Source: Candidatus Woesearchaeota archaeon (GTDB lineage: Archaea; Nanobdellota; Nanobdellia; Pacearchaeales; UBA284). Taken from it: a stretch of DNA of 64,000 bases. Positions within the stretch are counted from its first letter, which is position 1, and each line of letters opens with the position of its first letter. A program made the translations under genes and the position numbers. The notes below the pieces were generated by a model, which made no database searches, was not told the origin of the DNA, and was given only the letters and a program-made list of their open reading frames with translations. This document shows, in pieces, positions 1 through 64,000 of the stretch. The stretch covers positions 6,519-70,518 of the forward strand of contig CAYNFE010000004.1 in the NCBI GenBank assembly GCA_964396475.1, read 5' to 3'.

Positions 1-346
1 TTATGGTTTGCCATCTTCTTTACCATGGGCAATTCAGACTCTAGGAGATGTTCCAAGACATCCTACTCAAATTTATGAATCTCTATACTGCTTAGCAGGA
101 TTTTTTATTCTTCTATTATTCAAAAAACTAAGAAAAAAAGATGAATGGAGATTTAAGTCATTATTAGAAAAACAAGGAGCATTATTCTTTTCTTTCCTAA
201 TGTTCTACTCTTTCTTCAGATTCCTCAATGATTTTCTAAGGTCTTATGAACATTATTTCCTTTGCATATCCTTAAGCCAGTGGGTAGCTCTTGCTTTATT
301 CTTATTTGGTTTTGCGATGTTGAATCTAGAAAGAAAATTAATTTAA
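1..346 (+). CDS. lgt: Prolipoprotein diacylglyceryl transferase (Lgt), C-terminal fragment; the 5' end lies upstream of the window
   Basis: The frame is open from nt 2. The translation YGLPSSLPWAIQ...VPRHPTQIYESLYCLAGFFILLLF...FRFLNDFLR reproduces the Lgt signature (PWA..., RHP[ST]Q[LI]YE) and is followed by hydrophobic C-terminal helices. Confidence 0.8.
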   Translation, partial: YGLPSSLPWAIQTLGDVPRHPTQIYESLYCLAGFFILLLFKKLRKKDEWRFKSLLEKQGALFFSFLMFYSFFRFLNDFLRSYEHYFLCISLSQWVALALFLFGFAMLNLERKLI

Positions 347-360
347 AAAACTTATTTTGT

Positions 361-1584
361 TTAAATTATCTCACCCCAACCAATTAACCTCCAGTGTCCT
401 CGATAATTTCTTGCTACTCCAATTCTATCACCTTTAAAGTGCACGATTGGGATTTTCAAGGAAATTTCAACTATATCACCCTTAGCACTAGTTATAAGAC
501 CCACAGTAGTTGATGTATTAACACTAAGCAAAAGATTTTCATTTGTTTTTAATTGTTCTATTTTAATTGCTTCTTCTACTTTTGTTCCTACGATTTCTTT
601 AAACAAATTGGTTTTAATATTTATTTTATAGGTAATTTCAGGTAGCTTTCCCTTTAAACTAGCTACACATCCTGCCAAACTATCAGCCTTTGCTAATAGA
701 GGATCAAGAGAAGTTTGTATTGCCAAACTTCCAGAAGGTAGAGCCTCATCTAATTTATTTTTTCCAGCCTGAAGTCTAATAACCTTTGTTTCAATTGTAT
801 GATATTCTGTCTTATCATGCTTTTTCTTTGCTAGCCCTGGCTTAATTTCTATTACATCTCCTATCTTAAGTTTTCCTTTTTTTAGAGAGCCTCCTAAAAT
901 ACCACCAATGAGACCAGAAGGTTTGATTCCTGGTTTGTTAACATCAAAACTCCTAGCTACAAGAAACAAAGGATCTGATTTTATATCATGTTCAGGAGTT
1001 TTTAATTTTGTTATGCTTTCAAGTAAAGCAGAAATATTAATGCCTTGCTGCGCACAGATAGGAACAATTATCGCATTTTCTGCAATACCTCCTTTAATAA
1101 ATTTCTTAATTGCATCATATTGTTTTTGTGCCTCTTCCTTACTTACTAAATCAAGCTTGTTTTGAACAATTATAATTTGATTTATTCCTTTAGCTTCTAG
1201 AGCAAGCAGATGTTCTTTGGTTTGCGGCTGAGGAAAAGGTTCATTAGCAGCTATGATTAATAAAGCAGCATCTATAATAGCTGCTCCTCCTAACATCGTG
1301 GCCATCAACATCTCATGTCCAGGAGCATCAATAAAACTAACATATTTCACTTCAGAAGCCTTACCACCACATTCACAAACAACCTTAGTTATAAATTTGC
1401 CACATTTTTCGCATTTTCTTATGATAGCATCAGCATATCCTAGCTTAATTGTGATTCCTCTTTTTAATTCCTCACTATGTTTATCAGACCATACTCCAGT
1501 CAACTGATATAATAAGGTTGTCTTACCATGATCTATATGCCCGACTAATCCAATATTCAACTCTGGCTGTTTATCTTTTTCCAT
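361..1584 (-). CDS. eif2g: Translation initiation factor aIF2 gamma subunit
   Basis: GTPase motifs GHIDHGKTT, DAPGHE and NKLD, plus the aIF2-gamma zinc knuckle CEKCGK...CECGG; 407 aa is the typical length. Confidence 0.95.
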   Translation of the reverse strand: MEKDKQPELNIGLVGHIDHGKTTLLYQLTGVWSDKHSEELKRGITIKLGYADAIIRKCEKCGKFITKVVCECGGKASEVKYVSFIDAPGHEMLMATMLGGAAIIDAALLIIAANEPFPQPQTKEHLLALEAKGINQIIIVQNKLDLVSKEEAQKQYDAIKKFIKGGIAENAIIVPICAQQGINISALLESITKLKTPEHDIKSDPLFLVARSFDVNKPGIKPSGLIGGILGGSLKKGKLKIGDVIEIKPGLAKKKHDKTEYHTIETKVIRLQAGKNKLDEALPSGSLAIQTSLDPLLAKADSLAGCVASLKGKLPEITYKINIKTNLFKEIVGTKVEEAIKIEQLKTNENLLLSVNTSTTVGLITSAKGDIVEISLKIPIVHFKGDRIGVARNYRGHWRLIGWGEII

Positions 1585-1636
1585 TAAACAACAAAAATAA
1601 AGAAACTTTTAAATCTTACTTAAATATTTCAGCTTT

Positions 1637-1930
1637 TTATCTTTTTGATGAATTTAAAGGTCTTATTTTCCTCCTTACAAATTCAACAAGTGATTTTAGT
1701 TGTATTTCATCAATCTCCCTTTTACTAGCTTCAACAACTATCTCTTCTAATTCTTCAAAATGGCCCCCAGAATTTTCTACAGATGTTATCAATTCAACTT
1801 CTTTATTCTCATTCAACCAGTCAAAGAAATCATTAACTCCAGATTCACCATATTGATGTTTTACAGCATATATTGTTTTACTTATTGTATTTTTGTAAAT
1901 AAATGAATAATAAATATTTTCTTTAATCAT
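1637..1930 (-). CDS. Hypothetical small acidic protein (97 aa)
   Basis: ORF on the same strand as the flanking aIF2-gamma and S6e genes, with balanced composition. The overlapping plus-strand ORF 1518..1856 is compositionally poor. No motif recognised. Confidence 0.4.
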   Translation of the reverse strand: MIKENIYYSFIYKNTISKTIYAVKHQYGESGVNDFFDWLNENKEVELITSVENSGGHFEELEEIVVEASKREIDEIQLKSLVEFVRRKIRPLNSSKR

Positions 1931-1964
1931 AAAAATAACACATAGAATACATATATAAATTTTA

Positions 1965-2612
1965 CTACTTTTGAGTTGCTTTCTTTTCCTCTTTAGGTTT
2001 CTCTTCCTTAACTTCTTCCTTTGGTTTCTCGACTGGCTTTTCTTCTACTTTTAGTTTCTCTGGTTTCTTTTCCTCAGCCTGTTTTTCCTCTTTCTTAGGT
2101 TCTTCCTTCTTCTCTTCTTTTGGAATTTCTTTTTTCTCCTCTACTTTTATTTCAGGCTTAGCTTCAGGTTTTGCTTCTTCTTTCTTTTCTTCTGCTTTAA
2201 CTTCCTCTTTCTTTCTTAGAATTTCTTCAAGAGGCTTAGCTCCTTGTTTTGTTACTTTAAGATTTATTTGAGAAATACTATCATCTATAATATTACCATG
2301 AATTGCTTTTCTTATTCTGAGTCCCCTAACTGGCTTCTTTAATTTTTTCTTTTTTCTTATTTTTCTCAAACCTTTTCCTCTTGTTAATAGAACTTTTTTT
2401 CTTCCAGATCCTTCTATAAAAGCTAGAGCTGGAAATCCAGCATTATCTGTTGCTCCTGTTATTGTAAATTCATAATCTGATAGAGAAAATTCCTTAATCA
2501 TATCTCCCTTAATCACATCTCCAATTTTTTTTCCTATAAATGCTTCGCTAGCTGTTTCTATATGGAAAGTCTTCTTAGATTTTGGATCTCCTATATCTAA
2601 TTTGAATGGCAT
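1965..2612 (-). CDS. rps6e: 30S ribosomal protein S6e with a long Lys/Glu-rich C-terminal extension
   Basis: The N-terminal ~130 aa (MPFKLDIGDPKSKKTFHIE...GFPA...GLRKIRKKKK) match the S6e pattern. The last ~85 aa are low-complexity KE/P repeats. Confidence 0.85.
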   Translation of the reverse strand: MPFKLDIGDPKSKKTFHIETASEAFIGKKIGDVIKGDMIKEFSLSDYEFTITGATDNAGFPALAFIEGSGRKKVLLTRGKGLRKIRKKKKLKKPVRGLRIRKAIHGNIIDDSISQINLKVTKQGAKPLEEILRKKEEVKAEEKKEEAKPEAKPEIKVEEKKEIPKEEKKEEPKKEEKQAEEKKPEKLKVEEKPVEKPKEEVKEEKPKEEKKATQK

Positions 2613-2646
2613 GTTTTATCTTGTTTTTGAATGTTTAAAAATTTAA

Positions 2647-4389
2647 TCATATTCCCCAAGTTGGTTTTTCCTTTCTCTTAATTTTTGCTATCTCTTGTAA
2701 GATTTTTATCTCTTCCTGACTCAAGTATTTTTTGTTCTTCTTTAGTTTACGAAATTCTTCTTCTTTAATTACTGAATATAAAATTTGATCTTCTTTTACT
2801 TGTCTATCAAAAGTTATCTTTGGTAAAGAAATAGCTAATTCCTGACCTTTCTTAGCCTCTTCAACACTTTTTGCCTCAGATTGCATAGATTTTATTCTAT
2901 CTATTTTTTCCCCTTCTTCATTCATTAAAATTAAGCCTGATTTTAAAGTGCCTGCTTCTACTCTGACACCAAAAACAGCTGGCTTGCTTTGTCTAAAACA
3001 AACATTTTTCATCACAATAATCTTGCAAGGTATTGTTAAATCTGCTAACTTCTCTCTCTCCAGTTCAATCTCTTTTTCCTTTCTCCATTTTATAAGATCT
3101 TCAGTAATTTTGTAGATAATATCAGATTCTATAATTTTAATTCTTTCATCAGCAACTATTTCAGGCTCGAGAGTAACGTTAAAACCAACTATGACTGCTT
3201 CAAGAGGACTTGTCTCAAGATTTGTTATAGCCATAGCAATATCTTGTCTTTTTATATTACCAATTTCAGCTTTCTTAACTCTGATTCCCTCTTTTCTCAG
3301 TAAAAAAAGCAAAGCCTCTAAAGAACCTAGAGATTCAGCTTTAACAACAATACCTTCTTTTTCTAAACTAAGGACTTGTTCAACTTCTTTTTGTAGAGAA
3401 TCTTTTAATTTCTCTATTTTTTCTTCTTTGGTTTCTTTTGTGGCAATGAACGGCATTCCAGGAATAATTTCTTCTGTAACTGGTAAATTTAGCCTTATGC
3501 CAGCACTAGCACCAACCTCATTAGTAGATTTAAAACCCTTTCCTAAAGGTAATGCTTGAAATAATGCTCTGATCTTTATATCAATAGCCTTGTTTAGAGT
3601 GGCTATGACAAGGATATCTTTTTTTGAAAGGATTCCATCATAAAGAATGGCCTCAATATTAATAATTCCTTTTTCTTTCTTCACTTCTAAAATTGTCCCT
3701 TTACCCTCTTTTCCTAGAACAAGTTTACCTTTGAGAAATCTTTGAGCTAAGCCTGCTAACATAACAACAAGTTCAGGAATACCCTCATAAGTTTTTCCTG
3801 AGCATGGTACTAAAGAAATTTGTTTTGTAAAATCACTAATTCTATAAAACAAATCAGAATTAAAACCTAAAGAATTGAATGTGTGAATTATTCTATATAA
3901 TTTCTTTTCAAAATCTTTCTTGGTAAAATCAGCTTGCTTCTCTATGCTTTCTTGTAGGTTTTCAGATTTTTTTGTCCAGCCTGTTATAGCATCAATCTTG
4001 TTCAAAGCAATTATGAATGGAACTTTGCTGGCCTTAAGAACCTCAATACTCTCTTTGGTCTGTTCCATTATCCCTTCATTAATATCAACAACCAAAATAG
4101 CAAGATCAGCTAATGCGCCACCCCTTTTTCTTAAGTTTGTGAAAGCAGCGTGTCCTGGTGTGTCAATGAAGAGAAAACCAGGAATTTCTACTTTGATATT
4201 ATATTTTGTAAGAAGGCTTTTACAATTTTTTTCAATTATTTCACTAGGAACCATTGTGAAAGAGATTTTCTGAGTTATTTTTCCAGCTTCTTTTTCAACA
4301 ATACATGTACCTCTGATAGAATCTAAAATTGTGGTCTTGCCGTGATCAACATGACCTGCTACAGTAACTATTGGCTGTCTGATTTTCAT
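2647..4389 (-). CDS. infB: Translation initiation factor aIF5B (IF-2 homologue)
   Basis: RQPIVTVAGHVDHGKTTILD, DTPGH and NKID GTPase motifs; 580 aa; beta-barrel domains as in aIF5B. Confidence 0.95.
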   Translation of the reverse strand: MKIRQPIVTVAGHVDHGKTTILDSIRGTCIVEKEAGKITQKISFTMVPSEIIEKNCKSLLTKYNIKVEIPGFLFIDTPGHAAFTNLRKRGGALADLAILVVDINEGIMEQTKESIEVLKASKVPFIIALNKIDAITGWTKKSENLQESIEKQADFTKKDFEKKLYRIIHTFNSLGFNSDLFYRISDFTKQISLVPCSGKTYEGIPELVVMLAGLAQRFLKGKLVLGKEGKGTILEVKKEKGIINIEAILYDGILSKKDILVIATLNKAIDIKIRALFQALPLGKGFKSTNEVGASAGIRLNLPVTEEIIPGMPFIATKETKEEKIEKLKDSLQKEVEQVLSLEKEGIVVKAESLGSLEALLFLLRKEGIRVKKAEIGNIKRQDIAMAITNLETSPLEAVIVGFNVTLEPEIVADERIKIIESDIIYKITEDLIKWRKEKEIELEREKLADLTIPCKIIVMKNVCFRQSKPAVFGVRVEAGTLKSGLILMNEEGEKIDRIKSMQSEAKSVEEAKKGQELAISLPKITFDRQVKEDQILYSVIKEEEFRKLKKNKKYLSQEEIKILQEIAKIKRKEKPTWGI

Positions 4390-4442
4390 AATATATATTT
4401 CAAATGAATTATATTTATAAATTTTAGGAAATTTGAATAAAT

Positions 4443-5840
4443 ATGGAATTTAAGGCATTCAAGGATTTAGAATTTAAGATAAATAAAAATTATATAGTTG
4501 ATAAAATGCCAGAAGAGACATTTGATATTATTCTTGAGCCTGTTTTTAATTATATAGGGATAGGAAATGCGAGATTATGGCTGCTTGTGAATGATACAGA
4601 TCTGAAGATAGTTTATGGTTTCAATAAGAGAGGACATATTCCTAAAGAAGATTATCAAATTACTTACAAAACAACTGATAAGGATATAGATAGAGATATG
4701 ATAGAACTATTAGAAAAAGAGCCTAAAAAATTTGATGAAGAGTATGCTTCAAGAATTTCATTAAAAACTGGAAAAGATTATCAAGATATTAAAAAAAGAA
4801 TAGCCAAAGAAAGATTAGAAGGGAAGATAAAAATAGATCACTTTATCAATAAAAGAAAAAATCACTTACAATGGGTCTATGAAAACTTAGAGCCAATTCA
4901 AGTCTGTTATAATCCTTCCCATATTTTGACTTTAAAGGCAAAAGGAATTATTTATGGAAATAAAAATGAACATGGAGCATATATTCAAACAAGAGAAGAA
5001 AGATTACGTAAAGTATGGGAGAAAAATAAAGAATTACAAAAACAATATTATAATTTCTCAAGATTTTTTTATGCAGGAGCTTTTCCTTTGTATATATCTG
5101 AGAATAATCAAAAAATAAAATTGGGAATTTTGGAAGTAGATGAATTAGAAGATATCATAGGTGGGCCTACCAAACCATTACTCAAAAGCAAATTTAATTG
5201 GGCCTTTAACATTATCAATAACACAATAACCCCTATATCTCTCACACAGTTTACAGATGATAAAAATGATGATTTTTTAATCTATGTTGCAAATTCTTTA
5301 AAAAAAGTCAGTGATTTTAAGGATTATTATGGAGGAGAACATTCTGAAAGAGTTAGAGTTTATTCTTTGATGGCTGGGAAAATTTTATTATCTATTGGAA
5401 AATTAGATAAAAAAAGCTTGTTTAGATTGGAGTTAGCTTCTATGTTGCATGATGTAGGGAAATTAGGTATCAATGAGCATATCCTAAGAAAAGAAACAAT
5501 GCTTACTAAAGAAGAGCGTAAACTTATGCAACAACACACAGTATATGGGAAGAAAATATTACAATCAATGAAACATTTCAAAGATTTAATTCCCATAGTT
5601 ATGCATCATCATGAGAGATATGATGGAAAAGGATATCCTGGAGAGAGGAAAGGCAAAGATATCCCTCTGGAATCAAGAATAATTGCCCTTGCAGACACAT
5701 TTGACGCAATAACTTTTGGAAGGCCTTATAGAGATATTAGATCAAAGAATGATGCTATAAAAGAAATAAGATTAAATTCTGGAACCCAATTTGATCCAGA
5801 AATAGCAGAGATCTTCATAAAAGCTGTTCAGGAAATATAA
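4443..5840 (+). CDS. HD-GYP domain protein (putative c-di-GMP phosphodiesterase) with an unrecognised ~300-aa N-terminal region
   Basis: The C-terminal third contains HDVGK...HHERYDGKGYP...D.FDA, the HD-GYP signature. The N-terminus has no motif I recognise. Confidence 0.85.
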   Translation: MEFKAFKDLEFKINKNYIVDKMPEETFDIILEPVFNYIGIGNARLWLLVNDTDLKIVYGFNKRGHIPKEDYQITYKTTDKDIDRDMIELLEKEPKKFDEEYASRISLKTGKDYQDIKKRIAKERLEGKIKIDHFINKRKNHLQWVYENLEPIQVCYNPSHILTLKAKGIIYGNKNEHGAYIQTREERLRKVWEKNKELQKQYYNFSRFFYAGAFPLYISENNQKIKLGILEVDELEDIIGGPTKPLLKSKFNWAFNIINNTITPISLTQFTDDKNDDFLIYVANSLKKVSDFKDYYGGEHSERVRVYSLMAGKILLSIGKLDKKSLFRLELASMLHDVGKLGINEHILRKETMLTKEERKLMQQHTVYGKKILQSMKHFKDLIPIVMHHHERYDGKGYPGERKGKDIPLESRIIALADTFDAITFGRPYRDIRSKNDAIKEIRLNSGTQFDPEIAEIFIKAVQEI

Positions 5841-5852
5841 AATAATATTACA

Positions 5853-5999
5853 CTACCAACCTGCTTTTCCTGCTGATCCTATGACATAACCTACTAAAAG
5901 TCTAAGCTGGTCTCCTAAGAGAGCCCCAATAATTAAACCTACAATCAAGGCTATGATGATATACAACCAAAGTTTTCCTCTTTTACTTAATTTTGCCAT
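5853..5999 (-). CDS. Possible 48-aa single-TM membrane peptide (below the ORF-track cutoff)
   Basis: Manual translation of the minus strand gives MAKLSKRGKLWLYIIIALIVGLIIGALLGDQLRLLVGYVIGSAGKAGW*. It has a basic N-terminus and a hydrophobic helix. No clear SD-like motif upstream. Confidence 0.3.
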   Translation of the reverse strand: MAKLSKRGKLWLYIIIALIVGLIIGALLGDQLRLLVGYVIGSAGKAGW

Positions 6000-6033
6000 G
6001 CTATATTATTTCTTATATATTTTTAAATCTTTT

Positions 6034-6927
6034 TTATTCAAATATAAGAGAGGCATAACCAACAGCATTTGTATAATCTTTTGATATATCTCCAGAAGTA
6101 TAATACTTAAGCAAAGAAGCTTTTTTTGCACCAATTTTTTTACAAAATTCTATTGCAGTAACTATAACTGCAGATCCACATATAGTTGTTTTTGTAGCTT
6201 CATTGTAAAATCCTTGGCTATCTAATTTAATAATATGATTAATTGCTTTTCTATCAAGTTCTTTAAGTCTTGTCTTTGCCTCGCTCGCTGGAAAAGGAAT
6301 AAATCCATAGCTCTGTCCATAGTGTGTAAAATCAGAACTAGCAATAACACAAACATTTCTATTCATCTCTTTTACAGTCTCTGCTATTTTTCTTCCAAGT
6401 GCTAAAAGTTTGTCATATTCTAGAGTTGAGATAATAATTGGCACTATCTTAAATTCTTTCTTTACAATCTTAGAAACAAATTGCAAAAAAGGTAACTGTA
6501 CTTCTAGACTATGTTCATACTGATGAGCTAATTCATCTTCCTGTAATCCTAGATGAGATGTCTGTTCCATAATTTTGGCTCCAAGCTCAGTATCATTTTT
6601 TACGATACCTAAAGGACTGGAAAAATCTTCAAAAGTCAAAGAAAAATTAGCTTTTCCTTGTCCAGTATGATTTGGCCCAAGAAGAATGAAAGTATCTGGA
6701 AAACTTTTTTTATTTAGTTCTGCTAATTCTTTATAAGCCCAAGCTGCACATTGTCCACTATAGATATAACCAGCATGTGGAACAATTAAACCATAAATCT
6801 TTTTTTCCTTGAGTGGAATTCTTGGCATTCCTGGTCCTAGATAGTGTTTGAATGATTTTTTTATTTCCTCATCCAACTCTGTCTTATCTGCAGAATAAAA
6901 TTGTCCAGTTACAATTGGTTTTCTCAT
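6034..6927 (-). CDS. MEMO1-family protein (AmmeMemoRadiSam system protein B)
   Basis: MRKPIVTGQFY...VPHAGYIYSG...SSDFTHYG motifs typical of the Memo/AmmeMemoRadiSam B family; 297 aa. Confidence 0.85.
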   Translation of the reverse strand: MRKPIVTGQFYSADKTELDEEIKKSFKHYLGPGMPRIPLKEKKIYGLIVPHAGYIYSGQCAAWAYKELAELNKKSFPDTFILLGPNHTGQGKANFSLTFEDFSSPLGIVKNDTELGAKIMEQTSHLGLQEDELAHQYEHSLEVQLPFLQFVSKIVKKEFKIVPIIISTLEYDKLLALGRKIAETVKEMNRNVCVIASSDFTHYGQSYGFIPFPASEAKTRLKELDRKAINHIIKLDSQGFYNEATKTTICGSAVIVTAIEFCKKIGAKKASLLKYYTSGDISKDYTNAVGYASLIFE

Positions 6928-6988
6928 TTCATTATAAAAGTGCCTTGATTTAAAAAAGTTTATAAAACTCTTTCTCTATGTTTCATTA

Positions 6989-8071
6989 ATGGCAAAAAAG
7001 GTGAAAAAGAGGAAAGGAGTTAGTCAGATGAAATCTAAGAACCCAGCAAACCATTTTGCATCAAGGAGAGCAATAGCTGTAATTATCACAGCGGTTCTTG
7101 CAGTACTCTCTTTTTTAATAATCCAGCCATATATAGCAGCTCTACTTTTTGGTATTATTTTAGCTTTTATATTTCGTTTTCCTTATAAGCAGCTAAATAG
7201 ATTAATCAAAAAACCCACTATAAGTTCCTTTATAGTTTGTATTTTTGTTATAATTGTTCTTGCTCTTGGAGTATACTTTATAGCTCAGATAACTGTAAGA
7301 GAGGCTTTTAATCTCTACATGTCTGTCCAAAAACTTGATATTTTCAATCTTATTAATAAATCAATCTTGGCAGTTTTCCCTGAATCCCCTGAATTAGCCA
7401 GACAAATCACACTAACACTACAGCAGAGTTTAGTTTCCTTGACAAATACTTTCATAAGTCAAGCAGGACAATTCATGACCAATGCCCCTCAATTTTTCAT
7501 ACAGATATTCATAACATTCTTTGTCATGTTCTATTTTCTGAAAGAAGGAGATGCTATACTAAAATATATCAGACAGATTCTTCCTTTTAATTCTGAAGTT
7601 AATGAGAAACTAATAAAAAGATCAAAGGAGGTTGCCCATGCCACGATTTATGGACAGATTATAATAGGAATAATTCAAGGTATTGCTGCTGGTATTGGTT
7701 TTTATATTTTCGGCGCCCCTTCCCCATTATTCTTCACAATCCTAGCAATTCTATTATCTATCTTACCTTTTGTGGGATCATGGCTTGTATGGTTCCCTCT
7801 TGGATTAATCATGATTGCTTCAGGAAATGTTACTATGGGTATTTTGCTGATGATTTTTGGTTTTGTTATTGTTGGTACTATAGATGATCTTATTAGGCCT
7901 TTTATTGTTGGAAAGAAGGCAAAAATCAATCCTCTCATAGTATTGATAGGTATGCTTGGTGGTTTACTATTATTAGGTCCAGTTGGTTTGATTATTGGCC
8001 CAATTGTTCTTGAGTACTTACTTATATTTATAGAACTCTATAGGACAGGAAAAATAAAATTAACTGTATAG
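6989..8071 (+). CDS. AI-2E family transporter (UPF0118/PerM-like permease)
   Basis: 360-aa polytopic membrane protein with the length and helix layout of the AI-2E family, and a C-terminal GLLLLGPVGLIIGP segment. Confidence 0.7.
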   Translation: MAKKVKKRKGVSQMKSKNPANHFASRRAIAVIITAVLAVLSFLIIQPYIAALLFGIILAFIFRFPYKQLNRLIKKPTISSFIVCIFVIIVLALGVYFIAQITVREAFNLYMSVQKLDIFNLINKSILAVFPESPELARQITLTLQQSLVSLTNTFISQAGQFMTNAPQFFIQIFITFFVMFYFLKEGDAILKYIRQILPFNSEVNEKLIKRSKEVAHATIYGQIIIGIIQGIAAGIGFYIFGAPSPLFFTILAILLSILPFVGSWLVWFPLGLIMIASGNVTMGILLMIFGFVIVGTIDDLIRPFIVGKKAKINPLIVLIGMLGGLLLLGPVGLIIGPIVLEYLLIFIELYRTGKIKLTV

Positions 8072-8104
8072 ACCTATTTTAAAAAGAGGTAAAAAAGAGG
8101 TAAT

Positions 8105-9622
8105 ATGTTATTAAAAGTTAAAGCTTTGCATCTACTTGCTGGACGTCCGATAGCTATTCTCCATGAAGAAACTGCTCGCTATCTTAATCTGCATGTAGGA
8201 GAACGTGTAAAAATAAAAAGATATGGGAAAAAGAGAGAGATAGTTGCCCCAGTTAATCTGACAGGAGGAGAAACAATTCTGAAGAGAGATGAGATTGCTT
8301 TATCTCAAGAAATAATTCATGAATTAAGTCTTAAGAGCAGGGAGATAATAGAGATAAGTCCTTCTCTCAAGCCCCTAAGTGTGGAGTATATACATAAAAA
8401 ACTAGACGGTCAGACACTAACATTTACAGAAATATATTCAATAATCTCAGATGTTGTAAACAATAAGTTGACAGAAGCTGAAGTAGCATTTTTTGTCTCT
8501 TCTGTTTATCTTCAAGGAATGAATTTTGATGAAGTAGCTTCTATGACAAAATCTATGGTTAAGACAGGTCATCAAGTCAAGTTTGAAAAACCAATAGTAA
8601 TAGATAAGCATAGCATAGGGGGTGTAGAGGGAAACAGAACAACACCATTAGTAGTGAGCATAATAGCCTCAGCAATTGATCAATTAAAATTAAAAGCAGT
8701 TATGCCCAAGACTAGTAGCAGGGCAATAACAAGCGCAGCAGGAACAGCTGATGTCATAGAGACAATAACAAAAGTTAACTTTTCTATTAAGGATATTAAA
8801 AACATAGTAAAGAAAACTAACGCATGTTTAGTCTGGGGAGGTAGTTTAGGATTAGCTCCTGCAGATGATAAAATTATACAAATAGAAAGAATTCTCTCCC
8901 TAGATCCAGAAGCACAGCTTCTTGCATCCATACTGTCAAAAAAATTATCTGTCAATGCCACCCATGTTCTTATAGACATATCATATGGAAAAGGTGCTAA
9001 AATGAAGAACAGAATAGAGGCTGAGAGATTAAAACATAAATTTGAACAGATAGCTAAAAAAATAAATTTGAATATACTAGTAACTCTTACAAGTGGAAGC
9101 GAGCCAGTTGGGAATGGAATAGGAGCAAATCTAGAAATCAGAGATGTTCTTTCTGTTCTACAACAAGAAGAAAACAGACCAATAGATTTAGAAAATCGTT
9201 CTCTCTTCCTTGCAACAAAACTTCTTTCTTTTGTAACAGGAATGTCAGAAAAAGAAACAAAAATAATAACTAAAGGAATTCTTATTTCAGGTGAAGCTTA
9301 CAAAAAATTTGAAGATATAGTAAAAGCTCAAGGAGGCTCTTTAGCAAATATAGAGAATAAAGTACGTTTAGGAAAATTTAAACAAGATATAAAGTCAAAA
9401 AAAGAAGGAACACTCAAAGAAATAAGTAATAGAAATTTAGCAAGAATAGCAAGACTGGCAGGATCTCCAGCAGACAGAGGTTCAGGAATTTACTTACATA
9501 AACATCTTAATGATAAAATAAAAAGAAACCAGACTCTATTTACAATTTATGCTGAAACAAGGGCAAAATTAAATCATGCAAAAACCATAGCAGAAAGAGT
9601 TTTTCCTATAATTATTGAGTGA
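8105..9622 (+). CDS. deoA: AMP phosphorylase / thymidine phosphorylase family protein (archaeal long form)
   Basis: An N-terminal ~85-aa extension precedes a pyrimidine-nucleoside-phosphorylase core (HSIGGVEGNRTT, TSSRAITSAAGTAD). At 505 aa it matches archaeal AMP phosphorylases. Confidence 0.8.
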   Translation: MLLKVKALHLLAGRPIAILHEETARYLNLHVGERVKIKRYGKKREIVAPVNLTGGETILKRDEIALSQEIIHELSLKSREIIEISPSLKPLSVEYIHKKLDGQTLTFTEIYSIISDVVNNKLTEAEVAFFVSSVYLQGMNFDEVASMTKSMVKTGHQVKFEKPIVIDKHSIGGVEGNRTTPLVVSIIASAIDQLKLKAVMPKTSSRAITSAAGTADVIETITKVNFSIKDIKNIVKKTNACLVWGGSLGLAPADDKIIQIERILSLDPEAQLLASILSKKLSVNATHVLIDISYGKGAKMKNRIEAERLKHKFEQIAKKINLNILVTLTSGSEPVGNGIGANLEIRDVLSVLQQEENRPIDLENRSLFLATKLLSFVTGMSEKETKIITKGILISGEAYKKFEDIVKAQGGSLANIENKVRLGKFKQDIKSKKEGTLKEISNRNLARIARLAGSPADRGSGIYLHKHLNDKIKRNQTLFTIYAETRAKLNHAKTIAERVFPIIIE

Positions 9623-10282
9623 TTATTTTTTTCTAGATATCAAATAACTTAGATCAGAAATTTTACGGTTTGTTCTATAAATGTCTTTTTTCAATCCATC
9701 TACCTTTTCACCTAATTCACCTAATTCTTTCTTTGTCTCTTTGGTTTGAAAATCTGGATTTCTACCATAATTTTTTATTTCTTCATCATTCTCTAATATA
9801 TCACTTAAGAAAACAATCATAACATCTTTAACTGCTTCTTTTGCTTTTCCGTTCAAAAACTTATTACCAGGGTATTTATCATCAATTCTTTCTATTAAAT
9901 CTGCAAAATCTTTATGAAATCCATTGTTTTCTCTATCAATCAAATCCTTTTTAAATTCAGAAAGATCTCCTGGAACATATAAATTATTTCCTTTTAGATA
10001 AAATCTTTTAGAAAATAAATCATCCTTGGTATTCAAACTCATATAATCTCCACCCCCATCTTCTGGACCTATTTTCTCTAGTAAAAAAGGATATACTTCC
10101 GAAAAAGAGCCATACTCAGCACCAAAACCTAATGATAAATTAGGAGATCTAGCAGTTCCATGAAAGCAAAAAATATCTCTATCAAAAGAATAATCAATAC
10201 CATGACCATTTAAAATTCCTTTAATAAGATTTGTCCATCTAAATGCTTCTTTCTCCCAATCTAATTTTTTGCTCTTTACCAT
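9623..10282 (-). CDS. Hypothetical protein (219 aa)
   Basis: Long ORF with normal composition; no recognisable motif. Confidence 0.5.
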   Translation of the reverse strand: MVKSKKLDWEKEAFRWTNLIKGILNGHGIDYSFDRDIFCFHGTARSPNLSLGFGAEYGSFSEVYPFLLEKIGPEDGGGDYMSLNTKDDLFSKRFYLKGNNLYVPGDLSEFKKDLIDRENNGFHKDFADLIERIDDKYPGNKFLNGKAKEAVKDVMIVFLSDILENDEEIKNYGRNPDFQTKETKKELGELGEKVDGLKKDIYRTNRKISDLSYLISRKK

Positions 10283-10428
10283 TCTTATTAGTATATTTTT
10301 TTATTTAAAAAACTTTCTATTTTAATCACTTTAAAATAACTACAATTAGAAAGCTTTGATAAGTTAATTTTAGAAGATTTCCTAAAGCTCTTCTAACCAA
10401 GCTTTTTTTCTTTTAAACTTAATGCTAA

Positions 10429-10959
10429 CTATTTCGATGACTTACTCCTCTTAATAATATCCGTTGCTATTTTTTGAAGAGGGTGGTTTGCATCTATTAC
10501 TATTGCTCCTTTTTCACGCATATGGTCTTCCCACCATTTCTTCCAACTAAATATCCATCTTTGAACTTCTGATGTGCGACCAAAATCATTTGATGTGCGT
10601 TTACTAAGTCTTTTACGAAGTACTTTTTGGCTGATTTTCAATAAAAATATTTTGTCAAATAGGGGAAGTAAATCATCAAGATTCGATGCGGTTCCGCAAT
10701 AAAATACAATTCCTTTGGAATTTTTGAGCATAAGCTGTTGTAATTTCTTTTTATTGCATATCCAATCTGCTTGCTTAACTGACTCAAGATTATAATTATC
10801 ATAATTCTTAGCGGGTTTACCAGTTTTCTTATCAACCATTTTAAATAAACCAGCAATACCTTCAATGTCATAGGCTTTATAGCCAAGCTTTTTTAATTCT
10901 TTACATACAGCTGATTTTCCAGAACCAGCTACACCTGTAATAAGTATTGATTTATTCAT
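10429..10959 (-). CDS. P-loop NTPase / nucleoside-nucleotide kinase-like protein
   Basis: N-terminal Walker A ILITGVAGSGKSAV; size (176 aa) and layout resemble adenylate/shikimate-kinase-like AAA_33 proteins. Confidence 0.65.
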   Translation of the reverse strand: MNKSILITGVAGSGKSAVCKELKKLGYKAYDIEGIAGLFKMVDKKTGKPAKNYDNYNLESVKQADWICNKKKLQQLMLKNSKGIVFYCGTASNLDDLLPLFDKIFLLKISQKVLRKRLSKRTSNDFGRTSEVQRWIFSWKKWWEDHMREKGAIVIDANHPLQKIATDIIKRSKSSK

Positions 10960-11068
10960 GTGATTATCAGAAAGAAAGCTGATACTTAAATGTTTTTTAG
11001 CAACATGCTCGTTAGTATAATTAAGAGAATAACCAAGCTTTTTTAAATTTGAATTCTTATGAAATTAT

Positions 11069-11641
11069 ATGATAAAAGAAATTGATTATAAAGTCAGGAA
11101 ATATTCTAAATTACCTAAGAAATTTAAAACCCAAGTAGAAAAAATTTGTCATGAATGTTTTTATGCTAGAATGCCTAAAAGAGAAGTAAAAGAAAATAAA
11201 GACAAATATTGCAGTAAAGGTTATGCACACATCTTAGCGCTAGAAAATGATTCAGTTATATCAACACAGGAGCTTTTTAAAAGAAGTATTAAGTATAAAG
11301 GGAAAAAAATTATTCTTGGAGGACTGGGAGGTTTGTGCACTATCAAAAAAAGAAGAAAGAGAGGGATTGCAACAGTTTTATTAAAGAAAGGAATGGAAGA
11401 TTTGAGAAAGGAAAAATGTGAAGTGGCTTTTCTTTGCACAAATATTAAAGATCCTAAATTAGTGAGATTATATAAGAGATTTGGATTTGTAATCATGAAA
11501 CAACCTTATACCTTTATTGGAAAATCAGGTAAAAGATATATTGAAAAAAATGGTATGATTGCTCCTCTCAGATCCAAAACTAAATTCAATTTAATTTTAA
11601 AAAGTAAAAAAATACTTGATATTGGTTTTGGTGGTTTGTAA
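11069..11641 (+). CDS. GNAT family N-acetyltransferase
   Basis: Acetyl-CoA binding motif RRKRGIATVLLKKGME and the C-terminal LYKRFGF pattern. Confidence 0.65.
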   Translation: MIKEIDYKVRKYSKLPKKFKTQVEKICHECFYARMPKREVKENKDKYCSKGYAHILALENDSVISTQELFKRSIKYKGKKIILGGLGGLCTIKKRRKRGIATVLLKKGMEDLRKEKCEVAFLCTNIKDPKLVRLYKRFGFVIMKQPYTFIGKSGKRYIEKNGMIAPLRSKTKFNLILKSKKILDIGFGGL

Positions 11642-11678
11642 AGAATAATTTTTTAAGCCAGTTTTTCTTCTTACAGGG

Positions 11679-12698
11679 ATGAAAAAGAGGATAAAAGAAC
11701 CTCCTTATCCTAAGGTTATAGATGTCAGGAATTTATGGAGGGATTTTAAGGAACGAAAGAGAAAAGCAGGTTTTGGTGCAGCTTTAGGTGCACTTTTTTC
11801 TCGTAAATATGAGACTAAACATGCTCTAAAAAATATCTCTCTTGATGTATATAAGGGAGAAATTATTGGTTTGATAGGTCCTAATGGTGCAGGTAAGAGT
11901 ACATTAATAAAAATACTTACTGGAGTGTTATATCCCTCAAAGGGTTTTGTAAAAGTTCTTAATTTTGTGCCTTGGAAAGATCGTACAAAATATGTTCATG
12001 ATATTGGGGTAGTCTTTGGGCAAAAAACACAATTGTGGTGGGATATTCCGGCTGCAGATACTTACGAATTACATCGTGATTTATATGATGTTCCAAGAAA
12101 AGAATTTGATGATAGACTTAATAATATGATTAAGATGCTAGAAGTTGAAGAAGTTATTAAAAAACCTGTTAGACAGCTCTCCCTTGGAGAAAGAATGAGA
12201 TGTGAATTGATTTTGTGTTTGTTGCATAATCCAAAAATAGTGTTTCTTGATGAGCCTACCATAGGTCTTGATATTATTGCTAAAGATAAGATAAGATATT
12301 TTATTAAGGACTTTAATAAAAGATATAAAACAACATTTATAGTCACAACCCATGATATGTCTGATATTGAAAGACTCTGTAAAAGAATAATCATTATCAA
12401 TAGAGGTTTGATTATTTATGATGGTTTAATTAATGATATTAGAAAGAAATTTGCGAATAGAAAAATAATAGATTGTAAGTTTTCAGAACCCCTTCTTGCC
12501 AGAGAGTTCAATTTTTCTGGTTGTACAATATTAAGAAGAAGAAAATACCAGTTAGTTCTAGAACTTGATTTGAGCAAAGCAAGAATACGTGATTTGATCA
12601 ATTATTTAATGACTAAGTATGGGGCTGATATTGCAGATATAGATATCAAAGAACCTCCGATTGAAGAAATAATTAAGCTGATTTATAAAAAGAAATAA
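11679..12698 (+). CDS. ABC transporter ATP-binding protein (ABC-2 type system)
   Basis: Walker A GPNGAGKST, signature LSLGERMR, Walker B VFLDEPT, H-loop TTHD. Confidence 0.9.
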   Translation: MKKRIKEPPYPKVIDVRNLWRDFKERKRKAGFGAALGALFSRKYETKHALKNISLDVYKGEIIGLIGPNGAGKSTLIKILTGVLYPSKGFVKVLNFVPWKDRTKYVHDIGVVFGQKTQLWWDIPAADTYELHRDLYDVPRKEFDDRLNNMIKMLEVEEVIKKPVRQLSLGERMRCELILCLLHNPKIVFLDEPTIGLDIIAKDKIRYFIKDFNKRYKTTFIVTTHDMSDIERLCKRIIIINRGLIIYDGLINDIRKKFANRKIIDCKFSEPLLAREFNFSGCTILRRRKYQLVLELDLSKARIRDLINYLMTKYGADIADIDIKEPPIEEIIKLIYKKK

Positions 12699-12707
12699 GA
12701 GGAAAAA

Positions 12708-13508
12708 ATGAGTATATTTTCTAAAATTTCCGGTATTTTGAAAACAGAATTCAAGATGATGACAGTTTATCGTTTTGAAATGGCTATCACCCTTATTGTG
12801 GGTCCTCTCTCTATATTGGTATTTTATTTCTTATGGCAAGCAATTTATGCTAATACAGGGGTTGATATAATAAGGGGATTCACATTTCATCAATTAGTGA
12901 CCTATTATATTGTAAGCTGGTTTGTGGGTATATTGAGTTATACACATATTGAAGATAGTCTAAGGCATGAAGTTAGACATGGAAGAATAATAAGAGATCT
13001 AGTAAAGCCAATAAATTACATATGGCTTCATTTTTTTACCACTATTGGTCATCGTTTATATGCTGTTATTATAGAGGTTATTCCTTTATTTATTATAGCT
13101 TTTGTTTTTTTTGCTGTTAAAGTTAATTTATCTTATCTTCCTCTTTTCATTCTCTCTGTGCTATTTGCTGCAATACTTACATATTTGATATCAGCAATTG
13201 TAGGCATGTCAGCATTTTGGCTTATACATAATAGAGGTATAATAAAAATAAAAAGAATCCTGTTGTATTTTATCTCTGGAGCAGTTTTACCTCTAACATT
13301 TTTCCCACAATGGTTCCAGAATCTTTCATTTTACATGCCATTTCAATATCTCACATTTGTTCCTATTAATATCTGGCTTGCTAAATATACTATCCCTCAA
13401 GCATTTCAATTTCTAGGAATTCAAATAGGATGGATTTTGATTTTTTACTTACTTTGTATATTTGTTTGGAAATCAGCAATAAAAAAAGTCACAGCAGTAG
13501 GAGTTTAA
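12708..13508 (+). CDS. ABC-2 family transporter permease
   Basis: Six-helix membrane protein immediately downstream of the ABC ATPase (9-nt gap). Confidence 0.7.
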   Translation: MSIFSKISGILKTEFKMMTVYRFEMAITLIVGPLSILVFYFLWQAIYANTGVDIIRGFTFHQLVTYYIVSWFVGILSYTHIEDSLRHEVRHGRIIRDLVKPINYIWLHFFTTIGHRLYAVIIEVIPLFIIAFVFFAVKVNLSYLPLFILSVLFAAILTYLISAIVGMSAFWLIHNRGIIKIKRILLYFISGAVLPLTFFPQWFQNLSFYMPFQYLTFVPINIWLAKYTIPQAFQFLGIQIGWILIFYLLCIFVWKSAIKKVTAVGV

Positions 13509-13509
13509 T

Positions 13510-14298
13510 ATGTTAGTAGGAAAATTTTTTAGGATATGGAAGAAAACAATCATCTTAGTATTTGAGATGTCAATGACTTATAAAGTTGGATTTTTTATCC
13601 TTTTACTCTCATTATTTCTAGGAGATCTTATTATTCCGATAGTAAGTGTAATCATATATGCTATTAGTGAAGGAATTCCTAACTGGACATTAGCTGAATT
13701 TATTCTTTTTCAAGGCACCCTAATTCTTGTTATGGGTATATGGCATACTTTATTTGCTTCTCTACTTGGAGAAACAATATCCTTAGTTCAAGAAGGAACT
13801 TTTGATAAAATATTATTAAGGCCTTTTTCAAGTTTAGGATTTTTGACTGCAAATAGTTTTGAGTTTGATGGTCTTGCAGAAGTGGCCGCAGGTTTATTTA
13901 TTATAGGCTGGGCCCTTATTCAGTTAGAACTTTTCAGTTTTATGTTATTACCTTATTTTTTGATAATTATTTTGGCAGTTTTATTTGAATATGCTCTTAC
14001 TATTATAGCTTCTTCCTTAGCATTTGTATTTACAAAAACTTGGCGTCTCTTTGAATTAATAACTATAGTTGAAAAATTTTCACGATATCCTCTTGATATA
14101 TACACAGTAAGCATGAAATTTTTACTTACATTTATGGTTCCTGCAGCAATAGCTTCTTATTATCCTGCTTCAATACTTTTAGGTAAACAACCTCTTCTTA
14201 CAGTAGCATGGATAACTATCCCAGTAGTAATATTTTTCATTTTTTCATTATGGTTATGGAATTTTTTATTAAAACGCTACACTTCAGCAGGTGGTTAA
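13510..14298 (+). CDS. ABC-2 family transporter permease (second subunit)
   Basis: Polytopic membrane protein starting 2 nt after the previous permease, giving an ATPase + two-permease operon layout. Confidence 0.7.
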   Translation: MLVGKFFRIWKKTIILVFEMSMTYKVGFFILLLSLFLGDLIIPIVSVIIYAISEGIPNWTLAEFILFQGTLILVMGIWHTLFASLLGETISLVQEGTFDKILLRPFSSLGFLTANSFEFDGLAEVAAGLFIIGWALIQLELFSFMLLPYFLIIILAVLFEYALTIIASSLAFVFTKTWRLFELITIVEKFSRYPLDIYTVSMKFLLTFMVPAAIASYYPASILLGKQPLLTVAWITIPVVIFFIFSLWLWNFLLKRYTSAGG

Positions 14299-14563
14299 GC
14301 ATTAAATATATTTTATATATGGAAAAAATATATAAATAATAAACCCCTTAAATAAACCAGAGAATGAGAATAAGGAAAGGAAATAACGAGACAGAAGATA
14401 AAAAACAGACAAAGAAAGACAAAGAATTAGAGGAACAAGAAGAACTAGCGAAAGAAAAAGATAAGATATTTTTTGATTTCTATACTCCGTAGCCAAAAGC
14501 CTTGAAATAGGCAATATTTTAAAAATCTATTTTGTTTATTTATTCTATAGAAAAGAGGTAAGA

Positions 14564-15019
14564 ATGAAAATTCGCAAAGCAATATTTAAAGATATCAAAA
14601 GAATAAATGAAATACTTTTAGAAGGTTCTATACAAGAGCATACTTTTCAAAATCCTGGGAATAAAAAGAAAATAAAGGAAAATGTTACTGAGGATTTTAA
14701 CCATCACAAAAAAGCAATAAAAAAGAAAATACAAGACAAAAAACAATGTTGGATTGTTTTGGAAGAAAAGGGAGTGGTAGTCGGTTTTGGTTCTACACAT
14801 ATTAAGGGAAACCAGGGATTTATTGAAAGTGTTTATATTACTAAAGAAGCTCAAAGAAAAGGTTATGGTAAAAAAATCCTAAAATATCTAGTTAATTGGC
14901 TAAAATCAAAAAAAGTTAAACATATTGAGTCATATTTACTTGTAAAAAATATTCCTTCTCTTAAATTGCATGAAAAGTTAGGGTTTAAACCATATTTATT
15001 CAAGATGAGGTTGAAATGA
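14564..15019 (+). CDS. GNAT family N-acetyltransferase
   Basis: QRKGYGKKILKYLV acetyl-CoA motif and LHEKLGFKP tail; SD-like AAGAGG upstream of the ATG. Confidence 0.75.
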   Translation: MKIRKAIFKDIKRINEILLEGSIQEHTFQNPGNKKKIKENVTEDFNHHKKAIKKKIQDKKQCWIVLEEKGVVVGFGSTHIKGNQGFIESVYITKEAQRKGYGKKILKYLVNWLKSKKVKHIESYLLVKNIPSLKLHEKLGFKPYLFKMRLK

Positions 15020-15786
15020 AAAAAGTAGTTATCATCTTTGGCTTTCCTAAAAATATTGTTGAAAAAAGACTGAAATTCTATACTCAATTTTCTAATAAAT
15101 TCAAAACAAAAGTAATTAAAATAAATGATTTAAATTTTAAAAGTAAAATAGATAACATAAAGATTGATTTTTTATATGCTTTTTGTCCTAAAAGAGATAG
15201 TGCCTATCTAGATAGTAAAAAATATATTAAAAAAAATTATAGGGAAAAAGTACCATTACCAGCAAAAGAAGTCTGTAAAAAAATAAAGAATGCAGATTTT
15301 GTTTTATTCTTTGGGATTTGTGGAGGATTAAAACAAAAGATTAAGATTGGAGATATTTTTTTACCAAATACTTTTTATGAACTTAATATAAAAGGAATTC
15401 AAGTTAGCGAGAAAGAAGCTAAAACCTTGATTCCAAAAAACAAAATAATTTATCAAAATGAGCTAATAGGAAAATTAAAAGGAAGGAGAGCTGAATGTTT
15501 AACCATTAATTTATCAACTTGGGAAGGTAATTTTAAGAACCCAGAAATGAAACCAATGTTTGAAAAACGCTTAGCTAAAAAAATAGATATAGTAGAAAAA
15601 GAAACATACCAAATTGTAAAAAATTTAAAAAATAAATTTCCTTTAGGAATTGTGTTGATATGTTCAGATGCTCCAAAAGAGCCTTGGAATGAAAAATTTC
15701 CATGGAAAAATAAAGCCAACAAAATTTATTTAAAAGTTATTCAACAAATTATAGAAAGAGGAAAAAATGAAAAAATTAACAATTGA
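15016..15786 (+). CDS. Hypothetical protein, possibly of the nucleoside phosphorylase/nucleosidase (PNP_UDP_1-like) fold
   Basis: Segments VVIIFGFP, FFGICGGL...IGDIFLP and DIVEKETYQIV resemble the IIGAM / GxAGGL / xEMEg motifs of MTA/SAH nucleosidase-type phosphorylases. The start overlaps the upstream stop (ATGA). Confidence 0.35.
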   Translation: MKKVVIIFGFPKNIVEKRLKFYTQFSNKFKTKVIKINDLNFKSKIDNIKIDFLYAFCPKRDSAYLDSKKYIKKNYREKVPLPAKEVCKKIKNADFVLFFGICGGLKQKIKIGDIFLPNTFYELNIKGIQVSEKEAKTLIPKNKIIYQNELIGKLKGRRAECLTINLSTWEGNFKNPEMKPMFEKRLAKKIDIVEKETYQIVKNLKNKFPLGIVLICSDAPKEPWNEKFPWKNKANKIYLKVIQQIIERGKNEKINN

Positions 15787-16321
15787 AATGAAAAAAATAG
15801 AATCTCTTTCAAAAAAAGAGATAGATTTCATGAATAAGCAGAGAAAAAGAGAATATGGCAGTAAAGAAATTATAGATTTTAAAAAAACAGATAAAAAAGC
15901 AGTTTTCTTTTTACTTAAAGACGATAACAAAATAATGGCTTTTGGGATGTTAAAGCTAGTAACTATTGAATATCAAAATAAGAGATATCATATTCTTGGT
16001 ATGGGTAGAGGAATGGCTGTAAAGAAAGGAATGGAATATGGAAGGATATTAAACGCTGCAAGAATATATTACATTAAGAAAAAGGACAAAACTTCTCTTG
16101 CCTTTACAGCAAGGAAAAATTTGGGTTTTTTTGAAAAAGCAGGATTTAAGACTGCCAAAGATTTAGCATTAAGATTTAGATATAAATATGCAACTCCAGA
16201 ATATGAAAAAAAAGAATTAGAAGAGGGGGGAGATGGAATTTATTATGAAGGTAAAGACAAGCTCATAAGCAAAATGTTAAATACTAAATCTCTTGCATAT
16301 ACAAATGTGCCTTTTTGGTAA
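15767..16321 (+). CDS. GNAT-like acetyltransferase domain protein
   Basis: KGMEYGRILNAA and FFEKAGFK segments resemble GNAT motifs A/B; AAGAGG lies 5 nt upstream of the ATG. Confidence 0.5.
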   Translation: MKKLTIEMKKIESLSKKEIDFMNKQRKREYGSKEIIDFKKTDKKAVFFLLKDDNKIMAFGMLKLVTIEYQNKRYHILGMGRGMAVKKGMEYGRILNAARIYYIKKKDKTSLAFTARKNLGFFEKAGFKTAKDLALRFRYKYATPEYEKKELEEGGDGIYYEGKDKLISKMLNTKSLAYTNVPFW

Positions 16322-16325
16322 AAAA

Positions 16326-17066
16326 ATGACAGAAAAAGCAATAAAAAAATGGTGGGAAGCACAGGCGAAAGATTTTCAAAAGAAATTTGGAGCTATTGTA
16401 GATGTTAATTATGGTCCTGGAGCTCCAAATGAAAGAAGATTGAAATTATTAGGAAATATTAAAGGAAAAGAAATTTTAGAAATAGGATGCGGTGGGGGAC
16501 AATGTACAGTTTACTTTGCCAAAAAAGGAGCTAAAGTTACAGGTGTAGATTTATCTGAAGAACAATTGAAATTCGCTAAGAAATTAGCTGATAAACATAA
16601 AGTTGATATTAAATTTATACAGGGAAGTTTTCAAAATTTAAGTAAATTTAAATCTAATAGCAAAGATATTGTATTTTCTGCTTATGCTTTACAATATTCT
16701 CCTGATTTATTGGAAGTATTCAAACAAGTTAAGAGAATTCTGAAGAAAAACGGCTTGTTTGTGTTTAGTTTTGATCATCCTATCTGGAAAATGATTAATT
16801 ATAAGACTCTAAAAGTAGAGAAGAGCTATTTTAAAATCGGAAGATATGAGGAAAAATTTTCTAGCGGAACTTTTGTAGGTTATTCTCACACTATTGAAGA
16901 CACCTATGACAAACTTGTAAAAGCAAATCTGTTTGTAGAAAGAATTATAGAACCTGATTCAAGAAAAAGATATCCTGGGGATACACTATATAATGTTTGG
17001 GATTATAAAGCTAAAACTTTGAAAATGGTTCCTCCAACAATCATCTTTAAATGCAGAAAAAAATGA
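16326..17066 (+). CDS. Class I SAM-dependent methyltransferase
   Basis: Motif I ILEIGCGGGQCTVYFAKKGAKVTGVDLS. The start is moved to the ATG at 16326 (MTEKAIKKWW) because the track start overlaps the upstream gene. Confidence 0.85.
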   Translation: MTEKAIKKWWEAQAKDFQKKFGAIVDVNYGPGAPNERRLKLLGNIKGKEILEIGCGGGQCTVYFAKKGAKVTGVDLSEEQLKFAKKLADKHKVDIKFIQGSFQNLSKFKSNSKDIVFSAYALQYSPDLLEVFKQVKRILKKNGLFVFSFDHPIWKMINYKTLKVEKSYFKIGRYEEKFSSGTFVGYSHTIEDTYDKLVKANLFVERIIEPDSRKRYPGDTLYNVWDYKAKTLKMVPPTIIFKCRKK

Positions 17067-18367
17067 AAATAAATCAAATCCTAGAAGAAGTAAGTAAGAA
17101 AATTACTCCATCACAGAAAGAAAAGCTTGCCTTAGATGAAAATCTCTTGGAATTTGAAAGAAAATTAAGACCTAAACTGAAAAAATATAAAGCTAAATTA
17201 TTTGTAGGAGGCAGTCTAGCAAAACAAACACTTATAAAAAGAGATACAAAATATGATATTGACATATTTATTATGTTTAATTATCAGAAATATAAAAATA
17301 AAAGCAAGGAACTATCAAAATATCTCTCAAGCATTCTAAAATCAGCAAAATTAAAATATATTTTACTTAAAGGTTCTAGAGATTATTTTCAATGTAATTT
17401 TAAAGGCCTGCGTATTGAACTTATTCCCATTCTTGAAATTAAAAAACCATCTCAAGCTCTTAATATTACTGATATTTCCCCTCTTCATGTAATTTATATT
17501 TTAAATCAGATAAAAAAGAAAAAGAAAATTGCTAATGAGATAAGAATTGCTAAAGCTTTTTGTTATGGAACTGATTGTTATGGAGCTGAATCCTATATCA
17601 AGGGCTTTTCTGGCTATGTTTTAGAAGTTTTAGTTTCTTATTATGGTTCTTTCTTAAAATTTGTAAAGGCAGCTTCTAGATGGAAAATTCCTACAAAAAC
17701 AGAGAATAGGATAGTTATAGATCCAAGAAGGTATTATAAGAGTAAAAACAAAATTTTCAAAGAATTAAATGAGGCTAAGCTAAAATCTCCTTTAATTTTG
17801 ATTGATCCTGTACAAAAAGAAAGAAATGCTGCAGCAGCTCTAAACTTCAAGACTTTTATTAGATTTATCAAAGCATGTAAAGATTTTCTTGCAAAACCTT
17901 CTGAGAAATTTTTCTTTAGGGAAGCTTTTGATATTAATGCTTGGAAAAAGAAAGCAAAAAAACAGAAAGCAAAATTAGTTATTCTAAAAACTATAAGTAC
18001 AAAAAAGAAAAAAGATATTGCTGGAGCCAAACTAAAGAAATTCTATGAGTTTCTCTTTTTTTATATGAAAAAAAATGGCTTTAAAGTTCTTAGTGGAGAA
18101 TTTGACTTTGATGAGAAGACAATACAATCTAAATTTTATTTTATTTTGAAAGAGCCTTCTAAAATTTATATTATAGCTGGCCCTCCTATTGATATTGATG
18201 TTAAATATATCAAAGCATTTAAGAAAAAATGGAAAGGAGCTTTTGTTAAGAAAAGAAGACTTTATGTTAAAGCAAAGAGAAAAATTTCTAATGTTAAACA
18301 GCTTGTTAAAATCATATCTAAAGCTCAGTTAAAGGAAATGGGTATTAAAGAAATAAAATTAGTATAA
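17051..18367 (+). CDS. cca: CCA-adding tRNA nucleotidyltransferase, archaeal class I
   Basis: Pol-beta nucleotidyltransferase motif GGSLAKQTLIKRDTKYDIDIFIMF and a length of 438 aa typical of the archaeal CCA enzyme. The ATG at 17063 is an alternative start. Confidence 0.75.
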   Translation: MQKKMKINQILEEVSKKITPSQKEKLALDENLLEFERKLRPKLKKYKAKLFVGGSLAKQTLIKRDTKYDIDIFIMFNYQKYKNKSKELSKYLSSILKSAKLKYILLKGSRDYFQCNFKGLRIELIPILEIKKPSQALNITDISPLHVIYILNQIKKKKKIANEIRIAKAFCYGTDCYGAESYIKGFSGYVLEVLVSYYGSFLKFVKAASRWKIPTKTENRIVIDPRRYYKSKNKIFKELNEAKLKSPLILIDPVQKERNAAAALNFKTFIRFIKACKDFLAKPSEKFFFREAFDINAWKKKAKKQKAKLVILKTISTKKKKDIAGAKLKKFYEFLFFYMKKNGFKVLSGEFDFDEKTIQSKFYFILKEPSKIYIIAGPPIDIDVKYIKAFKKKWKGAFVKKRRLYVKAKRKISNVKQLVKIISKAQLKEMGIKEIKLV

Positions 18368-20116
18368 AGTTTTGTGCAATTCTTTGAGATATTTTATTTG
18401 TTCTTTTTTTAATTTTCTGAACTGCCACTTATTGAGATTAAGAATATTTTCTGTGGCCTGTTCTGCACTTATTATTAAGGGTGTTATAACATAATCTGCT
18501 CCTAATTTATACATTTCAAGGGCATCATCAATTCTCTGAGCTGTTACTGCTACAAAAACCTTAGGAAGAAGTTTTTTGAAATATTTTATTACAAGTATAT
18601 TATCTTCTTTTTTTGGAGCTGTTGAAATTACTATTCTAAGCTTTGCAAGAGGAAGATGATTGAAAATTTCTGTATTACCAATATCACCATACATAGATGA
18701 TATCTGTTTTTTTTGCAGAGCATTAATTATTTCTGGATTAAAATCAACAACAAGAATCTTATGCTTTAATCTTTCCAACTTTTTTATAAAAACAGAACCC
18801 ATCCTATGAGCACCTATCAATAAAATAGTTTTCTTTTTCTGGAATTTATATTTTGTTTTCTCTTTCTTTGTTGGAATCTTTTCAATAATCTTAATTGCTC
18901 CTATGGATTTTGAATACAAAGCTAAACTGCCTCTGATTAAATAAGGTGTCAGAGCCATTGTAATTATAGCTACTAAAACAACCATATTGAATGTCTCTTG
19001 CGCTAATACTCCTAAAATCAATCCTTGAAGTGCTAGAATAAGAGAGAATTCAGAAATCTGTGCTAAACTAAAACCTGTCAAAGCACTAGTTCTTGCTGTA
19101 TAGCCAGCAATTCTCACAAATAAAGCTGTCAGGAAAGGTTTGATTATTAAAACTAAAGCCAAAAGAATTACAAAAGGAACAATTACCTTTATCACATTAA
19201 AGGATGTAAGTAACATTCCTAATGAGACAAAAAATATTATTGCAAAAAAGTCTCTTAAAGGGCGAATTTTAGATACGATTTCTGTCTTATAATGAAGATT
19301 AGCTAGAGCCAATCCTCCAATAAATGCTCCTATAATAATTGAGAGTCCTAGAACATAACTTATAGCAGAAAACAAGAAGACAAAAGCAAGAGAGATTATG
19401 AATAAGAGTTCTGTTGATCTCGAAGCAAAATTGAATAATGGTTTTATTATGGTTTTATTCAAGAAAAATGCTATCAATAATAATAAAGTAACTTTTAGTA
19501 ATGCTAGGTAGACAAAAATATGTGTGAATTTGCCTGATAAAATAGCCAATGCAAAAATAGCCACTATATCTTGAATCAATAAAATGCTTATAGCTATTCT
19601 AGCGTGTAAGGTGTTTAGCTCATATTTATCTGCAAAAAGTTTTATTACAAGAATAGTTGAACTTAGAGAGATGATTATGGCAAGATAAAAAGCTTCCAGC
19701 ATCCCAAATCCAAGATATGTTGTGATGAAGAATGTTGCCACACCTATAATGATTATCTGGAAGAAACCAGCAAGCAGAGAACCTATAGATGTTTCTTTTA
19801 ATTTTTTTAGTGATATTTCCATACCTGCCACGAACAATAAGAAAGCTATACCTATCTCTGCCAAGGCTGAAATTAAAACAGTATTTTTAACTAAACCCAA
19901 AACAAGAGGACCGATGACTAAACCAGCCAAGATATAAGCTGGGATTATTTCTTGTTTTAAAAGTTTAAGAATCAATGCAAGTATAGCTGCTATAATAATT
20001 ACTATACTGGTATTAATTAGAATAGCTTGTGTCTCTGGAACATTAGATAAAATGCTTCCTAAAGATGATACACCTTGAAATAGTATATTAGTAATTTCTT
20101 CTAAAGCCATCCTCAC
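18359..20116 (-). CDS. Cation:proton antiporter (CPA2/Kef-type) with C-terminal RCK/TrkA-N domain
   Basis: About 400 aa of TM helices followed by a Rossmann-like ILLIGAHRMGSVFIKKL...VVDFN segment. Confidence 0.85.
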   Translation of the reverse strand: MRMALEEITNILFQGVSSLGSILSNVPETQAILINTSIVIIIAAILALILKLLKQEIIPAYILAGLVIGPLVLGLVKNTVLISALAEIGIAFLLFVAGMEISLKKLKETSIGSLLAGFFQIIIIGVATFFITTYLGFGMLEAFYLAIIISLSSTILVIKLFADKYELNTLHARIAISILLIQDIVAIFALAILSGKFTHIFVYLALLKVTLLLLIAFFLNKTIIKPLFNFASRSTELLFIISLAFVFLFSAISYVLGLSIIIGAFIGGLALANLHYKTEIVSKIRPLRDFFAIIFFVSLGMLLTSFNVIKVIVPFVILLALVLIIKPFLTALFVRIAGYTARTSALTGFSLAQISEFSLILALQGLILGVLAQETFNMVVLVAIITMALTPYLIRGSLALYSKSIGAIKIIEKIPTKKEKTKYKFQKKKTILLIGAHRMGSVFIKKLERLKHKILVVDFNPEIINALQKKQISSMYGDIGNTEIFNHLPLAKLRIVISTAPKKEDNILVIKYFKKLLPKVFVAVTAQRIDDALEMYKLGADYVITPLIISAEQATENILNLNKWQFRKLKKEQIKYLKELHKTLY

Positions 20117-20219
20117 CTCTTTTTAATTTTATTTCTTTTATATACATATTTAAAAAGAAAATGATATAAAAATATTTGCATTGAGTTAAATTTTTAATGT
20201 CTTTTTTCTCTATCTAGCT

Positions 20220-22865
20220 ATGGAAAAAGAGGTAGTGGAAAAAGGGAAGATTTTTTGGCATGCTCTTAGTTCTGATAAAGCATTTGAGAAATTAAAAAGC
20301 AATATTGATGGACTTAGTGATTCTGAAGCTTCTGAACAGCTAAAAGTTTATGGTAGTAATGAACTAAAAAAAATAAGAAGATTAGAACCCCTAAGAATTT
20401 TATTTGAGCAATTCAAGTCTTTTTTCGTTATTCTGCTTATTCTTGCTGCTGTTGTTTCAGCTTTTGTCTCTCATTGGATTGATATGTATGTTATCCTTGG
20501 TATCATAGTATTAAATGCTAGTATTGGTTTTTTTCAGAATTATAAGGCTGAGAAATCTATACAATCTCTTAAAAACTTGTTAGTTACCAAAGCTAAAGTG
20601 ATTCGTTCTGGAATCATGAAAGAAATATCAGCTTCTTATATTGTCCCAGGTGATATACTTGTTTTACAGGAAGGAGACAAGGTTGTGGCTGATTCTAGGA
20701 TTATAGAAACCAGAGACTTACAGACAAACGAAGCTGTTTTGACAGGAGAAAGTATGCCTATTAACAAGTTTTCAAAAATTTTAGATACAGAAACAGATAT
20801 TCATAATAGATTCAATATGCTCTGGAAAGGAACCTCTGTTGTTCGTGGTTCTTGTACAGCACTTGTTGTAGCTACTGGAATGAATACTGAATTTGGTAAG
20901 ATAGCTGGTTTAGTACAGAAGACCAGGGCAGAAAGAACCCCATTGCAAGTAAGGCTTGATAGTTTTGCTAAAAAAATAGGTCTTATTGTGATAATTTTAG
21001 CTGCCCTTATAGCAATTATAGGAATTTCTCTTGGTATTGATAAATTAAGTATGATTTTTACTGCAGTAAGTCTGGCAGTGGCTGCAGTTCCTGAAGGCTT
21101 GCCAGCAGTAATTACTATTGGTCTGGCTATAGCTGTTCAAAGGATGTATAAAGTTAAAAGTTTGATTCGAAAATTGCCTGCTGCTGAAACTTTAGGAAGA
21201 GTCACTGTAATTTGTACAGATAAAACAGGAACTATAACAGAGGAAAAAATGACAGTAACTGACTTATATTTTAATAATAAAATAATTAAAACTGGAAATA
21301 TAAGTAAAGTAAAAGACAAAGCTCTCAAACTAATTCTTAAAATAAATTGTTTATGTAATAATGCCCGCATTGAAAAAATAAAAGATAAGGAAAAAATAAT
21401 TGGTGATCCTACTGAAGCTGCTCTTCTTCATCTAGCTTCTGAGTTTGGTTTTGATAAAAAAATTCTGACTGAACAAGAGCCAAGAGTAAAAGAATTTGCT
21501 TTTACTTCCCAAAGAAAGATTATGTCTATAGTCAGAAAAACAGATTCTGGATTTGTGAGTTATGTAAAGGGTTCTCCTGAAATAATTTTAGAGAGATGCT
21601 CAAAAGAACTTATAGGGAATACAGCTATGAGACTTGTTTCAAGAAGAAGAAAAGAACTTCTTGCAGTGTATGAAGAGATGGCTTCACAAGGTTTGCGAGT
21701 TTTAGGTTTTGCCTACAAACCTGTTAGTAAGAAATTTTCACAAAAAGATGCTGAATCTGAACTTATTTTTGTAGGATTCCAAGGAATGTTAGATCCTCCA
21801 AGAGCTGAAGTCAAGGAAGCAATTAAAGCAGCTAAGGAGGCTAGGATAGCAGTTAAGATGATTACTGGTGATGCTAAGCTGACAGCTGTAGCAGTAGCAA
21901 AACAAATAGGTCTGTTTGGTGAGGCAATTGTTGGCAGAGATATTGAGAAAATGAATGATGAGGAGTTAAGATCTAAATTAAGGAATACTGTAATTTTTGC
22001 AAGAACAACTCCAGAACAAAAATTAAGGATAATAGAATTGCTCAAGAAAGAAAAAGAAATCGTAGCTGTAACTGGTGACGGTGTGAATGACGCTCCTGCT
22101 CTTAAGAGAGCTGATATTGGTATTGCTATGGGTATAAGAGGTACAGATGTGACTAGAGATGTTTCAGATATAATCCTTACAGATGATAATTTTGCTTCTA
22201 TAGCAAAAGCAGTTAAAGAAGGACGTCGTGTTTTTGATAATATAAAGAAATTCTCATACTATCTTCTAAGCAGTAATCTTGCTGAAATTTTCATAATTGT
22301 CTTTGCTCTGATTTTTGCTTCTCGACTTGGCTGGCCAACTATGCTAGCTCTTATTCCTATACAAATATTATGGATAAATCTCGTGAGTGATGGAATAATA
22401 GCCATTACTCTAAGTCTCGAACATCCTGAGGTAGATGTGATGAAAAGAAAACCAACAGAAGCTAAACTATTCACATCTGGAATTGTATTGATATGGTTTC
22501 TACTTGCCATACTTATAACTTTAGGCATTCTTTTCTCTATCAATATGATTACTGCCTTAGATGCAATAAAGCTCCAGACAATTGCATTCACTAGTCTTGT
22601 ATTCTTTGAAGGATTTAATGCAATTAATTTCAGGTCATTCAGACAATCTCTATATAAACTAAAGACTAACTGGATATTGCTTGGGGCCATAATAATATCA
22701 TTCATATTACAAATCTTGATTGTCCAAATACCATTCCTACAATCTCTTTTCGGAACTTCTTCACTAACATTCAAAGAATTTTCAATAATATTTTTAATTT
22801 CTATTTCAATACTATTTGCTGGAGAATTATTTAAATATTTAAAGCCTAGAATATTTAATAAATAA
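20220..22865 (+). CDS. P-type ATPase, Ca2+-transporting (P2 type)
   Basis: TGES, PEGLPAV, phosphorylation site ICTDKTGTIT and hinge TGDGVNDAPALK; 881 aa. Confidence 0.95.
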   Translation: MEKEVVEKGKIFWHALSSDKAFEKLKSNIDGLSDSEASEQLKVYGSNELKKIRRLEPLRILFEQFKSFFVILLILAAVVSAFVSHWIDMYVILGIIVLNASIGFFQNYKAEKSIQSLKNLLVTKAKVIRSGIMKEISASYIVPGDILVLQEGDKVVADSRIIETRDLQTNEAVLTGESMPINKFSKILDTETDIHNRFNMLWKGTSVVRGSCTALVVATGMNTEFGKIAGLVQKTRAERTPLQVRLDSFAKKIGLIVIILAALIAIIGISLGIDKLSMIFTAVSLAVAAVPEGLPAVITIGLAIAVQRMYKVKSLIRKLPAAETLGRVTVICTDKTGTITEEKMTVTDLYFNNKIIKTGNISKVKDKALKLILKINCLCNNARIEKIKDKEKIIGDPTEAALLHLASEFGFDKKILTEQEPRVKEFAFTSQRKIMSIVRKTDSGFVSYVKGSPEIILERCSKELIGNTAMRLVSRRRKELLAVYEEMASQGLRVLGFAYKPVSKKFSQKDAESELIFVGFQGMLDPPRAEVKEAIKAAKEARIAVKMITGDAKLTAVAVAKQIGLFGEAIVGRDIEKMNDEELRSKLRNTVIFARTTPEQKLRIIELLKKEKEIVAVTGDGVNDAPALKRADIGIAMGIRGTDVTRDVSDIILTDDNFASIAKAVKEGRRVFDNIKKFSYYLLSSNLAEIFIIVFALIFASRLGWPTMLALIPIQILWINLVSDGIIAITLSLEHPEVDVMKRKPTEAKLFTSGIVLIWFLLAILITLGILFSINMITALDAIKLQTIAFTSLVFFEGFNAINFRSFRQSLYKLKTNWILLGAIIISFILQILIVQIPFLQSLFGTSSLTFKEFSIIFLISISILFAGELFKYLKPRIFNK

Positions 22866-22883
22866 TAATAGATATAGAGCATA

Positions 22884-22908
22884 AGAATGAAAAAGAGGAA
22901 AGGTAAGA
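22884..22908 (+). repeat. 25-bp direct repeat, copy 1 (AGAATGAAAAAGAGGAAAGGTAAGA)
   Basis: Identical by eye to 24748..24772. A further AATAGATAT match lies upstream of both copies (22868.. and 24723..). Confidence 0.85.
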
Positions 22909-22928
22909 GTAATAGAAAAAAACCATAA
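22887..22928 (+). pseudogene. 13-codon remnant duplicating the 5' end of the GGDEF gene (MKKRKGKSNRKKP*)
   Basis: The first 7 codons are identical in DNA to the start of the gene at 24751; the sequence then diverges and stops. Confidence 0.5.
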
Positions 22929-22943
22929 TTTAACATCTATAAA

Positions 22944-24749
22944 ATGGGTGAGAATAAAACTATTCACAAGTTTAAAATTGAGGAAGAAGAACTCCGTATA
23001 CTCCTAAGTTCAAATAATCATCCATTTCCAGAACTAAAAAAATTTCTTGAAAATCCTCATTTATTTTTAAAAAGTAAAAAAGGGAAAATTTTACTAACAC
23101 AAATTAAAAAAAAGTGCAAAAACCTTGGGGAAATCCCAAAACTTAATCAGAAACTATATGATACATATGAATCAGGGGGTTTAAGGGCTCCATATGAAAT
23201 TCCATATGATGCTCGTAGAGAAAACCTATCTATTGCTGTTTTTTATTATTTATTTGGCTATAATAAATATTTGAAAATTATAGAAGAATATCTTAATGCA
23301 ATTTGTGAGGAACAAAGTTGGATTCCACCTTGGCACGAAGGCAGAATACTTGAAATTTATTCAGCAGATACAGCATTTATATTAGCTGAAATTTTATTTC
23401 TATTACAAGATAGATTGCACAAAAATATTATCAAAAAAGTTAAGGATTCTATTAATGAAAAAGTATTCAACCCATTTTTGTCCAATCCCTTAAAAAGTAA
23501 ATATGATAATGACGTAGATAATTGGACAGGTGTAACTAACAGCGAGATTGGATGTGCATTTTTATTAATTGAAGAAGATGTTAATAGAAAATCAAAAGCT
23601 ATTCACAAAACTATTGAAGGATTAAACAATTTTATTAAGAATTCATTCAATGAAGATGGAAGTACAACAGAAGGGATTCTTTATTGGAATTATGGAATCA
23701 GTATGTTTTTGATTTTTTCTGAAATGTTGAGAGCTTCAACTAACAATAAAATAGATCTATTTAAGATAAAAAAAATTAAGAATATTGCTTCTTATCCTTC
23801 AAAGATACAGCTTAGTCTTAAAGTTTTTGCAACATTTTCAGATTCTTCAGAAACTGGAACAATTTTCCATCCAGGAATTATTCAAAGAATGTCCGAAAGA
23901 TCCCATGAGAAATCTTTGTTAAACTTAATAACTGAACCATTTATTATTGATTGGTTTGGAATTACGACTCTTCTAAGGTATATTTTATGGTGGAATGGTA
24001 AATCTATGAAAGCTGTTAAGATTTCTGATTCATACTTACCTGATGCCGGAATAGTTCGCCTGACTAATAATATAAAGAAGGGGGAATCAATTAACTTGAT
24101 TGTCAAAGCAGGAGATAATGGAGAGAGACATAACCATAACGACGTCGGAAGTTTTATTATTAATATTTCTGGTGAAAATTTTATTACCGACCCTGGAAGA
24201 GGACTATACAGTAAGGGATATCATGATTACCATAATTCAGAAAGATACAAAAATATTTTTACAAATTCTTATGGGCATAGTGTTCCAAAAATTGATAATA
24301 ACCTTCAATCTGCAGGAAGAAAATTTTCTGGTAAAATATTGTCCGTTAAAAAAGAAAAGAATCTAAAATCCGTAAATCTTAAAATGTCGGAGAGCTATAA
24401 TATTCCTAAGTTGAAAAATCTCATTCGTAATATATCAATTATTAATAATAACCTAATATTAAAGGATAAATATTTATTTTCAAACAATTCTCCGAAAATT
24501 GAAGAGGCATTCATTACTTGGCTTGATGTTATTGTAAGGGGGAATACAGCAATCATCTCTGGTAAGAATAACAAACTTATACTTACAATTAAAGAACCAA
24601 AAAACACCCGATTTCATCTAGAAAAATTGAAAAAAGAAAGTAGAGAAAATAAAAAATCTAGAATATTAAAGAGAATAAGTTTTATAATCCCAAAAACTAA
24701 CAGCAACAAAGTTAATATAAAAATAGATATGAATCTAAAGATTGAATAG
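22944..24749 (+). CDS. Heparinase II/III-like (polysaccharide lyase-like) protein
   Basis: KAGDNGERHNHNDVGSFIINISGENFITDPGRGLYSKGY matches the HxHxDxxSF...G...D.G..Y core of the heparinase II/III family. 601 aa, with no obvious signal peptide. Confidence 0.6.
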   Translation: MGENKTIHKFKIEEEELRILLSSNNHPFPELKKFLENPHLFLKSKKGKILLTQIKKKCKNLGEIPKLNQKLYDTYESGGLRAPYEIPYDARRENLSIAVFYYLFGYNKYLKIIEEYLNAICEEQSWIPPWHEGRILEIYSADTAFILAEILFLLQDRLHKNIIKKVKDSINEKVFNPFLSNPLKSKYDNDVDNWTGVTNSEIGCAFLLIEEDVNRKSKAIHKTIEGLNNFIKNSFNEDGSTTEGILYWNYGISMFLIFSEMLRASTNNKIDLFKIKKIKNIASYPSKIQLSLKVFATFSDSSETGTIFHPGIIQRMSERSHEKSLLNLITEPFIIDWFGITTLLRYILWWNGKSMKAVKISDSYLPDAGIVRLTNNIKKGESINLIVKAGDNGERHNHNDVGSFIINISGENFITDPGRGLYSKGYHDYHNSERYKNIFTNSYGHSVPKIDNNLQSAGRKFSGKILSVKKEKNLKSVNLKMSESYNIPKLKNLIRNISIINNNLILKDKYLFSNNSPKIEEAFITWLDVIVRGNTAIISGKNNKLILTIKEPKNTRFHLEKLKKESRENKKSRILKRISFIIPKTNSNKVNIKIDMNLKIE

Positions 24750-24772
24750 AATGAAAAAGAGGAAAGGTAAGA
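24748..24772 (+). repeat. 25-bp direct repeat, copy 2
   Basis: Identical to 22884..22908; it spans the heparinase-like stop codon and the GGDEF start codon. Confidence 0.85.
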
Positions 24773-25392
24773 AAGAAGAAAGGTATGTTAAATTAGATGA
24801 GATAAGTAAACAAATTAAGAGTGAAATAAAAAAGCCAAAACCAGAAGTTCGAGCTCTTGGAAGACTTTTTAATGAGCTCTATTCATATGCAACAAGAGAT
24901 CATCTAACTGGTGTATTCAACAGAAGAATTCTTGATGAATTACTTGGTAGAGAGATGGAAAAATCAATAAGACAGGGATTGCCTCTAGCTGTTATAATGC
25001 TTGACATTGATAATTTTAAACAATATAATGATACATATGGTCATTTACAAGGAGACATGGCTCTTAGAGCTATAACAAAAACAATTCAAAGATTAACGAG
25101 AAAAGAAGATTTTGTTGCGAGATATGGAGGAGAAGAATTCATTATTGTACTTCCAAACACGAAACTGAAAAAAGCAAGAGAAATAGCTGAAAGAATAAGA
25201 AAAAAGATTACAGAAACAAAAATAAAAGCAATAAGTAAAAGGATTGAAAAAGGATTTGAAAAAATTACAGTAAGCATGGGCATATCTAAATTAACAGAAG
25301 CAGGAATACAATATATGTTAGATCAGGCTGATATTGCTCTATACAAAGCAAAAGAAAAAGGCAAGAATCAAGTTGTTATGATTAATGATTAA
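24751..25392 (+). CDS. GGDEF domain diguanylate cyclase (stand-alone, with a short N-terminal helix)
   Basis: RDHLTGVFNRR, the active-site variant RYGGEEF, an RKED I-site exactly 5 residues upstream of it, and a C-terminal ALYKAKEKGKNQV. The start is placed at the ATG at 24751 rather than the TTG at 24742. Confidence 0.9.
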   Translation: MKKRKGKKEERYVKLDEISKQIKSEIKKPKPEVRALGRLFNELYSYATRDHLTGVFNRRILDELLGREMEKSIRQGLPLAVIMLDIDNFKQYNDTYGHLQGDMALRAITKTIQRLTRKEDFVARYGGEEFIIVLPNTKLKKAREIAERIRKKITETKIKAISKRIEKGFEKITVSMGISKLTEAGIQYMLDQADIALYKAKEKGKNQVVMIND

Positions 25393-25438
25393 TATAATTT
25401 TAAAAAAGAGGAAATAAAAAAATAATTAAAATAAAAAA

Positions 25439-26395
25439 ATGTTATGGATAAATTTGTTATTTTTTGTTCTTTCATGCGCGATTCTTTTTGGAAGCGGAAC
25501 CTTTCTTGTTAAAAGTCTTGGAAAAATTTCAGTATTTTTACGTATTAGTGAATTTATGGCAGCCTTCATAATTATGGCAATAGCAACCTCATTGCCAGAA
25601 ATTTTTGTCGGAATAAGTTCTGCTCTAGCCAAAAATACTGCTATTAGTTTGGGAAATGTTATTGGTTCTAATATAGCTGATTTTGCTTTAGTAGGAGGTA
25701 TAATGATTTTATTGGCCCGAGGAATAAAAATTAAAAGAAAAGATATTAAAATAGATTCTTTATTTCTTATTCCAATAGTAATTTTACCACTTGTCTTATT
25801 CTTTATAGATGGTTCATTAAATTGGATTGATGGGATAATACTTATAGCAGCATTTTGTTTTTATTCTTGGCGCATTCTTAAAAGAAGAAAGAAATTCAAG
25901 AAACTCCTGGAAGAAAAAACAAAAATAAAGAAAAATGAAATAGTGCTTTTTTCTATAATTTTTATTGCTTCTTTAGTTCTTCTCTTCTTAAGTTCTTATT
26001 TTGTCGTTAAATATGCCACTGTCTTATCTCTAGAATTAATGTTGCCCCCTATTTTTATTGGTCTATTCTTGGTTGCCATAGGCACTTCATTACCAGAACT
26101 TGCTTTTGAATCTAGGGCTGCACAACTCGGACGTGGAGAAATGGCTTTAGGAGATTTAATAGGAAGCGTTGTTGTAAACTCAACTCTTGTTCTTGGCATA
26201 ACAGCATTAATCTTCCCTATTACTGCTAACCTAATGCTTGTTCTTGTAAGTGCAATATTCCTTGTCTTGTTAACATTTCTATTCGCAACCTTCATGCACA
26301 GTGGTTCTAGATTATATGTAATGGAAGGAATTGCTCTCTTGTTGCTTTACGTTTTCTTTGTCTTTATTCAATTTTATTTAGGGTTTGTTCAGTAA
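25439..26395 (+). CDS. Ca2+/cation antiporter (CaCA family, YrbG/NCX-like)
   Basis: Two alpha-repeats, GNVIGSNIADFALVGG and GDLIGSVVVNSTLVLG, separated by a basic loop; 318 aa. Confidence 0.85.
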   Translation: MLWINLLFFVLSCAILFGSGTFLVKSLGKISVFLRISEFMAAFIIMAIATSLPEIFVGISSALAKNTAISLGNVIGSNIADFALVGGIMILLARGIKIKRKDIKIDSLFLIPIVILPLVLFFIDGSLNWIDGIILIAAFCFYSWRILKRRKKFKKLLEEKTKIKKNEIVLFSIIFIASLVLLFLSSYFVVKYATVLSLELMLPPIFIGLFLVAIGTSLPELAFESRAAQLGRGEMALGDLIGSVVVNSTLVLGITALIFPITANLMLVLVSAIFLVLLTFLFATFMHSGSRLYVMEGIALLLLYVFFVFIQFYLGFVQ

Positions 26396-26443
26396 ATTTT
26401 ATTTAATAGATTGAATTTTAGAACAATAATATTTATAAAGAAA

Positions 26444-26459
26444 ATACAACATCTTGTTT
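26444..26459 (+). promoter_or_regulatory. Candidate NrdR box 1 (ATACAACATCTTGTTT)
   Basis: Matches all six strongly conserved positions of the remembered NrdR-box consensus acaCwAtATaTwGtgt (12/16 overall). Confidence 0.5.
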
Positions 26460-26474
26460 CCATAATTAAAAGAG

Positions 26475-26490
26475 GCACAATATATGGTTG
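26475..26490 (+). promoter_or_regulatory. Candidate NrdR box 2 (GCACAATATATGGTTG)
   Basis: 12/16 match to the consensus, including all six conserved positions. It starts 31 bp after box 1 (three helical turns) and ends 20 nt upstream of the nrdR ATG. Confidence 0.55.
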
Positions 26491-26509
26491 CTTTAACTTT
26501 ATTAAAAAA

Positions 26510-26950
26510 ATGAAATGTCCGTATTGCTCTGGAAATACAAAAGTTTTGGATAAAAGAGATACAGAAGAAGTAACTAGACGAAGGCGCGAGTGTTTAAAAT
26601 GCAAAAAAAGATTTACTACATATGAAAGGATAAAGACAAACATAAGAGTAATTAAGAAAGATGAAAGAAGAGAGCCTTTTGATAGAGAAAAGTTATTGAT
26701 GGGAATAATGAGGGCTTGCGAGAAACGCCCTGTCAGCCAGGAAACTATTGAAAAAACTGTTACTGAAATAGAAACAAAGATGAGAGGTTATGGTCCTGAA
26801 GTTCCAACTAAGATTATTGGAGAATTAGTTATGAAAAAATTAAAGAAGATTGATAATGTGGCTTATGTTAGATTTGCTTCTGTATATCGTGAATTTGAAG
26901 ACATCGGTGATTTCAAGAAAACACTGAAAGAGCTTGGAAAAAGGAAATAG
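26510..26950 (+). CDS. nrdR: Transcriptional repressor NrdR (zinc ribbon + ATP-cone)
   Basis: MKCPYCSGNTKVLDKRDTEE...RRRRECLKCKKRFTTYE zinc ribbon followed by an ATP-cone (VIKKDERREPFDREKL...AYVRFASVYREF). The track's 33-codon N-terminal extension is rejected. Confidence 0.9.
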   Translation: MKCPYCSGNTKVLDKRDTEEVTRRRRECLKCKKRFTTYERIKTNIRVIKKDERREPFDREKLLMGIMRACEKRPVSQETIEKTVTEIETKMRGYGPEVPTKIIGELVMKKLKKIDNVAYVRFASVYREFEDIGDFKKTLKELGKRK

Positions 26951-26990
26951 AAATAATACATAGAAAAATTAAGAGGTGAGGGATGAAAAA

Positions 26991-29732
26991 ATGGAGACAC
27001 TTATGGAAAATCCAAGATTATATGAAACTTACGATAAAACTAAGACAAAAAAGCTAGAAGAAAGACTCCTAGGTTTAGATGTTCAGGCTGATTTTACACC
27101 AAACGCAATTTCAGTATTAGCAAAAAGATATCTCAGAAAAGATGAATGGGGTGTTCCTCAAGAAGATGTCAAAGGTTTGTTTGCAAGAGTCGCAGCAAAT
27201 ATGGCTTATCCTGATCTTCATTATACAAGTAGTGAAGAAAAAACTTATGAGACAGCCAAGAAATTCTATGAAATGATGGTTAATAAGGAATTTATGCCTA
27301 ATTCTCCGACATTGATGAATGCAGGAAGAAAAATGCAACAGCTTTCAGCATGCTTTGTCTTGCCTGTAAAAGATAATATGGAAAGTATATTTGGTCAGGT
27401 CTATAATACTGCAATGATTCATAAAAGCGGTGGAGGAACAGGATTTTCATTTTCAAAAGTAAGAAGAAAAAATGATTTTGTTTCTACAACATATGGAAAA
27501 GCATCAGGCCCAGTCAGCTTTATTATAGCTTATGATTCTGCAACACATGCTGTGAATCAGGGAGGTTTTAGAAGAGGAGCAAACATGGGTATTTTAAGAG
27601 TAGATCATCCAGATATTCTAGAATTTATACATGCTAAGGAGAATGAAAGAGATAGGAGATTTGAAAATTTTAATTTTTCAGTTGGTGTAACAGACGCTTT
27701 CATGGAAGCTGTTAAAAATGGAGAACACTACACTCTAAAAAATCCTAGAAAAGACAAATTCTATGATTTTACAATGAAGGATATAAAAAGAGATGAAGAA
27801 AGTATGAAACAGGGATTAATAACCAAAAATGAAAGAGTTTTGATCGTTGAAGATAGTGATGTCATATATCAAAACCCTATAGAGATGGATATAAGAGGAA
27901 GAATAACAAAAGTTAAAACAAAAAAAGTTGGAAAAGTTGATGAAAAAGGAAGAATAACACTAGATGCTAGACTTGTTTTTGATGAAATTGCTAATCTAGC
28001 TTGGAGAAATGGAGAGCCAGGAATCATTTTTCTAGATGAAATTAATAGATATAATCAAACCCCAAAAATAGGAAAAATAGAAGCAACTAATCCTTGTGGT
28101 GAACAACCATTACTACCATATGAGGCTTGCAATCTTGGCTCAATTAATTTAGGATTATTGGTTAAAAACGGAAAAGTTGATTATAAAAAATTAGGAGAGA
28201 CTGTTAAAAAAGCAGTACATTTTTTAGATAATGTAGTAGATATGAGTAATTTTTATATGCCTCTACCAAAAGAAAGATATGAAGACATCACACGCTGTAT
28301 ACAAAAACTTCTCAAAGAACAAGGAATTGAAAAAAAATATAAAGATTTAGAAAAAATAGTAAGAACTGATTTAAGAGGACCTATAGAGGGAATGGTGCAT
28401 GGAAATAGAAAAATTGGTCTTGGTGTTATGGGTTGGACAGATATGTTGACTCAATTAAAAATCCCTTATAGTTCTGAGGAAGCTGTTGAAAAAGCAGAAG
28501 AAGTAATGAAATTTGTGCAGGAAACAGCTGAGGAAAAATCAGAAGAATTAGCAGAAGAAAGAGGGGCTTTTCCAAATTTTGATAAAAGTATCTATGCAGA
28601 GAATGGAAATAAGCCAAGAAGAAATGCTACATGCACAACAATAGCCCCAACAGGCTCTATATCAATCATAAGCGGAGCATCTTCAGGAATTGAACCTTTA
28701 TTTGGTATAGTTTATACTCATACAGATGCTGATAACAAAACCAGGGAATTTAGAAATGAATTTTTAGAAAGAGACCTAGGAGAAAATGGAATAGATCCAG
28801 ATAGGGTTCTTTCAGAGCTTGTTAAAGGAAAAAGTTTGCAAGAATTAGATTTTGTTCCTGATCATATAAAGAAAGTTTATGTCACTTTCAGAGATGTTCC
28901 TGTAGAATATCACGTGAAAATGCAGGCAGCATTCCAGAAATACACACATAATGCAGTAAGCAAGACAACAAACATGCCAAATTCTGCTACAGTAGAAGAC
29001 GTAAAAGAAGTATATCAACTATCACATAAGCTTGGTTGTAAAGGAATAACTCTTTATAGAGATGGCAGCAGACAAAAGCAAGTCATAAAAGAAAAAAAAG
29101 TAGAAAAAGTAGAAGATAAAAAAGAAAACCATCTTGAAAAAATGCTTAATCTAGAATTGCCAGGTCGTATAGTAAAATATAAATCACTCCCTGGAGAAAC
29201 ATATGAAATGAATACAGGATGTGGAAAACTTTTTGTCACTGTAAATCATGATCCAAAAACAGGAAAACTCCTTGAAGTTTTCCAGAACATGAACCCTCCA
29301 GGTGGTTGTGGAAATGCACAGACCGCTGCTCAAGGTATTCTTACTTCTATTTACTTACAACAAGGAGGAAATACTAAAAAAATCTATAAACTTCTGTCCG
29401 GAACAACATGTCCAAAACAATTTGGTTTAGGACCAAGTAAAATAAGTTCTTGCCCAGATGCAATGATCCAAGCAATGCAATATCATGAACAAAGAATCGC
29501 TAATGGAGAATTTCCAATGGGAGATTCAGTAAATTCAAAACCAAAACAAGAAAAACAAAAAACAAATGAAAATCCTGGAACAAAAAAAGAAAAAGCTCCT
29601 GAAATAAATTCTAGTCATATTAATAAAGTAGATCAACGCTGTCCAGAATGTGGTGCTTCTTTAGATTTTGCTGAAGGATGTATGGGTGGAACATGCACTA
29701 ATCCTTCTTGTGGCTGGTCTTCTTGTGGTTAA
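26991..29732 (+). CDS. nrdJ: Ribonucleoside-triphosphate/diphosphate reductase, class II (adenosylcobalamin-dependent), with C-terminal Cys-rich zinc ribbon
   Basis: [23 protein letters not shown] active-site finger loop, TIAPTGSIS, and a C-terminal CPECG...[12 protein letters not shown]. The ATG at 26991 lies downstream of AAGAGGTGAGG, and the track's GTG at 26976 overlaps this SD-like motif. Confidence 0.9.
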
Positions 29733-29811
29733 TCAAAACTAAAAAATATATTTAGACAGATATATTTTCTATCATATCAATCTTTTTAAATTTCTATCAG
29801 ATTTTATTTGC

Positions 29812-31425
29812 ATGCCTATCAAAAATAAACTTAAAATTGAATTAGCTGGTTTCTGGCCAAAGATAGAGATAAAAGACAAAAGATTAAGAAAGAAAATTGG
29901 CAAGGATTTCTTAGGGCCAGATTATATAGTTAGTTTTCTCCAGAAAGCTGTTTACAAATCAGTGCCTTTAATAAAAGGATTAGAAGAAGAAATACTGAAA
30001 GAAGAAAATATAAGAGAGACAGCATTCAATAAATTTTCAAGTTCTATGCTAAGAGGTCACTCTCTTGACGGCACTGCAGGAATTGCTTTAAAATTACATG
30101 GAAGCAAACTTCTTGATTCTGCTCTTACAGGAATACCATTTTCAAGAAGTTTTGTGACTAGTGGAAGAAGAGCGAAAATACATAAAGAAAACATAATAAT
30201 TCCAGACTCTATTGATAAAAAATATGATCTTAGAAAAGAATATGTAGAGACATCAGAAACAGCTATAGAAATTTATGATAAAATAATTGATAAAATTGGA
30301 AGCAAACAATTAGCTTCCAAAGTTGTTCCTTATAATAATCCATGTGATCTCTATATAAGGTTGCCTTTAAGTTCTATCATGACTCTTGCTCTTGAATTAG
30401 AACAGCAAAAACAAACTAATCAGATATGGATGCCAAGAGAAGTGGAAGAATTAATATCAAGATTAGAAAATGATATACTGCCTGATATAGATATGAAAAT
30501 AATGTATGATACAAGAAAAGCTGCTCTTCGTGATACTTATCTTCATTGGTATGTATTCAAAGGTAAAGATGATAATTTTGCAACAGAAATGGCAAAATTA
30601 TTGGGAAATCCTCTTGAACCAACAATAATACCAACTTCAATAAACATACAACCAACTAAGGGCTTGAGAAAGAAATTAAAATATCTAGAAGAAAAAATAA
30701 GTTTCACACACACTATTTTAAATCCTAAAGAATTATCAAAAGCTTCCAGAGAAAACTTGTTGTTGTTAAGAGATATAGTTGATTCTTATAACGATTCTAT
30801 CTCATTAAAAACAGTAAGTAGTTTATCATGGCGCGTTTGGAGTGAGCAAAAAAGACATTCAACTTTAAGACAGTGCGTAGAGTCAATATATAGAGCAAGT
30901 GACAGAGCATATGAAATCATAGAATCATCTAGAAATAAAAAAGATCTTTTCAAGAGATCAGAAAAAGCTTTTGTTATTCCACCAGAAATAAAAAAAGATA
31001 AAGAGCTTCTCAGAGATTATGTATGGATATCTTCAAAACAACACCTATTAAGAAAAGAACTTCTTGATGCTAGTATAGAAGAAAGAGATGCTATCTATAT
31101 TGTTCCAAGAAATACTAGATTAAGGACAGTAGAGACGTATGATTTGATAAACCTAATTGATTTGGAACTTCCATTAAGAACTTGCACAACTTGTGAGCCT
31201 GAAAGACGAGCAACTGCAGAAAAGAAAGCAGAAATTATAAAAGACACCTTAAGTGGTATTATCCCAGAGCTCAATTATTTAATAGGCCCAAAATGCATTC
31301 TTGGTTATTGCACAGAGCCAAAATTCTGCGGAAAAATCCTAGAATACAATCCAGATTACAGTGTATCTTTGCATAATCATATAAGAGAAAATCTGATAAA
31401 GAAGGCTTCAGAAAAAATAAGTTAA
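29812..31425 (+). CDS. Hypothetical protein; possible divergent tandem ThyX-like (flavin-dependent thymidylate synthase fold) protein
   Basis: Residues 345-360 (EQKRHSTLRQCVESIY, nt 30844-30891) resemble the ThyX motif RHRxxSxxxxSxRY. IVPRNTRLRTVETYDLINLIDLELPLR resembles the ThyX helix block. The N-terminal half carries a degenerate copy (RGHSLDGTAGIALKLHG...SGRR). Confidence 0.35.
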   Translation: MPIKNKLKIELAGFWPKIEIKDKRLRKKIGKDFLGPDYIVSFLQKAVYKSVPLIKGLEEEILKEENIRETAFNKFSSSMLRGHSLDGTAGIALKLHGSKLLDSALTGIPFSRSFVTSGRRAKIHKENIIIPDSIDKKYDLRKEYVETSETAIEIYDKIIDKIGSKQLASKVVPYNNPCDLYIRLPLSSIMTLALELEQQKQTNQIWMPREVEELISRLENDILPDIDMKIMYDTRKAALRDTYLHWYVFKGKDDNFATEMAKLLGNPLEPTIIPTSINIQPTKGLRKKLKYLEEKISFTHTILNPKELSKASRENLLLLRDIVDSYNDSISLKTVSSLSWRVWSEQKRHSTLRQCVESIYRASDRAYEIIESSRNKKDLFKRSEKAFVIPPEIKKDKELLRDYVWISSKQHLLRKELLDASIEERDAIYIVPRNTRLRTVETYDLINLIDLELPLRTCTTCEPERRATAEKKAEIIKDTLSGIIPELNYLIGPKCILGYCTEPKFCGKILEYNPDYSVSLHNHIRENLIKKASEKIS

Positions 31426-31426
31426 A

Positions 31427-31789
31427 ATGTTAGATTTATTTGAAGATTTAAAAGGTTTCACAAAACTAGGTTTATATTTGGGTTCTGATAAAAATAATAA
31501 ATTAGCAATGAAAATAAAAGAATCCAGCAGTCTTACAATCAATACAAAAGTGGAAGATATTTTTCTAGGAAGAGATGCTGTAATTAGTGGGAAAAAAATC
31601 TATGGCAAGATAATCATAGCAGAATTTGATGACAGAAAATATATTATTGCTCCTTCTAATGTAAATAACAATCCTATTGTCCTGTATAATTATCCTCATG
31701 AAATCTATACTTGGATCTGTTATGATAAAAAAGAAAAAGATTTAGATGAAATTGCTCTAAATGTTATTAAAGAAATAGAACAAAAATAA
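31427..31789 (+). CDS. Hypothetical protein (120 aa), translationally coupled to the upstream gene
   Basis: The ATG lies 1 nt after the upstream TAA stop; no motif recognised. Confidence 0.5.
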   Translation: MLDLFEDLKGFTKLGLYLGSDKNNKLAMKIKESSSLTINTKVEDIFLGRDAVISGKKIYGKIIIAEFDDRKYIIAPSNVNNNPIVLYNYPHEIYTWICYDKKEKDLDEIALNVIKEIEQK

Positions 31790-31814
31790 AATAAAAAATA
31801 AAAAAAGAAGGAGA

Positions 31815-32033
31815 TTAAATAATTCCTTCCAAATTTTCTAGCTCAGATTCACTAAATTCATTCATATTTAAGTTATCTATCTCATTACTTAAATCTTCTA
31901 AACTGTTTAATTCTGAGTTTAATTCTTGAGCCTGGGCTTCTGCGCTAGCTTCTCCACAACCTGTTCCTGAAACAAAAATAAAACAGAGGAGTAGTATTAT
32001 AGTTAAGACTACTGCTAAAATTTTTGATTCCAT
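31815..32033 (-). CDS. Small exported/lipoprotein-like acidic protein (72 aa)
   Basis: The start is moved to MESKILAVVLTIILLLCFIFVSGTGCGEA..., a signal-like helix ending in a Cys, followed by an acidic tail. The K/R-rich extension in the track is the off-frame readout of the upstream gene's poly-Glu tail. Confidence 0.45.
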   Translation of the reverse strand: MESKILAVVLTIILLLCFIFVSGTGCGEASAEAQAQELNSELNSLEDLSNEIDNLNMNEFSESELENLEGII

Positions 32034-32040
32034 CTTATTT

Positions 32041-32946
32041 CTATTCCTCCTCTTCCTCAAGCTCTTCTTCCTCTTCTGGTTCCTCTTCTTCTGCCTCTTC
32101 TTCCTCTGGTTCTTCCTCTTCACCCAGTTCTCGGCATTCTCTTAATTCTTGGATTATCTCTTTAAGAGTCAGATGAGCTTCTTTAAGCTTAAGTTGAGCA
32201 AGTTGCATTTTTGCTTGAGCCTCTCTTAAAATCTCAGTATCTGGCTCATGATTTTGCACAGACTCCATGAACTGTTCCCATAGATCTCTAGATTCATCAT
32301 AACTAATTCTTGCTTCAGCTATCTGTCCATTAAACTGTTCTACAAGAGGATCTATGTTTGTAGTGTTTGTACAATTCCACTTCTCTATAAAGTCATCTAG
32401 TTTTGTTTCAAGATGCTCGGCTCTTTGAATCACCAAGCCTGTCCTATGTAAAAGAACAATTCTTTTTGTGATTCTAAATTTAAGATGGGATTCTTTTATC
32501 AAAGCACGAATCTCTTTGATAATTTCCTTAAGTTCTTCTCTATCTGCATCTTCAATCCCTGAGCAAAGTTCTTCTAACTTATCTTTTTGGCTTTCTATTG
32601 TTTCTTTTAGTGTCTCTTTTTCTTCATCAGTTAGCTTTGGATTCTTGTCAATCCTCTCTTTAAATGCTTCAAAAATATCTTCATTTCCTGAACAAACCCT
32701 TAAAAGAACATTTTTCACAAGCTGATTAGCTGCATTTTTTATTACAATGCACTCTTCTTCTTCACTATTCTCACATTTCTGAATTTGCTGTTTTATCTGC
32801 TCTCTAAATGTATTTTCTTGTATGAACTTCTCTCTCACACCTTCAACACTTTCAGTTACCCAAGCTTTTTGATCACCAGCAGCAAAAACTGAAGGAACCA
32901 TAGCCACTATCAAAATAAGGGCTATAAATAAAGCTATAAATTTCAT
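32041..32946 (-). CDS. Secreted coiled-coil protein with poly-Glu C-terminal tail
   Basis: N-terminal signal peptide MKFIALFIALILIVAMVPSVFA|AG, heptad-rich helical body with several Cys, and the tail EEEPEEEEAEEEEPEEEEELEEEEE. Confidence 0.6.
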   Translation of the reverse strand: MKFIALFIALILIVAMVPSVFAAGDQKAWVTESVEGVREKFIQENTFREQIKQQIQKCENSEEEECIVIKNAANQLVKNVLLRVCSGNEDIFEAFKERIDKNPKLTDEEKETLKETIESQKDKLEELCSGIEDADREELKEIIKEIRALIKESHLKFRITKRIVLLHRTGLVIQRAEHLETKLDDFIEKWNCTNTTNIDPLVEQFNGQIAEARISYDESRDLWEQFMESVQNHEPDTEILREAQAKMQLAQLKLKEAHLTLKEIIQELRECRELGEEEEPEEEEAEEEEPEEEEELEEEEE

Positions 32947-32951
32947 CTTTT

Positions 32952-33896
32952 TTAACCTCCTTTCAAATTTTCTTTAGTATTTAATTTATCATAAACAGAA
33001 TATACAATTTTTTGATATTTGGCAGGAATTTTTGCAGCTAATGACATAGCCTTATTTAATTTTAGTTCAGCAAAATAATTGATTATCAAAAGACCTTGAG
33101 CAATAGCAGTTAATTCTTTTAAATCAGGATATGTATTCAGAAGACCAGTGAACTTAGGATCTTCCTTTTTAATGTAAATCTCACCAGCATTCTTACTGTC
33201 CGGAGCTTTATATTCATCTGTTGCTGTAAGGCCGCCAAGAGTTCCACCCTCATTAGCAATATCCTCTATTATTCCTTGCATATCAGATAAGAAATTATAG
33301 CTTTGAGCCTTGCACTCTAGTTTTTCAGGCTCATTTATTTTTACATCCTCTACTATCTGTTCTATTGTTCTGTTTGTTCTTTCTGGTTCAAGTAATCTCC
33401 TCAAACTCTCCAAAGATTCATTTACAAGAGGACCAAGTCTGTTTAAATTATATCTACTAAATCTCTCTCCTCTTAAAACTTGTTTGAGATGTTTTGGCAA
33501 AAAATCACTTATAGGATGTGATATATGTTGATTACCATTTCCTTCATATATTACAAATGTAGAACCTATTTTTACCACATCTCCAGTATCTTGGCCATTT
33601 TTCTTTACAAAATAAAAAATACCTTCTTCTAAAGTGGCAAAACCTAGATTTTTGTCAGTTAGATTAACCCATCCTCTCTCAGGGCATATCTCGTATCCTG
33701 GTAAAAGTTCCTTTAATGCATAAGGAACACTTGCATTTAGGTCATTAACTTGATCCATATTTAATGATATCCTGCTCTTATAATGTATTTTAGTATGAGT
33801 TTCAAAACCACCCCCAAAACCTTTTTCTTTTAATATCTCTTCATCTGTCATAAATCCTTCTATATCAGGCTTGCTTGTTTCTTTTTTGTCTGTCAT
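32952..33896 (-). CDS. Hypothetical cytoplasmic protein (314 aa)
   Basis: Long ORF with normal composition, 5 nt upstream of the next gene in the operon; no motif recognised. Confidence 0.6.
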   Translation of the reverse strand: MTDKKETSKPDIEGFMTDEEILKEKGFGGGFETHTKIHYKSRISLNMDQVNDLNASVPYALKELLPGYEICPERGWVNLTDKNLGFATLEEGIFYFVKKNGQDTGDVVKIGSTFVIYEGNGNQHISHPISDFLPKHLKQVLRGERFSRYNLNRLGPLVNESLESLRRLLEPERTNRTIEQIVEDVKINEPEKLECKAQSYNFLSDMQGIIEDIANEGGTLGGLTATDEYKAPDSKNAGEIYIKKEDPKFTGLLNTYPDLKELTAIAQGLLIINYFAELKLNKAMSLAAKIPAKYQKIVYSVYDKLNTKENLKGG

Positions 33897-33902
33897 TTTA
33901 TT

Positions 33903-34691
33903 TTATAGATAATGGGAATTTGGCTTTTTTTTATCAGTATTAATTAATTCATCAATAATATTAGAATCTAATACATCCTTAACAAGATCTATCTGTTTAG
34001 GATTAGTTTCTTCTTTTACTTCTATTTCCTCAAGGATTTCATCAATATCAATTATATTGACAGGATATCCTCCACTTCTAACACTCTCTATTTTTGGTTT
34101 ATTTTTATCTTCTTTTGGTTCATCAAGATCAATCTCATTATGTGAGTATTCTACCTCATTTTCTCTTTTTTTATTAATATCAAGATCTAATCTAGTTTTA
34201 GCAGAAAAATCTCTAACATACTCTCTAAAATCTCTAAGTCTTTGATAGATTATTTTATCCTCATCAAAACCTTTTTTCTTGAAATCTTTGAGAATATCAT
34301 CTATCATTCCAATTTTTTCATAATTGCCTAGAATAATATGATCAATTTTTCCTTTAACACCATTTAAGAAAAGCTCATATAACCCTTTTGAGCAAAGAAA
34401 CCATATATTGGCTTTTTCATTGGCTTTGTTCTTAAGATAAACAGCTCTATGATTCAATGTAGAGATAGAATTTCTGTTTTCATTTTCCTTTCCAAAGTCA
34501 TAATCTACTATTATTATTGTTTTTTTATCTGTCTTAGGGGATTTCTCTATTTTTGGTCCAAAAAAATCATCTTCATTCTCTGGATCTGTTTTAATTTCTT
34601 CTTCTGTTCTCTCAATCTTTGTTCTCCCATTCAAAAGTTCATCTAAATCTATTGGTTTTTGGTTTATTTTTTCTGATTCCATTTTAAACAT
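33903..34691 (-). CDS. Hypothetical acidic protein (262 aa), first gene of the operon
   Basis: Long ORF, 6 nt upstream of the next gene; no motif recognised. Confidence 0.6.
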   Translation of the reverse strand: MFKMESEKINQKPIDLDELLNGRTKIERTEEEIKTDPENEDDFFGPKIEKSPKTDKKTIIIVDYDFGKENENRNSISTLNHRAVYLKNKANEKANIWFLCSKGLYELFLNGVKGKIDHIILGNYEKIGMIDDILKDFKKKGFDEDKIIYQRLRDFREYVRDFSAKTRLDLDINKKRENEVEYSHNEIDLDEPKEDKNKPKIESVRSGGYPVNIIDIDEILEEIEVKEETNPKQIDLVKDVLDSNIIDELINTDKKKPNSHYL

Positions 34692-34693
34692 GA

Positions 34694-34717
34694 AAGCAGG
34701 CTACTGGCCTGCCTGCT
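34694..34717. promoter_or_regulatory. GC-rich inverted repeat/hairpin (AGCAGGC-N-GCCTGCT; alternative GCAGGC TACTG GCCTGC)
   Basis: Seen directly in GAAAGCAGGCTACTGGCCTGCCTGCTTTTT. It sits 3 nt upstream of the minus-strand ATG at 34691 and within the divergent intergenic region. Confidence 0.35.
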
Positions 34718-34845
34718 TTTTACAGTTCTATTAAAGAAATTTAATTTATAAAAACACTTTCAGGAGAAAGTTGAGATATGCTTTATTAAGCTTTATATCC
34801 ATAAGATTTGGTAAAGTTTTTAAAGTATCTTCTTTTTTATGTTAT

Positions 34846-35592
34846 ATGATAAAGGCTAAGGTAATAATTATAATAATTGCATTTATTCTAGCTCTGTCTT
34901 TAGTTCAAGCAGCTACAATTTATGGAACAATTTATGGACCTGATTTGGAACTAGCTGAAAAAGCTCTGGTTGAGATAAACAGCACTCCAAAACAAAACAT
35001 GGTTGCTAATGATGGTACTTATTCTTTTATTGTATCTAATGGAACCTATGAAATTGAAGCATATTATTCTTATCAAGGAGTTTTGCTTTATGATAAAGAA
35101 ACAATAACCTTACCAAGTGAGGGAGATTTTGTTATTGATCTCATATTATTTGAAACAGTAGATATAGAAGACTTAGAATTTGATGAAAATGAACTTAAAT
35201 TGATTGAAGAACTATTAAAAGAAAAGAAAGGGATAAGTATAGGATTAATTATTGGAATAATAATCGCAGCTATTGCTATAGTAGCTATAATGATTTATTT
35301 CTTTTATAGAAAATCCATAGATAGATTAAGAAAAAAATTACTCAAAAAAAAGAGGAAGAAAAAATTCAAGGCAAAAGCAGTTAAAGAGAAAGTTAAGCCA
35401 ACAGGAGATGAAGTCATGACCCAAACTCTAGCCATTTTAAAGAGAGAAAAAAGAGTTACACAAAAAGATTTAAGAAAAGAGCTTGGAATAAGCGAGGCAA
35501 AAGCATCTCTAGTAATAACAGATTTAGAAAGCCAGGGTAAGGTAAGAAAGATCAAAAAAGGACGAGGCAACATAATTATTTATCAACCATAA
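34846..35592 (+). CDS. Membrane-anchored winged-helix protein: extracytoplasmic CarboxypepD_reg-like domain, TM helix, Lys-rich linker, C-terminal wHTH
   Basis: Starts at MIKAKVIIIIIAFILALS (signal/anchor). The ATIYGTIYGPD...NDGTYSF..SNGTYEIEA pattern fits the carboxypeptidase-regulatory fold. A TM helix GLIIGIIIAAIAIVAIMIYFFY follows, and the C-terminal TQKDLRKELGISEAKASLVITDLESQGKVRKIKKGRGNIIIY resembles a MarR-like wHTH. Confidence 0.6.
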   Translation: MIKAKVIIIIIAFILALSLVQAATIYGTIYGPDLELAEKALVEINSTPKQNMVANDGTYSFIVSNGTYEIEAYYSYQGVLLYDKETITLPSEGDFVIDLILFETVDIEDLEFDENELKLIEELLKEKKGISIGLIIGIIIAAIAIVAIMIYFFYRKSIDRLRKKLLKKKRKKKFKAKAVKEKVKPTGDEVMTQTLAILKREKRVTQKDLRKELGISEAKASLVITDLESQGKVRKIKKGRGNIIIYQP

Positions 35593-35599
35593 CAATTCA

Positions 35600-35715
35600 G
35601 GGCCTGTGGTCTAGTGGTTAGGACGCAACCCTCACAATCAGAACCTGCGGTTCCGATACTTCCCAAGTTCTGACGGGAACGGTTGAGATCCTCGGTTCAA
35701 TTCCGAGCAGGCCCA
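35600..35715 (+). tRNA. tRNA-Val (anticodon CAC) with a ~43-nt intron at the canonical 37/38 position
   Basis: Hand fold: acceptor GGGCCTG/CAGGCCC, D arm GTCT-AGTGGTTA-GGAC, anticodon stem CAACC/GGTTG with loop CTCACA..., T arm CTCGG-TTCAATT-CCGAG, discriminator A. No CCA is encoded. The intron (~35637..35679) contains an internal 7-bp helix TCAGAAC/GTTCTGA. Confidence 0.85.
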
Positions 35716-35734
35716 TTAAATTAATTAAAATAAA

Positions 35735-35962
35735 ATGAAAGAAATAACATTCAACAAAGGAGAAACATTTCATGCAGAACCTAGCCAGCTTGAGAAAAAT
35801 TTATTTGGTGTTTTCTGTCCTTCTTGTAAACAAAAAACAGATTTTGAATACATTGGTGATATTAAAAGTGAGAGAATAATGCCTTTCTATAATTGCACTA
35901 CATGTAATTCTACAAGATCTTTTATTGATATTATAAAATATAACAAAAAAAGAATTAGTTAA
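35735..35962 (+). CDS. Small zinc-ribbon protein (75 aa)
   Basis: Two CxxC pairs (CPSCKQ ... CTTCNS) spaced for a zinc ribbon. Confidence 0.5.
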   Translation: MKEITFNKGETFHAEPSQLEKNLFGVFCPSCKQKTDFEYIGDIKSERIMPFYNCTTCNSTRSFIDIIKYNKKRIS

Positions 35963-35968
35963 AAATTC

Positions 35969-36502
35969 TTATTTTTTATTTGAATAATTAGAAGTATCTA
36001 CTATTTTTTCTACGTCATCAAACATCTGTTTGCTGAGATATTTGTTAAGAGTCTTTTTTGCTTGGTGATCATTTTTTAATGCGAACAATAAATCATCTAA
36101 TTTTTTATCTACATATTCTTCTGTACCATTTATTAATTTTTGAATTTTAATTTTATTATTTTTTTCTGAACTTAAAGCAGCAACGTAAAGTGGCATCTCA
36201 AGAATACCTTTCTCTTTATATTCCCTAAACAAGGTTTCAGCTTTTCTGTAAATTTCCCCTCTCCTGTCTAGATCTTTATCTAATTGAGCATTTATATCAG
36301 AAGAATATTCTCCTATATTTTTTACTATTCCTTCTATTTTAACCATTCCTCTCATCTGTTGAATAGCTGTTCTCCAGAAAACTAAAAAACCTTTAGCATA
36401 TTTGTAAGAATCCAATTTCTTAAGCTGTTCTATATCTAATATTCCCATTCCAGCTATAGATAAATTCTTTTCATCTCCATCTAAATTAACTAATCTTGTC
36501 AT
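35969..36502 (-). CDS. Hypothetical protein (177 aa)
   Basis: ORF with normal composition; no motif recognised. Confidence 0.5.
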   Translation of the reverse strand: MTRLVNLDGDEKNLSIAGMGILDIEQLKKLDSYKYAKGFLVFWRTAIQQMRGMVKIEGIVKNIGEYSSDINAQLDKDLDRRGEIYRKAETLFREYKEKGILEMPLYVAALSSEKNNKIKIQKLINGTEEYVDKKLDDLLFALKNDHQAKKTLNKYLSKQMFDDVEKIVDTSNYSNKK

Positions 36503-36603
36503 TCTAAAACTTAAAAGAAATATTTATTTATAAAGCTTTCTATTTTAACTATGATAGAGTAATTACATTATTGTTCAATTAATCTTTGCTTCAAAATCAA
36601 AAA

Positions 36604-37740
36604 TCAAGATAAAGCTTCTTCACAAGTTTTAACATATTTTCCCATAGTACTATCCCATGTTAAAGTTTCTCTTATTTGTTCTATAATGCTTTTTTTTATT
36701 GATAATCCCACATTTTCTTTAACTTTATCTATTACTTTTTCTGTTGAACTAAAATCTTCTAGAATTAGATTTGTTAAACCAATCTCTTGGAAAATTTCTG
36801 ATACTCCCATATTTTCACTAATTAATGCGGGAGTTCCTGTTGCTATAGATTCTGCAGGCACATTACCATATGTTTCAAAAAAAGAAGGGCAAATTATTAT
36901 CCCCATTTCCCTGAAGAAATCATTTAATTTATCAGTACTCATCGTTGGAATTATCCTTATGTTTCTATCTTCTAACTCTTTCTTTATTTTTTTACCGTCT
37001 TTTATTTTTGATACTGCTGATATATCATATTTATCACCTTTCTTATCCAAAACTTTTGCTAAAGATATTAAAAATTCTAAATTCTTAATAGGATGATTTC
37101 TTCCAACAAAACCTATTGAATTTTTATTTTTAGAAGTATAAGATTCTTTAAAAAATTCCTTAGATATTCCATTTGGTATAACTATGGATTTTTCAATTTT
37201 TCTTCCAAATATTTTTTCAACTTCTCTTTTAGTTAATCGTGATGGAAAAATATAGAAATTATCTAACCTGTTAAAATCTAATTCTATTTGTCTGAATAAA
37301 TTATTTAAAGGTTCAGGAACATCTGATTCTTCTTTTGTTAGAATTCCTGCATAAACAACTATCATTGGTATATTCAATTTTTTTGTTGCTCTGTGAATCA
37401 TCCAAGGTGCATAAAATGTTCCTTCTGATAATACCAGATCTATTTTTTCATCAGATATTATTTTCTCAATAGTTTCAATAGTTGGATTAAATCTTTTTTC
37501 TAGATTATCGATATTTTTTAATCCTTTATAAATATCTATTGTGTGTTCTATTTTTTTATCACTATTAATAGGAACATGATAAATTTTTACAGAGCCCTTT
37601 CTTTCTATTTTATAATTCTCTTTTGATACTCCTATAACAGTCAATGGAAGTTTTTTCTTTTCAAAGTATCGAATCATCTCATTAGCTCTTTTTGATATTC
37701 CTCCGCCTGAATGAAGGTTTGTATTTGTTAAAATATTCAT
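36604..37740 (-). CDS. Glycosyltransferase family 4 (GT-B fold)
   Basis: C-terminal ICPSFFETYGNVPAESIATGTPAL matches the E..G....EA.a.G.P motif of GT4 enzymes. Confidence 0.8.
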   Translation of the reverse strand: MNILTNTNLHSGGGISKRANEMIRYFEKKKLPLTVIGVSKENYKIERKGSVKIYHVPINSDKKIEHTIDIYKGLKNIDNLEKRFNPTIETIEKIISDEKIDLVLSEGTFYAPWMIHRATKKLNIPMIVVYAGILTKEESDVPEPLNNLFRQIELDFNRLDNFYIFPSRLTKREVEKIFGRKIEKSIVIPNGISKEFFKESYTSKNKNSIGFVGRNHPIKNLEFLISLAKVLDKKGDKYDISAVSKIKDGKKIKKELEDRNIRIIPTMSTDKLNDFFREMGIIICPSFFETYGNVPAESIATGTPALISENMGVSEIFQEIGLTNLILEDFSSTEKVIDKVKENVGLSIKKSIIEQIRETLTWDSTMGKYVKTCEEALS

Positions 37741-37861
37741 TTAAAAATTAATTAATATAATTTAATTTATGATAAAAAGACACAATTCTTTATAAATCTT
37801 TTCTATAATCCCTTAAAAATTACAACAAATCGATCTAAGAACAATCAAAATGAATTTATCC

Positions 37862-38191
37862 TTACTCTATTTTGCTTCCTAAGTCAATATCTTTTTCAGG
37901 AGCTAACAAAATAACCTTACTCTTATCTTTATTCACAGCAGCCATAATCATACCTTCACTCTTAATTCCTCTTATAGTCGCTGGCTCAAGATTTGTAAAT
38001 ACAACACATAACTTTCCTTTCAATTCTTCTGGTTTGTAATGCTCTTTAAGCCCAGCAACCAAGGTCTTCTTTTCTCCACCTAAGTCTATCTCTAACAGAT
38101 ACAATTTCTCTGCATTTGGATGGTCTTTGACATCCAGAATTTTCGCAATCCTAAGATCAAGTTTTTGCCACTCCTTAAATGCTATTTCCAT
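37862..38191 (-). CDS. Stand-alone tRNA-binding domain protein (Trbp111/EMAP-like, equivalent to the MetRS C-terminal domain)
   Basis: DLRIAKILDVKDHPNAEKLYLLEIDLGGEKKTLVAGLKEHY...GIKSEGMIMAA is the OB-fold tRNA-binding motif. Confidence 0.8.
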   Translation of the reverse strand: MEIAFKEWQKLDLRIAKILDVKDHPNAEKLYLLEIDLGGEKKTLVAGLKEHYKPEELKGKLCVVFTNLEPATIRGIKSEGMIMAAVNKDKSKVILLAPEKDIDLGSKIE

Positions 38192-38199
38192 TTTTTATT

Positions 38200-39627
38200 T
38201 TATTCCCCCATTTTTATCTTTTCAAAAAGAATAGGTGATTTTTTTATTGATTTAACTTCAAGAGGATTATTGATCTGATCAAGAGATTTAATTTCAAATC
38301 CAAGACTTTTAGCTATCTTCTCACTTGTTTCAGGAATAAATGGCCATAACAAAATAGAGAGGGCTTTAATACTATCAACGAGCTCATACAGAACTTTCTT
38401 ATCTTGAGTTTCCCATGGCTTTTTTTCCTGTACATAAGTATTGCATTTATCAACAAATTCAAATATTAAAGTTAAAGCCTTGTCTAATTCATATTCTTCA
38501 AATTTCTTTTTTATTTCTTCTAATTTTAATTTCTTAAGCAGGCTATTCTCAATTTTCTCAATTCCATTTTTCTCTGCTAATGCGCTGACCCTACTAATTA
38601 AATTGCCAAGTTTGTCTGCTAATTCTTTATTATTTCTTTCAATCAAAATATCTTTACTATAGTCAGAATCCTCAAAAATATTACATCTTAATAACGAATA
38701 TCTCAAAGAATCACTAGGATAGTTTTCAAGTAATTTAAGAGGGTCAATTATATTTCCTAAACTTTTACTTATTTTTGTTCCTTTAAGATTTAAGAAGCTA
38801 TGAACCAAAAGTTTCTTAGGAAGTTCATAATCTGTTGAAATTAATATTGCTGGCCATATAACTGAATGAAACCAATTAATATCTTTACCAATAATATGTA
38901 AATCAGCTGGCCAATTCCCACTTGCTCCAGAAATATAATTAGTTAAGGCATCAATCCAGACATAAATTTTGAATTTTGGATCTATAGGAGAATCAATTCC
39001 CCAATCTAAGTTAGTTCTTGAAACACACAAATCTTTGAGCTCTTCTGTTTTTAATCTGGAAAGAATTTCATTTTTCTTAGATTTAGGAATAATATATTTT
39101 GGAACAAACTCTATAAGCTGATCTCTATATTTACTTAACTTGAAAAAATAAGCTTCTTCTTTTAATAATACTATCTCACGATTTGGATGTTGCGGACATT
39201 TTCCGTCAACTAAATCTTTTTCAGTTTTATAAGCTTCGCAACCATAACAATAAGACCCTTCATAAGTTCCTTTGTAAATATCTCCTTTATCATAAGCTTT
39301 CTTGAATATTTCTTGAGCTGTCTTTACATGTCTTTGTTCTGTAGTTCTGATAAAATCATCATTACTAATGCTTAATTTCTTACAAAGCTCAATGAAAATT
39401 TTAGAGTTCTTATCAACAAATTCTTGTGTTGGAATTCCTGCTTCCTTGGCTGCTTGAGCATTTTTTTGTGCATTTTCATCTGTTCCTGTAAGAAAGAAAA
39501 CCTCCTTTCCATTAAGCTTTTGCCATCTTGCTATAGCATCAGCTAGAACTTTTTCAAATGCATGACCTATATGTGGCCTAGCATTTACATAATCTATTGC
39601 TGTTGTTATGTAAAATTTCTTTGTCAT
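38200..39627 (-). CDS. metG: Methionyl-tRNA synthetase, catalytic core lacking the C-terminal tRNA-binding domain
   Basis: HIGH motif (ARPHIGHAF), KMSKS variant KISKSLGN, and zinc knuckle CYGCEA...CPQH. Confidence 0.95.
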   Translation of the reverse strand: MTKKFYITTAIDYVNARPHIGHAFEKVLADAIARWQKLNGKEVFFLTGTDENAQKNAQAAKEAGIPTQEFVDKNSKIFIELCKKLSISNDDFIRTTEQRHVKTAQEIFKKAYDKGDIYKGTYEGSYCYGCEAYKTEKDLVDGKCPQHPNREIVLLKEEAYFFKLSKYRDQLIEFVPKYIIPKSKKNEILSRLKTEELKDLCVSRTNLDWGIDSPIDPKFKIYVWIDALTNYISGASGNWPADLHIIGKDINWFHSVIWPAILISTDYELPKKLLVHSFLNLKGTKISKSLGNIIDPLKLLENYPSDSLRYSLLRCNIFEDSDYSKDILIERNNKELADKLGNLISRVSALAEKNGIEKIENSLLKKLKLEEIKKKFEEYELDKALTLIFEFVDKCNTYVQEKKPWETQDKKVLYELVDSIKALSILLWPFIPETSEKIAKSLGFEIKSLDQINNPLEVKSIKKSPILFEKIKMGE

Positions 39628-39662
39628 AAAAAATTAAGAACAAGGAGACTTAAAAAAGTTTC

Positions 39663-40790
39663 TTAAACTAATTCTATTTTTCTAGTTCTAACTTTTTTCT
39701 CGAGCCATATATCACAATAAACTTTTGCAAGATGACCATAATAATTTTCTTTTTTAGTAAAAACTTGGTTTCTAAGTTTCATATAAAATTCAATAGCATC
39801 TTCATTTGGTTTGAAAAAAGGAGATGAAGCTATGTATGGATTAGGATATGTTATTGGTTTTCCTCTCTGCCAATCCATGCTTAAGGCTTTTCTGAAGGCT
39901 GCTATCTCATGGACACAATACCATATTTGATTTGGTCTTAGATAAGAGATAAACCAAGTTTTATCTTCACAAGTGCATGCTGGTTCTATCCAAAAATCTG
40001 TCCACACTGCATGAAATTCCTTATTAAGATCTGGATATTTATTATCTGGAAATGCCTCGGGAATCTTTCTGAATTTAATATTCTTATAAAATTTCTCTCT
40101 CTTGCTTGTAGAAGGAACTTTTTTGACAATTCTTACAGCCTCCCTACTCAAAATAATCTTACGAGGCTTGTCTGATATTTGTGTAAGCATTTTTCTCTGC
40201 TTAATCTTTAACAACTCACGTCTTATTGAAGCTTTTTCATGAATTGGCAATTTATTCATAGCTTTGGTTTTTAAAAGATTCTCAAGAGTATCATATCTCT
40301 TAATTTCAATCAAAGATGCAGCATTTTTTGCATGTAAAAATCCTTCAATTGCATCAGAAATCAAGTAGTTCTTAGTCTTCTTATCAGTGATACCTCTATA
40401 ATTGATTCCAGCATAATCCTCACATAAGGTTTCTGGCTTTGATTGATATCTCTCTTGCATCTGTCTTATTTTCTCTCTTATTAGTTTTCTAGGAGTAATT
40501 TCTTGCTCTATAGCTGCTCTCTTAGAATAAACTCTTCTTAGTGTTATTGGCCTTACATTTTTCCTGACAGTTCGTGCATCAACTTTATAGAGAAAACCTT
40601 CAGGAAGAACAACAGCAGATTCATGATCAAGAGAAGCAATTAGATGTAGAATTTCAACTGTCTGTTCTAGTCTAGGCTTGCCTGATTCCCTTATTTCCAT
40701 CTCTTCATTCTCATTCAAATCATAGATAATAGAAAAATCTGTTTTATTAGGTAATTTGTTAGCTTCAATTATTTCATCCCAAGCATTCAT
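39663..40790 (-). CDS. SWIM zinc-finger protein (375 aa), otherwise uncharacterised
   Basis: ACTCEDKTWFISYLRPNQIWYCVHEIA fits the SWIM pattern CxCx(n)CxH. The rest has no recognised motif. Confidence 0.55.
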   Translation of the reverse strand: MNAWDEIIEANKLPNKTDFSIIYDLNENEEMEIRESGKPRLEQTVEILHLIASLDHESAVVLPEGFLYKVDARTVRKNVRPITLRRVYSKRAAIEQEITPRKLIREKIRQMQERYQSKPETLCEDYAGINYRGITDKKTKNYLISDAIEGFLHAKNAASLIEIKRYDTLENLLKTKAMNKLPIHEKASIRRELLKIKQRKMLTQISDKPRKIILSREAVRIVKKVPSTSKREKFYKNIKFRKIPEAFPDNKYPDLNKEFHAVWTDFWIEPACTCEDKTWFISYLRPNQIWYCVHEIAAFRKALSMDWQRGKPITYPNPYIASSPFFKPNEDAIEFYMKLRNQVFTKKENYYGHLAKVYCDIWLEKKVRTRKIELV

Positions 40791-41173
40791 TTTACCTCTA
40801 CTCCTTTAATTTCTGGTTTGTAAAATTGTTTAGGTATTTCTGATTTTTCACCATTATTATACTCTTTTTTGTATTTCTCTATTTCATTTTCCATAGCTTT
40901 AAGATATGCAATTTTATCATAATTAATTCCTATGTTACATATGCTAGGTAAAGATTTATTTCTTTCAAATTCAAGCATTAATTTAGAACCTTCTTTTCTA
41001 GAAAGATAAACAAAACAAGCACATTTCAATTTACCCTCAAGATGATTTGGTATTGTAAGTTTAACAAGTTCACCAAAAATCTTTTCTGTTCTAGGGCAAT
41101 AGAACTCCATCTTTCCTGTCTCTTTATTTTCTCTCATCCCAACAGGAACCATTATATTTGGTTTAAATTCCAT
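40787..41173 (-). CDS. Hypothetical protein (128 aa), coupled to the SWIM gene
   Basis: 4-nt overlap with the downstream SWIM ORF; contains scattered Cys (CPR...CAC). Confidence 0.5.
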   Translation of the reverse strand: MEFKPNIMVPVGMRENKETGKMEFYCPRTEKIFGELVKLTIPNHLEGKLKCACFVYLSRKEGSKLMLEFERNKSLPSICNIGINYDKIAYLKAMENEIEKYKKEYNNGEKSEIPKQFYKPEIKGVEVK

Positions 41174-41242
41174 TTTTTTCCCCGCCCTCTCTATTCAACA
41201 TATAATTAATATTTATAAATATTTATTCACTCAATAACATAA

Positions 41243-41313
41243 GCGCCAGTAGTCTAATGGTAGGACGCAAGCTTCCCAAGCTTGCAATGTGGGTTCGATT
41301 CCCACTTGGCGCA
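41243..41313 (+). tRNA. tRNA-Gly (anticodon CCC)
   Basis: Hand fold: acceptor GCGCCAG/TTGGCGC, D arm GTCT-AATGGTA-GGAC, anticodon arm CAAGC-TTCCCAA-GCTTG, T arm GTGGG-TTCGATT-CCCAC, discriminator A. Confidence 0.9.
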
Positions 41314-41371
41314 TTTCATATTTTAAAAAAATATTTAAATACTCTTTAACTTATCTATTAAAAGAGATAAA

Positions 41372-41872
41372 ATGTCAGAATTAAGTCCAGTATATGAGGG
41401 TAAGGTAGTCCACGCAGGACTTTTTGATTTTAAAGAGATTTATGGATTTCTTTATGAATGGTTCACTTCTTATGAATATGTAGTTTTAGAAAAGAAATAT
41501 AGTGAAAAAGTAAAAGCTCAGGGTAAGGATGTTGAAATTGAATGGCTTTGCTTGAGAAAGATTAGTGATTATTTCAGATTCAGAATTAAAATAACTATAA
41601 GAATCTTAGGCTTAACTGTTGTTGAAGTCACTCGTGCTGGAACTAAAATAAATAAAGACAAAGGTGAAATAGAAATAAAATTTGGCTCTTATTTGGAAAG
41701 GGATTATGAAAACAAATGGGAATCAAATCCAATAACAAAATTTTTCCGTGGGATTTATGATAAATATATAATAAAAAGCAGAATAGAGGCTTATGAAGAC
41801 AGGCTTGGGACAGAAATAGATGAAATTATTGCTCAAATAAAATCATTTCTTGCTCTAGAAGGTAGAAGATAG
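41372..41872 (+). CDS. Hypothetical protein (166 aa)
   Basis: ORF with balanced composition; no motif recognised. Confidence 0.5.
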   Translation: MSELSPVYEGKVVHAGLFDFKEIYGFLYEWFTSYEYVVLEKKYSEKVKAQGKDVEIEWLCLRKISDYFRFRIKITIRILGLTVVEVTRAGTKINKDKGEIEIKFGSYLERDYENKWESNPITKFFRGIYDKYIIKSRIEAYEDRLGTEIDEIIAQIKSFLALEGRR

Positions 41873-42274
41873 TTAAAGTTTGTATATCCTTTCTCTTAAT
41901 TTTTCTAACTCTATCTCTTGTTTTGTCTTTTTTCTCTTTTTCTTTAGTTTTTGTTTCTTTTTTGCTGTTTTTTTTATTTTTGTTTTTTTCTTCTCTATTT
42001 TTTCTTTTTTCTTTGTTTTTACTCCTTTCTTCAAGATAGATGGCTTTAGTTCTTTTTTTTCTAATTCTGGTAATGCTTCTTTTATCTTTGATATCTCTAA
42101 ATCTATATCTTTCATCGCTTTCGTAAGGCCTCTAGCAGCATATTTTTTACTTTTCTTTAATTTTGATACTCTTTTACCTGTATCTTGAAAAGTATCACTA
42201 GTAGCTAAAGCCCTGCTGATAGCTCTTTTAATAGCTATTTCTTCTTCTGGATCTAGTTTGATATAGGCAACCAT
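41873..42274 (-). CDS. Hypothetical Lys-rich protein (133 aa from the internal ATG)
   Basis: The start is moved to MVAYIKLDPEEE at 42274, 10 nt after the upstream stop. The C-terminal half is a poly-Lys tract. Confidence 0.45.
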   Translation of the reverse strand: MVAYIKLDPEEEIAIKRAISRALATSDTFQDTGKRVSKLKKSKKYAARGLTKAMKDIDLEISKIKEALPELEKKELKPSILKKGVKTKKKEKIEKKKTKIKKTAKKKQKLKKKRKKTKQEIELEKLRERIYKL

Positions 42275-42284
42275 TGTAGAAAAA

Positions 42285-42845
42285 TTAATTTTCAACTTTT
42301 GATAAGGTTTCTTCAATCTCCTCAAGTCTAATTTTTATCTCCTCAATTTCCTGTTCCCACTTATCCATCTCTTCATCTTCCTTATCTCTTATCTCCTTCA
42401 ATTTCTTCATAACCTGTGAAATATCAACGACTCTTTTTTCTATATCTTCGACACTTGCAAGAATCTGCTTAAATTTGTCAATTTTTATGAAAAGGGATCT
42501 TCTAGATTTAGGCCCTTCTAAAGTATATTTCATTTTTGGAGCTTTGATTACTTTTGCTCTTCCTCTGCCTTTGGGAAGTTTCTTCCTTAATCCTATTTCC
42601 TGAGTTAATTTTTTTGGTAATTTTTTTTCTATTTTTTTCTTCTCTTCTCTTGATACCCCATCTTCTATCATCTGTGGAAGCTCGGGAAGTTCAGAAGATG
42701 GCATCTCTGGTAGTTCTGGAAGATCTAATAAATCTTCTGGAGGCAGTTCTTTAACAGCTTTTTTCATCTCTTCAATCTCAGGATAACTAAAATCAGGGGT
42801 CTTTATCTCCTTTACCTCTTTTTTCTTTTTCTTAAAAATAGGCAT
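42285..42845 (-). CDS. Hypothetical coiled-coil protein with N-terminal PELPE-type proline/acidic repeats
   Basis: LPPEDLLDLPELPEMPSSELPELPQM repeats, a basic linker, and a C-terminal heptad region (FIKIDKFKQILASVEDIEKRV...EIEEIKIRLEEIEETL). Confidence 0.5.
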   Translation of the reverse strand: MPIFKKKKKEVKEIKTPDFSYPEIEEMKKAVKELPPEDLLDLPELPEMPSSELPELPQMIEDGVSREEKKKIEKKLPKKLTQEIGLRKKLPKGRGRAKVIKAPKMKYTLEGPKSRRSLFIKIDKFKQILASVEDIEKRVVDISQVMKKLKEIRDKEDEEMDKWEQEIEEIKIRLEEIEETLSKVEN

Positions 42846-43008
42846 AAGTTAAAAAACGTTTTATATTATTTAAAGATTACGAAAAACACGTATTTATCAA
42901 AAAAGGACAAATGATATCTAAAATACTTAAATAATATATTTAAACGAAATATATTTAAAATAGAGGAGTTTGAAAGAGACATAAACAGAAAAAATAGAAA
43001 AGAGGAAG

Positions 43009-43827
43009 ATGATTCGAGTAAAAGATAAAAAACTTTATTCTTTGATTAAAGAATTAATAAGAATAATCGCTGGCAAGAATTCTGAGCCTATAGTAGATAT
43101 TCTTTTTCAGAAGAAGAATGTTAATGAATTTAAAATAGCTGATAAACTTGGCATAACAATAAATCAGGCCCGTAATATTATATACAAGCTTTCTAAATTT
43201 AATATATTAGATTCTATAAGAAAAAAAGACAAACGCCGTGGCTGGTATACTTATTTTTGGACTTTAAACAATATTAAAGCCTTACATACTCTTTTCAGAC
43301 TGAAAAAGAGAGAAATTCAATTAATGATACAAATTCTAAAAAACAGAAAAATGAAAAATTTCTATATATGCTCTGCTGATAACATAGAAATGAGCGAGGA
43401 AACAGCCATGCATTATGCTTTCTTATGCCCAGAATGTGGAGAACTACTTCAACCAGTACCAAGAGAAAGAAAAATCAAGGAAATATCAACAAGAATAGAA
43501 CAGATAAGAAGACAATTAAATGCTATAAAATTAGAACTTGAAAGAATAACCCCAAAACCAAAATTAAAGGTTAAGAAGAAAAAAAGAAAAATTAAGAAGA
43601 AAAAGAAGAAAAAACCAAAGAAGAAAATACAAAAGAAAAAACTTAGAAAAATTCTGAAAATAGTGAGAAAGAAAAAGAAAGTCAAAAAGAAAAAAAAGCG
43701 TAAAAAGAAACCTAAAAGAAAGAAAATTAAGAAAAAGAAAACTAAAGCTAAAGTCAAGAAGAAAAAAGTTAAGAAAAAACCCAAGAAGATTAAGAAGAAG
43801 AAAATCAAAAAGAAAAGAAAGAGATAA
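43009..43827 (+). CDS. tfe: Transcription factor E (TFE/TFIIE-alpha homologue) with ~90-aa poly-lysine C-terminal tail
   Basis: N-terminal winged helix (EPIVDILFQKKNVNEFKIADKLGITINQARNIIYKLSKFNILDS..RRGWYTYFWTLN), a partial zinc ribbon (CPECGELL), then K/R-rich low complexity from ~nt 43555. Confidence 0.7.
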   Translation: MIRVKDKKLYSLIKELIRIIAGKNSEPIVDILFQKKNVNEFKIADKLGITINQARNIIYKLSKFNILDSIRKKDKRRGWYTYFWTLNNIKALHTLFRLKKREIQLMIQILKNRKMKNFYICSADNIEMSEETAMHYAFLCPECGELLQPVPRERKIKEISTRIEQIRRQLNAIKLELERITPKPKLKVKKKKRKIKKKKKKKPKKKIQKKKLRKILKIVRKKKKVKKKKKRKKKPKRKKIKKKKTKAKVKKKKVKKKPKKIKKKKIKKKRKR

Positions 43828-44567
43828 TGATAAAAAGAAAATCAAATCCTAAAAAAGATCATTATTCTTACACATATAATTATAAAAAACCAAAACCAAA
43901 GAAAAAATTCAGTGCTACTCTTACTTTGATCATTCTGAATGTTGTTATCTTTCTTATTTTAATGATTTTTGGATTTTTCAATGATGCTCAGTGTACAGGA
44001 ATATGCAAACAGATTTCTCTTCAGCCTGCTTCCATCCTTCAAGGGCAGTATTTGTGGACAATAATAACAAGTATGTTCGCACATGGTGGAATTGGACATC
44101 TTTTTGTTAATATGCTTTCCTTATTTTTCTTAGGCTCATTTCTCGAACGTCTTGTGGGAAATAAAAAATTCTTAGCCGTATACTTTGCATCTGGAATAAT
44201 TGCCTCATTATTCTTTGTTTTATTTTCCATATCTCCATTAAGTCTTATTCCAGGAATGGGTATTACTCCAGATAAATTTGCAGTAGGTGCTTCTGGAGCT
44301 ATATTTGGAATAGGGGGTGTTCTTGCTATTCTTACACCAAAAGTTCCTGTTTTTATCATGTTTATACCTATTCCAATGCCTTTATGGTTTGGAATTGCTC
44401 TAATTTTTGTATTAATGTGGGTTGTTACTGCTGCAGCTGGTCTGCCTGTTGGTAATGCTGCACATCTTGGAGGTTTGGTTATTGGTATAATGTATGGCTT
44501 CTATCTAAGAATAAAATATAAGAAAAAAGTGGCTATTCTAGATAAACATTTCAAATTTAGAAGATAA
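43827..44567 (+). CDS. Rhomboid family intramembrane serine protease
   Basis: Catalytic GASGAIFG and downstream AHLGG motifs in a 6-TM protein. The ATG shares one base with the TFE stop codon. Confidence 0.85.
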   Translation: MIKRKSNPKKDHYSYTYNYKKPKPKKKFSATLTLIILNVVIFLILMIFGFFNDAQCTGICKQISLQPASILQGQYLWTIITSMFAHGGIGHLFVNMLSLFFLGSFLERLVGNKKFLAVYFASGIIASLFFVLFSISPLSLIPGMGITPDKFAVGASGAIFGIGGVLAILTPKVPVFIMFIPIPMPLWFGIALIFVLMWVVTAAAGLPVGNAAHLGGLVIGIMYGFYLRIKYKKKVAILDKHFKFRR

Positions 44568-44572
44568 TTATA

Positions 44573-44797
44573 TTACATATCCTCAGGTCCAGGTCCACCA
44601 TACCAACTTACTAATCTATACACAGCTCTTGCAATTTTTTCTGGAAGAGTATAGAAACTATAATTTATCCTTTGTCCTAAGGTAGGTCCAGGATATTCTT
44701 GTTCTGGTTTCTCTATCATGGCTCGAGGCAGAGGAGGTTTATCTCCATTTCTTATAATATTAAAACCTTTAGGAAATTTATCACTTATCTCTGTCAT
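44573..44797 (-). CDS. Hypothetical small protein (74 aa)
   Basis: ORF only; proline-rich, with no motif recognised. Confidence 0.35.
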   Translation of the reverse strand: MTEISDKFPKGFNIIRNGDKPPLPRAMIEKPEQEYPGPTLGQRINYSFYTLPEKIARAVYRLVSWYGGPGPEDM

Positions 44798-44894
44798 AGT
44801 AATAAAAATACAGGTTTCTTTATAAAATTTTCTATAAAAAAAGCCCGTCGGGACCTTTAAAAAGCTTTAAAAGGACCTTTTTCCTTAATTCCAA

Positions 44895-45497
44895 ATGCCA
44901 AAGAAAACAAAAAAAGTTAAAAAAGTTAAAAAAACAAAGGTTAAGAAATCAAACCTTAAAATTCAGAACATAGTAGCTACAACTTCTCTTTATACAAAAG
45001 TGCCATTAGTGAAACTAGTAAGAAGTCAGTCAAATACAGAGTATAATCCAGAACAATTTCCAGGATTAGTTCTAAGAATCAAAAAACCAAAATCTGCTGT
45101 TCTAGTCTTTAGTTCAGGTAATTTAGTCTGTACAGGAACTAAAAGTATCAAGCAAGTAGAGGAAGTTATCAAACAAGTTATAAAGCAACTGAGAAAAATA
45201 GGAGTTAAAGTTAAAGAAAAACCAAGGATAAATGTTCAGAATATAGTGGCTAGTGGTTCTATAAATATAAAAATTAATTTAAACGAACTTGCTCTAAAAC
45301 TTGAAAACACAGAGTATGAGCCAGAGCAATTTCCAGGTCTTGTCTATAAATTAGACGAGCCTAATGCGACATTCCTCTTGTTCAGTAATGGCAAACTTGT
45401 CTGTACTGGAACAAAAAATAGAAGACAATTAGATGAGGCAATGAAAAAACTGATAAAGAACACTAGAGAAGTGTTAAAGCCAAGGAAATTAAGATAA
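44895..45497 (+). CDS. tbp: TATA-box binding protein with a Lys-rich N-terminal extension
   Basis: Two TBP repeats, each with IQNIVA... and EY[NE]PEQFPGLV...LVCTGTK. The N-terminus is MPKKTKKVKKVKKTKVKK. Confidence 0.9.
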   Translation: MPKKTKKVKKVKKTKVKKSNLKIQNIVATTSLYTKVPLVKLVRSQSNTEYNPEQFPGLVLRIKKPKSAVLVFSSGNLVCTGTKSIKQVEEVIKQVIKQLRKIGVKVKEKPRINVQNIVASGSINIKINLNELALKLENTEYEPEQFPGLVYKLDEPNATFLLFSNGKLVCTGTKNRRQLDEAMKKLIKNTREVLKPRKLR

Positions 45498-45649
45498 TTT
45501 TAATGATTTTTTTCTTTTTTCTTTATTTATTAAATCTATATCAATTCTCTATATTATATAACAATAAACTATAAAAATAATAATCATAATAATAACTTGT
45601 CGAACCTACAAACCTAAGGTTAAGAGAAAGCTAGGAGGAAAAGAGGAAG

Positions 45650-47650
45650 ATGCCTGAAGATTTAATTATAGAATCAAAAGAATTTTTTGAATATCATAAG
45701 AAAGATATAGGTAAGTATGCTAAAAAAAGTGAAAAAATTATTCAAGTTTCTTTTCAAGATTTAGCTAGCTTTTCTCACACATTAGCTGACCAGCTCCTTC
45801 TTAAGCCAGATGAATTAATTTCAATTCTTGAGCTGGCTCTTGATGAGATAGGTCTGATAAAGAAAGCAAGAGTCAGGCTTACAGATTTACCAAAATCACA
45901 AAATCTCCCAATAAGAGAAATTAGAGCTAAACATCTCAATCAACTCATAGTGGTTGAAGGGATAGTAAGACAGGCTAGTGATGTCAGACCACAGATAGTC
46001 AATGCTAAATTTGAATGTCCTAGCTGTGGCACAGTAATAAGTGTTTTACAGATAGATAAGAAGTTTAGAGAACCAACTAGATGTTCTTGTGGTAGGCGTA
46101 CTGGATTCAAGATAGTAAGTAAGGAAATGGTGGATGCTCAAAGAATTGTTGTTGAAGAAAGTTCAGAAGATCTGACAGGAGGAGAACAGCCAAGACGTCT
46201 GAGTATATTTCTTAAAGAAGATCTTGTAGAACCAAAGATGGAAGAAAAAACAACCCCTGGTTCTAAGGTAAAAATTATAGGAGTTTTAAAGGAAGTTCCT
46301 ATTCCTTTAAAAAGCGGGGCTATAAGTACAAGATTTGATCTTGCCATAGAAGCAAATAATGTCCTTCCTTTAGAAGAAACTTTTGAAGAGTTAGATATTA
46401 ATGAAGAGGAAGAAAGACAAATAAGAGAACTAGCAAGCGATCCTGACATATATAAGAAACTAGCAGGAAGTATTGCCCCAAGTATTTTTGGCTATGAGCA
46501 GATTAAATTAGCAATAGCATTACAGCTTATAGGAGGGGTAAGAAAAAAAAGAAGTGATGGAACATATTCAAGAGGAGATATGCATATTCTTCTTGTAGGA
46601 GATCCAGGAGTTGCAAAAAGTGTGATGTTAACTTTTGTCTCAAGTGTTGCTCCTAGAGGTCGTTATGTAGTAGGAAGGGCAGCTACAGGAGCAGGAATCA
46701 CAGCAACAGTAGTCAGAGATGAATTTTTAAGAGGCTGGGCTTTAGAAGCAGGAGCAATGGTTCTTGCTAACAAAGGAATTGCCTGTCTTGATGAAATGGA
46801 GAAGATGACAGAACAAGACAGAAGCGCAATGCATGAAGCAATGGAACAACAAACTGTAACAATAAGTAAAGCTAATGTCCAAGCTACACTTAGAGCACAA
46901 ACTTCTGTATTAGGGGCAGCAAATCCTAAATTCGGTCGTTTTGATCCATATGCACCTGTAGCGCAACAAATAGAAATGACTCCAACTCTCATAAATAGAT
47001 TTGATCTTATCTTTGTCATGAAAGACATTCCAGAAAGAATAAGAGATGAGGCTATAGCCACACATGTTTTATTAGAGCATAGAAAAGAAGGGGAAAAACC
47101 ACCAATAGATTCAGAAATGTTCAAGAAATATGTTGCTTATGCTAAACAAAAAGTTTTTCCTAAACTTACAGAAAAAGCTGTCGAAGAGATAAAAAGATTT
47201 TATGTAGATTTAAGAAATGCTCCTGCTGTCAGTGAGGATATGGTTAGGCCAATTCCAATATCAGCAAGACAGCTAGAAGCCCTGATTAGACTTAGTGAAG
47301 CAAGTGCAAGAGCAAGGCTGAGCAAAAAGATAACAAGAGATGATGCAAAAAGAGCGATCCAAATTATGCACTTCTATCTCTTACAAGTAGGAATTGATAA
47401 GGAGACTGGTGAAATAGACATTGACAGAATTGTAACAGGCATACCAGCTAGTGAAAGAGGTAGGATAGTTCTTGTCAGAGAAGCTTTAATAAAACTTGAA
47501 TCAAGAATTGGAAAACTCATCCCAATGAATGATATCAAAACTGATCTGAGCGAGAAAATTTCAGAACTAGAATTAGATGACATAATAGATAAACTTAAAA
47601 GAAGTGGTGATATCTTTGAACCAAAAAAAGGTTTTATACAAAGAATCTAA
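45650..47650 (+). CDS. mcm: MCM replicative helicase
   Basis: Zinc finger CPSCG...CSCG, Walker A GDPGVAKS, Walker B CLDEMEKM, arginine-finger region NRFDLIF, and a C-terminal winged helix. Confidence 0.95.
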   Translation: MPEDLIIESKEFFEYHKKDIGKYAKKSEKIIQVSFQDLASFSHTLADQLLLKPDELISILELALDEIGLIKKARVRLTDLPKSQNLPIREIRAKHLNQLIVVEGIVRQASDVRPQIVNAKFECPSCGTVISVLQIDKKFREPTRCSCGRRTGFKIVSKEMVDAQRIVVEESSEDLTGGEQPRRLSIFLKEDLVEPKMEEKTTPGSKVKIIGVLKEVPIPLKSGAISTRFDLAIEANNVLPLEETFEELDINEEEERQIRELASDPDIYKKLAGSIAPSIFGYEQIKLAIALQLIGGVRKKRSDGTYSRGDMHILLVGDPGVAKSVMLTFVSSVAPRGRYVVGRAATGAGITATVVRDEFLRGWALEAGAMVLANKGIACLDEMEKMTEQDRSAMHEAMEQQTVTISKANVQATLRAQTSVLGAANPKFGRFDPYAPVAQQIEMTPTLINRFDLIFVMKDIPERIRDEAIATHVLLEHRKEGEKPPIDSEMFKKYVAYAKQKVFPKLTEKAVEEIKRFYVDLRNAPAVSEDMVRPIPISARQLEALIRLSEASARARLSKKITRDDAKRAIQIMHFYLLQVGIDKETGEIDIDRIVTGIPASERGRIVLVREALIKLESRIGKLIPMNDIKTDLSEKISELELDDIIDKLKRSGDIFEPKKGFIQRI

Positions 47651-47697
47651 AAAGTAAAAAACATAAAAAAAATATAAAAAGAGATGAAAAATAAAAA

Positions 47698-48462
47698 ATG
47701 AATGGTGATATCAAAAGACATACAGCATATAAAATCTCCATAGGTTTAATAGCTAAGGGAGATTTAAAGCTAGAGCCAGATAAAAATGACCCTACGAGAG
47801 AAAAATTTCGTTTTCTCACTTTGAAAGACAAAGAAATTAATAGAGTCAACCTCATAGCTAATGTCATAGATAAGTTCAAGTCAGATGAAAAAAATTATGC
47901 CTCTCTGACTGTAGATGATGGAACAGGTCAGGTTAGAGTCAGGGCTTTCTCAGATAATACTAAAATGATAGAGAATAATGCACCAGGAGATACTCTATTA
48001 ATCATAGGAAACTTGAGATATTTTAATAAAGAAATTTACATATTGCCAGAGATAGTAAAACTTTTAGATGCAAGGTGGCTTTTAGCCCGCAAATTAGAAT
48101 TAGAAAAAGAATATGGTGATATGTACAAAAGTCTAGAACAATTACAACCACCAAAAGCTGAACCTAAACCAACTCCCCAGCCAACACCAGAATCTCTAAG
48201 AAAACCAGAAACACCAAAAGAACCAGTCATAGAAAAACCAAAAATAGAAAAAGAAAAAATTGAGACGGCAATTGAGTTAAGCTTAAGAGAACAAATAATT
48301 CAAACTATAAAAGAAGCAGAAAATGATGAAGGAATAGATATAGACAAAATAATAATGAAATTAGACAAATATAAAGTAGAAGAAATCAATAATACAGTAA
48401 CAATCTTACTAGAAGAGGGTTCCATCTATGAACCTAAACCCAGTAGATTAAGAATTCTATAA
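47698..48462 (+). CDS. RPA-like OB-fold ssDNA-binding protein with C-terminal winged helix
   Basis: OB-fold pattern VNLIANVIDKF...ASLTVDDGTGQVRVRAF, a Pro/Lys-rich linker, and a C-terminal wH-like ...DKIIMKLDKYKVEEINNTVTILLEEGSIYEP. Immediately downstream of mcm. Confidence 0.6.
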   Translation: MNGDIKRHTAYKISIGLIAKGDLKLEPDKNDPTREKFRFLTLKDKEINRVNLIANVIDKFKSDEKNYASLTVDDGTGQVRVRAFSDNTKMIENNAPGDTLLIIGNLRYFNKEIYILPEIVKLLDARWLLARKLELEKEYGDMYKSLEQLQPPKAEPKPTPQPTPESLRKPETPKEPVIEKPKIEKEKIETAIELSLREQIIQTIKEAENDEGIDIDKIIMKLDKYKVEEINNTVTILLEEGSIYEPKPSRLRIL

Positions 48463-48513
48463 AAAACCTTTTAAATCCCTCTCTCTTGAAAATTTAAAAG
48501 AGGAAAAAAGAAA

Positions 48514-49095
48514 ATGAAAAAATTAACATTTAAACCTACTATTCTTGGAGTCGCTGGTTCTACTTCTTCTGGCAAGGATTCTGTTGCTAATTATTTTGAA
48601 AAAAAATATGGCTTTCATAAAATAACTCTAAGTAACTATTTAAGACAAGAGGCAATTAAAAGAGGTAGAAACTGCAGCAGGGCAAGCCTGAGAAAATTAC
48701 AAGCAGATTTAAGAAAAAAATATGGTGATGATTATCTTGTCTCTAGAGTTATTGACACTATCCTTAAAAAAGATCATATTAGGATGAAAAATGTTGTAAT
48801 AGTCGGCTTGCGAACAGAAATAGAGGCAAAATTAGCTAAGGAAAAATTAAAATTAAAACTTATATTTGTAGATGCTGATCCTTTCATAAGATATAAAAGA
48901 GCTAAATCTAGAAGAAGAAAAGGTTTTGCAAAAACTTACGAGCAGTTCTTGCATGAAGAAGCTATAGAAAATGCTATTTTTGATTTTCATAAAACAAAAA
49001 AGATGGCTAACTTTAAAATTGATAATTCCTGCTCAATAAAAGATATGGAAAAACAAATTGATAAGATAGCAAAAAAGCTAAAACTGAAAAAATAA
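48514..49095 (+). CDS. P-loop nucleotide kinase-like protein (CoaE/dNMP-kinase-like)
   Basis: Walker A ILGVAGSTSSGKDSVA at the N-terminus; 193 aa; specificity not assignable. Confidence 0.5.
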   Translation: MKKLTFKPTILGVAGSTSSGKDSVANYFEKKYGFHKITLSNYLRQEAIKRGRNCSRASLRKLQADLRKKYGDDYLVSRVIDTILKKDHIRMKNVVIVGLRTEIEAKLAKEKLKLKLIFVDADPFIRYKRAKSRRRKGFAKTYEQFLHEEAIENAIFDFHKTKKMANFKIDNSCSIKDMEKQIDKIAKKLKLKK

Positions 49096-49157
49096 AATTG
49101 ACACAGAGAAAATAAAAATTTAAAAAGTCTGTTTTTTTATAATAAACATAAAAGAGA

Positions 49158-49772
49158 ATGAAATACGGAAAAAAGACAAAAACTATCAGAACAATTTTCT
49201 TTGTATTATTATTGATAGTTTTAATTCTTGCTCTCTATGTGGTTTTTTTTAGGCTGGATCTTTTTAAAGGTAAAGTAGATGAAGCAACTATGAATAAAAC
49301 TACTGAAATAATTACAGAATTTGATGGTATTAATATATACACTTTAAGCTTAGATGAAATAACTGCCTTAGGTGAACCTGGAATCTGTGCTTTAGTTGAA
49401 ATATATAAGAATGAGTCTTCTAATGCAGACCAGAGATGGGCAGCTATCATAGGTATAAGTGCTATTGGTCATGATCTTGATTTATCAAATAAAGTTCTAC
49501 CTTATCTTAAAGATGGACTTGATGACGCAGATGTCAATGTTCGTGTAACATCTGCTTCTGTTGTTTTATCCCATGGCTCAACAGATGGAATTCCTATCCT
49601 TATTGCAGACGTTGATAATGATTCAATACTTAAGCCTAGTGAGCCACCAATGCCAATCATGTCTTATTGTGCTGAAACCCTAACAATCTACACAGGCCAA
49701 GATTATGGTATAGACAAAGAAGCTTGGCAGTCATGGTGGGATACAAATAAAGATAGTTTTAATTTAGAATGA
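49158..49772 (+). CDS. Membrane-anchored HEAT-repeat protein
   Basis: N-terminal TM (IFFVLLLIVLILALYVVFF), then HEAT-like repeats (LPYLKDGLDDADVNVRVTSASVVLSHGSTDGIPILI). Confidence 0.55.
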   Translation: MKYGKKTKTIRTIFFVLLLIVLILALYVVFFRLDLFKGKVDEATMNKTTEIITEFDGINIYTLSLDEITALGEPGICALVEIYKNESSNADQRWAAIIGISAIGHDLDLSNKVLPYLKDGLDDADVNVRVTSASVVLSHGSTDGIPILIADVDNDSILKPSEPPMPIMSYCAETLTIYTGQDYGIDKEAWQSWWDTNKDSFNLE

Positions 49773-50929
49773 GGAAAAAATTATTAATAATATTTTTAGC
49801 AGTATTCCTTATCAGTATAAGCTTTGCAGCAGCTGAAAATACTTGCAAAAGAAATAGTGGTGATGGTTGTACTATTACTATAACAATGAAAATAGCTTTT
49901 TCTGGAACAGACAATGCAACAATAGAGAACTGGGTAAATGATATAACTAATACTTGGAATGGTTATACTTTTGGAGATTGTAAATGTCCAGTAAAAGTTG
50001 AGGTTGAGTGGAAAAATACAGGTAGTGCAAGTTGTCAAGCAAATTATAGCAGCTCAGAAGCTGGATATCATTGTATTAATGTTTCTAACACTACTCATGT
50101 TCAGGCAGCAGGTAATAGTTATAGAGGTTTTATGTGGGGCATATCAAAAAATGGCTCAAGTATAGCTGGTTTTTGGGGGACCTCAATAAACACTAATCTA
50201 GCAGGAGTTAGTGGAACAATTCATGATGCTGCACATGAAGCAGGACATATGCTAGGCTTACCTGATGAATATAATGCCTCAACAAACTCATATCCTCCAA
50301 ATATAATGGGAAGAACTTGGAGTGCTAATGCAACTCCAACACAAGGGCATATAGATCAAATAGTAGATAAGAATTGTGAAGGAGATAATGCCAAATGTCC
50401 TGATGAATGCTGTTGTGGTGATGGTGTAGTTCAGAAAGATAAAGGAGAAGAGTGTGAAGAAAATGATGATTGTAAAGAAGGAATTAATGCTATGTGCCTA
50501 AACTGCAAATGTTATTATATAGATATTTGCGGAGATGGTGAGGTAACAGGTGAAGAGGAATGTGATCCTATGGCAGATCCTACTGGCTGTAATGAAACTG
50601 AGACTTGTACAGACACTTGCATTTGTGAAGAAATAGAATTAAGTGTAATAATAAAAGAGCCTGACAAAGATGATATTTTTGGTCTAGATGACTGGATAAC
50701 AGTAGAGCTTGACATAGATAGTGCAGCAGATATAGAAGAAGTAGAATTCTATATAAGAGAAAAAGGTGATGATTATGGAAATCCAGAAGAGACTATTATT
50801 GAAGAACCTTGGGAATGGGAATTCTTAGGTGGAGACTTTGGGCCAGGAGAGTATGCCATACAAGTTATAGTTTATGATGAAGACGGCAATGAAGCTGACG
50901 ATGAAGTAAAATACATATTAATTGAATAG
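49769..50929 (+). CDS. Secreted zinc metallopeptidase-like protein with Cys-rich CGDG repeats and an acidic C-terminal Ig-like region
   Basis: Signal peptide (ISISFAAAEN), HEAGHMLGLPDEY (HExxH...DEY), and CCCGDGVVQKDKGEECE / CGDGEVTGEEECDP repeats. The start overlaps the upstream stop (ATGA). Confidence 0.65.
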   Translation: MRKKLLIIFLAVFLISISFAAAENTCKRNSGDGCTITITMKIAFSGTDNATIENWVNDITNTWNGYTFGDCKCPVKVEVEWKNTGSASCQANYSSSEAGYHCINVSNTTHVQAAGNSYRGFMWGISKNGSSIAGFWGTSINTNLAGVSGTIHDAAHEAGHMLGLPDEYNASTNSYPPNIMGRTWSANATPTQGHIDQIVDKNCEGDNAKCPDECCCGDGVVQKDKGEECEENDDCKEGINAMCLNCKCYYIDICGDGEVTGEEECDPMADPTGCNETETCTDTCICEEIELSVIIKEPDKDDIFGLDDWITVELDIDSAADIEEVEFYIREKGDDYGNPEETIIEEPWEWEFLGGDFGPGEYAIQVIVYDEDGNEADDEVKYILIE

Positions 50930-50936
50930 AATAATC

Positions 50937-51908
50937 TTATTCTTTAATTCTTTTGACTAGTTCAACTTTTGTTCCAGATCCTAAAACAAGATTTCCTTCT
51001 TCTTTCTGCTTATTGATGAATTCTTCAGGAGCATTGCCATAATTAATTTTGTCAAAGGTCTCTCTTATCATAGCCATTCCTCTTCCTCTTACTGATCTTT
51101 TCATACCTATTCCAGCATCTATAAAATTAAAGCTAATATCAGATTTATTTTTATTATAGAAAGCTAATATCTTTCCGCCTTTTTTTCCTTGATATCCATG
51201 AAAGCAAGAATTATTAACAACTTCTTTTGCTACAAATTCTATTTTTTCTTTCGCTATGTTTATCTTAGACCTTTTGAAAGCATGCTCTATTAAACGATAA
51301 ATGGCTGCTGCATACATTTCTTCAGCAGGAACAATAATTTTATGGTCTTTTTTAATTCCTCCAAGATATTTTCCTACTTCATGTATGGCTTTAAGTTTAT
51401 CTGTATCAACAAAATCATCAATAATTTTTACCCAATAATTTTTACCTATATTTTCTAATGCTTTGGCATCTTTTTTAATTTTCTGTTTTTTTCTTTCTAA
51501 TACATTGATAAATTTTGAAGAGACCTTCCCCTTAAGGTCATTTAATGATTTATAGGTTTTTGGCTGGAATTGCAAAGGCAGTTCAAAAACACTTTCTGTC
51601 ATTCTGATTGAATTTTCTACTCCTTCCTGCAAGGTTGAAAGAAAAACAGATTCCTTCTGGTTCTTTATTAAACGCATAATCAAACCAATCCCTCTAGAAC
51701 CTATATAATTAAGATATTCCATGTCTACGATATAATTATATTTCCTATCAAAACAATAAGTATCTATTTTTTCTTTTATTTCCATATAAGGAGAAGTGTC
51801 CAAAGAGCCGCCGAAAATTAAAGAACAAGCATCTTCACTTTTTTCGTTCGTAACTATTACTTCTAGATTTCCCTTAATCAAAGGCTCGAATTCAAATATT
51901 TGAACCAT
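50937..51908 (-). CDS. Fusion of a STAS (anti-sigma-antagonist-like) domain and an RsbW/SpoIIAB-like HATPase serine kinase domain
   Basis: The N-terminal DMEYLNYIGSRGIGLIMRL resembles the STAS phospho-serine loop. The C-terminal EVVNNSCFHG (N-box), IDAGIGM (G1), GRGMAMIRE and GSGTKVEL (G2) match HATPase_c_2. Confidence 0.7.
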   Translation of the reverse strand: MVQIFEFEPLIKGNLEVIVTNEKSEDACSLIFGGSLDTSPYMEIKEKIDTYCFDRKYNYIVDMEYLNYIGSRGIGLIMRLIKNQKESVFLSTLQEGVENSIRMTESVFELPLQFQPKTYKSLNDLKGKVSSKFINVLERKKQKIKKDAKALENIGKNYWVKIIDDFVDTDKLKAIHEVGKYLGGIKKDHKIIVPAEEMYAAAIYRLIEHAFKRSKINIAKEKIEFVAKEVVNNSCFHGYQGKKGGKILAFYNKNKSDISFNFIDAGIGMKRSVRGRGMAMIRETFDKINYGNAPEEFINKQKEEGNLVLGSGTKVELVKRIKE

Positions 51909-52104
51909 ATTCTTTTATCGAAACATTTCTTTATAAAATTTTCTTTTTAAAGTAGTTACAAACCAAAAAATACAAAAATGCCCAAACAAAACATTTAAAT
52001 AGTATAATGAATATATATTCATATGACTTAATAGTCTTATTAAATTAAGATTATAAGTTAATTAAAATATAAAATGAATATAAATTCAATAGGAGGTAAA
52101 TAAA

Positions 52105-52539
52105 ATGCCTAGTGGAGATAGAACTGGTCCAGATGGTTTAGGTCCTAGAACTGGAAGAGGATTAGGTTACTGTGAAGGTTATGACAGTCCAGGATTTACA
52201 AAAGGAGTTCCAATGGGTGGTCGTGGCTTTGGAAGAGGATTTGGCAGAGGTTTCAGAAGTAGAGGCTTTAGAGGAGCTCAAGCTTTTGGCAGAGGAAGAG
52301 GCTTTAGAGCAAGAGGCCTTGGAGCAAGAAGAATTTTTAGGAGAAGGTTTCAACCATATGCTTATGAATATGAAGACTATGAATACCCTTACGAAGACTA
52401 TGAGTATGAACCAACAAAAGATGAACTAAAAGAGATCTTAGGAGAAGATAGAAAAGCAATACAAGATCAAATGAAAGCTCTAGAATCTGAACTTAAAAGG
52501 ATCAAGGAAAAATTAAAAAACTTAGAAATAGAAGAATAA
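52105..52539 (+). CDS. DUF5320-family protein (RG/FG-rich, with C-terminal coiled coil)
   Basis: The N-terminal MPSGDRTGPDGLGPRTGRGLGYCEG matches my memory of the DUF5320 signature. It is followed by (GRGF)n repeats, a YEYEDYEYPYEDYEYE block and a heptad tail. AGGAGG lies 7 nt upstream. Confidence 0.7.
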   Translation: MPSGDRTGPDGLGPRTGRGLGYCEGYDSPGFTKGVPMGGRGFGRGFGRGFRSRGFRGAQAFGRGRGFRARGLGARRIFRRRFQPYAYEYEDYEYPYEDYEYEPTKDELKEILGEDRKAIQDQMKALESELKRIKEKLKNLEIEE

Positions 52540-52559
52540 ATATAGAAAAACAAAGGAAA

Positions 52560-52982
52560 ATGAATAAGAGATTTAAAGAATCTGTAACAAAGACTGCCAG
52601 AGCATTGTATAGAACACTACCAATACTTTTTGGTATAATAATACTAGTAAGTTTAGCAAACATCTTGATTCCAAAAACTTTTTTTATTTCTTTATTTCAA
52701 AAAAATATCTTGCTTGACTCTTTTATCGGCAGTCTGATAGGTAGTATTCTAGCTGGAACACCTATAACTAGTTATGTTATTAGTGGAGAATTGCTCAAAC
52801 AAGGTATAAGTCTTATAGCTGTAACAGCTTTTATAGTATCATGGGTTACTGTTGGTATAGTTCAACTTCCAGCAGAAATAATGCTTTTAGGAAAGAAATT
52901 TGCAATAGTTAGAAATGTCAGTGCTTTCATCTTAGCAATAATAGTCGCTATCATAACTGTCTTAATCCTCACACTAATATAA
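52560..52982 (+). CDS. Predicted permease, subunit 1 (4 TM)
   Basis: Hydrophobic 140-aa protein. It is paired with the next ORF, like two-component permease systems. Confidence 0.5.
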   Translation: MNKRFKESVTKTARALYRTLPILFGIIILVSLANILIPKTFFISLFQKNILLDSFIGSLIGSILAGTPITSYVISGELLKQGISLIAVTAFIVSWVTVGIVQLPAEIMLLGKKFAIVRNVSAFILAIIVAIITVLILTLI

Positions 52983-52984
52983 AA

Positions 52985-53536
52985 ATGAAAAATAGAAAAC
53001 AAAAAAAGAAAACTAAAGAAAAAATCAAGGCAAAAATAGAAATGAGCTATAGTCAGTGGTATTTTCTTGCAGGAGTTATTATTCTAAGTGTTATTATTTT
53101 CTTAATTAAACCAGACTCTTTTGCTCCTAGTTTTCAATTTTTTTGGAGCATATTTAAAAAAATAATTCCAATAATCGCTCTTATCTTTGTATTAATGTTC
53201 ATTATCAATTTTTTCATCGCGCCAGAAAAGCTTGTTAAATATCTTGGAAAAAAATCAAAAATAGGATGGCCTGTAGCAATAATAACAGGAATCATCTCAA
53301 CTGGGCCAATATATATGTGGTATCCTTTACTTAGTGATTTACAAAAGAAGGGAGTAAGAAATGGTTTTATTGCAACTTTTTTATATAATAGAGCTGTAAA
53401 ACTTGCCCTAATACCTTTGATTATATTTTATTTTGGTTTAACATTTACAATCGTTCTTACAATAGTTATGATAATAGCCTCAGTCTTTCAGGGCTTAATC
53501 GTAGAAAAAATTCTAGGAGGTAAAAAGAAAAAATGA
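52985..53536 (+). CDS. Predicted permease, subunit 2
   Basis: Hydrophobic 183-aa protein starting 2 nt after the previous stop. Confidence 0.5.
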   Translation: MKNRKQKKKTKEKIKAKIEMSYSQWYFLAGVIILSVIIFLIKPDSFAPSFQFFWSIFKKIIPIIALIFVLMFIINFFIAPEKLVKYLGKKSKIGWPVAIITGIISTGPIYMWYPLLSDLQKKGVRNGFIATFLYNRAVKLALIPLIIFYFGLTFTIVLTIVMIIASVFQGLIVEKILGGKKKK

Positions 53537-53835
53537 AAATAGCCATAGCTTCAACAGATAAAACAGAAAAATCAGAAGTAAGTCCAGTAAGTGGCAGAGC
53601 ACCCTTTTACTTAATCTTTGAAAACAAGAAACTAGTAAAAGTGATTTCAAACCCTTTCCGTATAGGTGGTGGCGGAGCAGGATTTAGTGTCGCACAAATG
53701 CTAGTTAATGAAAAGGTTGATCTTGTTATCGCTGGAAACTTTGGTCCAAATATGCTAAGTGCATTAGAATCCAAAGGAATAAAAGTTAAAGTCGTACAAG
53801 GAAAAACTGTTGAAGAAACTCTTAAAGAGTTATAA
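53533..53835 (+). CDS. NifB/NifX-family (dinitrogenase Fe-Mo cofactor biosynthesis domain) protein
   Basis: MKIAIASTD...VSGRAPFYLIFE...GGGAGFSVAQMLVNEKVDLVIAGNFGPNMLSALESKGIKV is the typical NifX-like stand-alone domain. ATGA overlap with the upstream gene. Confidence 0.75.
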   Translation: MKIAIASTDKTEKSEVSPVSGRAPFYLIFENKKLVKVISNPFRIGGGGAGFSVAQMLVNEKVDLVIAGNFGPNMLSALESKGIKVKVVQGKTVEETLKEL

Positions 53836-53851
53836 AAGATAAAAGAAAAAA

Positions 53852-54400
53852 ATGCCAAGAAGAAGACGGATGAGAAGAATAGCCAGAATGCCTAGGTTTA
53901 ATCAGTTTGCTCCAATAGGTCCAATTATGCCAGATGAAATTATCTTGACACTTGGAGAATTTGAAGCTATAAGATTAAAGGATTTTCAAGGATTAGAGCA
54001 GGAAAAAGCAGCTAAAGAGATTAACATAAGTCAACCAACATTCCATAGATTAATTCTATCTGCAAGAAAAAAGGTAGCTGATGCTTTAGTCAATAATAAA
54101 ATAATAAAAATAAAAGGAGGTGAATATGAAATGGTTCAACCAATAGTATCAATGCAACAAGGAGCAGGAAGAGGAGCAGGTCAAGGCAGAGGACGTGGTT
54201 TTGGTCAAGGAATGGGCAGAGAAGCAGGCATGGGCGCAGGAAGAGGAGCTGGAGGCAGAGGTAGAATGGGTGGCTTTGCAGCAGGTCCAGGAGGAATTTG
54301 CAAATGCCCAAAATGTGGATATGAAGAGCCACAGATAAGGGGCCAACCTTGTGTGAATAAGAAATGCCCTAAGTGTGGAACTTTAATGATCAGGGGATAA
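53852..54400 (+). CDS. DUF134 (HTH) protein fused to a Gly/Arg-rich segment and C-terminal zinc ribbon
   Basis: PRFNQFAPIG...LTLGEFEAIRLKDFQGLEQEKAAKEINISQPTFHRLILSARKKVADAL matches the DUF134/sigma-70-r4-like pattern. GRGAGQGRGRGFGQGMG repeats and CKCPKCG...CPKCG follow. Confidence 0.75.
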   Translation: MPRRRRMRRIARMPRFNQFAPIGPIMPDEIILTLGEFEAIRLKDFQGLEQEKAAKEINISQPTFHRLILSARKKVADALVNNKIIKIKGGEYEMVQPIVSMQQGAGRGAGQGRGRGFGQGMGREAGMGAGRGAGGRGRMGGFAAGPGGICKCPKCGYEEPQIRGQPCVNKKCPKCGTLMIRG

Positions 54401-54415
54401 AAAGCAGGAGTATTA

Positions 54416-54796
54416 ATGAAAATAGCATGCGGGTCAAATGATCTAAAAAACTTTACAAAAGAACATTTCGGTGACTCCAAATATTTTTTAATATATAATA
54501 TAGATAGAGATAATTACAAATTACTAGAAAAGATAGAGAATACCTCACCAAAAGAAGAATTACATAGCGATCCTAAAAAAGCCAAATCTATAGCAACTAC
54601 CTTAAATTCTAGAAATGTTAAAGCAATCTTTGCATATGTTATAGGGCCTAATATAATAAGAATTAGAAAAAAATTTGTTCCTATAATTTCAAGAATATCA
54701 GATATGACAAAAGCTTTAGATAAATTAAAAGAACATATTGAAGATGTAGAAGGTGAATTAAATAACGAAATTAAAAATATAGTGTATATAGAATAA
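54416..54796 (+). CDS. Second NifX-like domain protein (divergent)
   Basis: MKIACGSND...EHFGDSKYFLIYNIDRDNYKLLEKIEN parallels the N-terminus of NifX-like proteins. Confidence 0.5.
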   Translation: MKIACGSNDLKNFTKEHFGDSKYFLIYNIDRDNYKLLEKIENTSPKEELHSDPKKAKSIATTLNSRNVKAIFAYVIGPNIIRIRKKFVPIISRISDMTKALDKLKEHIEDVEGELNNEIKNIVYIE

Positions 54797-54863
54797 TTGA
54801 CATAATAAAAATTTATAAGTCTTATCATATTAGTTTATTTTGGACTAACATTAATTTTTTAAA

Positions 54864-55451
54864 ATGTCAGATAAAGAAAAAGAACTTGAAGAAATAAAAA
54901 AAAAGATATTGAATTGCAAAAAATGTAATTTATGGAAAACAAGAAATAAAGCTGTTGTTGATGAAGGCTCCTTGAATGCAAAAATAATGTTTATAGGGGA
55001 GGCTCCAGGATTTAATGAAGATCAGCAAGGAAAGCCTTTTGTAGGCAGGGCAGGAAAGATTTTTGATGAGCTTTTGAATTTTATTAATTTAAAGAGAGAA
55101 GATGTTTATATAACAAATATTCTTAAATGTCGCCCGCCCGATAATAGAAATCCCCAAGAGAATGAGATTAAAAGCTGCACACCTTACTTAGATAAACAAT
55201 TAGAAATTATTAATCCAAAAATAATTTGTTGTTTAGGAAATTTTGCAACTAAACTTATAATGAAAAAATTTAATTTAAATAATAAAATACAAGGTATAAG
55301 CAAGATTCATGGAGAAATTTTTGATGTTTCAACTTTAAATGGGCAAATAAAAATTATTCCCATATATCATCCAGCTGTTGCAACTTATAATCCCAATAAA
55401 ATAGATATTTTAAAGAAAGATTTTGAAATTTTAAGAGGTAAAAATGGCTGA
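54864..55451 (+). CDS. udg: Uracil-DNA glycosylase, family 4
   Basis: CxxC (CKKCNL), GEAPGFNEDQQGKPFVGRAGKIFDELL, and HPA near the C-terminus. Confidence 0.9.
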   Translation: MSDKEKELEEIKKKILNCKKCNLWKTRNKAVVDEGSLNAKIMFIGEAPGFNEDQQGKPFVGRAGKIFDELLNFINLKREDVYITNILKCRPPDNRNPQENEIKSCTPYLDKQLEIINPKIICCLGNFATKLIMKKFNLNNKIQGISKIHGEIFDVSTLNGQIKIIPIYHPAVATYNPNKIDILKKDFEILRGKNG

Positions 55452-56172
55452 ATTTAGTACTTTTACATGGGTAGCAATTTTTGCAATTTTTGCTGCTATA
55501 GTTAATAGTATAGGAATTTTTGCTATTTATAAAAACAAGAAATGGGCTGAAAAAGCAAAAACATATTTTATGTGTTTTGCAGCAGGCATCTTAATTTCTG
55601 TTCCTTTAACACTTGTTCTTCCTCAAGCTGTAGAAAAGAATTTTTATGCTGGTTTTGCAGCTCTAATTGGCTTCTTATTTATGTTTTTTAGTAATCAAAT
55701 AATAAAAAAAAGGGCTAAACAAAAAAGTTTGGCTTTTGGCATTACAGCTGCAGAAGGAATAGGAATCCATTCTTTTGTGGATGGTGTTATTTATGCTATA
55801 ACCTTTAGTGCTAGTATTTTAATAGGTTTTTTAGCAGGAATTGGATTAGTTATTCATGAATTTGCAGAAGGAGTTATTACTTTTTCGTTTTTAATTAAAG
55901 GTGGATTTAATAAGAAAAAAGCAGCGATTTATGCATTTTTCATAGCTGCTCTTACAACTCCTATTGGTGCATTTATTGCATATCCCTTTGTGAGTAAGTT
56001 AAGTAGTTCTGTTTTAGGATTAACTTTGGGTTTTGTTGTAGGGGTTTTGATTTATCTTTCAGCCTCGCATCTTTTACCCGAGGCAAGAGGACATGAAAAG
56101 AAACATTCTACTTGGGCTTTTTTAGCTGGAGTTGCATTAGCATTATTTATTGTACTTACAAAAATAGTTTAA
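55444..56172 (+). CDS. ZIP family metal (zinc) transporter
   Basis: HSFVDGV and HEFAEGV metal-binding helices; the start overlaps the UDG gene by 8 nt. Confidence 0.85.
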   Translation: MAEFSTFTWVAIFAIFAAIVNSIGIFAIYKNKKWAEKAKTYFMCFAAGILISVPLTLVLPQAVEKNFYAGFAALIGFLFMFFSNQIIKKRAKQKSLAFGITAAEGIGIHSFVDGVIYAITFSASILIGFLAGIGLVIHEFAEGVITFSFLIKGGFNKKKAAIYAFFIAALTTPIGAFIAYPFVSKLSSSVLGLTLGFVVGVLIYLSASHLLPEARGHEKKHSTWAFLAGVALALFIVLTKIV

Positions 56173-56223
56173 ATTATTTATCACTTTAAATTTAAGATAT
56201 AAAAAAATATAAAATACTAAAAA

Positions 56224-57000
56224 ATGGAAATAATCTCATGGAATGTTAATGGAATTAGGGCATGCATAAAAAAAAGATTTTTAAAATGGCTTAAAAAAGA
56301 AAAGCCAGATATTTTATGCATACAGGAAATAAAAGCTCAGGAAAAAGATTTTTCTAAGATAAAAAAAGAGTTATCAAAATATAATTATAATTTTTATATT
56401 AATCCAGCAAAGAAAAAAGGTTATGCTGGAACCTCTATCTTTTCTAAAATAAAGCCCTTAAGAGCTATATACGGAATAAAAAATAAAGAATATGATAAAG
56501 AAGGAAGGGTCATAACTTTAGAATTTCCAACATTTTTTTTAATTAATGTTTATGTTCCAAATTCTGGAAGAGGCTTGCCTAGATTAAGTTATAGAAAAAA
56601 ATGGGACAGAGTTTTCCTTTCATATTTAAAAAGACTCAATAAAAAGAAACCATTAATTATCTGTGGTGATTTTAACGTAGCTCATGAAAAAATAGACTTG
56701 GCAAGGCCAGAACAAAATTATAATAAAACTGCCGGCTACACTCAAATAGAAATAGATGATTTTGAAGATATGTTAAAGGCAGGATTCATAGATACTTTCA
56801 GAAGCCTTCATAAAAACAAAAAAGCTTATACATATTGGAGTTATATGTTTAATGCAAGAGCCAAAAACATTGGTTGGCGCATAGATTATTTTTTAGTAAG
56901 TAAAAGATTTTTTAAAGCAGTCAAGGATTCGTTTATTCTATCAAAAGTTAAAAGCTCTGATCATTGCCCTATAAAATTAAAACTTAAAATATATATATAA
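56224..57000 (+). CDS. xth: Exodeoxyribonuclease III (AP endonuclease)
   Basis: SWNVNG, CIQEIK, GDFNVAH and SDHCP motifs. Confidence 0.9.
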   Translation: MEIISWNVNGIRACIKKRFLKWLKKEKPDILCIQEIKAQEKDFSKIKKELSKYNYNFYINPAKKKGYAGTSIFSKIKPLRAIYGIKNKEYDKEGRVITLEFPTFFLINVYVPNSGRGLPRLSYRKKWDRVFLSYLKRLNKKKPLIICGDFNVAHEKIDLARPEQNYNKTAGYTQIEIDDFEDMLKAGFIDTFRSLHKNKKAYTYWSYMFNARAKNIGWRIDYFLVSKRFFKAVKDSFILSKVKSSDHCPIKLKLKIYI

Positions 57001-57016
57001 AAATAGTTTTTACCAA

Positions 57017-57535
57017 ATGAAAAAATATACATTCATAACTCAAGAAGATCCTCATTATTGTCTTCCAGCTTGCTTACAGATGATTCTAGAAGAAAACAAT
57101 TATCAGTATGATTCTCAAGAAAAAATCTTAAAAGAATGTGGAGATGAGATAAGAAACAATAATATAGAAAAATATCTAAAAACTAAAAATTATCCTTTAC
57201 ACTCTGAAGATTTTCTAGTAAATCAATCTCTTTCTAGAGATTTTGATAAGCTAGTTGAAGAAGCTTTAAATCAGAATTGTGATATTCTTGTCGGCTATGC
57301 TTTTGATAAATTACATAATACAGAAAAAGAAGGAAATCATGTTTCAATATTATATGATTATGAATTTAACAATGATGATGATAACACAATCTTAATTGAT
57401 CCAAATGTTAAACATAATGGGATTGTTCACTGTAATTTTGATAATTTAGTCAGAGCAATGTTCACTGTTTCGGGTGGATTTCATATAATTCATCCAAGTC
57501 AAAAAATTTTAGAGCAGCTCAGAGAATATTTTTAA
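57017..57535 (+). CDS. Hypothetical protein, possible C39-like papain-fold cysteine peptidase
   Basis: QEDPHYCLPACLQMIL (Q...C) and GNHVSILYDY...ILIDPN (H...D/N-P) resemble the C39 catalytic layout. Confidence 0.35.
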   Translation: MKKYTFITQEDPHYCLPACLQMILEENNYQYDSQEKILKECGDEIRNNNIEKYLKTKNYPLHSEDFLVNQSLSRDFDKLVEEALNQNCDILVGYAFDKLHNTEKEGNHVSILYDYEFNNDDDNTILIDPNVKHNGIVHCNFDNLVRAMFTVSGGFHIIHPSQKILEQLREYF

Positions 57536-57579
57536 ACTAAACTTTCTTAAATAAAATAACAAAGGAGGAAAAATATAAG

Positions 57580-57861
57580 ATGCTTTCAGACATACCAAAA
57601 AATCTTGCAAAAGTTTCAAAAGATCAGATTGATGCAGAAATTCTTAGAGTAGGAATGATAGCAGAATTAGATGCAGTCAGTCTTTATGAACAGTTAGCAG
57701 CAATGACAGATAAAGAAGACATTAAAAAAGTTTTAATAGATATTGCAAAAGAAGAGAAGACACATATGGGAGAATTTCAAACTCTCTTATTAAAATATGA
57801 CAAAGAACAAGTAAAGGAACTAGAAGCTGGAAAAAAAGAAGTCGAAGAACTGATAGGATGA
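57580..57861 (+). CDS. Small ferritin-like protein (EncFtn/rubrerythrin-like half-bundle)
   Basis: AELDAVSLYEQLA...DIAKEEKTHMGEF carries the ExxA..Y ... EEKxH di-iron ligand pattern of encapsulated-ferritin-like proteins. AGGAGG lies upstream. Confidence 0.55.
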   Translation: MLSDIPKNLAKVSKDQIDAEILRVGMIAELDAVSLYEQLAAMTDKEDIKKVLIDIAKEEKTHMGEFQTLLLKYDKEQVKELEAGKKEVEELIG

Positions 57862-58682
57862 AAAATATAGCCTTGGCAATAATAGCTACTATAATTTTAA
57901 TCTTATTAATTTTATTTTTTATTAGACAGCCAAAAATAGAAGAAGAAAAAATGATAAATATAACTAACACAACCAACATAACTTTAATTACTATTTATGA
58001 TAATTATCAATATGACCCAGAACTCAAAACTGGATGGGGTTTTGGATGTGTTGTTAAAACTAAGGACAAAACCTTGCTTTTTGACACTGGTTCTGATTCT
58101 GAAACTTTACTTGATAATATGAAAAAAATGAAAATCAAGGCAGAAGAGATTGACATAATTGTCTTGTCACACATACATGGAGATCATGTTGGTGGCTTAT
58201 CTGGCTTTCTTGAAAAAAATTCTAATGTCACTGTTTATGTTCCAGCTAGTTTTCCTAAATCATTCAAAGATGAAATCAAACAAGCAGGAGCAAAAATTAT
58301 AGAAGTAGCCAAGGAAAAAGAAATAGAAAAAGGAATTTTTTCAACAGGTGAGCTAGGAACATGGATAAAAGAACAGTCTCTAGTTATTAACACAGACAAA
58401 GGTATTGTTGTTATAACTGGTTGCGCTCATCCAGGTGTTGTTAATATAATAAAAAAAGCAAAAGAGATGACACAAAAAGAAGTTTATCTTGTAATTGGTG
58501 GTTTTCATTTAAGTGGAGCTAACGATTCTGAACTTAAAAACATAATAAATTCATTCAGAGAATTTAATATAAAGAAAGTTGCTCCTTGCCATTGTTCAGG
58601 AGATAGATGCAGAGAACTTTTCAAAGAAGATTATGGTAATGATTTCATAGCAAATGGGGTAGGAAAAATAATTGAAATTTAA
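57858..58682 (+). CDS. MBL-fold metallo-hydrolase (COG1237-like) with N-terminal TM anchor
   Basis: IYDNY...GWGFGCVV...LLFDTG...VLSHIHGDHVGGL...GCAHPG; ATGA overlap with the upstream gene. Confidence 0.8.
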   Translation: MKNIALAIIATIILILLILFFIRQPKIEEEKMINITNTTNITLITIYDNYQYDPELKTGWGFGCVVKTKDKTLLFDTGSDSETLLDNMKKMKIKAEEIDIIVLSHIHGDHVGGLSGFLEKNSNVTVYVPASFPKSFKDEIKQAGAKIIEVAKEKEIEKGIFSTGELGTWIKEQSLVINTDKGIVVITGCAHPGVVNIIKKAKEMTQKEVYLVIGGFHLSGANDSELKNIINSFREFNIKKVAPCHCSGDRCRELFKEDYGNDFIANGVGKIIEI

Positions 58683-58694
58683 GATTAAGATAAA

Positions 58695-60182
58695 ATGAGT
58701 AATAAAGGCTTTAATAATGAAAAATATGTAGAAAAACAAACAAAAGCTATTCTTGAAAGAGTAAAAAAATTTGATAAGCTCTATTTAGAATTTGGTGGTA
58801 AATTATATGGTGATTTTCATGCTTCTAGAGTCTTGCCTGGCTACCATCCAGATACGAAAATAGAAATTCTTAAACAGCTCAAAGATGTGGAAATAATTTT
58901 TTGTATCTCAGCTAAAGATATACAAAAAGGAAAAATAAGGGGGGATTTTGGCTTAACATATGATAATGCTGCCTTAAAAATGATTAATGACCTAAGAAAA
59001 TTCAATCTTAATGTTTCTTCTGTTGTCATAAATAGATTTTCAGATGAGCCTTTAGCATTAAAATTCAAAAAATTCTTAGATAAACTAAAAATAAAATCTT
59101 ATTTGCAATCAGAAATTCAAGGTTATCCTGCTGATATTAAAAAAATTTTATCTTATGATGGTTATGGAAAGAATCCTTACATAGAAACAAAAAAAAGAAT
59201 AGTAGTAATAACAGGGGTTGGCCCAGGTTCAGGAAAAATGTCCACATGTTTGTCACAATTGTATTTTGATAGCAAGAAAGGGATAAAATCAGGATTTGCA
59301 AAATTTGAAACATTTCCTATTTGGAACCTTCCTCTAGAACATCCAGTTAATATAGCATATGAGGCAGCCACTGCAGATATAGGAGATTTTAACATGGTTG
59401 ATCCTTTTCATTTAGAAGCATATGAAGTAAAAGCCATAAATTATAATCGTGATATAGAAAACTTCAATATTATGAAAAATATTTTAGAAAAAATTTCTTT
59501 TTGCCCCTATAAATCCCCTACTGACATGACTGTTAGTATGACAAAAGAAGGAATTATGGAAGATAGTATTGTAAAAGAAGCATCAAAACAAGAAATAATA
59601 AGAAGATATTTTAGATATAAAAAAGAGCTTGCAAAAGGATTAGGAGAAGAGGAAACTATGAAAAGAATAGAAAAATTAATGTTAAAACTAAACTTAAAGC
59701 CAGAGGATAGAAAAGTTGTTATTTATGCAAGAGAAGCTGCAGAAGAAGCAAGAAAAAAAGATAGTAAATTTTTCTGTGGTTCTGCTATTAAACTAGCAGA
59801 TGGAGAAATAATAAAAGGAAAAAGCTCAAAACTCTTTCATTCAGAAAGTTCAGTTATACTTAATGCTATCAAAGAACTTGCTAAAATTCCTGATCCAATC
59901 AAACTTTTACCAGAAAACATAATACAAAATGCAAATGAATTGAAAAAAGAGCTAAAAACAGAGGGGAGTTTAAATGTTGAGGAAATGATTATTGCATTAT
60001 CAATAAGTGCTTCGACAAATCCTTCTGCTGCTTTTTGTATAAAAAAATTAAAAGAACTTAAAGGATGTGAAATGCATTCTACTCATTTTCCAAGTCAAGG
60101 TGATGAAAGTGGATTAAGGAAATTAGGAATTAACATAACAACAGATTGTTTACCTATGGGAAATATTTATTTTAGAATCTAA
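58695..60182 (+). CDS. DUF1846 (UPF0371) family protein
   Basis: GFNNEKYVEKQTKAILERV...LYLEFGGKLYGDFHASRVLPGY matches my memory of the conserved DUF1846 N-terminus; 495 aa. Confidence 0.75.
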   Translation: MSNKGFNNEKYVEKQTKAILERVKKFDKLYLEFGGKLYGDFHASRVLPGYHPDTKIEILKQLKDVEIIFCISAKDIQKGKIRGDFGLTYDNAALKMINDLRKFNLNVSSVVINRFSDEPLALKFKKFLDKLKIKSYLQSEIQGYPADIKKILSYDGYGKNPYIETKKRIVVITGVGPGSGKMSTCLSQLYFDSKKGIKSGFAKFETFPIWNLPLEHPVNIAYEAATADIGDFNMVDPFHLEAYEVKAINYNRDIENFNIMKNILEKISFCPYKSPTDMTVSMTKEGIMEDSIVKEASKQEIIRRYFRYKKELAKGLGEEETMKRIEKLMLKLNLKPEDRKVVIYAREAAEEARKKDSKFFCGSAIKLADGEIIKGKSSKLFHSESSVILNAIKELAKIPDPIKLLPENIIQNANELKKELKTEGSLNVEEMIIALSISASTNPSAAFCIKKLKELKGCEMHSTHFPSQGDESGLRKLGINITTDCLPMGNIYFRI

Positions 60183-60190
60183 AATTTAAA

Positions 60191-60928
60191 ATGTTATCAA
60201 CAATTTATATTGCTGTAATCTTATTAGCTTTTCTTTCAGGTATCACAACCTTAATTGGTCTTTATCTAGCTTTACGTTTCAAAAAAAATGTTAAAGCTAT
60301 TGTTCTCGGTCTTGGTTTCTCAGCAGGCATTATGTTATTAATTTCTTTTTTTGAATTGCTACCAAATGCAATAAAAGCTACAAATATCTTAAACACTTTG
60401 TTAGCAGTTGGAGCTGGCTTTTTACTCATCTTTGCATTACATTTTATTATCCCCCATACTCATCTTGTGAAAGAAAAAGGAAAAATAAAAGCATTAATGT
60501 CTATGGCATTGTTAGTTGCTTTTGGTCTTATCTTACATGATTTTCCAGAAGGTTTTGCAATGGCCAACTCTTATATCTATGCTCCTTCTCTTGGTATTTT
60601 AGTTGCTCTTGCAATAGCTTTACATAATATTCCAGAAGAATATGCTATGGCTGTACCTTTAGTCTTAACCAAAAAAAGAAGTTTCCTTATAACTCTTGCA
60701 ATACTTTCAGCTTTAGCAGAGCCAGTAGGTGCTATAATCGGACTTGCCGCAGTATCTATAGCACCAACCCTTAATCCTTTATTCATGGCTTTTGCAGCCG
60801 GCGCAATGATCTTTGTTTCAATCCATGAATTAATCCCATTCGCAAGAAGATATAAGAAGCCTTATTTTCTCTCTCTTGGAATAATTTTAAGCATATTAAT
60901 CTATCTCATACTAACTTTTTTCATATAA
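60191..60928 (+). CDS. ZIP family metal transporter (second paralogue)
   Basis: HDFPEGFAMA and HNIPEEYAMA helices. Confidence 0.85.
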   Translation: MLSTIYIAVILLAFLSGITTLIGLYLALRFKKNVKAIVLGLGFSAGIMLLISFFELLPNAIKATNILNTLLAVGAGFLLIFALHFIIPHTHLVKEKGKIKALMSMALLVAFGLILHDFPEGFAMANSYIYAPSLGILVALAIALHNIPEEYAMAVPLVLTKKRSFLITLAILSALAEPVGAIIGLAAVSIAPTLNPLFMAFAAGAMIFVSIHELIPFARRYKKPYFLSLGIILSILIYLILTFFI

Positions 60929-61027
60929 AAAATTAAAAAACTTAAATAGGATGTTTCTAAAACTTGAAATATTTTATAGATAATACAGTATAAAAAACAT
61001 TTTAAGTTTTAATTTCATAATTTATTT

Positions 61028-62098
61028 ATGGCTTGGGGTAAATTTATTGAAAAATACTGGTATCTTATATTTCCCTTATTTTTTGGTGGAATTAATCTTT
61101 ATGCTTGGATGCAACTAGGCAATGCTGAACAAAGGCTAGATAGAACTCAACAAGAAGTTAGAGAATTCATAACTGATCAAAATATAAAGAAACTTGATGA
61201 GTTATTAATAAAATCTAGAGAAGAAAGAAAAAAATGGGTTGACTTGGAAAAATATCTAAATAATCATCCTGAAATTATCTATGATTATAAAATAAATAAA
61301 ATCATAAAAAAATACAATCTAAACAAAACAGAAGAAAAAAGATTTAATAATTTGATTGGGTTTTTGGAAGAGAATTTTAATTATACAACTATTGACTCTC
61401 TTTTCACTAGTAAAGAATTTGAATTAGATACTACTTTAGTTAGAAGAATTGAAAAAGGAAAAGAGTGGTATAAGGAATGGTATAAAGAACATAAAGGTGA
61501 AAACCCTTATCAAAAAGTTTTTACAGAAAAATCTATAAAAGAGTGTTTAGATTTCTTAGATAAAAATGATTCCTTCTTTACTGATATCATAAAAAAATTC
61601 AATTTAACAAACCCAAAAACAAAAGAGTTATTAGTTAGTCTGATTAGATTAGAGACTCACTTAGGAAAAAATACTGGAAAAGATAAGGCTTTTAATGTCT
61701 TGGTTTCACACTATGTTTTTAATCCAAAAAGGAAAACAAGGAATTTTGCTCTAAAACAACTCAACTATCTGATTAAACTAATGAATAAGATAGATCCTTT
61801 TTCTGCTAGTTCAATAATGGGTGCTATAGGCTGGACTCAAGGAATACCAAAAGCATTGAATGATCATATAGTAGATTTTGATAAGGACGGAAAAATAAAT
61901 CAATTTGCTCTTCCAGATGCAGTTGGATTTACACTAAATTATTTTGGTGTAAGAGAAGGAGATAAAGGAACAAAAGACATAGCTAGAGTATTAAAATGGT
62001 ATAATCCACATGATAAATGGTATGTTCCTACAATCCTAGAGCTCGCTGATTCATTATATAGTTATACAGATATAGAAACAATTTCAGAGAATAATTAA
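61028..62098 (+). CDS. Membrane-anchored lytic murein transglycosylase-like protein (MltB/SLT_2 family)
   Basis: LIRLETHLGKNTG (compare GVETRWG with the catalytic Glu) and GAIGWTQGIPKALNDHIVDFDKDGKINQFALPDAVGFTLNYF (compare GAMGYGQFMPSSY..YAVDFSGDGHINLW...DAIGSVANYF). N-terminal TM helix. Confidence 0.75.
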   Translation: MAWGKFIEKYWYLIFPLFFGGINLYAWMQLGNAEQRLDRTQQEVREFITDQNIKKLDELLIKSREERKKWVDLEKYLNNHPEIIYDYKINKIIKKYNLNKTEEKRFNNLIGFLEENFNYTTIDSLFTSKEFELDTTLVRRIEKGKEWYKEWYKEHKGENPYQKVFTEKSIKECLDFLDKNDSFFTDIIKKFNLTNPKTKELLVSLIRLETHLGKNTGKDKAFNVLVSHYVFNPKRKTRNFALKQLNYLIKLMNKIDPFSASSIMGAIGWTQGIPKALNDHIVDFDKDGKINQFALPDAVGFTLNYFGVREGDKGTKDIARVLKWYNPHDKWYVPTILELADSLYSYTDIETISENN

Positions 62099-62130
62099 AA
62101 CTTTCTAAGCCTATTTTTTTATCTCTCTTC

Positions 62131-62313
62131 TTATTCTGTTATCCCTAGAATCAAGAAAACAATTCCTATCAAAACAAGGATGACAACCACTCCCCCTTTT
62201 AAAAATTCTATGGTTGCTATCCCCCAACTATAAAACACTGGAACATTCAATACAACTATTATAGGCACTAGTATCAAAACAATTCCTATCAAAATATTAA
62301 TTAGTTTGCTCAT
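62131..62313 (-). CDS. Small two-TM membrane protein (60 aa)
   Basis: Two clear hydrophobic helices; ORF only. Confidence 0.45.
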   Translation of the reverse strand: MSKLINILIGIVLILVPIIVVLNVPVFYSWGIATIEFLKGGVVVILVLIGIVFLILGITE

Positions 62314-62396
62314 ATTTTCTCAAAGCTATATTTATATTTAAATTTTGTTGTAGAGAAAGAAGAAAGTTTTAAAAACAAATTATCCCTTGGAAGTGC

Positions 62397-62663
62397 ATGG
62401 CAAAAAAAAGGGAAAAAGAATCTAATACAGAAGACATCGGAGCATACATAATGATGAGTGTAGAGTCAGGTAAAGAAAGAATAGTTTATGCAAAATTAAG
62501 AAAAATGAAAGAGGTTATTCTAATCAATGAGCTTTTTGGTGAATGGGATTTAATAATAGGAATAAATATTTCTGATTCTAAAGAACTTGATACTTTTGTT
62601 TCAGATAAAATAAGGAAAATAAAAGAAGTTGGCCTTACATCAACAATGATTGTGGCCAGATAA
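62397..62663 (+). CDS. Stand-alone Lrp/AsnC ligand-binding (RAM) domain protein
   Basis: YIMMSVESGKERIVYAKLRKMKEVILINELFGEWDLIIGINISDSKELDTFVSDKIRKIKEV follows the AsnC_trans_reg beta-alpha-beta pattern. Confidence 0.6.
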   Translation: MAKKREKESNTEDIGAYIMMSVESGKERIVYAKLRKMKEVILINELFGEWDLIIGINISDSKELDTFVSDKIRKIKEVGLTSTMIVAR

Positions 62664-62672
62664 AAAAATAAA

Positions 62673-63194
62673 ATGAAATCTTCTTACAGTTATATAAGAA
62701 AAACCTGGAAAAATCCTAAAAAAAATATGGGTAAGGCTTATAGAGAAAAATTGATTGATTGGAGAAAAAGTAATGTTGTTGTTAGATTAGATAAACCAAC
62801 AAGATTAGACAGAGCTAGAGCATTAGGATACAAAGCAAAAGTAGGTTTTGTTATTGCTAGAATCAGAATAAGAAGAGGTGGCAGAAAAAGGCCTAAGCCC
62901 AAAGGAGGAAGAAGGAGCAAAAGACAAACTATTAGAAAAACCCTTAAAATGAATTATAGATGGGTAGCTGAACAAAGATGCCAAAAAAAATTTCCTAATC
63001 TTGAAGTTTTAAATTCATACTGGATAGGCAAGGATGGAATTAATTATTTTTATGAAGTAATTCTCGTGGATCCAAGCAGGCCAGAGATAAAAAAAGATAA
63101 AAATATCAAATGGATTATAAGCAAGAAACAAAGAAAAAGAGTTTTGAGAGGATTAACAAGTGCAGGAAAAAAATCTCGTGGCTTAAGAAAATAA
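62673..63194 (+). CDS. rpl15e: 50S ribosomal protein L15e
   Basis: SYSYIRKTWKNPKK...RLDRARALGYKAK.G...RIRIRRGGRKRP is the L15e signature. Confidence 0.9.
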   Translation: MKSSYSYIRKTWKNPKKNMGKAYREKLIDWRKSNVVVRLDKPTRLDRARALGYKAKVGFVIARIRIRRGGRKRPKPKGGRRSKRQTIRKTLKMNYRWVAEQRCQKKFPNLEVLNSYWIGKDGINYFYEVILVDPSRPEIKKDKNIKWIISKKQRKRVLRGLTSAGKKSRGLRK

Positions 63195-63230
63195 CAAAAT
63201 TTATATAAATACTAAATTTATTATTATCGT

Positions 63231-64000
63231 ATGAAAAAAGAGATGAAACCTAAAACAAAATCTTTTAACATATTACTAATATTCTTTATCACATGTATCA
63301 TTCTTCTTCTAATTTTTATAGTTATACCTAACGCAAGAATAAATGGCTATGGAATTGCTGCACCACCTAATGGAAATGGAGATAATGGTGGTGTAACTCC
63401 TGAACCCGGACCAGAAGCAGAACCAAATGGGGGTAGTGGAGGTAGCGGCCCAAGCCTTGAAGAACCAGGATTAATTGCTCCAGGAGAAATTGGATTCGTA
63501 GCCCCTGTAGCTTGCGGTAATGGAATTTGTGAGCCTGGTGAAAGTTATGATAGTTGTTTTATTGATTGTTGTGGTGCTGAAGGAGACCATGTTTTTTCCC
63601 CATATCACTGCTGTCCTGGACTTAAAGCAATAAGTCCTTGTTATCCTGGTTTGCCTTGTCTGTCTACTGGATGGTATTGTATGAATTGTGGTGATGGCAA
63701 ATGTTCAGGAGCAGAAAATCCATTTAACTGTCCTGAAGACTGCGGACCTATTTGCGGTAATAAGATTTGTGAACCTAATGAAAATAATATTAATTGTCCT
63801 ATAGATTGTGCTGCTTTATGTGGTAATGATATTTGTGAACCTCCAATAGAAACCTCCTCAAACTGTAATCAAGATTGTTGTGGAGAGGCAGGCTCAGCAA
63901 TAGGCCCTCCTCATAATTGCTGTGAAGGATTAAAGTTAGTAGATTATGTTCCCCCAGGAGGAAAAGGAGTTCCAATCTCAATCAAATACTGTGTTGATTG
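63231..64000 (+). CDS. Membrane-anchored Cys-rich repeat surface protein, 5' part (runs off the window; absent from the ORF track)
   Basis: Manual translation from the ATG at 63231 is open to nt 64000: MKKEMKPKTKSFNILLIFFITCIILLLIFIV...CGNGICEPGESYDSCFIDCCG...CGDGKCSGAENPFNCPEDC..CGNKICEPNENNINCPIDC..CGNDICEPPIETSSNCNQDCCG... Confidence 0.75.
   Translation, partial: MKKEMKPKTKSFNILLIFFITCIILLLIFIVIPNARINGYGIAAPPNGNGDNGGVTPEPGPEAEPNGGSGGSGPSLEEPGLIAPGEIGFVAPVACGNGICEPGESYDSCFIDCCGAEGDHVFSPYHCCPGLKAISPCYPGLPCLSTGWYCMNCGDGKCSGAENPFNCPEDCGPICGNKICEPNENNINCPIDCAALCGNDICEPPIETSSNCNQDCCGEAGSAIGPPHNCCEGLKLVDYVPPGGKGVPISIKYCVD

Follow-up and report, generated by a model that had tools for sequence, protein, structure and literature searches.

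An exact 25-bp direct repeat in the genome of a Pacearchaeota (DPANN) archaeon brackets a 1,839-bp segment that was inserted between a Ca2+-ATPase gene and a GGDEF gene; the corresponding site in a sister species is empty and holds one copy of the repeat, and the segment carries neither mobility genes nor terminal repeats. Sequence comparison suggests that the locus probably records a single horizontal gene insertion, a recombinase-independent insertion with long target duplication. The window (the whole 64,000-nucleotide stretch of DNA analysed here) was taken from a metagenome-assembled draft of 609,805 bp in 8 contigs (G000). Given that the completeness of this assembly is 89.6%, gene absences in G000 are not absolute. 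Comparisons were made with the sister species G002 (Pace33H, CP061211.1), with two further members of the genus (G001 and G003), and with members of three other genera of the family (G016, G012, and G006). All features are on the + strand unless otherwise stated.

The repeat, AGAATGAAAAAGAGGAAAGGTAAGA, was recovered by exact-repeat search at 22884-22908 and 24748-24772, as the initial annotation had described it around the heparinase-like gene. These two copies are the only ones in the window and in the whole assembly, which removes the concern that the 25-mer is a genome-wide start motif. No further copies appeared even when 3 mismatches were allowed, and 100 dinucleotide-preserving shuffles gave 0 matches. 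Once paralogous gene pairs, tRNA gene pairs, and low-complexity tracts had been excluded, it was the sole exact direct repeat of at least 18 bp within 6 kb anywhere in the genome. Outside G000, it was found only at the orthologous site of G002 in a collection of 185,579 species, where the single copy is identical to each G000 copy at 24 of 25 positions, and it was not present in the metagenome contigs searched. Dating the insertion from the identity of the two copies was rejected as too weak, with a 95% bound of ~0.11 differences per site set against a raw divergence of 0.25-0.34 at four-fold sites between G000 and G002.

The left flank is a P-type Ca2+-ATPase gene (20220-22865; Pfam E1-E2_ATPase, Cation_ATPase_N, and Cation_ATPase_C) with 84% amino acid identity to a G002 orthologue that itself lies directly upstream of GGDEF. 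Direct reading of the sequence places a native ATPase-GGDEF spacer of 18 nt at 22866-22883; the spacer in G003 is similar (..AATATAGAGAAGAATG) and that in G002 is only 5 nt long. The left repeat copy (22884-22908) follows and corresponds to positions -3 to +22 of the GGDEF gene, from which it has been severed. The inserted segment, which has no counterpart in G002, then occupies 22909-24747 and consists of a 35-nt leader and one ORF with no 3' tail. The right repeat copy (24748-24772) holds the functional start codon, at 24751, of the interrupted target, a diguanylate-cyclase-like GGDEF gene (24751-25392; Pfam GGDEF 2.5e-48; TIGR00254). The assignment of the real GGDEF start to this second copy was borne out by the G002 orthologue, which is 91% identical over residues 1-211 and also begins MKKRKGK. 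A Na+/Ca2+ exchanger gene (25439-26395; Pfam Na_Ca_ex) lies downstream in the same co-directional string and is colinear with G002. A 225-aa antisense ORF at 22259-22936 was considered spurious because it has no family match and is not open in G002.

The left copy opens a 13-codon dead-end ORF, as first described and as direct reading of 22887-22928 showed (ATG AAA AAG AGG AAA GGT AAG AGT AAT AGA AAA AAA CCA TAA, translated MKKRKGKSNRKKP*), in which the insert takes over after the first 7 codons of GGDEF. This remnant is in frame with the heparinase-like ORF (22887 and 22944 are multiples of 3), with one TAA and 5 codons between them. A 9-mer, AATAGATAT, had also been reported upstream of both repeat copies. 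It is indeed present at 22867-22875 and 24722-24730, but it was rejected as a component of the scar: it is out of register (upstream by 17 nt at the left copy and by 26 nt at the right) and native sequence at both places. The left occurrence lies in the native spacer, where G003 has ATATAGAG..AAGAATG at the equivalent place, and the right one is native coding sequence of the heparinase-like gene (KIDM, which homologues conserve; 18 nt match the L038 homologue exactly). The probability of a shared 9-mer between random 40-nt windows of G000 is ~0.016, and this additional match is coincidental.

The insert encodes a 601-aa heparinase II/III-like protein with a polysaccharide-lyase fold (22944-24749; Pfam Hepar_II_III_C 5e-10), and the last two bases of its stop codon (T|AG) are supplied by the right repeat copy. 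The protein scored 39.7 bits against PF07940 (cut-off 24), matched the heparinase II/III-like structure 8r73_A in the PDB at 5e-28 over residues 72-537 and a PL35 chondroitinase in the PDB at 1e-17, and keeps 130 of 130 invariant columns in a 9-member alignment. These matches place the product among the heparinase II/III-like polysaccharide lyases, with a putative lyase activity.

The ATPase and GGDEF genes are directly adjacent, with no insert, in six relatives from four genera (G002, G001, G003, G016, G012, and G006), and the synteny comparison thus upholds the initial annotation's view that the two were once neighbors. Both flanks (window positions 20170-22908 and 24745-26389) fall, at 82% identity, on a single uninterrupted stretch of G002, where the two HSPs overlap by 28 bp, on the one copy of the 25-mer. 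The cassette, put at ~1.86 kb when its insertion with duplication of the junction was proposed, measures 1,839 bp and has a single-copy empty site in G002. A comparison of the whole genomes of G000 and G002 for further colinear indels whose HSP ends overlap gave twelve other candidates; these proved to be only AT-rich alignment overhang, with best exact repeats of 11 nt or less.

Recombination between direct repeats leaves exactly one copy, as in G002, and so the reverse history could be considered, in which the three-gene arrangement is ancestral and the relatives lost the heparinase-like gene between its 25-bp repeats. This is very improbable. Of ~800 sampled genomes (two samples of ~400 each, from the order and from the class), only G000 had the gene, which was also missing from the 40 close relatives searched, and the adjacency in four genera would require many independent and precise losses. 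The origin of the repeats would still call for an insertion event, and the nearest relatives of the gene, in unrelated contexts, suggest that it comes from outside the Pacearchaeota clade. An assembly artefact, with a 1.84-kb segment of another organism spliced in at a shared k-mer, has to be weighed for a metagenome-assembled draft of 8 contigs, yet it is just as hard to credit: a mis-join makes no second copy of a unique 25-mer, and the fragment would need this lineage-specific 25-mer at both of its ends. Moreover, the junction gives the inserted ORF an in-frame stop and leaves GGDEF intact, and the composition of the insert matches that of the host.

The closest homologues of the heparinase-like protein are 63-65% identical, lie in unrelated gene contexts, and are low-GC outliers in those surroundings (0.25 versus 0.38 and 0.30 versus 0.40). 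A clade of homologues at 46-49% identity is bacterial, with a ribosomal/rpoA cluster adjoining one member (P0008) and another (P0012) labelled Patescibacteria. Six homologues elsewhere (L034, L038, L039, L090, L091, and L092) have no flanking repeats longer than 11 nt. All three proteins of the locus are singletons at 90% identity in a collection of 15 billion proteins, and a database search returned no conspecific strain of G000 and no donor. A viral vector for the insert is unsupported, as only relatives of 24-28% identity sit on viral contigs. Composition, which had been put forward as a further check on the insertion, gave no signal of foreignness: among the ORFs of the genome, the insert falls at the 16th percentile for GC, the 57th for GC3, and the 23rd for codon usage.

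The remark that no transposase or integrase is present holds for the insert, whose content is one Hepar_II_III_C ORF only, and its neighbors are transporter and GGDEF genes with no mobility gene beside it. In the four genomes of the genus (G000-G003), no match was obtained to the rve transposase (PF00665) or to Cas1 (PF01867). One tyrosine recombinase gene (PF00589) was found in G000 (C1:32791-33267), on another contig 4 contigs away, and it is the single recombinase that is present in every genome of the genus. Terminal inverted repeats are likewise absent from the insert; the best end-to-end inverted match is 8 nt and internal, compared to a shuffled mean of 7.3 and a 95th percentile of 9.5. 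The termini have no other occurrence in G000 or G002.

Site-specific integration classically yields direct repeats on both sides of an insert that regenerates a gene end (see the scheme in PMC2853133). Under a Campbell-type integration, a small circle with the heparinase-like gene and a 25-bp att-like core would have undergone a single recombination at the GGDEF start, through a recombinase acting in trans or through homologous recombination, and the repeats would be attL and attR. The locus resembles tyrosine-recombinase integrative elements in that direct repeats flank the insert and the end of the target gene is restored, one such recombinase does exist in G000, and the use of the alaS tail by different cassettes in G000 and G002 is what would be expected of a preferred att site. 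We nevertheless regard this reading as improbable. The insert is a single 1.8-kb gene with no integrase in cis, and the sole recombinase of the genome is the genus-wide one. The 25-mer has purines at 23 of its 25 positions on one strand and, being polypurine, lacks the self-complementarity and the dyad-symmetric core that are typical of tyrosine-recombinase sites. Neither another cassette boundary nor a metagenome contig was found to have it, and elsewhere in the 185,579-species collection it is present only in G002, at the orthologous site; a foreign circle would need chance 25-bp identity to a lineage-specific gene start. The insertion hit a protein gene at its 5' end, not a tRNA gene as in those elements, and the other insertions in these genomes, in so far as they were seen, have repeats of unrelated sequence and length.

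A non-autonomous, transposon-like cassette could instead have been moved in trans by an enzyme with a long stagger, either IS30/IS1630-like or casposase/Cas1-like. Casposons and CRISPR spacer integration both depend on a widely staggered attack by Cas1, which duplicates 14-15 bp in the former and the whole repeat in the latter. The duplication here is similar in that it would come from widely staggered strand transfer, but 25 bp are duplicated, there are no terminal inverted repeats or CRISPR context, and Cas1 is missing from G000-G003. The length does fall within the 19-26 bp of target duplications of the IS30-family element IS1630 of Mycoplasma, as quoted in PMC2853133; the similar lengths of the repeats that flank three cassettes in the genus (19, 25, and 26 bp) and the tidy ends of the cassettes also fit. 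IS1630 has terminal inverted repeats, its own transposase, and multiple copies, however, and the insert has none of these: it is single-copy, its termini are unique and not shared with other cassettes, and no rve-type transposase is encoded in G000-G003. Movement in trans was therefore considered more doubtful still than integration of a circle. The locus also differs from an integron cassette in having no attC, because the ORF stop overlaps the right repeat and 0 nt are left.

Recombinase-independent insertion with long target duplication, the reading preferred here, has been described by Nobusato 2000 and Furuta 2010. Bacterial restriction-modification systems make up the described cases, mostly with repeats of 45 to ~400 bp; the screen of Furuta et al. 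required a duplication >30 bp, and no archaeal case passed it. The locus shares with this class a gene-sized segment that a close relative lacks, repeats that are unique in the genome and correspond to one copy at the empty site, an insert without transposase or integrase, and the overlap of one repeat with the end of a neighboring gene. It differs in its DPANN host and in its cargo, which is polysaccharide-lyase-like and predicted to have no DNA-cutting activity, where the class would have restriction-modification cargo. The 25-bp duplication falls below the >30-bp cut-off of Furuta et al., yet it exceeds those of ordinary transposons (<10 bp).

The following sequence of events would account for the scar. 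In the ancestor, the GGDEF gene would have started within a few bases of the end of the Ca2+-ATPase gene, as it does in present relatives. A foreign piece of 1,839 bp (the 35-nt leader and the complete heparinase II/III-like ORF) would then have been joined into codon 8 of GGDEF. The target strands may have been opened with a 25-nt offset, or the replisome may have changed template and resumed 25 nt back from where it had left; in either case, repair synthesis would have placed the 25 nt (-3 to +22 of GGDEF) on either side of the insert. The right copy would thereby rebuild an intact GGDEF start one base past the stop codon of the new gene, so that the string of ATPase, new gene, GGDEF, and Na+/Ca2+ exchanger stays co-directional and intact, and the left copy would remain as the dead 13-codon stub. 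We infer that the joining was carried out by host repair or replication (of an illegitimate, microhomology type) with no dedicated recombinase. Such events would be found at gene boundaries because a near-spacerless genome presumably tolerates only those insertions that rebuild gene ends.

Illegitimate and homology-facilitated illegitimate recombination in natural transformation is recombinase-free and uses identities of 0-3 nt. These events usually delete or replace recipient DNA and do not ordinarily leave a clean 25-bp duplication. The right junction may have an A/AG overlap, which would fit identities of 0-3 nt, and reciprocal illegitimate joins have been reported at 1-3 bp (PMC3031569). 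The edges of the insert are strikingly tidy: the leader is 35 nt long and the 3' end lies within the stop codon. Random breakage would not be expected to leave such ends, which may reflect a defined mechanism for moving cassettes or trimming at a later time.

The locus is an unusually clean case in which a near-spacerless genome gained a foreign gene and lost no resident gene. It would extend the long-target-duplication class, previously documented only for bacterial restriction-modification systems, to an archaeon and to other cargo. The class was earlier tied, tentatively, to the DNA-cutting activity of its cargo; an archaeal host and a cargo that is not expected to cut DNA argue that host repair or replication, rather than the cargo, produces the footprint. 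Within a Ca2+-transport/GGDEF gene string there is now a gene for a polysaccharide-lyase-like enzyme, a type seldom seen in this archaeal class, and judging from its sequence the gene is a candidate for a recently gained function on surface or host glycans in an episymbiont.

Scars of this kind recur in the genus with different sequences and different cargo. In G002, a Fic gene is bordered by a duplicated 19-bp stretch of the alaS tail, and in G000 a decayed copy of this tail (18/21) flanks other genes. The use of this tail in both species could point to a site preference. In G002, a 26-mer brackets a DndB/Dam cassette; it was rejected as a clean second case, as no empty site was found and 25/26 of it recurs in another context in G003, and it looks like a promoter-like boundary motif. 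The termini of the heparinase-like insert do not recur at the Fic and DndB/Dam cassettes. It is conceivable, though we consider it unlikely, that DPANN genomes gain cassettes by a stereotyped route with no recombinase in the cassette, a stagger of 19-50 nt, 3'-flush cargo, and landing typically at gene starts or tails, where the duplication would restore the gene. If so, the heparinase-like, Fic, and DndB/Dam cassettes would be its products, and the route would be an undescribed mechanism and a main means of gene gain in ultra-compact genomes, unlike accidental illegitimate joining. As in the heparinase-like insert, no gap separates the cargo from the 3' repeat in the Fic and DndB/Dam cassettes of G002.

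Four forward-strand genes make up the locus, encoding a P-type Ca-ATPase (20220-22865), a Hepar_II_III_C protein of 601 aa (22944-24749), a GGDEF protein (24751-25392) and a Na/Ca exchanger (25439-26395). The genome (G000) is a 610-kb draft assembly in 8 contigs that is 89.6% complete. Among complete genomes its nearest relative is 'Candidatus Pacearchaeota archaeon Pace33H', which makes the host a DPANN archaeon, consistent with the archaeal-type CCA-adding enzyme encoded in the window. An exact-repeat search of the window placed the 25-mer AGAATGAAAAAGAGGAAAGGTAAGA at 22884-22908 and 24748-24772. These were the only two copies in the entire 609,805-bp assembly; no extra copies with up to 3 mismatches were found in the window, and shuffled windows gave no 25-mer pairs. 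All other exact direct repeats genome-wide (≥ 18 bp, ≤ 6 kb apart) were paralogous gene pairs, tRNA genes or low-complexity tracts. The 25-mer is a polypurine run without dyad symmetry and differs from recombinase core sites. Its left copy opens a stub ORF (MKKRKGKSNRKKP, then a stop; 22887-22928), and its right copy holds the GGDEF ATG at 24751 (213-aa protein). The initial annotation of a perfect repeat bracketing the heparinase-like gene, with a 13-codon dead-end ORF in the first copy and the real GGDEF start in the second, was thus confirmed, and the genome search showed that the repeat is not a genome-wide start-region motif. A mis-join cannot make a unique 25-mer appear twice, so an assembly artefact is very unlikely. 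Identity between the copies gives only a weak date for the insertion.

The uninterrupted site was found in the sister species Pace33H (G002; CP061211.1, complete genome), whose ATPase and GGDEF orthologues share 84% and 91% amino acid identity with those of the window. There the ATPase stop (TAA) is followed eight bases on by the GGDEF start, within AGAATGAAAAAGAGGAAAGGAAAGA, a single copy of the repeat identical at 24 of 25 positions. Aligned to Pace33H by BLASTN, the window gave a colinear pair of HSPs at 82% identity (20170-22908 and 24745-26389), which landed on adjacent segments overlapping by 28 bp, so that both repeat copies aligned onto one. Direct ATPase-GGDEF adjacency was present in six relatives, three from the same genus (G002, G001 and G003) and three from other genera of the family (G016, G012 and G006), as expected had the two genes once been neighbors. 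The heparinase-like gene was absent from all 40 nearest relatives, and when the order and the class were each sampled at ~400 genomes, G000 alone carried it; the collections searched contained no conspecific genome. Given this adjacency and rarity, insertion in the G000 lineage is far more parsimonious than repeated precise loss of the gene from its relatives. Synteny of the GGDEF orthologue with the Ca-ATPase extends across at least four genera and suggests that Pacearchaeota have a conserved Ca2+/cyclic-dinucleotide link; GGDEF-domain genes occur in 22 of 41 relatives in the family, several with 3-4 copies.

The inserted DNA (22909-24747, 1,839 bp) begins one base into GGDEF codon 8 with a 35-nt leader, followed by an ORF whose N-terminus aligns with homologues from residue 1. 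It ends inside the ORF stop codon, of which the insert supplies the T and the right repeat, with its opening two bases, the AG. The stub and the heparinase-like ORF are in frame, separated by one TAA and five codons (22887-22946); the new gene could thereby be coupled to the former start signals of GGDEF through termination-reinitiation or rare readthrough. No second credible gene was found in the insert; antisense ORFs had no family match, and a long one overlapping the insert was rejected, being also not open in G002. The insert has no terminal inverted repeats, and neither G000 nor G002 has its end sequences at any other place. In GC, GC3 and codon usage the gene is ordinary for G000, so composition did not set the insert apart. 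The shared 9-mer AATAGATAT (22867-22875 and 24722-24730), initially noted upstream of both copies, was set aside as a component of the scar: it lies 17 nt upstream of the left repeat copy and 26 nt upstream of the right. The right occurrence encodes a C-terminal KIDM conserved in the lyase-like family, within an 18-nt stretch identical to a homologue (L038), and the left belongs to native spacer similar to that of G003. A shared 9-mer between random 40-nt windows of the genome has P ~0.016, and the two occurrences are read as coincidence.

As first noted, the insert encodes no integrase or transposase. No rve-type transposase or Cas1 was found in four genomes of the genus, the single tyrosine recombinase of G000 is on a different contig, and nothing points to a dedicated mobile-element enzyme. 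In insertion with long target duplication, gene units are flanked by unique direct repeats that align to one copy in the empty-site genome, with no other mobile element present; the class is known for bacterial restriction-modification (RM) systems, with no archaeal case passing the published screen for it (PMC2853133, PMC3031569). The heparinase-like insert shares the unique repeats, single-copy empty site and lack of a mobile element, but differs in its archaeal host and non-RM cargo. We prefer a reading in which foreign DNA would have been joined, independently of a recombinase, at a break staggered by 25 nt, or in which replication would have switched template and returned 25 nt upstream; fill-in would then yield the 25-bp duplication. 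With 8 nt between ATPase and GGDEF in G002, any insertion there hits a gene, and the position of the scar on a gene start would be explained if that gene stays functional only when the duplication takes in its start codon. Apart from the 9-mer, the proposed insertion with junction duplication is supported, and the locus adds a clean case from an archaeon, carrying non-RM cargo, to an insertion footprint that is known but has been little studied.

Among solved structures, the cargo protein matches heparinase II/III-like lyases (8r73, 5e-28) and a PL35 chondroitinase, and it retains all invariant positions of the family alignment. Its closest homologues (P0002-P0004, 63-65% identity) are from uncultured organisms and have no flanking repeats; their neighborhoods all differ (redox genes, a sugar-modification cluster, and a site downstream of a polysaccharide deacetylase). 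A clade at 46-49% identity is bacterial, based on a bacterial ribosomal/rpoA cluster adjoining P0008 and a Patescibacteria label on P0012. Chloroflexota proteins share 35-39%, and relatives on viral contigs only 24-28%. Two of the nearest homologues are strong low-GC outliers in their own contigs (L034 6001-7788, 0.25 vs 0.38; L038 6001-7791, 0.30 vs 0.40). This suggests recent transfer into those genomes as well, out of a low-GC donor pool, and the gene seems to travel between small genomes.

To look for related scars, G002 was scanned for repeats and the orthologous locus of G000 was examined; whole-genome comparison of the two found no other colinear indels with real flank duplication. The exact 19-mer ATTAGGGCTGTTTTAGAAT, the 3' end of an alaS-like gene, is duplicated around a 1.0-kb insert (G002 296966-298003, L060/L061 region) carrying a minus-strand Fic-domain gene (296978-297874) at a zero-spacer, tail-to-tail alaS/leuS junction. 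The right copy retains the ancestral GAATAA stop, abutting the leuS stop. Outside the window, G000 (contig C2, 88685-89771) has the same alaS tail as ATTAGAGCTGTTCTAGAATAA, then ATAAGAGCTATTTTAGAATAA 1,066 bp downstream (18/21), flanking a different insert of ~1.05 kb (ORFs of 76 and 250 aa). Scarring of the alaS tail in both genomes suggests a recurrently used site, the G000 duplicate being an older, decayed scar. The exact 26-mer ATAAACCAAAACCCTTAAATATTTCT flanks a 2.55-kb cassette (G002 501145-503719; L071 1145-3719) encoding a 170-aa protein without assigned function, a DndB-like protein and a D12 Dam methyltransferase (cassette GC 0.253, genome GC 0.319). At a distance of 3.4 kb is a second tyrosine recombinase (507090-507569), and G000 lacks a counterpart of the whole 497-507 kb region. 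This case is less clean: a search for an empty site found none, and the motif is present again in G003 (L084), where a 25/26 match and a variant flank a small gene beside a Fic/Doc-like ORF; the 26-mer looks like a promoter-like cassette-boundary motif. The inserts have no end sequences in common. In each of the three cases with exact repeats, the last cargo ORF stops no more than ~7 nt from one repeat boundary (inside the repeat for Fic), which is not predicted by random breakage, and a dedicated insertion mechanism of an undescribed kind is therefore a minor but real possibility.

Another lineage-specific block, 5.4 kb long (11641-17061), lies 5' of the archaeal-type CCA-adding enzyme (17051-18367); it holds a GNAT, phosphorylase-like and methyltransferase array, has no exact flanking repeat ≥ 18 bp, and its G002 counterpart is only ~1.3 kb (G002rc 12150-13431). 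In G002, two tandem paralogue units of two genes each (140+182 aa; 139+186 aa) are preceded by an exact 38-bp repeat (639685-640767), which was rejected as an insertion scar in favor of tandem duplication with a conserved leader; G000 has a single such unit (C7 3522/3540).

Follow-up and report, generated by a model that had tools for sequence, protein, structure and literature searches.

The 64-kb stretch of DNA analysed here (the window) carries a stand-alone GGDEF gene that probably encodes a genuine diguanylate cyclase, one that is archaeal (Pacearchaeota/DPANN) and inherited vertically, a judgement that covers both its predicted activity and the mechanism proposed below. The enzyme is ordinary and it is the archaeal host domain that is the unusual part. 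Reviews up to 2023 describe c-di-GMP as undetected in any archaeon and diguanylate cyclases as almost exclusively bacterial (PMC10249747), and the two archaea examined so far, in which c-di-GMP was not detected, are not members of DPANN (PMC8646023). The statement of the earlier note on this DNA that c-di-GMP signalling is undemonstrated in Archaea therefore still agrees with the literature. The existence of archaeal GGDEF hits is not new, as such genes are already annotated in GenBank (e.g. UZE94132.1) and BLAST hits in DPANN were noted by Braun et al. 2021, and we consider the novelty moderate. A groundwater study on ultra-small MAGs goes no further than counting their cyclase genes (PMC9938205), and no paper analysing this archaeal GGDEF clade was found in our literature search. 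The features of the locus are listed in Table 1.

Table 1. Positions in the window of the GGDEF gene, its sequence motifs, its neighbours and the HD-GYP gene
Feature	Position	Strand	Details
HD-GYP phosphodiesterase gene (predicted), 465 aa	4443..5840	+	Pfam HD_5 PF13487, E 7e-36
CPA2/Kef-type cation:proton antiporter with RCK (TrkA_N), divergent	18359..20116	-	Pfam Na_H_Exchanger + TrkA_N
BRE/TATA-like 14-mer GTTAAATTTTTAAT	20185..20198	+	Occurs once (exact match) in the window
P2-type cation ATPase, 881 aa, first gene of the unit	20220..22865	+	Pfam Cation_ATPase_N, E1-E2, Cation_ATPase_C
Heparinase II/III-like protein, 601 aa	22944..24749	+	Pfam Hepar_II_III_C, E 5e-10
Stand-alone GGDEF (predicted diguanylate cyclase) gene, 213 aa	24751..25392	+	ATG 24751 to TAA 25392
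RKED (I-site), residues 117-120, with five residues between it and GGEEF	25099..25110	+	Read directly
GGEEF (A-site), residues 126-130, following R124-Y125	25126..25140	+	Read directly; invariant in 52/52
CaCA-family (YrbG/NCX_Mj-like) Ca2+/Na+ exchanger, 318 aa	25439..26395	+	Pfam Na_Ca_ex, two repeats, E 3e-46
NrdR repressor	26510-26950	+	Pfam Zn_ribbon_NrdR + ATP-cone
Ribonucleotide reductase	26976-29732	+	Pfam Ribonuc_red_lgC + TSCPD

Domain structure and functional sites of the GGDEF protein

The protein matches the whole of the Pfam model PF00990 (model positions 1-161/161) with its residues 47-207 (E 2.5e-48) and belongs to this family with a score of 164.3 bits against a cut-off of 23.8, while TIGR00254 scores 174.2 bits against a cut-off of 37.4. 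An alternative in-frame start (TTG) is present at 24742, but the orthologues start with MKKRKGKK at the ATG. The layout comprises a Lys-rich tail, two N-terminal helices (5-26 and 33-48) and the GGDEF domain (47-207). The N-terminus is basic, spans ~45 residues and has a KPKP break between its helices, and no REC, sensor or dimerisation domain was found in the 213 residues. The best PDB sequence matches are 3ign and WspR (~1e-34), and the AF2 model (pLDDT 83) gives target-normalised Foldseek TM values of 0.8-0.88 to GGDEF structures. The N-terminal helices reach pLDDT of only 51-75 in AF2. The family alignment conserves a hydrophobic seam on these predicted helices (L36, F40, L43, Y44 and A47), and in the structural comparison both 3i5c (the GCN4-WspR fusion) and 6ttr (coiled-coil DgcB) align with the modelled helix entering the GGDEF domain.

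The motif RYGGEEF with RKED five residues upstream, which the earlier note had read, is present at exactly that spacing, the linker being FVARY. Alignment of 52 family members, with residue numbers counted off on the authentic PleD sequence, revealed that the catalytic and guanine-specificity residues are invariant in all of them. D85 corresponds to PleD D327, and the Mg2+-binding/catalytic acidic set, including the equivalents of PleD E370 and E371, is present in 52/52. N93 and D102 stand for PleD N335 and D344, and K90 and K201, the counterparts of the contacts K332 and K442, are also conserved. The equivalent of PleD R446 is K205 (K in 42/52, R in 9/52), which may be regarded as a conservative change. 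At the inhibitory site, the RxxD motif is kept in 49 of the 52 members and its partner R148 (PleD R390) is R or K in 48. On these residues and the full-length PF00990 match, the domain appears capable of catalysis and has an intact I-site, which bears out, as a predicted activity, the proposal of an apparently active cyclase.

An altered base specificity of the Hypr type was considered and rejected. Hypr enzymes, according to Hallberg and colleagues, reportedly carry Ser at the selectivity position equivalent to PleD D344. Neither Ser nor Thr was found at this position in the family, Asp102 occupying it in 52/52, and as the N335 and D344 equivalents are invariant within FKxxND and GHxxGD, the idea was dropped. 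The suspicion had come from a variable site, Gly in this protein, that lies nine residues beyond the N of DxLTGxxNRR.

The protein thus resembles PleD of Caulobacter, WspR of Pseudomonas and 3IGN of Marinobacter in its full-length GGDEF fold, GGEEF motif and Mg2+ ligands, and it has the equivalents of PleD N335/D344, R366, K442 and the RxxD/R390 I-site; its identity to WspR and 3IGN is 35-44%. Unlike these enzymes, it has a basic two-helix N-terminus instead of a REC or sensor domain and a Lys at the PleD R446 position, is encoded by an archaeal gene with a BRE/TATA-like element before it and falls in a clade apart from the bacterial top matches. In 3I5C (GCN4-WspR), 6TTR (Caulobacter DgcB) and 4URG (Thermotoga TM1788) a parallel helix pair joins two GGDEF domains. 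The predicted helix of the archaeal protein aligns with their zipper or stalk and may serve dimerisation likewise, but the archaeal protein differs from them in having two N-terminal helices with the KPKP break.

Archaeal setting and conservation of the locus

The contig is archaeal, as the earlier note took it to be while allowing that it might prove otherwise. Genes for aIF2-gamma, S6e and aIF5B were identified at 0.4-4.4 kb of the window, followed by a class I archaeal CCA-adding enzyme at 17 kb, a 116-nt intron-bearing tRNA at 35.6 kb, TFE, TBP, MCM with an archaeal winged helix and RPA at 43-48 kb and L15e at 62.7 kb. Informational genes of archaeal type are hence found on both sides of the GGDEF gene within the same 64 kb, and the GC content of the window is uniform at about 30%.

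Around 54 short GGDEF orthologues with 50-91% identity were recovered, several of them labelled Candidatus Pacearchaeota. Among the orthologues examined, the locus is syntenic on archaeal assemblies made independently of one another, among them the 710,724-bp Pacearchaeota record CP061211.1, whose GGDEF is the 91%-identical relative, and a 692-kb contig, and in relatives it is adjoined by aIF2-gamma, S6e, thermosome and TFIIS. The gene is under strong purifying selection (dN/dS 0.14-0.15 at unsaturated dS), and so the absence or decay in close relatives that the earlier note had named as a ground for doubt was not found. Its GC content follows that of each host locus (0.30-0.44) and its identity between relatives tracks that of the housekeeping neighbours. 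In a neighbour-joining tree, by which the phylogenetic placement suggested in the earlier note was carried out, the 54 short archaeal-type sequences form one clade with weak bootstrap (73/200), and the mean Kimura distance is 0.97 between this clade and the bacterial top matches against 0.54 within the group. A GTDB genome scan with the protein returned 79 bacterial loci (36-50% identity) and one Pacearchaeota locus, the matches being dominated by generic GGDEF motifs. According to the literature, the only GGDEF/HD-GYP protein accepted earlier from a finished archaeal genome is RCIX2274 of Methanocella arvoryzae (CAJ37382; REC-PAS-PocR-GGDEF-HD-GYP). By its description this methanogen protein is a single large fusion of several domains, whereas the DPANN genome has separate small GGDEF and HD-GYP genes and the Pacearchaeota GGDEF forms a multi-species orthologous clade.

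Gene neighbourhood, promoter-like element and HD-GYP enzyme

The best NCBIfam models for the ATPase are of the PMR1 type (678 bits) and the SERCA-type Ca-ATPase (636 bits), both under their equivalog cut-offs, and judging from these and from the motifs PEGL, SSNLAE and NLVSDG it is probably a Ca2+ pump. The CaCA exchanger, which starts 46 nt downstream of the GGDEF gene, has two TSLPE alpha-repeat motifs and scores 160.6 bits with TIGR00367, slightly below the cut-off of 179.65. The earlier note had described the GGDEF gene as lying between these two Ca2+ transporters; their coordinates were right, but the heparinase-like gene, with its stop codon 1 nt before the GGDEF ATG, intervenes, so the cyclase and the ATPase are not directly adjacent in the window. 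This gene is a lineage-specific insertion. It is missing from the equivalent position in four relatives (L001, L091, L003 and L011), where the ATPase directly flanks GGDEF. The exchanger adjoins GGDEF in L001 (2-nt gap), L009 (1-nt gap), L091 and L007 and is one gene off in L003, and the Kef antiporter is a conserved upstream neighbour in L001, L003, L005, L091 and L092. Over 12 lineages, the most constant neighbour is NrdR and/or ribonucleotide reductase (RNR), located 1-3 genes downstream in 10, whereas the exchanger neighbours GGDEF in six and the P-type ATPase in five. The link of the cyclase to Ca2+ transport put forward in the earlier note consequently gains from the recurring exchanger but loses to the more constant NrdR/RNR; at these frequencies it may be positional, and it is only suggestive.

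The BRE/TATA-like 14-mer precedes the start codon of the ATPase gene by 21 nt. A single exact copy each was also detected in L001, L003, L091, L005 and L092, i.e. in six lineages with the window, always at this distance from the ATPase start codon or, where the ATPase is absent, from that of GGDEF. This element common to the ATPase and GGDEF unit implies co-transcription of the cyclase with the ATPase.

The window also contains an intact HD-GYP phosphodiesterase gene that the earlier note had overlooked. The C-terminal domain of its product shows LHDVGK and HHHERYDGKGYP and is a member of the HD-GYP family with its HD dyad, HHExxDGxGYP motif and metal-ligand His/Asp residues. H300, H336, D337, H365, H389-E391, D394, G395, G397-P399 and D418 are invariant in the four full-length homologues. 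The protein matches 5z7c, 4mcw and 4r8z in PDB by sequence and has a fold TM of 0.77-0.80 to PA4781 and DvhD. It is like PmGH (4MCW), PA4781 (4R8Z), DvhD (9RBZ) and V-cGAP3 (5Z7C) in the HD, the HHExxDGxGYP motif, the downstream Asp and the fold, and should, going by these features, degrade c-di-GMP. Unlike them, it carries an N-terminal domain of ~285 aa that has no Pfam match and occurs in a handful of proteins, namely in only six when 5.8 billion clusters were searched. For this domain Foldseek gave weak GAF-like matches (E > 0.1), and residues 156-210 are of low model confidence. Its homologues are located only on archaeal contigs or on contigs too short to assign, and a metagenome scan with its profile recovered one locus only (L100). 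The distribution of the HD-GYP partner across relatives is patchy. Homologues are present on the archaeal contigs L095 and L100, adjoining split RpoA'/A'' in the latter, and a related copy in L099, 4.6 kb from GGDEF, is broken by a frameshift, an internal deletion and a stop codon. L007 and L009 lack the enzyme at the syntenic position, and the homologue matches include no close orthologue for CP061211.1.

No PilZ or other receptor had been visible to the earlier note, and the scans agree: PilZ, EAL, MshEN and degenerate GGDEF/EAL proteins were not found among the 72 window ORFs (Pfam), Rfam gave no c-di-GMP (GEMM) riboswitch in the window even at E<=1, and the flanks of the relatives, as annotated with Pfam, likewise showed no receptor domain. 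As many bacteria with c-di-GMP enzymes are likewise without recognisable receptors (PMC12448109), a missing PilZ is weak evidence.

Proposed mechanism and competing explanations

In the mechanism that we propose, two copies of the 213-aa protein would pair via the N-terminal helices leading into the GGDEF domain, each active site would bind one GTP with Mg2+ through D85/D87, K90, N93, D102, R124, E128/E129, K201 and K205, and the pair would form c-di-GMP, whose binding at the RKED/R148 I-site would cap the output. As the cyclase is without a sensor domain, its control would be expected from three sources: the conserved archaeal BRE/TATA-like promoter common with the ATPase and CaCA genes, feedback inhibition by the product and, in this genome, breakdown of c-di-GMP by the HD-GYP enzyme, whose N-terminal domain, seen only in few relatives, may supply the signal input. 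The gene neighbourhood alone leads us to hypothesise that the cyclase serves cation (Ca2+) homeostasis or functions of the cell surface and of attachment.

Contamination, in which GGDEF and HD-GYP genes of bacteria were mis-joined or mis-binned with an archaeal contig, is the default suspicion for such ORFs in archaeal MAGs (Galperin and colleagues; PMC5847659; 10.1101/2021.11.05.467447), and the curators of the c-di-GMP domain census regard them as possible contamination and leave them to future studies (PMC5847659; 10.1101/2021.11.05.467447; PMC10086821). The nearest relatives outside the clade are indeed bacterial REC-GGDEF and GAF-GGDEF proteins with ~45% identity. Yet no bacterial protein exceeds ~50% identity to the GGDEF protein, the gene order was recovered independently from different samples in NCBI, JGI, ENA and Logan assemblies, and the archaeal flanks with their uniform GC, the GC amelioration of the gene to each host and the promoter element of archaeal type also argue against it, leaving contamination effectively refuted and extremely unlikely. 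The archaeal core-gene setting, the recurrent synteny in independent assemblies and the purifying selection settle the contamination question for one lineage. Far more evenly balanced is the explanation that the transporter neighbourhood is purely positional, i.e. that GGDEF has a conserved place in a compact genome, flanked by Kef and NrdR/RNR, around which transporters were gained or lost with no functional coupling, to which we give an even chance. In L005 and L092 the order is Kef, GGDEF, NrdR, both ATPase and CaCA being absent, L099 has GGDEF followed by NrdD, the contexts in L093 and L094 are unrelated, the block also holds inserted unrelated genes (heparinase-like, GT2 and methyltransferase), and NrdR/RNR remains the commonest neighbour. 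Functional coupling is favoured by the GGDEF-CaCA adjacency, which is kept despite upstream rearrangement in L007 and L009 (where Lgt replaces Kef/ATPase) with gaps of just 1-2 nt in L001 and L009, and by the co-transcription with the ATPase that the common element implies.

The product could also be other than c-di-GMP, i.e. 3',3'-cGAMP or c-di-AMP as in Hypr GGDEFs, with the RCK-bearing Kef antiporter as a c-di-AMP-style target. The best PDB sequence match of the HD-GYP protein is V-cGAP3 (5Z7C), a cGAMP-specific phosphodiesterase, the Kef/RCK antiporter is the conserved divergent neighbour, and bacterial RCK_C domains bind c-di-AMP (PMC10249747). The c-di-GMP phosphodiesterases PmGH and PA4781 are, however, also strong matches to the HD-GYP protein, the Kef protein matches TrkA_N with no RCK_C (TrkA_C) match reported by Pfam, and the universal Asp102 (PleD D344) together with the invariant N93 (PleD N335) makes another product very unlikely. 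Somewhat less improbable, though still unlikely, is that an active cyclase serves no intracellular archaeal pathway, its c-di-GMP being exported to a bacterial partner or host or the enzyme being a retained orphan without a dedicated receptor. DPANN archaea are thought to be episymbionts, and the genome encodes bacteria-directed proteins such as an MltB-like murein transglycosylase (61028-62098) and an Lgt homologue; most relatives are without HD-GYP, and the ~64-kb window and the annotated flanks of relatives yielded no receptor domain. Against this, the strong purifying selection and the conserved I-site residues point to intracellular levels that are tuned, the GGDEF gene has no exporter specifically associated with it, and the absence of PilZ weighs little. 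The search covered only a fraction of the genome.

Significance of the Pacearchaeota locus

A wider reading, offered tentatively and with the balance somewhat against it, is that Pacearchaeota run a minimal archaeal c-di-GMP circuit. In it a sensor-less, product-inhibited cyclase transcribed with Ca2+/cation transporters, an HD-GYP enzyme whose sensor domain occurs in just a few close relatives, and a new receptor class would together control cation homeostasis or host attachment. An even bolder variant would have the c-di-GMP delivered to a bacterial partner, manipulating the biofilm programme of that partner. With the Pacearchaeota locus, c-di-GMP signalling in Archaea can be put to a clean test, as the 213-aa cyclase, predicted to be soluble, and the predicted 465-aa phosphodiesterase are reagents for a direct test, and the proteome, with 750 genes estimated from the ~700-kb genome, is small enough to be screened systematically for receptors. 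An active enzyme would mean that c-di-GMP signalling is not confined to Bacteria, and new receptor types could emerge from a very small (~700 kb) genome; if the circuit reading holds true, the domain Archaea would have its first c-di-GMP signalling system.

The cyclase gene and its predicted enzyme

The earlier note read the ORF as a GGDEF cyclase with GGEEF and an RxxD inhibitory site (I-site) five residues upstream, and ORF calling and Pfam returned the same coordinates and spacing; its placement between a Ca2+-ATPase and a CaCA (Ca2+/Na+) exchanger holds on the CaCA side and fails on the other, where a heparinase-like gene intervenes. Residues 47-207 cover the entire PF00990 GGDEF model (E 2.5e-48), NCBIfam TIGR00254 scores 174 bits and the motif stretch reads ...TRKEDFVARYGGEEF...; a GGDEF match with this RKED-GGEEF spacing far exceeds chance. 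An alternative in-frame TTG lies at 24742, and orthologues begin MKKRKGKK, matching the ATG start.

Coordinates of features in the window and in loci of other assemblies (L-numbers) carrying GGDEF or HD-GYP homologues
Locus	Feature	Position	Strand	Detail
Window	Lgt homologue	8-346	+	runs off window start
Window	aIF2-gamma	361-1584		protein marker
Window	S6e	1965-2612		protein marker
Window	aIF5B	2647-4389		protein marker
Window	HD-GYP phosphodiesterase	4443-5840	+	465 aa; Pfam HD_5, E 7e-36
Window	archaeal CCA-adding enzyme	17051-18367		protein marker
Window	14-mer GTTAAATTTTTAAT	20185-20198	+	exact, single copy, 21 nt ahead of P-ATPase ATG
Window	P-ATPase	20220-22865	+	Pfam
Window	heparinase II/III-like gene	22944-24749	+	601 aa; stop codon 1 nt before cyclase ATG
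Window	GGDEF diguanylate cyclase	24751-25392	+	213 aa; ATG to TAA
Window	RKED I-site motif	25099-25110	+	residues 117-120
Window	GGEEF motif	25126-25140	+	residues 126-130; read from sequence
Window	CaCA exchanger	25439-26395	+	starts 46 nt past cyclase
Window	RNR	26976-29732		Ribonuc_red_lgC-type, not NrdD
Window	ThyX-like gene	29812-31425	+	537 aa; ThyX (Thy1) match at residues 381-478 only
Window	three conserved ORFs	32041-34691	-	262-314 aa; no Pfam match
Window	tRNA	35600-35715	+	116 nt, presumed intron; Rfam
Window	two conserved ORFs	39663-41173	-	375 and 128 aa; no Pfam match
Window	TFE-alpha	43009-43827		protein marker
Window	TBP	44895-45497		protein marker
Window	MCM with archaeal winged helix	45650-47650		protein marker
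Window	RPA	47698-48462		protein marker
Window	STAS-HATPase_c_2 fusion	50937-51908	-	
Window	MltB/SLT_2-like gene	61028-62098	+	
Window	L15e	62673-63194		protein marker
L001	GTTAAATTTTTAAT	7312-7325		exact, single copy, 21 nt before P-ATPase ATG
L003	GTTAAATTTTTAAT	5310-5323		as L001
L091	GTTAAATTTTTAAT	5317-5330		as L001
L005, L092	GTTAAATTTTTAAT	7966-7979		exact, single copy, 21 nt before GGDEF ATG; ATPase absent
L001	NrdD	15238-17298		
L002	NrdD	4351-8502		intein/LAGLIDADG insertion
L005	RNR	9368-12319		Ribonuc_red_lgC-type
L007	Lgt	7188-7967	-	
L009	Lgt	7107-7925	-	
L099	Lgt	5391-6188	-	
L099	HD-GYP orthologue	393-1659	-	two ORFs
L097	MltB/SLT_2-like gene	188-1336	-	

Residues were mapped on the true sequence of PleD, the Caulobacter reference cyclase, taken from the PDB and counted from RAID (359-362) and GGEEF (368-372). 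PleD D327 and D329 correspond to D85 and D87 of the window cyclase, K332 to K90, N335 to N93, H340 to H98, D344 to D102, R359xxD362 to R117KED120, R366 to R124, R390 to R148, K442 to K201 and R446 to K205, and by this mapping all catalytic, Mg2+-binding and guanine-binding residues of PleD are represented. As the selectivity position (PleD D344) is Asp in the window cyclase, c-di-GMP is the expected product; in the cGAMP-making Hypr GGDEFs of Hallberg et al. this position is reportedly Ser. An altered specificity residue was ruled out once numbering followed the true PleD.

The closest PDB sequences are Marinobacter GGDEF 3IGN and WspR (E ~1e-34, 35-44% identity), and the AlphaFold2 model, at pLDDT 83, overlays known GGDEF structures with TM-scores (target-normalised) of 0.8-0.88. 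The cyclase has no sensor domain; its N-terminus (residues 1-48) consists of a Lys-rich tail plus helices predicted at 5-26 and 33-48. The second of these helices leads into the GGDEF domain and can be aligned both to the leucine zipper in 3I5C, a GCN4-WspR fusion, and to the DgcB coiled coil in 6TTR, and its hydrophobic seam (L36, F40, L43, Y44, A47) is kept across the family alignment. GGDEF catalysis needs dimerisation, which this modelled helix would mediate. The cyclase is a textbook I-site GGDEF enzyme.

Archaeal setting and descent of the gene

Galperin et al. (PMC5847659) remarked that contamination might account for other archaeal cases; the 70 archaeal HD-GYP ORFs listed by Galperin and Chou (preprint 10.1101/2021.11.05.467447), MAG-derived except one, were labelled potential bacterial contamination for later work to decide, and Romling 2022 (PMC10086821) wrote that GGDEF proteins on archaeal contigs "need to be confirmed". 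The earlier note had itself named a non-archaeal contig, and a decaying gene absent from close relatives, as grounds for doubt. The contig is archaeal, with archaeal informational genes on both sides of the cyclase, and window GC is uniform (26-35%). The 116-nt tRNA, missed by ARAGORN in bacterial mode and matched by Rfam, presumably has an intron of ~45 nt; such tRNA introns are typical of archaea.

Protein search recovered the window cyclase itself on an 85-kb NCBI contig along with ~54 other short proteins (194-266 aa, 50-91% identity), several labelled Candidatus Pacearchaeota (e.g. UZE94132.1), and below these the next matches were bacterial REC-GGDEF and GAF-GGDEF proteins at ~45% identity. 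In a neighbour-joining tree the 54 short sequences form a single clade against 64 bacterial top matches (bootstrap for the whole set 73/200). Among 52 aligned family members the mapped catalytic residues and GGEEF are invariant (52/52 each) and RxxD is kept in 49. The dN/dS is 0.138 against a 90%-identical orthologue (dS 0.42) and 0.153 against a 79%-identical one (dS 0.82), gene GC matches that of its own host locus in each case (range 0.30-0.44), and between genomes GGDEF identity rises and falls with that of adjoining housekeeping genes. Taken together, clade, conservation, dN/dS, GC and identity tracking speak against contamination, recent transfer and decay, and we argue for a probable old acquisition from Bacteria followed by long vertical residence.

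Other bacterial-type genes lie in the window. A homologue of Lgt, the bacterial prolipoprotein diacylglyceryl transferase, which is directly upstream of GGDEF in three lineages (L007, L009, L099), is a further such gene fixed in these archaea. The MltB/SLT_2-like lytic murein transglycosylase, conserved in the relative L097, could act on bacterial peptidoglycan and bear on the organism's lifestyle. The fusion of STAS (anti-sigma-factor antagonist-like) and HATPase_c_2 (RsbW/SpoIIAB-like kinase) amounts to a partner-switching module of bacterial kind, here encoded by an archaeon without sigma factors. The ThyX-like protein, kept in L005 and L091, has its N-terminal 380 residues outside the ThyX match, and unannotated ORFs of ~300 aa occupy downstream positions similar to those of the unmatched window ORFs in L001, L003, L005 and L092.

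Gene order, transporters and a promoter-like element

Gene order around GGDEF in the 12 lineages compared
Window	Kef(-) / P-ATPase / heparinase-like / GGDEF / CaCA / NrdR / RNR
L001 (CP061211.1, 710,724 bp, Pacearchaeota)	Kef(-) / small ORF / P-ATPase / GGDEF / CaCA / ORF(-) / NrdR / NrdD
L091	Kef(-) / P-ATPase / GGDEF / CaCA / NrdR / RNR
L003	Kef(-) / P-ATPase / GGDEF / GT2 / CaCA / methyltransferase / NrdR / NrdD
L011	P-ATPase / GGDEF / NrdR
L005, L092	Kef(-) / GGDEF / NrdR / RNR
L007 (692-kb contig), L009	aIF5B, S6e, aIF2-gamma, Lgt(-) / GGDEF / CaCA / NrdD ... thermosome
L099	HD-GYP(-) / aIF5B / S6e / aIF2-gamma / Lgt(-) / GGDEF / NrdD
L094	AlaRS(-) / GGDEF / RIO kinase / S15 (archaeal, unrelated context)
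L093	unrelated context

NrdR or ribonucleotide reductase (RNR) neighbours GGDEF in 10 of the 12 lineages, CaCA and Kef (a divergent CPA2/Kef-type cation:proton antiporter) in six each and the P-ATPase (P2-type, probably a Ca2+ pump) in five. Because of these frequencies the Ca2+-transporter association is real and recurrent, though not universal; the Ca2+ link proposed in the earlier note survives as recurrent adjacency (CaCA, P-ATPase) and not as a general rule, NrdR or RNR being commoner. The GGDEF-CaCA pairing persists despite a rearranged upstream side, with intergenic gaps of 1-2 nt, and in L001 the gaps are 8 nt ahead of GGDEF and 2 nt behind. Co-directional neighbours in compact DPANN genomes need not be functionally linked, and we hold a functional and a merely positional link about evenly balanced.

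In loci carrying an exact copy, the 14-mer always precedes the first ATG beyond the divergent Kef gene. It consists of GTTAAA then TTTTTAAT, the TATA-like part lying at ~-29 to -22. Archaeal promoters have a BRE/TATA layout, the basis for reading the 14-mer as the promoter of a leaderless transcript, and its composition and position appear to fit one. ATPase, GGDEF and CaCA would be co-transcribed from this element in the window lineage; other lineages carry similar AAAGTTTTT(A/T) elements ~30 nt upstream of GGDEF.

The heparinase-like gene (polysaccharide lyase family) is inserted between ATPase and GGDEF in the window lineage only, and no signal peptide is evident in its product; L003 has a GT2 glycosyltransferase insertion on the opposite side of GGDEF, and the two insertions hint at glycan-related cargo in the block. 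The RNR type downstream of NrdR, a regulator mainly known from Bacteria, is swapped among lineages: the Ribonuc_red_lgC type also occurs in L091 and L005, anaerobic NrdD with its activase in L001, L003, L092, L007, L009 and L099, and an intein/LAGLIDADG insertion lies within NrdD of L001/L002.

An HD-GYP partner and the question of archaeal c-di-GMP

An HD-GYP phosphodiesterase gene, unmentioned in the earlier note, adjoins aIF5B. The protein carries the motifs LHDVGK and HHHERYDGKGYP, matches V-cGAP3 5Z7C (2.9e-38), PmGH 4MCW (6e-29) and PA4781 4R8Z in the PDB, and its AlphaFold2 model (pLDDT 84) reaches target-normalised TM-scores of 0.77-0.80 to HD-GYP structures. Its N-terminal domain (~285 aa) has no Pfam match, occurs in only six proteins in a search of 5.8 billion protein clusters, and has weak, GAF-like Foldseek similarity. 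Full-length homologues lie on the archaeal contigs L097 (aIF5B(-) / HD-GYP / AI-2E / ..., matching the window), L095 (with L11, prefoldin, SepF, Alba and S17e around it; from the sample that also yielded GGDEF contig L091) and L100 (859 kb, beside split RpoA'/A'' and split RpoB). The L099 orthologue, 4.6 kb from GGDEF, has lost ~50 internal codons and carries a stop codon that breaks it in two, the mark of either a pseudogene or a faulty assembly. As it is broken there, missing from the corresponding position in L007 and L009, and without a close orthologue from CP061211.1 among the matches listed, the predicted degrading enzyme is genuine but patchy in distribution.

Pfam scans covering 72 ORFs of the window gave no match to PilZ, MshEN, EAL or a second GGDEF, Rfam found no c-di-GMP riboswitch in the window even at E<=1, bearing out the earlier note's failure to see a receptor, and precomputed Pfam annotation of the relatives' flanks held no receptor domains. 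Many bacteria with c-di-GMP enzymes likewise lack recognisable receptors (PMC12448109). Braun et al. 2021 (PMC8646023) did not find c-di-GMP in Haloferax or Sulfolobus and listed >300 archaeal BLAST matches, many from Asgard and DPANN; a 2023 review (PMC10249747) reports its detection in no archaeon, in agreement with the earlier note. Our literature search found no paper on the Pacearchaeota GGDEF clade, its synteny or HD-GYP partner. ORFs of this kind are already visible in GenBank and their existence is not new.

The window gene quite probably encodes a functional archaeal diguanylate cyclase, and the genome encodes predicted enzymes for both synthesis and degradation; that a complete intracellular c-di-GMP circuit operates is rather doubtful. 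What is added here is a bona fide archaeal GGDEF gene family under selection, an archaeal-type promoter-like element ahead of the GGDEF unit, a recurrent, non-universal linkage of GGDEF to Ca2+/cation transporters, and the pairing of GGDEF with an intact HD-GYP gene in the window genome.

Follow-up and report, generated by a model that had tools for sequence, protein, structure and literature searches.

The CpxP/cpxRA pair of Escherichia coli, like Spy/BaeSR, combines an exported helical envelope-stress protein with a membrane sensor, from which the gene of the exported protein diverges and on which its product feeds back. Transmembrane transcription regulators (TTRs), of the ToxR/CadC type in bacteria and of the ArnR type in archaea, have been surveyed by Demey et al. 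2023 (PMC10269533). DPANN archaea are commonly regarded as symbionts, and a large number of the protein families peculiar to their lineages are extracellular (PMC8204110). In Castelle et al. 2021, Module 98 collects 51 families specific to Pacearchaeota/Woesearchaeota, mostly unannotated, many of which are predicted to be membrane-bound or extracellular (PMC8204110).

Gene layout and conservation of the cluster

The cluster compared here with these systems resides in a 0.61-Mb Pacearchaeota genome (610 kb), within a stretch of 64,000 nucleotides, hereafter the window. Four minus-strand genes, g1 (33903..34691), g2 (32952..33896), g3 (32041..32946) and g4 (31815..32033), encode proteins of 262, 314, 301 and 72 amino acids and are separated by 6, 5 and 7 nt in the ORF list, as the initial annotation had described them. 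The probable start of g1 is the second ATG, at 34682 (MESEKINQ...), which gives a protein of 259 aa, because this is where homologues begin, and because ATA replaces the first ATG in the closest relative. A 102-aa GTG frame considered for g4 was discarded, being made up by the poly-Glu codons of g3 in another frame; g4 homologues begin at MESKI. Hydrophobicity profiles agree with the proposed split into two cytoplasmic-type and two exported-type products: maximal KD19 values are 0.8 in g1 and 1.3 in g2, neither featuring a hydrophobic segment, vs. 2.9 and 3.0 in the N-terminal segments of g3 and g4. The Shine-Dalgarno (SD) sequences of g3 and g4 sit within the coding ends of the preceding genes, and g1-g4 probably form one transcription unit.

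The close packing of the four genes is by itself ordinary in the window, where 19 of 49 gaps between same-strand neighbours are 10 nt or shorter. The unit is nonetheless more than chance, since its order is kept in six other genomes, g1 and g2 occur as fusions, and the pairing of g3 with a regulator is class-wide. The order g1-g2-g3-g4, whose recurrence elsewhere the initial annotation had proposed to survey, was found again in L009, L010, L011, L012, L013 and L014. Part of this within-family synteny could be simple inheritance. Three lineages (L010, L011 and P0008) encode g1 and g2 as a single protein, which shows what is presumably a functional tie within the pair; separate g1 homologues reside in L009, L012, L014 and L024.

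The families differ in spread. The g2 profile gave 19 matches, about 18 of them real, among 1.84 billion (1.84e9) representatives, and g2 is present in only 7 of 41 relatives; both g1 and g2 are missing even from one genome of the same genus. The g3 profile has matches in 19 of 301 genomes within the order and, in a phylum-wide sample, in 156 of 401 (about 39%), single copy in nearly every genome, and in distant loci a g4-like lipobox protein is found directly downstream of g3. About 60% of the sampled genomes lack the module, so it is not essential. The cytoplasmic genes upstream of g3 differ between relatives, and some genomes carry further small genes. Judged from these comparisons, the conserved core is g3 plus g4, with g1 and g2 as narrow, variable, lineage-specific additions. 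The label of ORFan operon given to the cluster at first is apt for g1 and g2, but not for g3 and g4.

Predicted features of the four proteins

Residues 1-24 of g3 (MK, FIALFIALILIVAMVPSVF, then A-AG with a small-x-small cleavage site; KD19 of 2.91 at residues 3-21) have the makeup of a Sec-type signal peptide, as judged from n-region, h-region and cleavage site, and all homologues share the layout (ASA-AMQQ). The AF2 model of g3 (pLDDT 72.8) is all-helical, five long helices forming a bundle of ~250 residues. The protein has six cysteines, which may pair in three disulfides (C58-C66, C85-C128, C192-C271); their number in the family is always even (6 or 4), C192 and C271 having been lost jointly twice, C85 and C128 once. 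N-x-S/T sequons are found at 191 and 194, and recur among homologues. Signal peptide, paired cysteines and sequons together point to an extracytoplasmic g3.

In g4, a hydrophobic helix occupies the N-terminus, VSG(A/T)GC is a conserved motif, and the tail, acidic and rich in Leu, ends in ELExLEG(I/L) (11 homologues aligned); the pI of the protein is 4.05. The Cys occupies the lipobox site in 10 of the 11 aligned homologues, and is shifted in L028. The window motif, FVSGTGC, has a G at -3, non-canonical for the lipobox [LVI][ASTVI][GAS]C, whereas more distant homologues carry canonical versions (LAGC in LMAGC, LTGC, LIGC, LFGC, LAAC), and the L025 homologue is without the lipobox Cys. The initial description of g4 as a small signal/lipobox-like acidic peptide is right as to hydrophobic segment, Cys motif and acidic tail, but the lipobox of the window protein is not a canonical one.

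In g1, an alpha/beta domain of ~110 aa lies between acidic disordered tails. The predicted fold is receiver/flavodoxin-like, in a low-confidence AF2 model (pLDDT 52-62, residues 57-140), and the Foldseek matches of this weak model are REC/flavodoxin-like proteins and dehydroquinase (E 0.12-1, probability up to 0.9). The likeness to REC and pseudo-receiver domains (CheY-like, KaiA N-terminal) resides in the predicted beta-alpha-beta layout, in an Asp after beta1, and in the top Foldseek matches, XynC REC, BaeR, RssB and KaiA-N, none significant at E 0.1-1. In contrast to such domains, g1 has no Pfam Response_reg match and no histidine kinase nearby; it also lacks a conserved phospho-acceptor Asp at the end of beta3, where the aligned position is S/K/T/E (LCSKG, ISTKS, ISKKE, IYSED), and the Thr/Ser and Lys expected in beta4 and beta5 of a receiver, a Gly in beta4 being the sole invariant residue. 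MAFFT stretched g1 fragments in fusion-style alignments. No Pfam or NCBIfam family matched g1 at E <= 1, except for a chance-level hit to NCBIfam streptosactin (E 0.87).

The g2 protein has a conserved N-terminal motif, KP(N/D)IEGFMTDEE, and is predicted by AF2 to consist of a helix and a five-strand meander, followed by a helical C-terminal domain, which is predicted with confidence. The coding sequence of g2 ends in AAA GGA GGT (KGG), which contains the SD sequence of g3, GGAGG, 8 nt before the g3 ATG. A ubiquitin-like or sulfur-carrier reading of the LKGG end was dismissed: the codons are the ribosome-binding site of g3, of about 17 members, only about 5 have the GG, and the C-terminal domain is predicted to be helical. 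For structure prediction of the pair, window g1 and g2 were joined into a single chain by reading through the in-frame TAA, an input justified by the natural fusions; the resulting model is of low confidence (pLDDT 51) and has no interpretable g1-g2 interface. Internal homology between g1 and g2, suggested by 'IYxxLKxxDPRxF' segments aligned by MAFFT, was rejected (hhalign probability 0.07%).

The initial annotation could assign the cluster to no known system, and proposed sensitive profile searches as a check. These agree with it, no characterised family matching any of g1-g4 by sequence or fold: there was no match in Pfam, NCBIfam, PHROGs, PADLOC, PDB sequences or Foldseek libraries. Nothing rose above noise in Pfam, NCBIfam, PHROGs and PADLOC for the four proteins, the g1-g2 fusion and the small accessory genes; PDB profile searches with g1, g2, g3 and the TTR described below gave no significant match; and no match at E < 0.001 was obtained by Foldseek for the g3 model against PDB and BFVD, or for the g1-g2 model against PDB. 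A word-index protein search (g2, the g1 alignment, and a 17-sequence g2 alignment) retrieved only window proteins and P0018, and is uninformative on family size. A metaproteome paper on Pacearchaeota names no protein of the g1-g4 kind.

The divergent regulator and the intergenic region

Divergently from the cluster, the plus strand encodes a TTR (34846..35592; Pfam DUF7343, E 2.7e-12), in which a signal/anchor segment and a CarboxypepD_reg-like beta-sandwich ectodomain (a weak Pfam match, E 0.003) are followed by an acidic linker, then by a TM helix, from which a poly-Lys linker leads to the winged helix (DUF7343) in the cytoplasm. Secondary Pfam matches, HTH_24 and MarR, rank below DUF7343; the hydrophobic stretch between ectodomain and poly-Lys linker is GLIIGIIIAAIAIVAIMIYFFY. 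With a predicted DNA-binding domain and at least one predicted TM segment in one polypeptide, the protein conforms to the definition of this class of regulators. Its orthologues are 35-71% identical. Both positions are listed for 111 genomes; in 94 of these the g3 gene resides within 5 kb of the TTR gene, at a median distance of 660 bp between matched segments, and in all 94 the orientation is divergent, a count which overstates independence because the genomes are related. The TTR is the most consistently linked partner of g3, and the winged-helix gene is more than the mere neighbour it had at first been taken for.

A BRE/TATA element, AAAGTGTTTTTATAAAT, the putative promoter of the operon, is predicted from the archaeal consensus at 34744..34760 on the minus strand, and in 13 loci from across the class a near-identical element, AAAGTTTATTTATAAAT, occupies the corresponding position. 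The divergent intergenic region also contains two direct (A/G)TAAAGC boxes, ATAAAGCTTAATAAAGCA (34779..34796, minus strand), which lie upstream of the TATA box; the pair occurs once in the 610-kb genome. TAAAGC/GCTTTA sequences number 28 in the 2.7 kb of 13 intergenic regions vs. a background of 1.09 per kb, about a tenfold excess, and none of 1000 dinucleotide shuffles reached 28 (shuffle mean 5.7). Palindromic forms of the box, TAAAGCTTTA, are found in L037, L039 and L040. Both BRE/TATA element and TAAAGC boxes are kept from Pacearchaeales to distant class members, and the boxes are a candidate operator to which the TTR may bind.

The GC-rich hairpin said to precede the operon is real (fold of -13.5 kcal/mol, z -2.4). 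It has the form AAAGCAGGC-N9-GCCTGCTTT (34693..34719, minus strand), occurs once in the genome, and is situated within the 5' leader predicted for the operon, its distance to the probable g1 start being 10 nt. It is present also in three related loci (L009, L012 and L014), where stem changes are compatible with U-G wobble on the sense strand, and is absent in L011, L015, L027 and L028. Rfam matched only the neighbouring tRNA, not the hairpin. An RNAalifold alignment of the four hairpins was out of register and uninformative, and single folds were used instead.

Possible roles and related systems

The best explanation, to be taken as tentative, is that the locus is a regulated exported envelope module, with g3 and g4 as core, under TTR control, to which g1 and g2 have been added. 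The conserved archaeal promoter, in this proposal a strong one, would drive the whole locus, and would most likely be controlled by the divergent TTR through the TAAAGC boxes. The ancestral, class-wide payload would be g3 plus g4. Once secreted by the Sec route, g3 would fold into an elongated, disulfide-stapled helical bundle retained at the cell surface, g4 being a tiny membrane- or lipid-anchored protein, whose acidic amphipathic tail probably docks g3 and so may tether it to the membrane's outer face. Together they may be a component of the cell envelope, structural or stress-protective, in an amount set by the TTR, whose beta-sandwich ectodomain would sense the state of the envelope, possibly g3 itself; location and regulation logic are what suggest a structural or stress role for g3. 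In one Pacearchaeales subclade the cytoplasmic genes g1 and g2 would have been inserted between promoter and g3, joined in some genomes by additional small ones. The receiver-like g1, without phospho-acceptor, and g2 may act jointly as co-regulated cytoplasmic accessory factors, a view suggested by their fusion in some genomes.

The g3 and g4 products could alternatively make up a surface device contacting the host of an episymbiotic archaeon, g1 and g2 being dedicated cytoplasmic helpers. This is unlikely, though it fits the exported and membrane-anchored types of the two proteins, the presumed symbiotic lifestyle of DPANN archaea and their many extracellular lineage-specific families (PMC8204110). 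Helical surface proteins of parasites and Borrelia are among the top Foldseek neighbours of g3, at non-significant E values (E >= 0.35). Host-contact proteins usually diverge fast and expand, whereas g3 is present in single copy and its conservation is well above that of its cytoplasmic partners (identity among relatives 45-73% vs. 23-39% for g1 and g2); moreover, no adhesin, lectin or enzyme domain was detected by family libraries in g3 and 13 homologues, and the g3/g4 module spans genomes of 0.6 to 1.9 Mb and 28-44% GC, presumably with different hosts. Of the surface or secreted system with cytoplasmic helpers first envisaged, the exported type of g3 and g4 stands, but adhesin-like divergence is not seen. 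An ion-binding matrix had been envisaged as well; in such a matrix, g3 with its poly-Glu tail and g4, also acidic, would hold Ca2+, Mg2+ or metals at the surface. Signal peptide, cysteines and the tail of 25 acidic residues at the g3 C-terminus are indeed there, mature g3 has a pI of 4.5, and mature g4 has 13 D+E and no K+R. The tail, however, is not conserved: L011 has none, and in most homologues it is short or of another makeup. Conservation falls on the helical core and the cysteines, and no conserved His/Asp/Glu cluster could be seen, several members having other residues in place of H178 and H258. Cation buffering is therefore a very improbable role.

That the four genes have no common function, and are packed neighbours in inherited synteny, g1 and g2 being unrelated in role to g3 and g4, is rather improbable. 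Short gaps are common in the window, most genomes carrying g3 and g4, among them the one of the same genus, lack g1 and g2, and the flanking ThyX-like and tRNA-binding genes are syntenic in relatives too. Yet g1 and g2 are always found between the conserved promoter and g3, gaps of 5-7 nt leave no room for internal promoters, and the SD of g3 is located inside g2; g2 stays with g3, g4 and the TTR in L015, where flanks differ, and the fusions tie at least g1 to g2. ORFan-like proteins and an upstream gene content varying between relatives might also suggest mobile, viral or defence cargo in the chromosome. There are, however, no PHROG or PADLOC matches, viral contigs yielded no relatives and viral folds no match, the cluster has the composition of its surroundings (GC 0.29-0.33), and single-copy genes, a fixed chromosomal context and a conserved promoter make this origin hardly conceivable.

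The regulated envelope module can be extended into a bolder and decidedly doubtful reading, in which TTR, g3 and g4 would be a new envelope-sensing circuit, class-wide in Nanoarchaeia (Woese- and Pacearchaeales), with g3 as both TTR output and extracellular ligand or inhibitor, and g1, a pseudo-receiver, and g2 plugging cytoplasmic input or output in. If so, the circuit would be a CpxP-like autoregulation built from unrelated parts, and the first DPANN-specific signalling pathway with defined operator, regulator and effector. DPANN archaea are a large share of archaeal diversity, their envelopes and signalling are almost uncharted, and their lineage-specific genes mostly unannotated. Four hypothetical proteins are here turned into a testable module: a TTR with a candidate operator, a conserved and presumably strong promoter, a predicted secreted helical protein whose disulfides can be predicted, and its putative mini-lipoprotein partner. 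Found in roughly four of ten class genomes sampled, the g3/g4 module may serve as a marker locus for the envelope biology of uncultured Woese- and Pacearchaeales, and the locus may illustrate how, as a genome shrinks, new genes for cytoplasmic proteins (g1, g2) come to be recruited behind a regulated promoter already in place.

By description, the g3/g4 module has the same taxonomic range as Module 98 and is likewise widespread in both groups, but Module 98 lists families, not a g3/g4/TTR gene module (PMC8204110). As in the TTR class, the gene next to the cluster combines a DNA-binding domain, a TM helix and an extracytoplasmic domain, and lies beside its likely target; differently from ToxR, the DNA-binding domain is C-terminal (DUF7343 winged helix) and the ectodomain N-terminal and CarboxypepD_reg-like. 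A literature search found no paper mentioning DUF7343, and a conserved TTR target consisting of a putative secreted helical protein and a mini-lipoprotein appears not to have been described previously.

With CpxP, g3 shares a small to medium size, an all-helical, exported nature and a gene divergent from that of a membrane-embedded signalling protein with an extracytoplasmic domain; g3 and TTR share a putative intergenic control region, with a presumably strong promoter, as in the Cpx system. The folds differ, CpxP/Spy being a short, bent helical-hairpin dimer and the g3 model a five-helix bundle; g3 and 13 homologues have no LTXXQ match in Pfam, CpxP/Spy/ZraP chains are absent from the PDB profile matches, and CpxP/Spy from the top 50 Foldseek PDB matches of the g3 model. 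The regulator is here a one-component transmembrane winged-helix protein, not a two-component pair, and g3 is twice as long, probably disulfide-bonded, and accompanied by a lipoprotein-like partner, g4. It is in arrangement that the g3-TTR pair resembles CpxP/cpxRA.

Locus and first two genes, g1 and g2

The source genome comprises 609,805 bp in 8 contigs, is about 90% complete, and has relatives deposited under Candidatus Pacearchaeota; the window derives from its contig 4. Four genes lie on the minus strand, in transcription order g1 (33903-34691, 262 aa), g2 (32952-33896, 314 aa), g3 (32041-32946, 301 aa) and g4 (31815-32033, 72 aa counted from the ATG). The tight packing described in the initial annotation is confirmed by the ORF listing, with gaps of 6, 5 and 7 nt, yet is in itself little proof of a unit, since gaps of 10 nt or less separate 19 of 49 same-strand neighbours within the window. 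No conservation is seen at the first g1 ATG, which is ATA in the closest relative; g1 homologues start at the position matching the second ATG (MESEKINQ, 34682).

The g1-g2-g3-g4 order was found in six further genomes: L009 (CP061211, same genus), L010, L011, L012, the partial locus L013, and the metagenome contig L014. In L010, L011 and the representative protein P0008, g1 and g2 form a single protein of 580-599 aa, direct evidence that the two act together. Both are truly narrow in distribution, as the g2 profile matched no more than 19 of 1.84 billion representatives, some 18 of these genuine, and g2 was found in 7 of 41 relatives. The giant protein P0020 (3039 aa) aligned eight times with one 50-residue segment of this profile (E 9e-5), a match probably due to repeats or low complexity. 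Among Pacearchaeal loci, identity is 23-39% for g1 and g2, vs. 45-73% for g3.

The slot between the conserved putative promoter and g3 varies in content, and behaves like a gene-gain hotspot across genomes. L009 has an additional 155-aa gene in first place (L009:2185-2673), L014 an 89-aa gene separating g1 from g2 (L014:3250-3519), and L015 the series g2, 57-aa gene (L015:5963-6136), g3 and g4, with g1 missing. Genome G001, of the same genus, carries a 139-aa gene and a g1-like 201-aa gene and lacks g2; G015 and G018 have just a g1-like domain of 127-132 aa, G011 and G007 g3 and g4 alone. The slot also holds genes of 139 aa (at L024:425-844) and 86 aa (at L007:831-1091). None of these small cytoplasmic genes (155, 139, 89, 86 and 57 aa) has a family match.

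The final sense codons of g2, AAA GGA GGT ('KGG'), are at the same time the GGAGG ribosome-binding site of g3 (32944-32963), and a ubiquitin-like reading of the LKGG end was rejected on this ground. About five distant g2 homologues have the same end, and g2 members with the SD in a longer spacer end differently; this is a nucleotide-level constraint mimicking a conserved protein C-terminus.

The GC-rich hairpin reported ahead of the operon is real; it spans 34693-34719, inside the putative 5' leader, with no second copy in the genome. The hairpin is also present in L009, L012 and L014, all g1-carrying loci, each copy folding at z -2.4 to -4.8, with stem substitutions which preserve pairing via U-G wobbles in the sense strand only. 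It is absent from the remaining loci checked (L011, L015, L027 and L028), and matches no Rfam family. The hairpin does not belong to the class-wide module, and is probably an RNA-level element of g1-containing variants, either a stabiliser or an attenuator.

Natural g1-g2 fusions justified folding the two proteins as one chain, reading the in-frame TAA between them in the window as Gly. The AlphaFold2 model, obtained as all others from a shallow alignment, is poor overall (pLDDT 51). It features an alpha/beta domain in g1 (52-62), and a helix plus five-strand meander (62-70) and a confidently predicted C-terminal helical domain (80-91) in g2. The top Foldseek matches of this poor model are receiver or flavodoxin-like domains (E 0.12-1). 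As homologues have no conserved Asp after beta3 and Pfam gave no Response_reg match, g1 is at most a pseudo-receiver. Homology of g1 and g2 to each other was rejected by hhalign.

The g3/g4 core, predicted to be exported

A profile of 7 g3 sequences matched 19 of the 301 genomes in the order. One built from 14 sequences matched 156 of 401 in a phylum-wide sample (155 of the 400 high-quality genomes), with E-values down to 1e-47, most being 1e-10 or better. The term ORFan, initially applied to the whole operon, thus suits g1 and g2, but not the widespread g3/g4 core. Nearly every matched genome has one g3 copy, and the phylum-wide matches are mostly from other families of the class. A C-x6-8-C pair is shared by the matches, along with the motifs L(T/S)xEEK, R(I/V)GxxI...LExKL and KEA(H/Q)xxL(K/R)xI; these motifs and the conserved genomic context indicate that the matches are not coiled-coil noise.

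Immediately 3' of g3, distant loci encode a protein of 63-88 aa corresponding to g4, with a canonical lipobox (LMAGC, LTGC, LIGC, LFGC, LAAC) and an acidic, Leu-periodic tail. As to the lipobox-like signal attributed to g4, VSGTGC in the window departs from the canonical form at -3, but ten of the 11 aligned homologues retain the Cys at this position, and in the eleventh it is displaced by two residues.

The number of cysteines in g3 is always even, 6 or 4. C58-x7-C66 is universal, C192 and C271 are lost jointly in two lineages, C85 and C128 in one, a pattern suggesting that the cysteines behave as three pairs; the predicted disulfides are 58-66, 85-128 and 192-271. Paired cysteines, signal peptide and a recurrent N-x-S/T sequon argue for a location of g3 outside the cytoplasm. 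The model built from the 7-sequence alignment shows five long helices (pLDDT 72.8); in Foldseek searches of PDB and BFVD no match had E < 0.001, the best being generic long helical bundles.

The poly-Glu tail was correctly described as 25 residues long, but is not the conserved feature: homologues carry 0 to 25 such residues, in what looks like repeat slippage. The stretch is a GAA/GAG run in the window (32041-32123) and, translated in another frame, gives g4 an artefactual K/R-rich extension at its N-terminus; the 102-aa GTG form of g4 was rejected for this reason. The SD of g4 sits within the Glu codons of g3.

Neighbours vary. An RNA 3'-phosphate cyclase (RtcA-like, called by eye from MIxxDGSxxEGGGQxxR) lies right after g4 in three distant class members (L035:2631-3719, L038:2843-3916, L040:2697-3785), where Pacearchaeal loci have instead an NrdG-like radical-SAM activase or a ThyX-like gene. 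In a Woesearchaeal-type locus another exported protein, Q/E-rich and 179 aa long, is encoded between g3 and g4 (L041:891-1430).

Predicted divergent regulator and control region

The gene at 34846-35592, divergent from g1-g4, encodes in order an N-terminal hydrophobic segment, a CarboxypepD_reg-like beta-sandwich, an acidic linker, a TM helix, a poly-Lys linker and a DUF7343 winged helix, predicted cytoplasmic, at residues ~190-248. Judged by its sequence, the product is a transmembrane transcription regulator (TTR) as defined by Demey et al. 2023 (PMC10269533). No paper mentioning DUF7343 was found.

The TTR profile matched 247 of 401 genomes. Coordinates of g3 and TTR matches were combined, both positions being listed for 111 genomes. 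The two reside on one contig within 5 kb in 94, are divergent in all 94, and have a median of 660 bp between matched segments; the genomes being related, these are not 94 independent events. The pairs come from genomes of 0.6-1.9 Mb with 28-44% GC. In 15 of the 111 genomes the partners fall on separate contigs, in many cases at the ends of these, and in 2 they are about 50 kb apart.

Thirteen intergenic regions, ranging from that of the window to those of remote class members, were aligned or inspected. All have a near-consensus BRE/TATA, AAAGTTTATTTATAAAT (34744-34760 in the window), and, upstream of it, one to four (A/G)TAAAG(C/T) boxes. Those of the window, ATAAAGCTTAATAAAGCA, lie at 34779-34796; perfectly palindromic boxes also exist (TAAAGCTTTA). 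The intergenic regions, 2.7 kb in all, contain the hexamer 28 times, a count reached in none of 1000 dinucleotide shuffles (mean 5.7); its density in all other sequence analysed is 1.09 per kb. The 17-mer of the window boxes is found once in the whole genome. The boxes are a candidate TTR operator.

Interpretation and relation to known systems

The best-supported picture is that of an ancient, class-wide pair, in which a transmembrane wHTH regulator would be divergently coupled to a g3/g4 operon. The payload would be a secreted disulfide-stapled helical protein (g3) and a mini-lipoprotein (g4), and in one Pacearchaeal subclade cytoplasmic genes (g1, g2 and others) may have been inserted behind the regulated promoter. 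Location, conservation and control logic make a structural or stress-protective function in the envelope the likeliest reading, with g4 then serving as tether for g3; that the exported proteins serve instead as a host-contact device is unlikely. Part of the local gene order is inherited synteny, as both the ThyX-like 537-aa gene downstream of the cluster (29812-31789) and the 109-aa tRNA-binding gene upstream (Trbp111-like; 37862-38191) are syntenic with it in several relatives. Synteny as the whole explanation, g1/g2 and g3/g4 having no common function, is about as unlikely as the host-contact device.

A cation matrix, a reading to be set beside a poly-Glu tail that some homologues lack, seems very improbable. 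Mobile or defence cargo is hardly credible: GC is 0.26-0.35 throughout the window, with no compositional break at the locus, and neither the natural g1-g2 fusion nor the accessory small genes of the relatives matched PHROGs or PADLOC. The initial statement that the operon could not be assigned to any known system stands, g1-g4 each lacking significant matches in Pfam, NCBIfam, PHROGs and PADLOC; g1, g2 and g3 profiles found nothing among PDB sequences.

The closest parallel to the TTR/g3 arrangement is cpxP-cpxRA, a likeness to be taken as analogy only, since g3 matched neither the LTXXQ family nor CpxP or Spy in the sequence and fold searches. Castelle et al. 2021 (PMC8204110) described 51 protein families specific to and common to Pace- and Woesearchaeota (Module 98), and the present families probably belong there.
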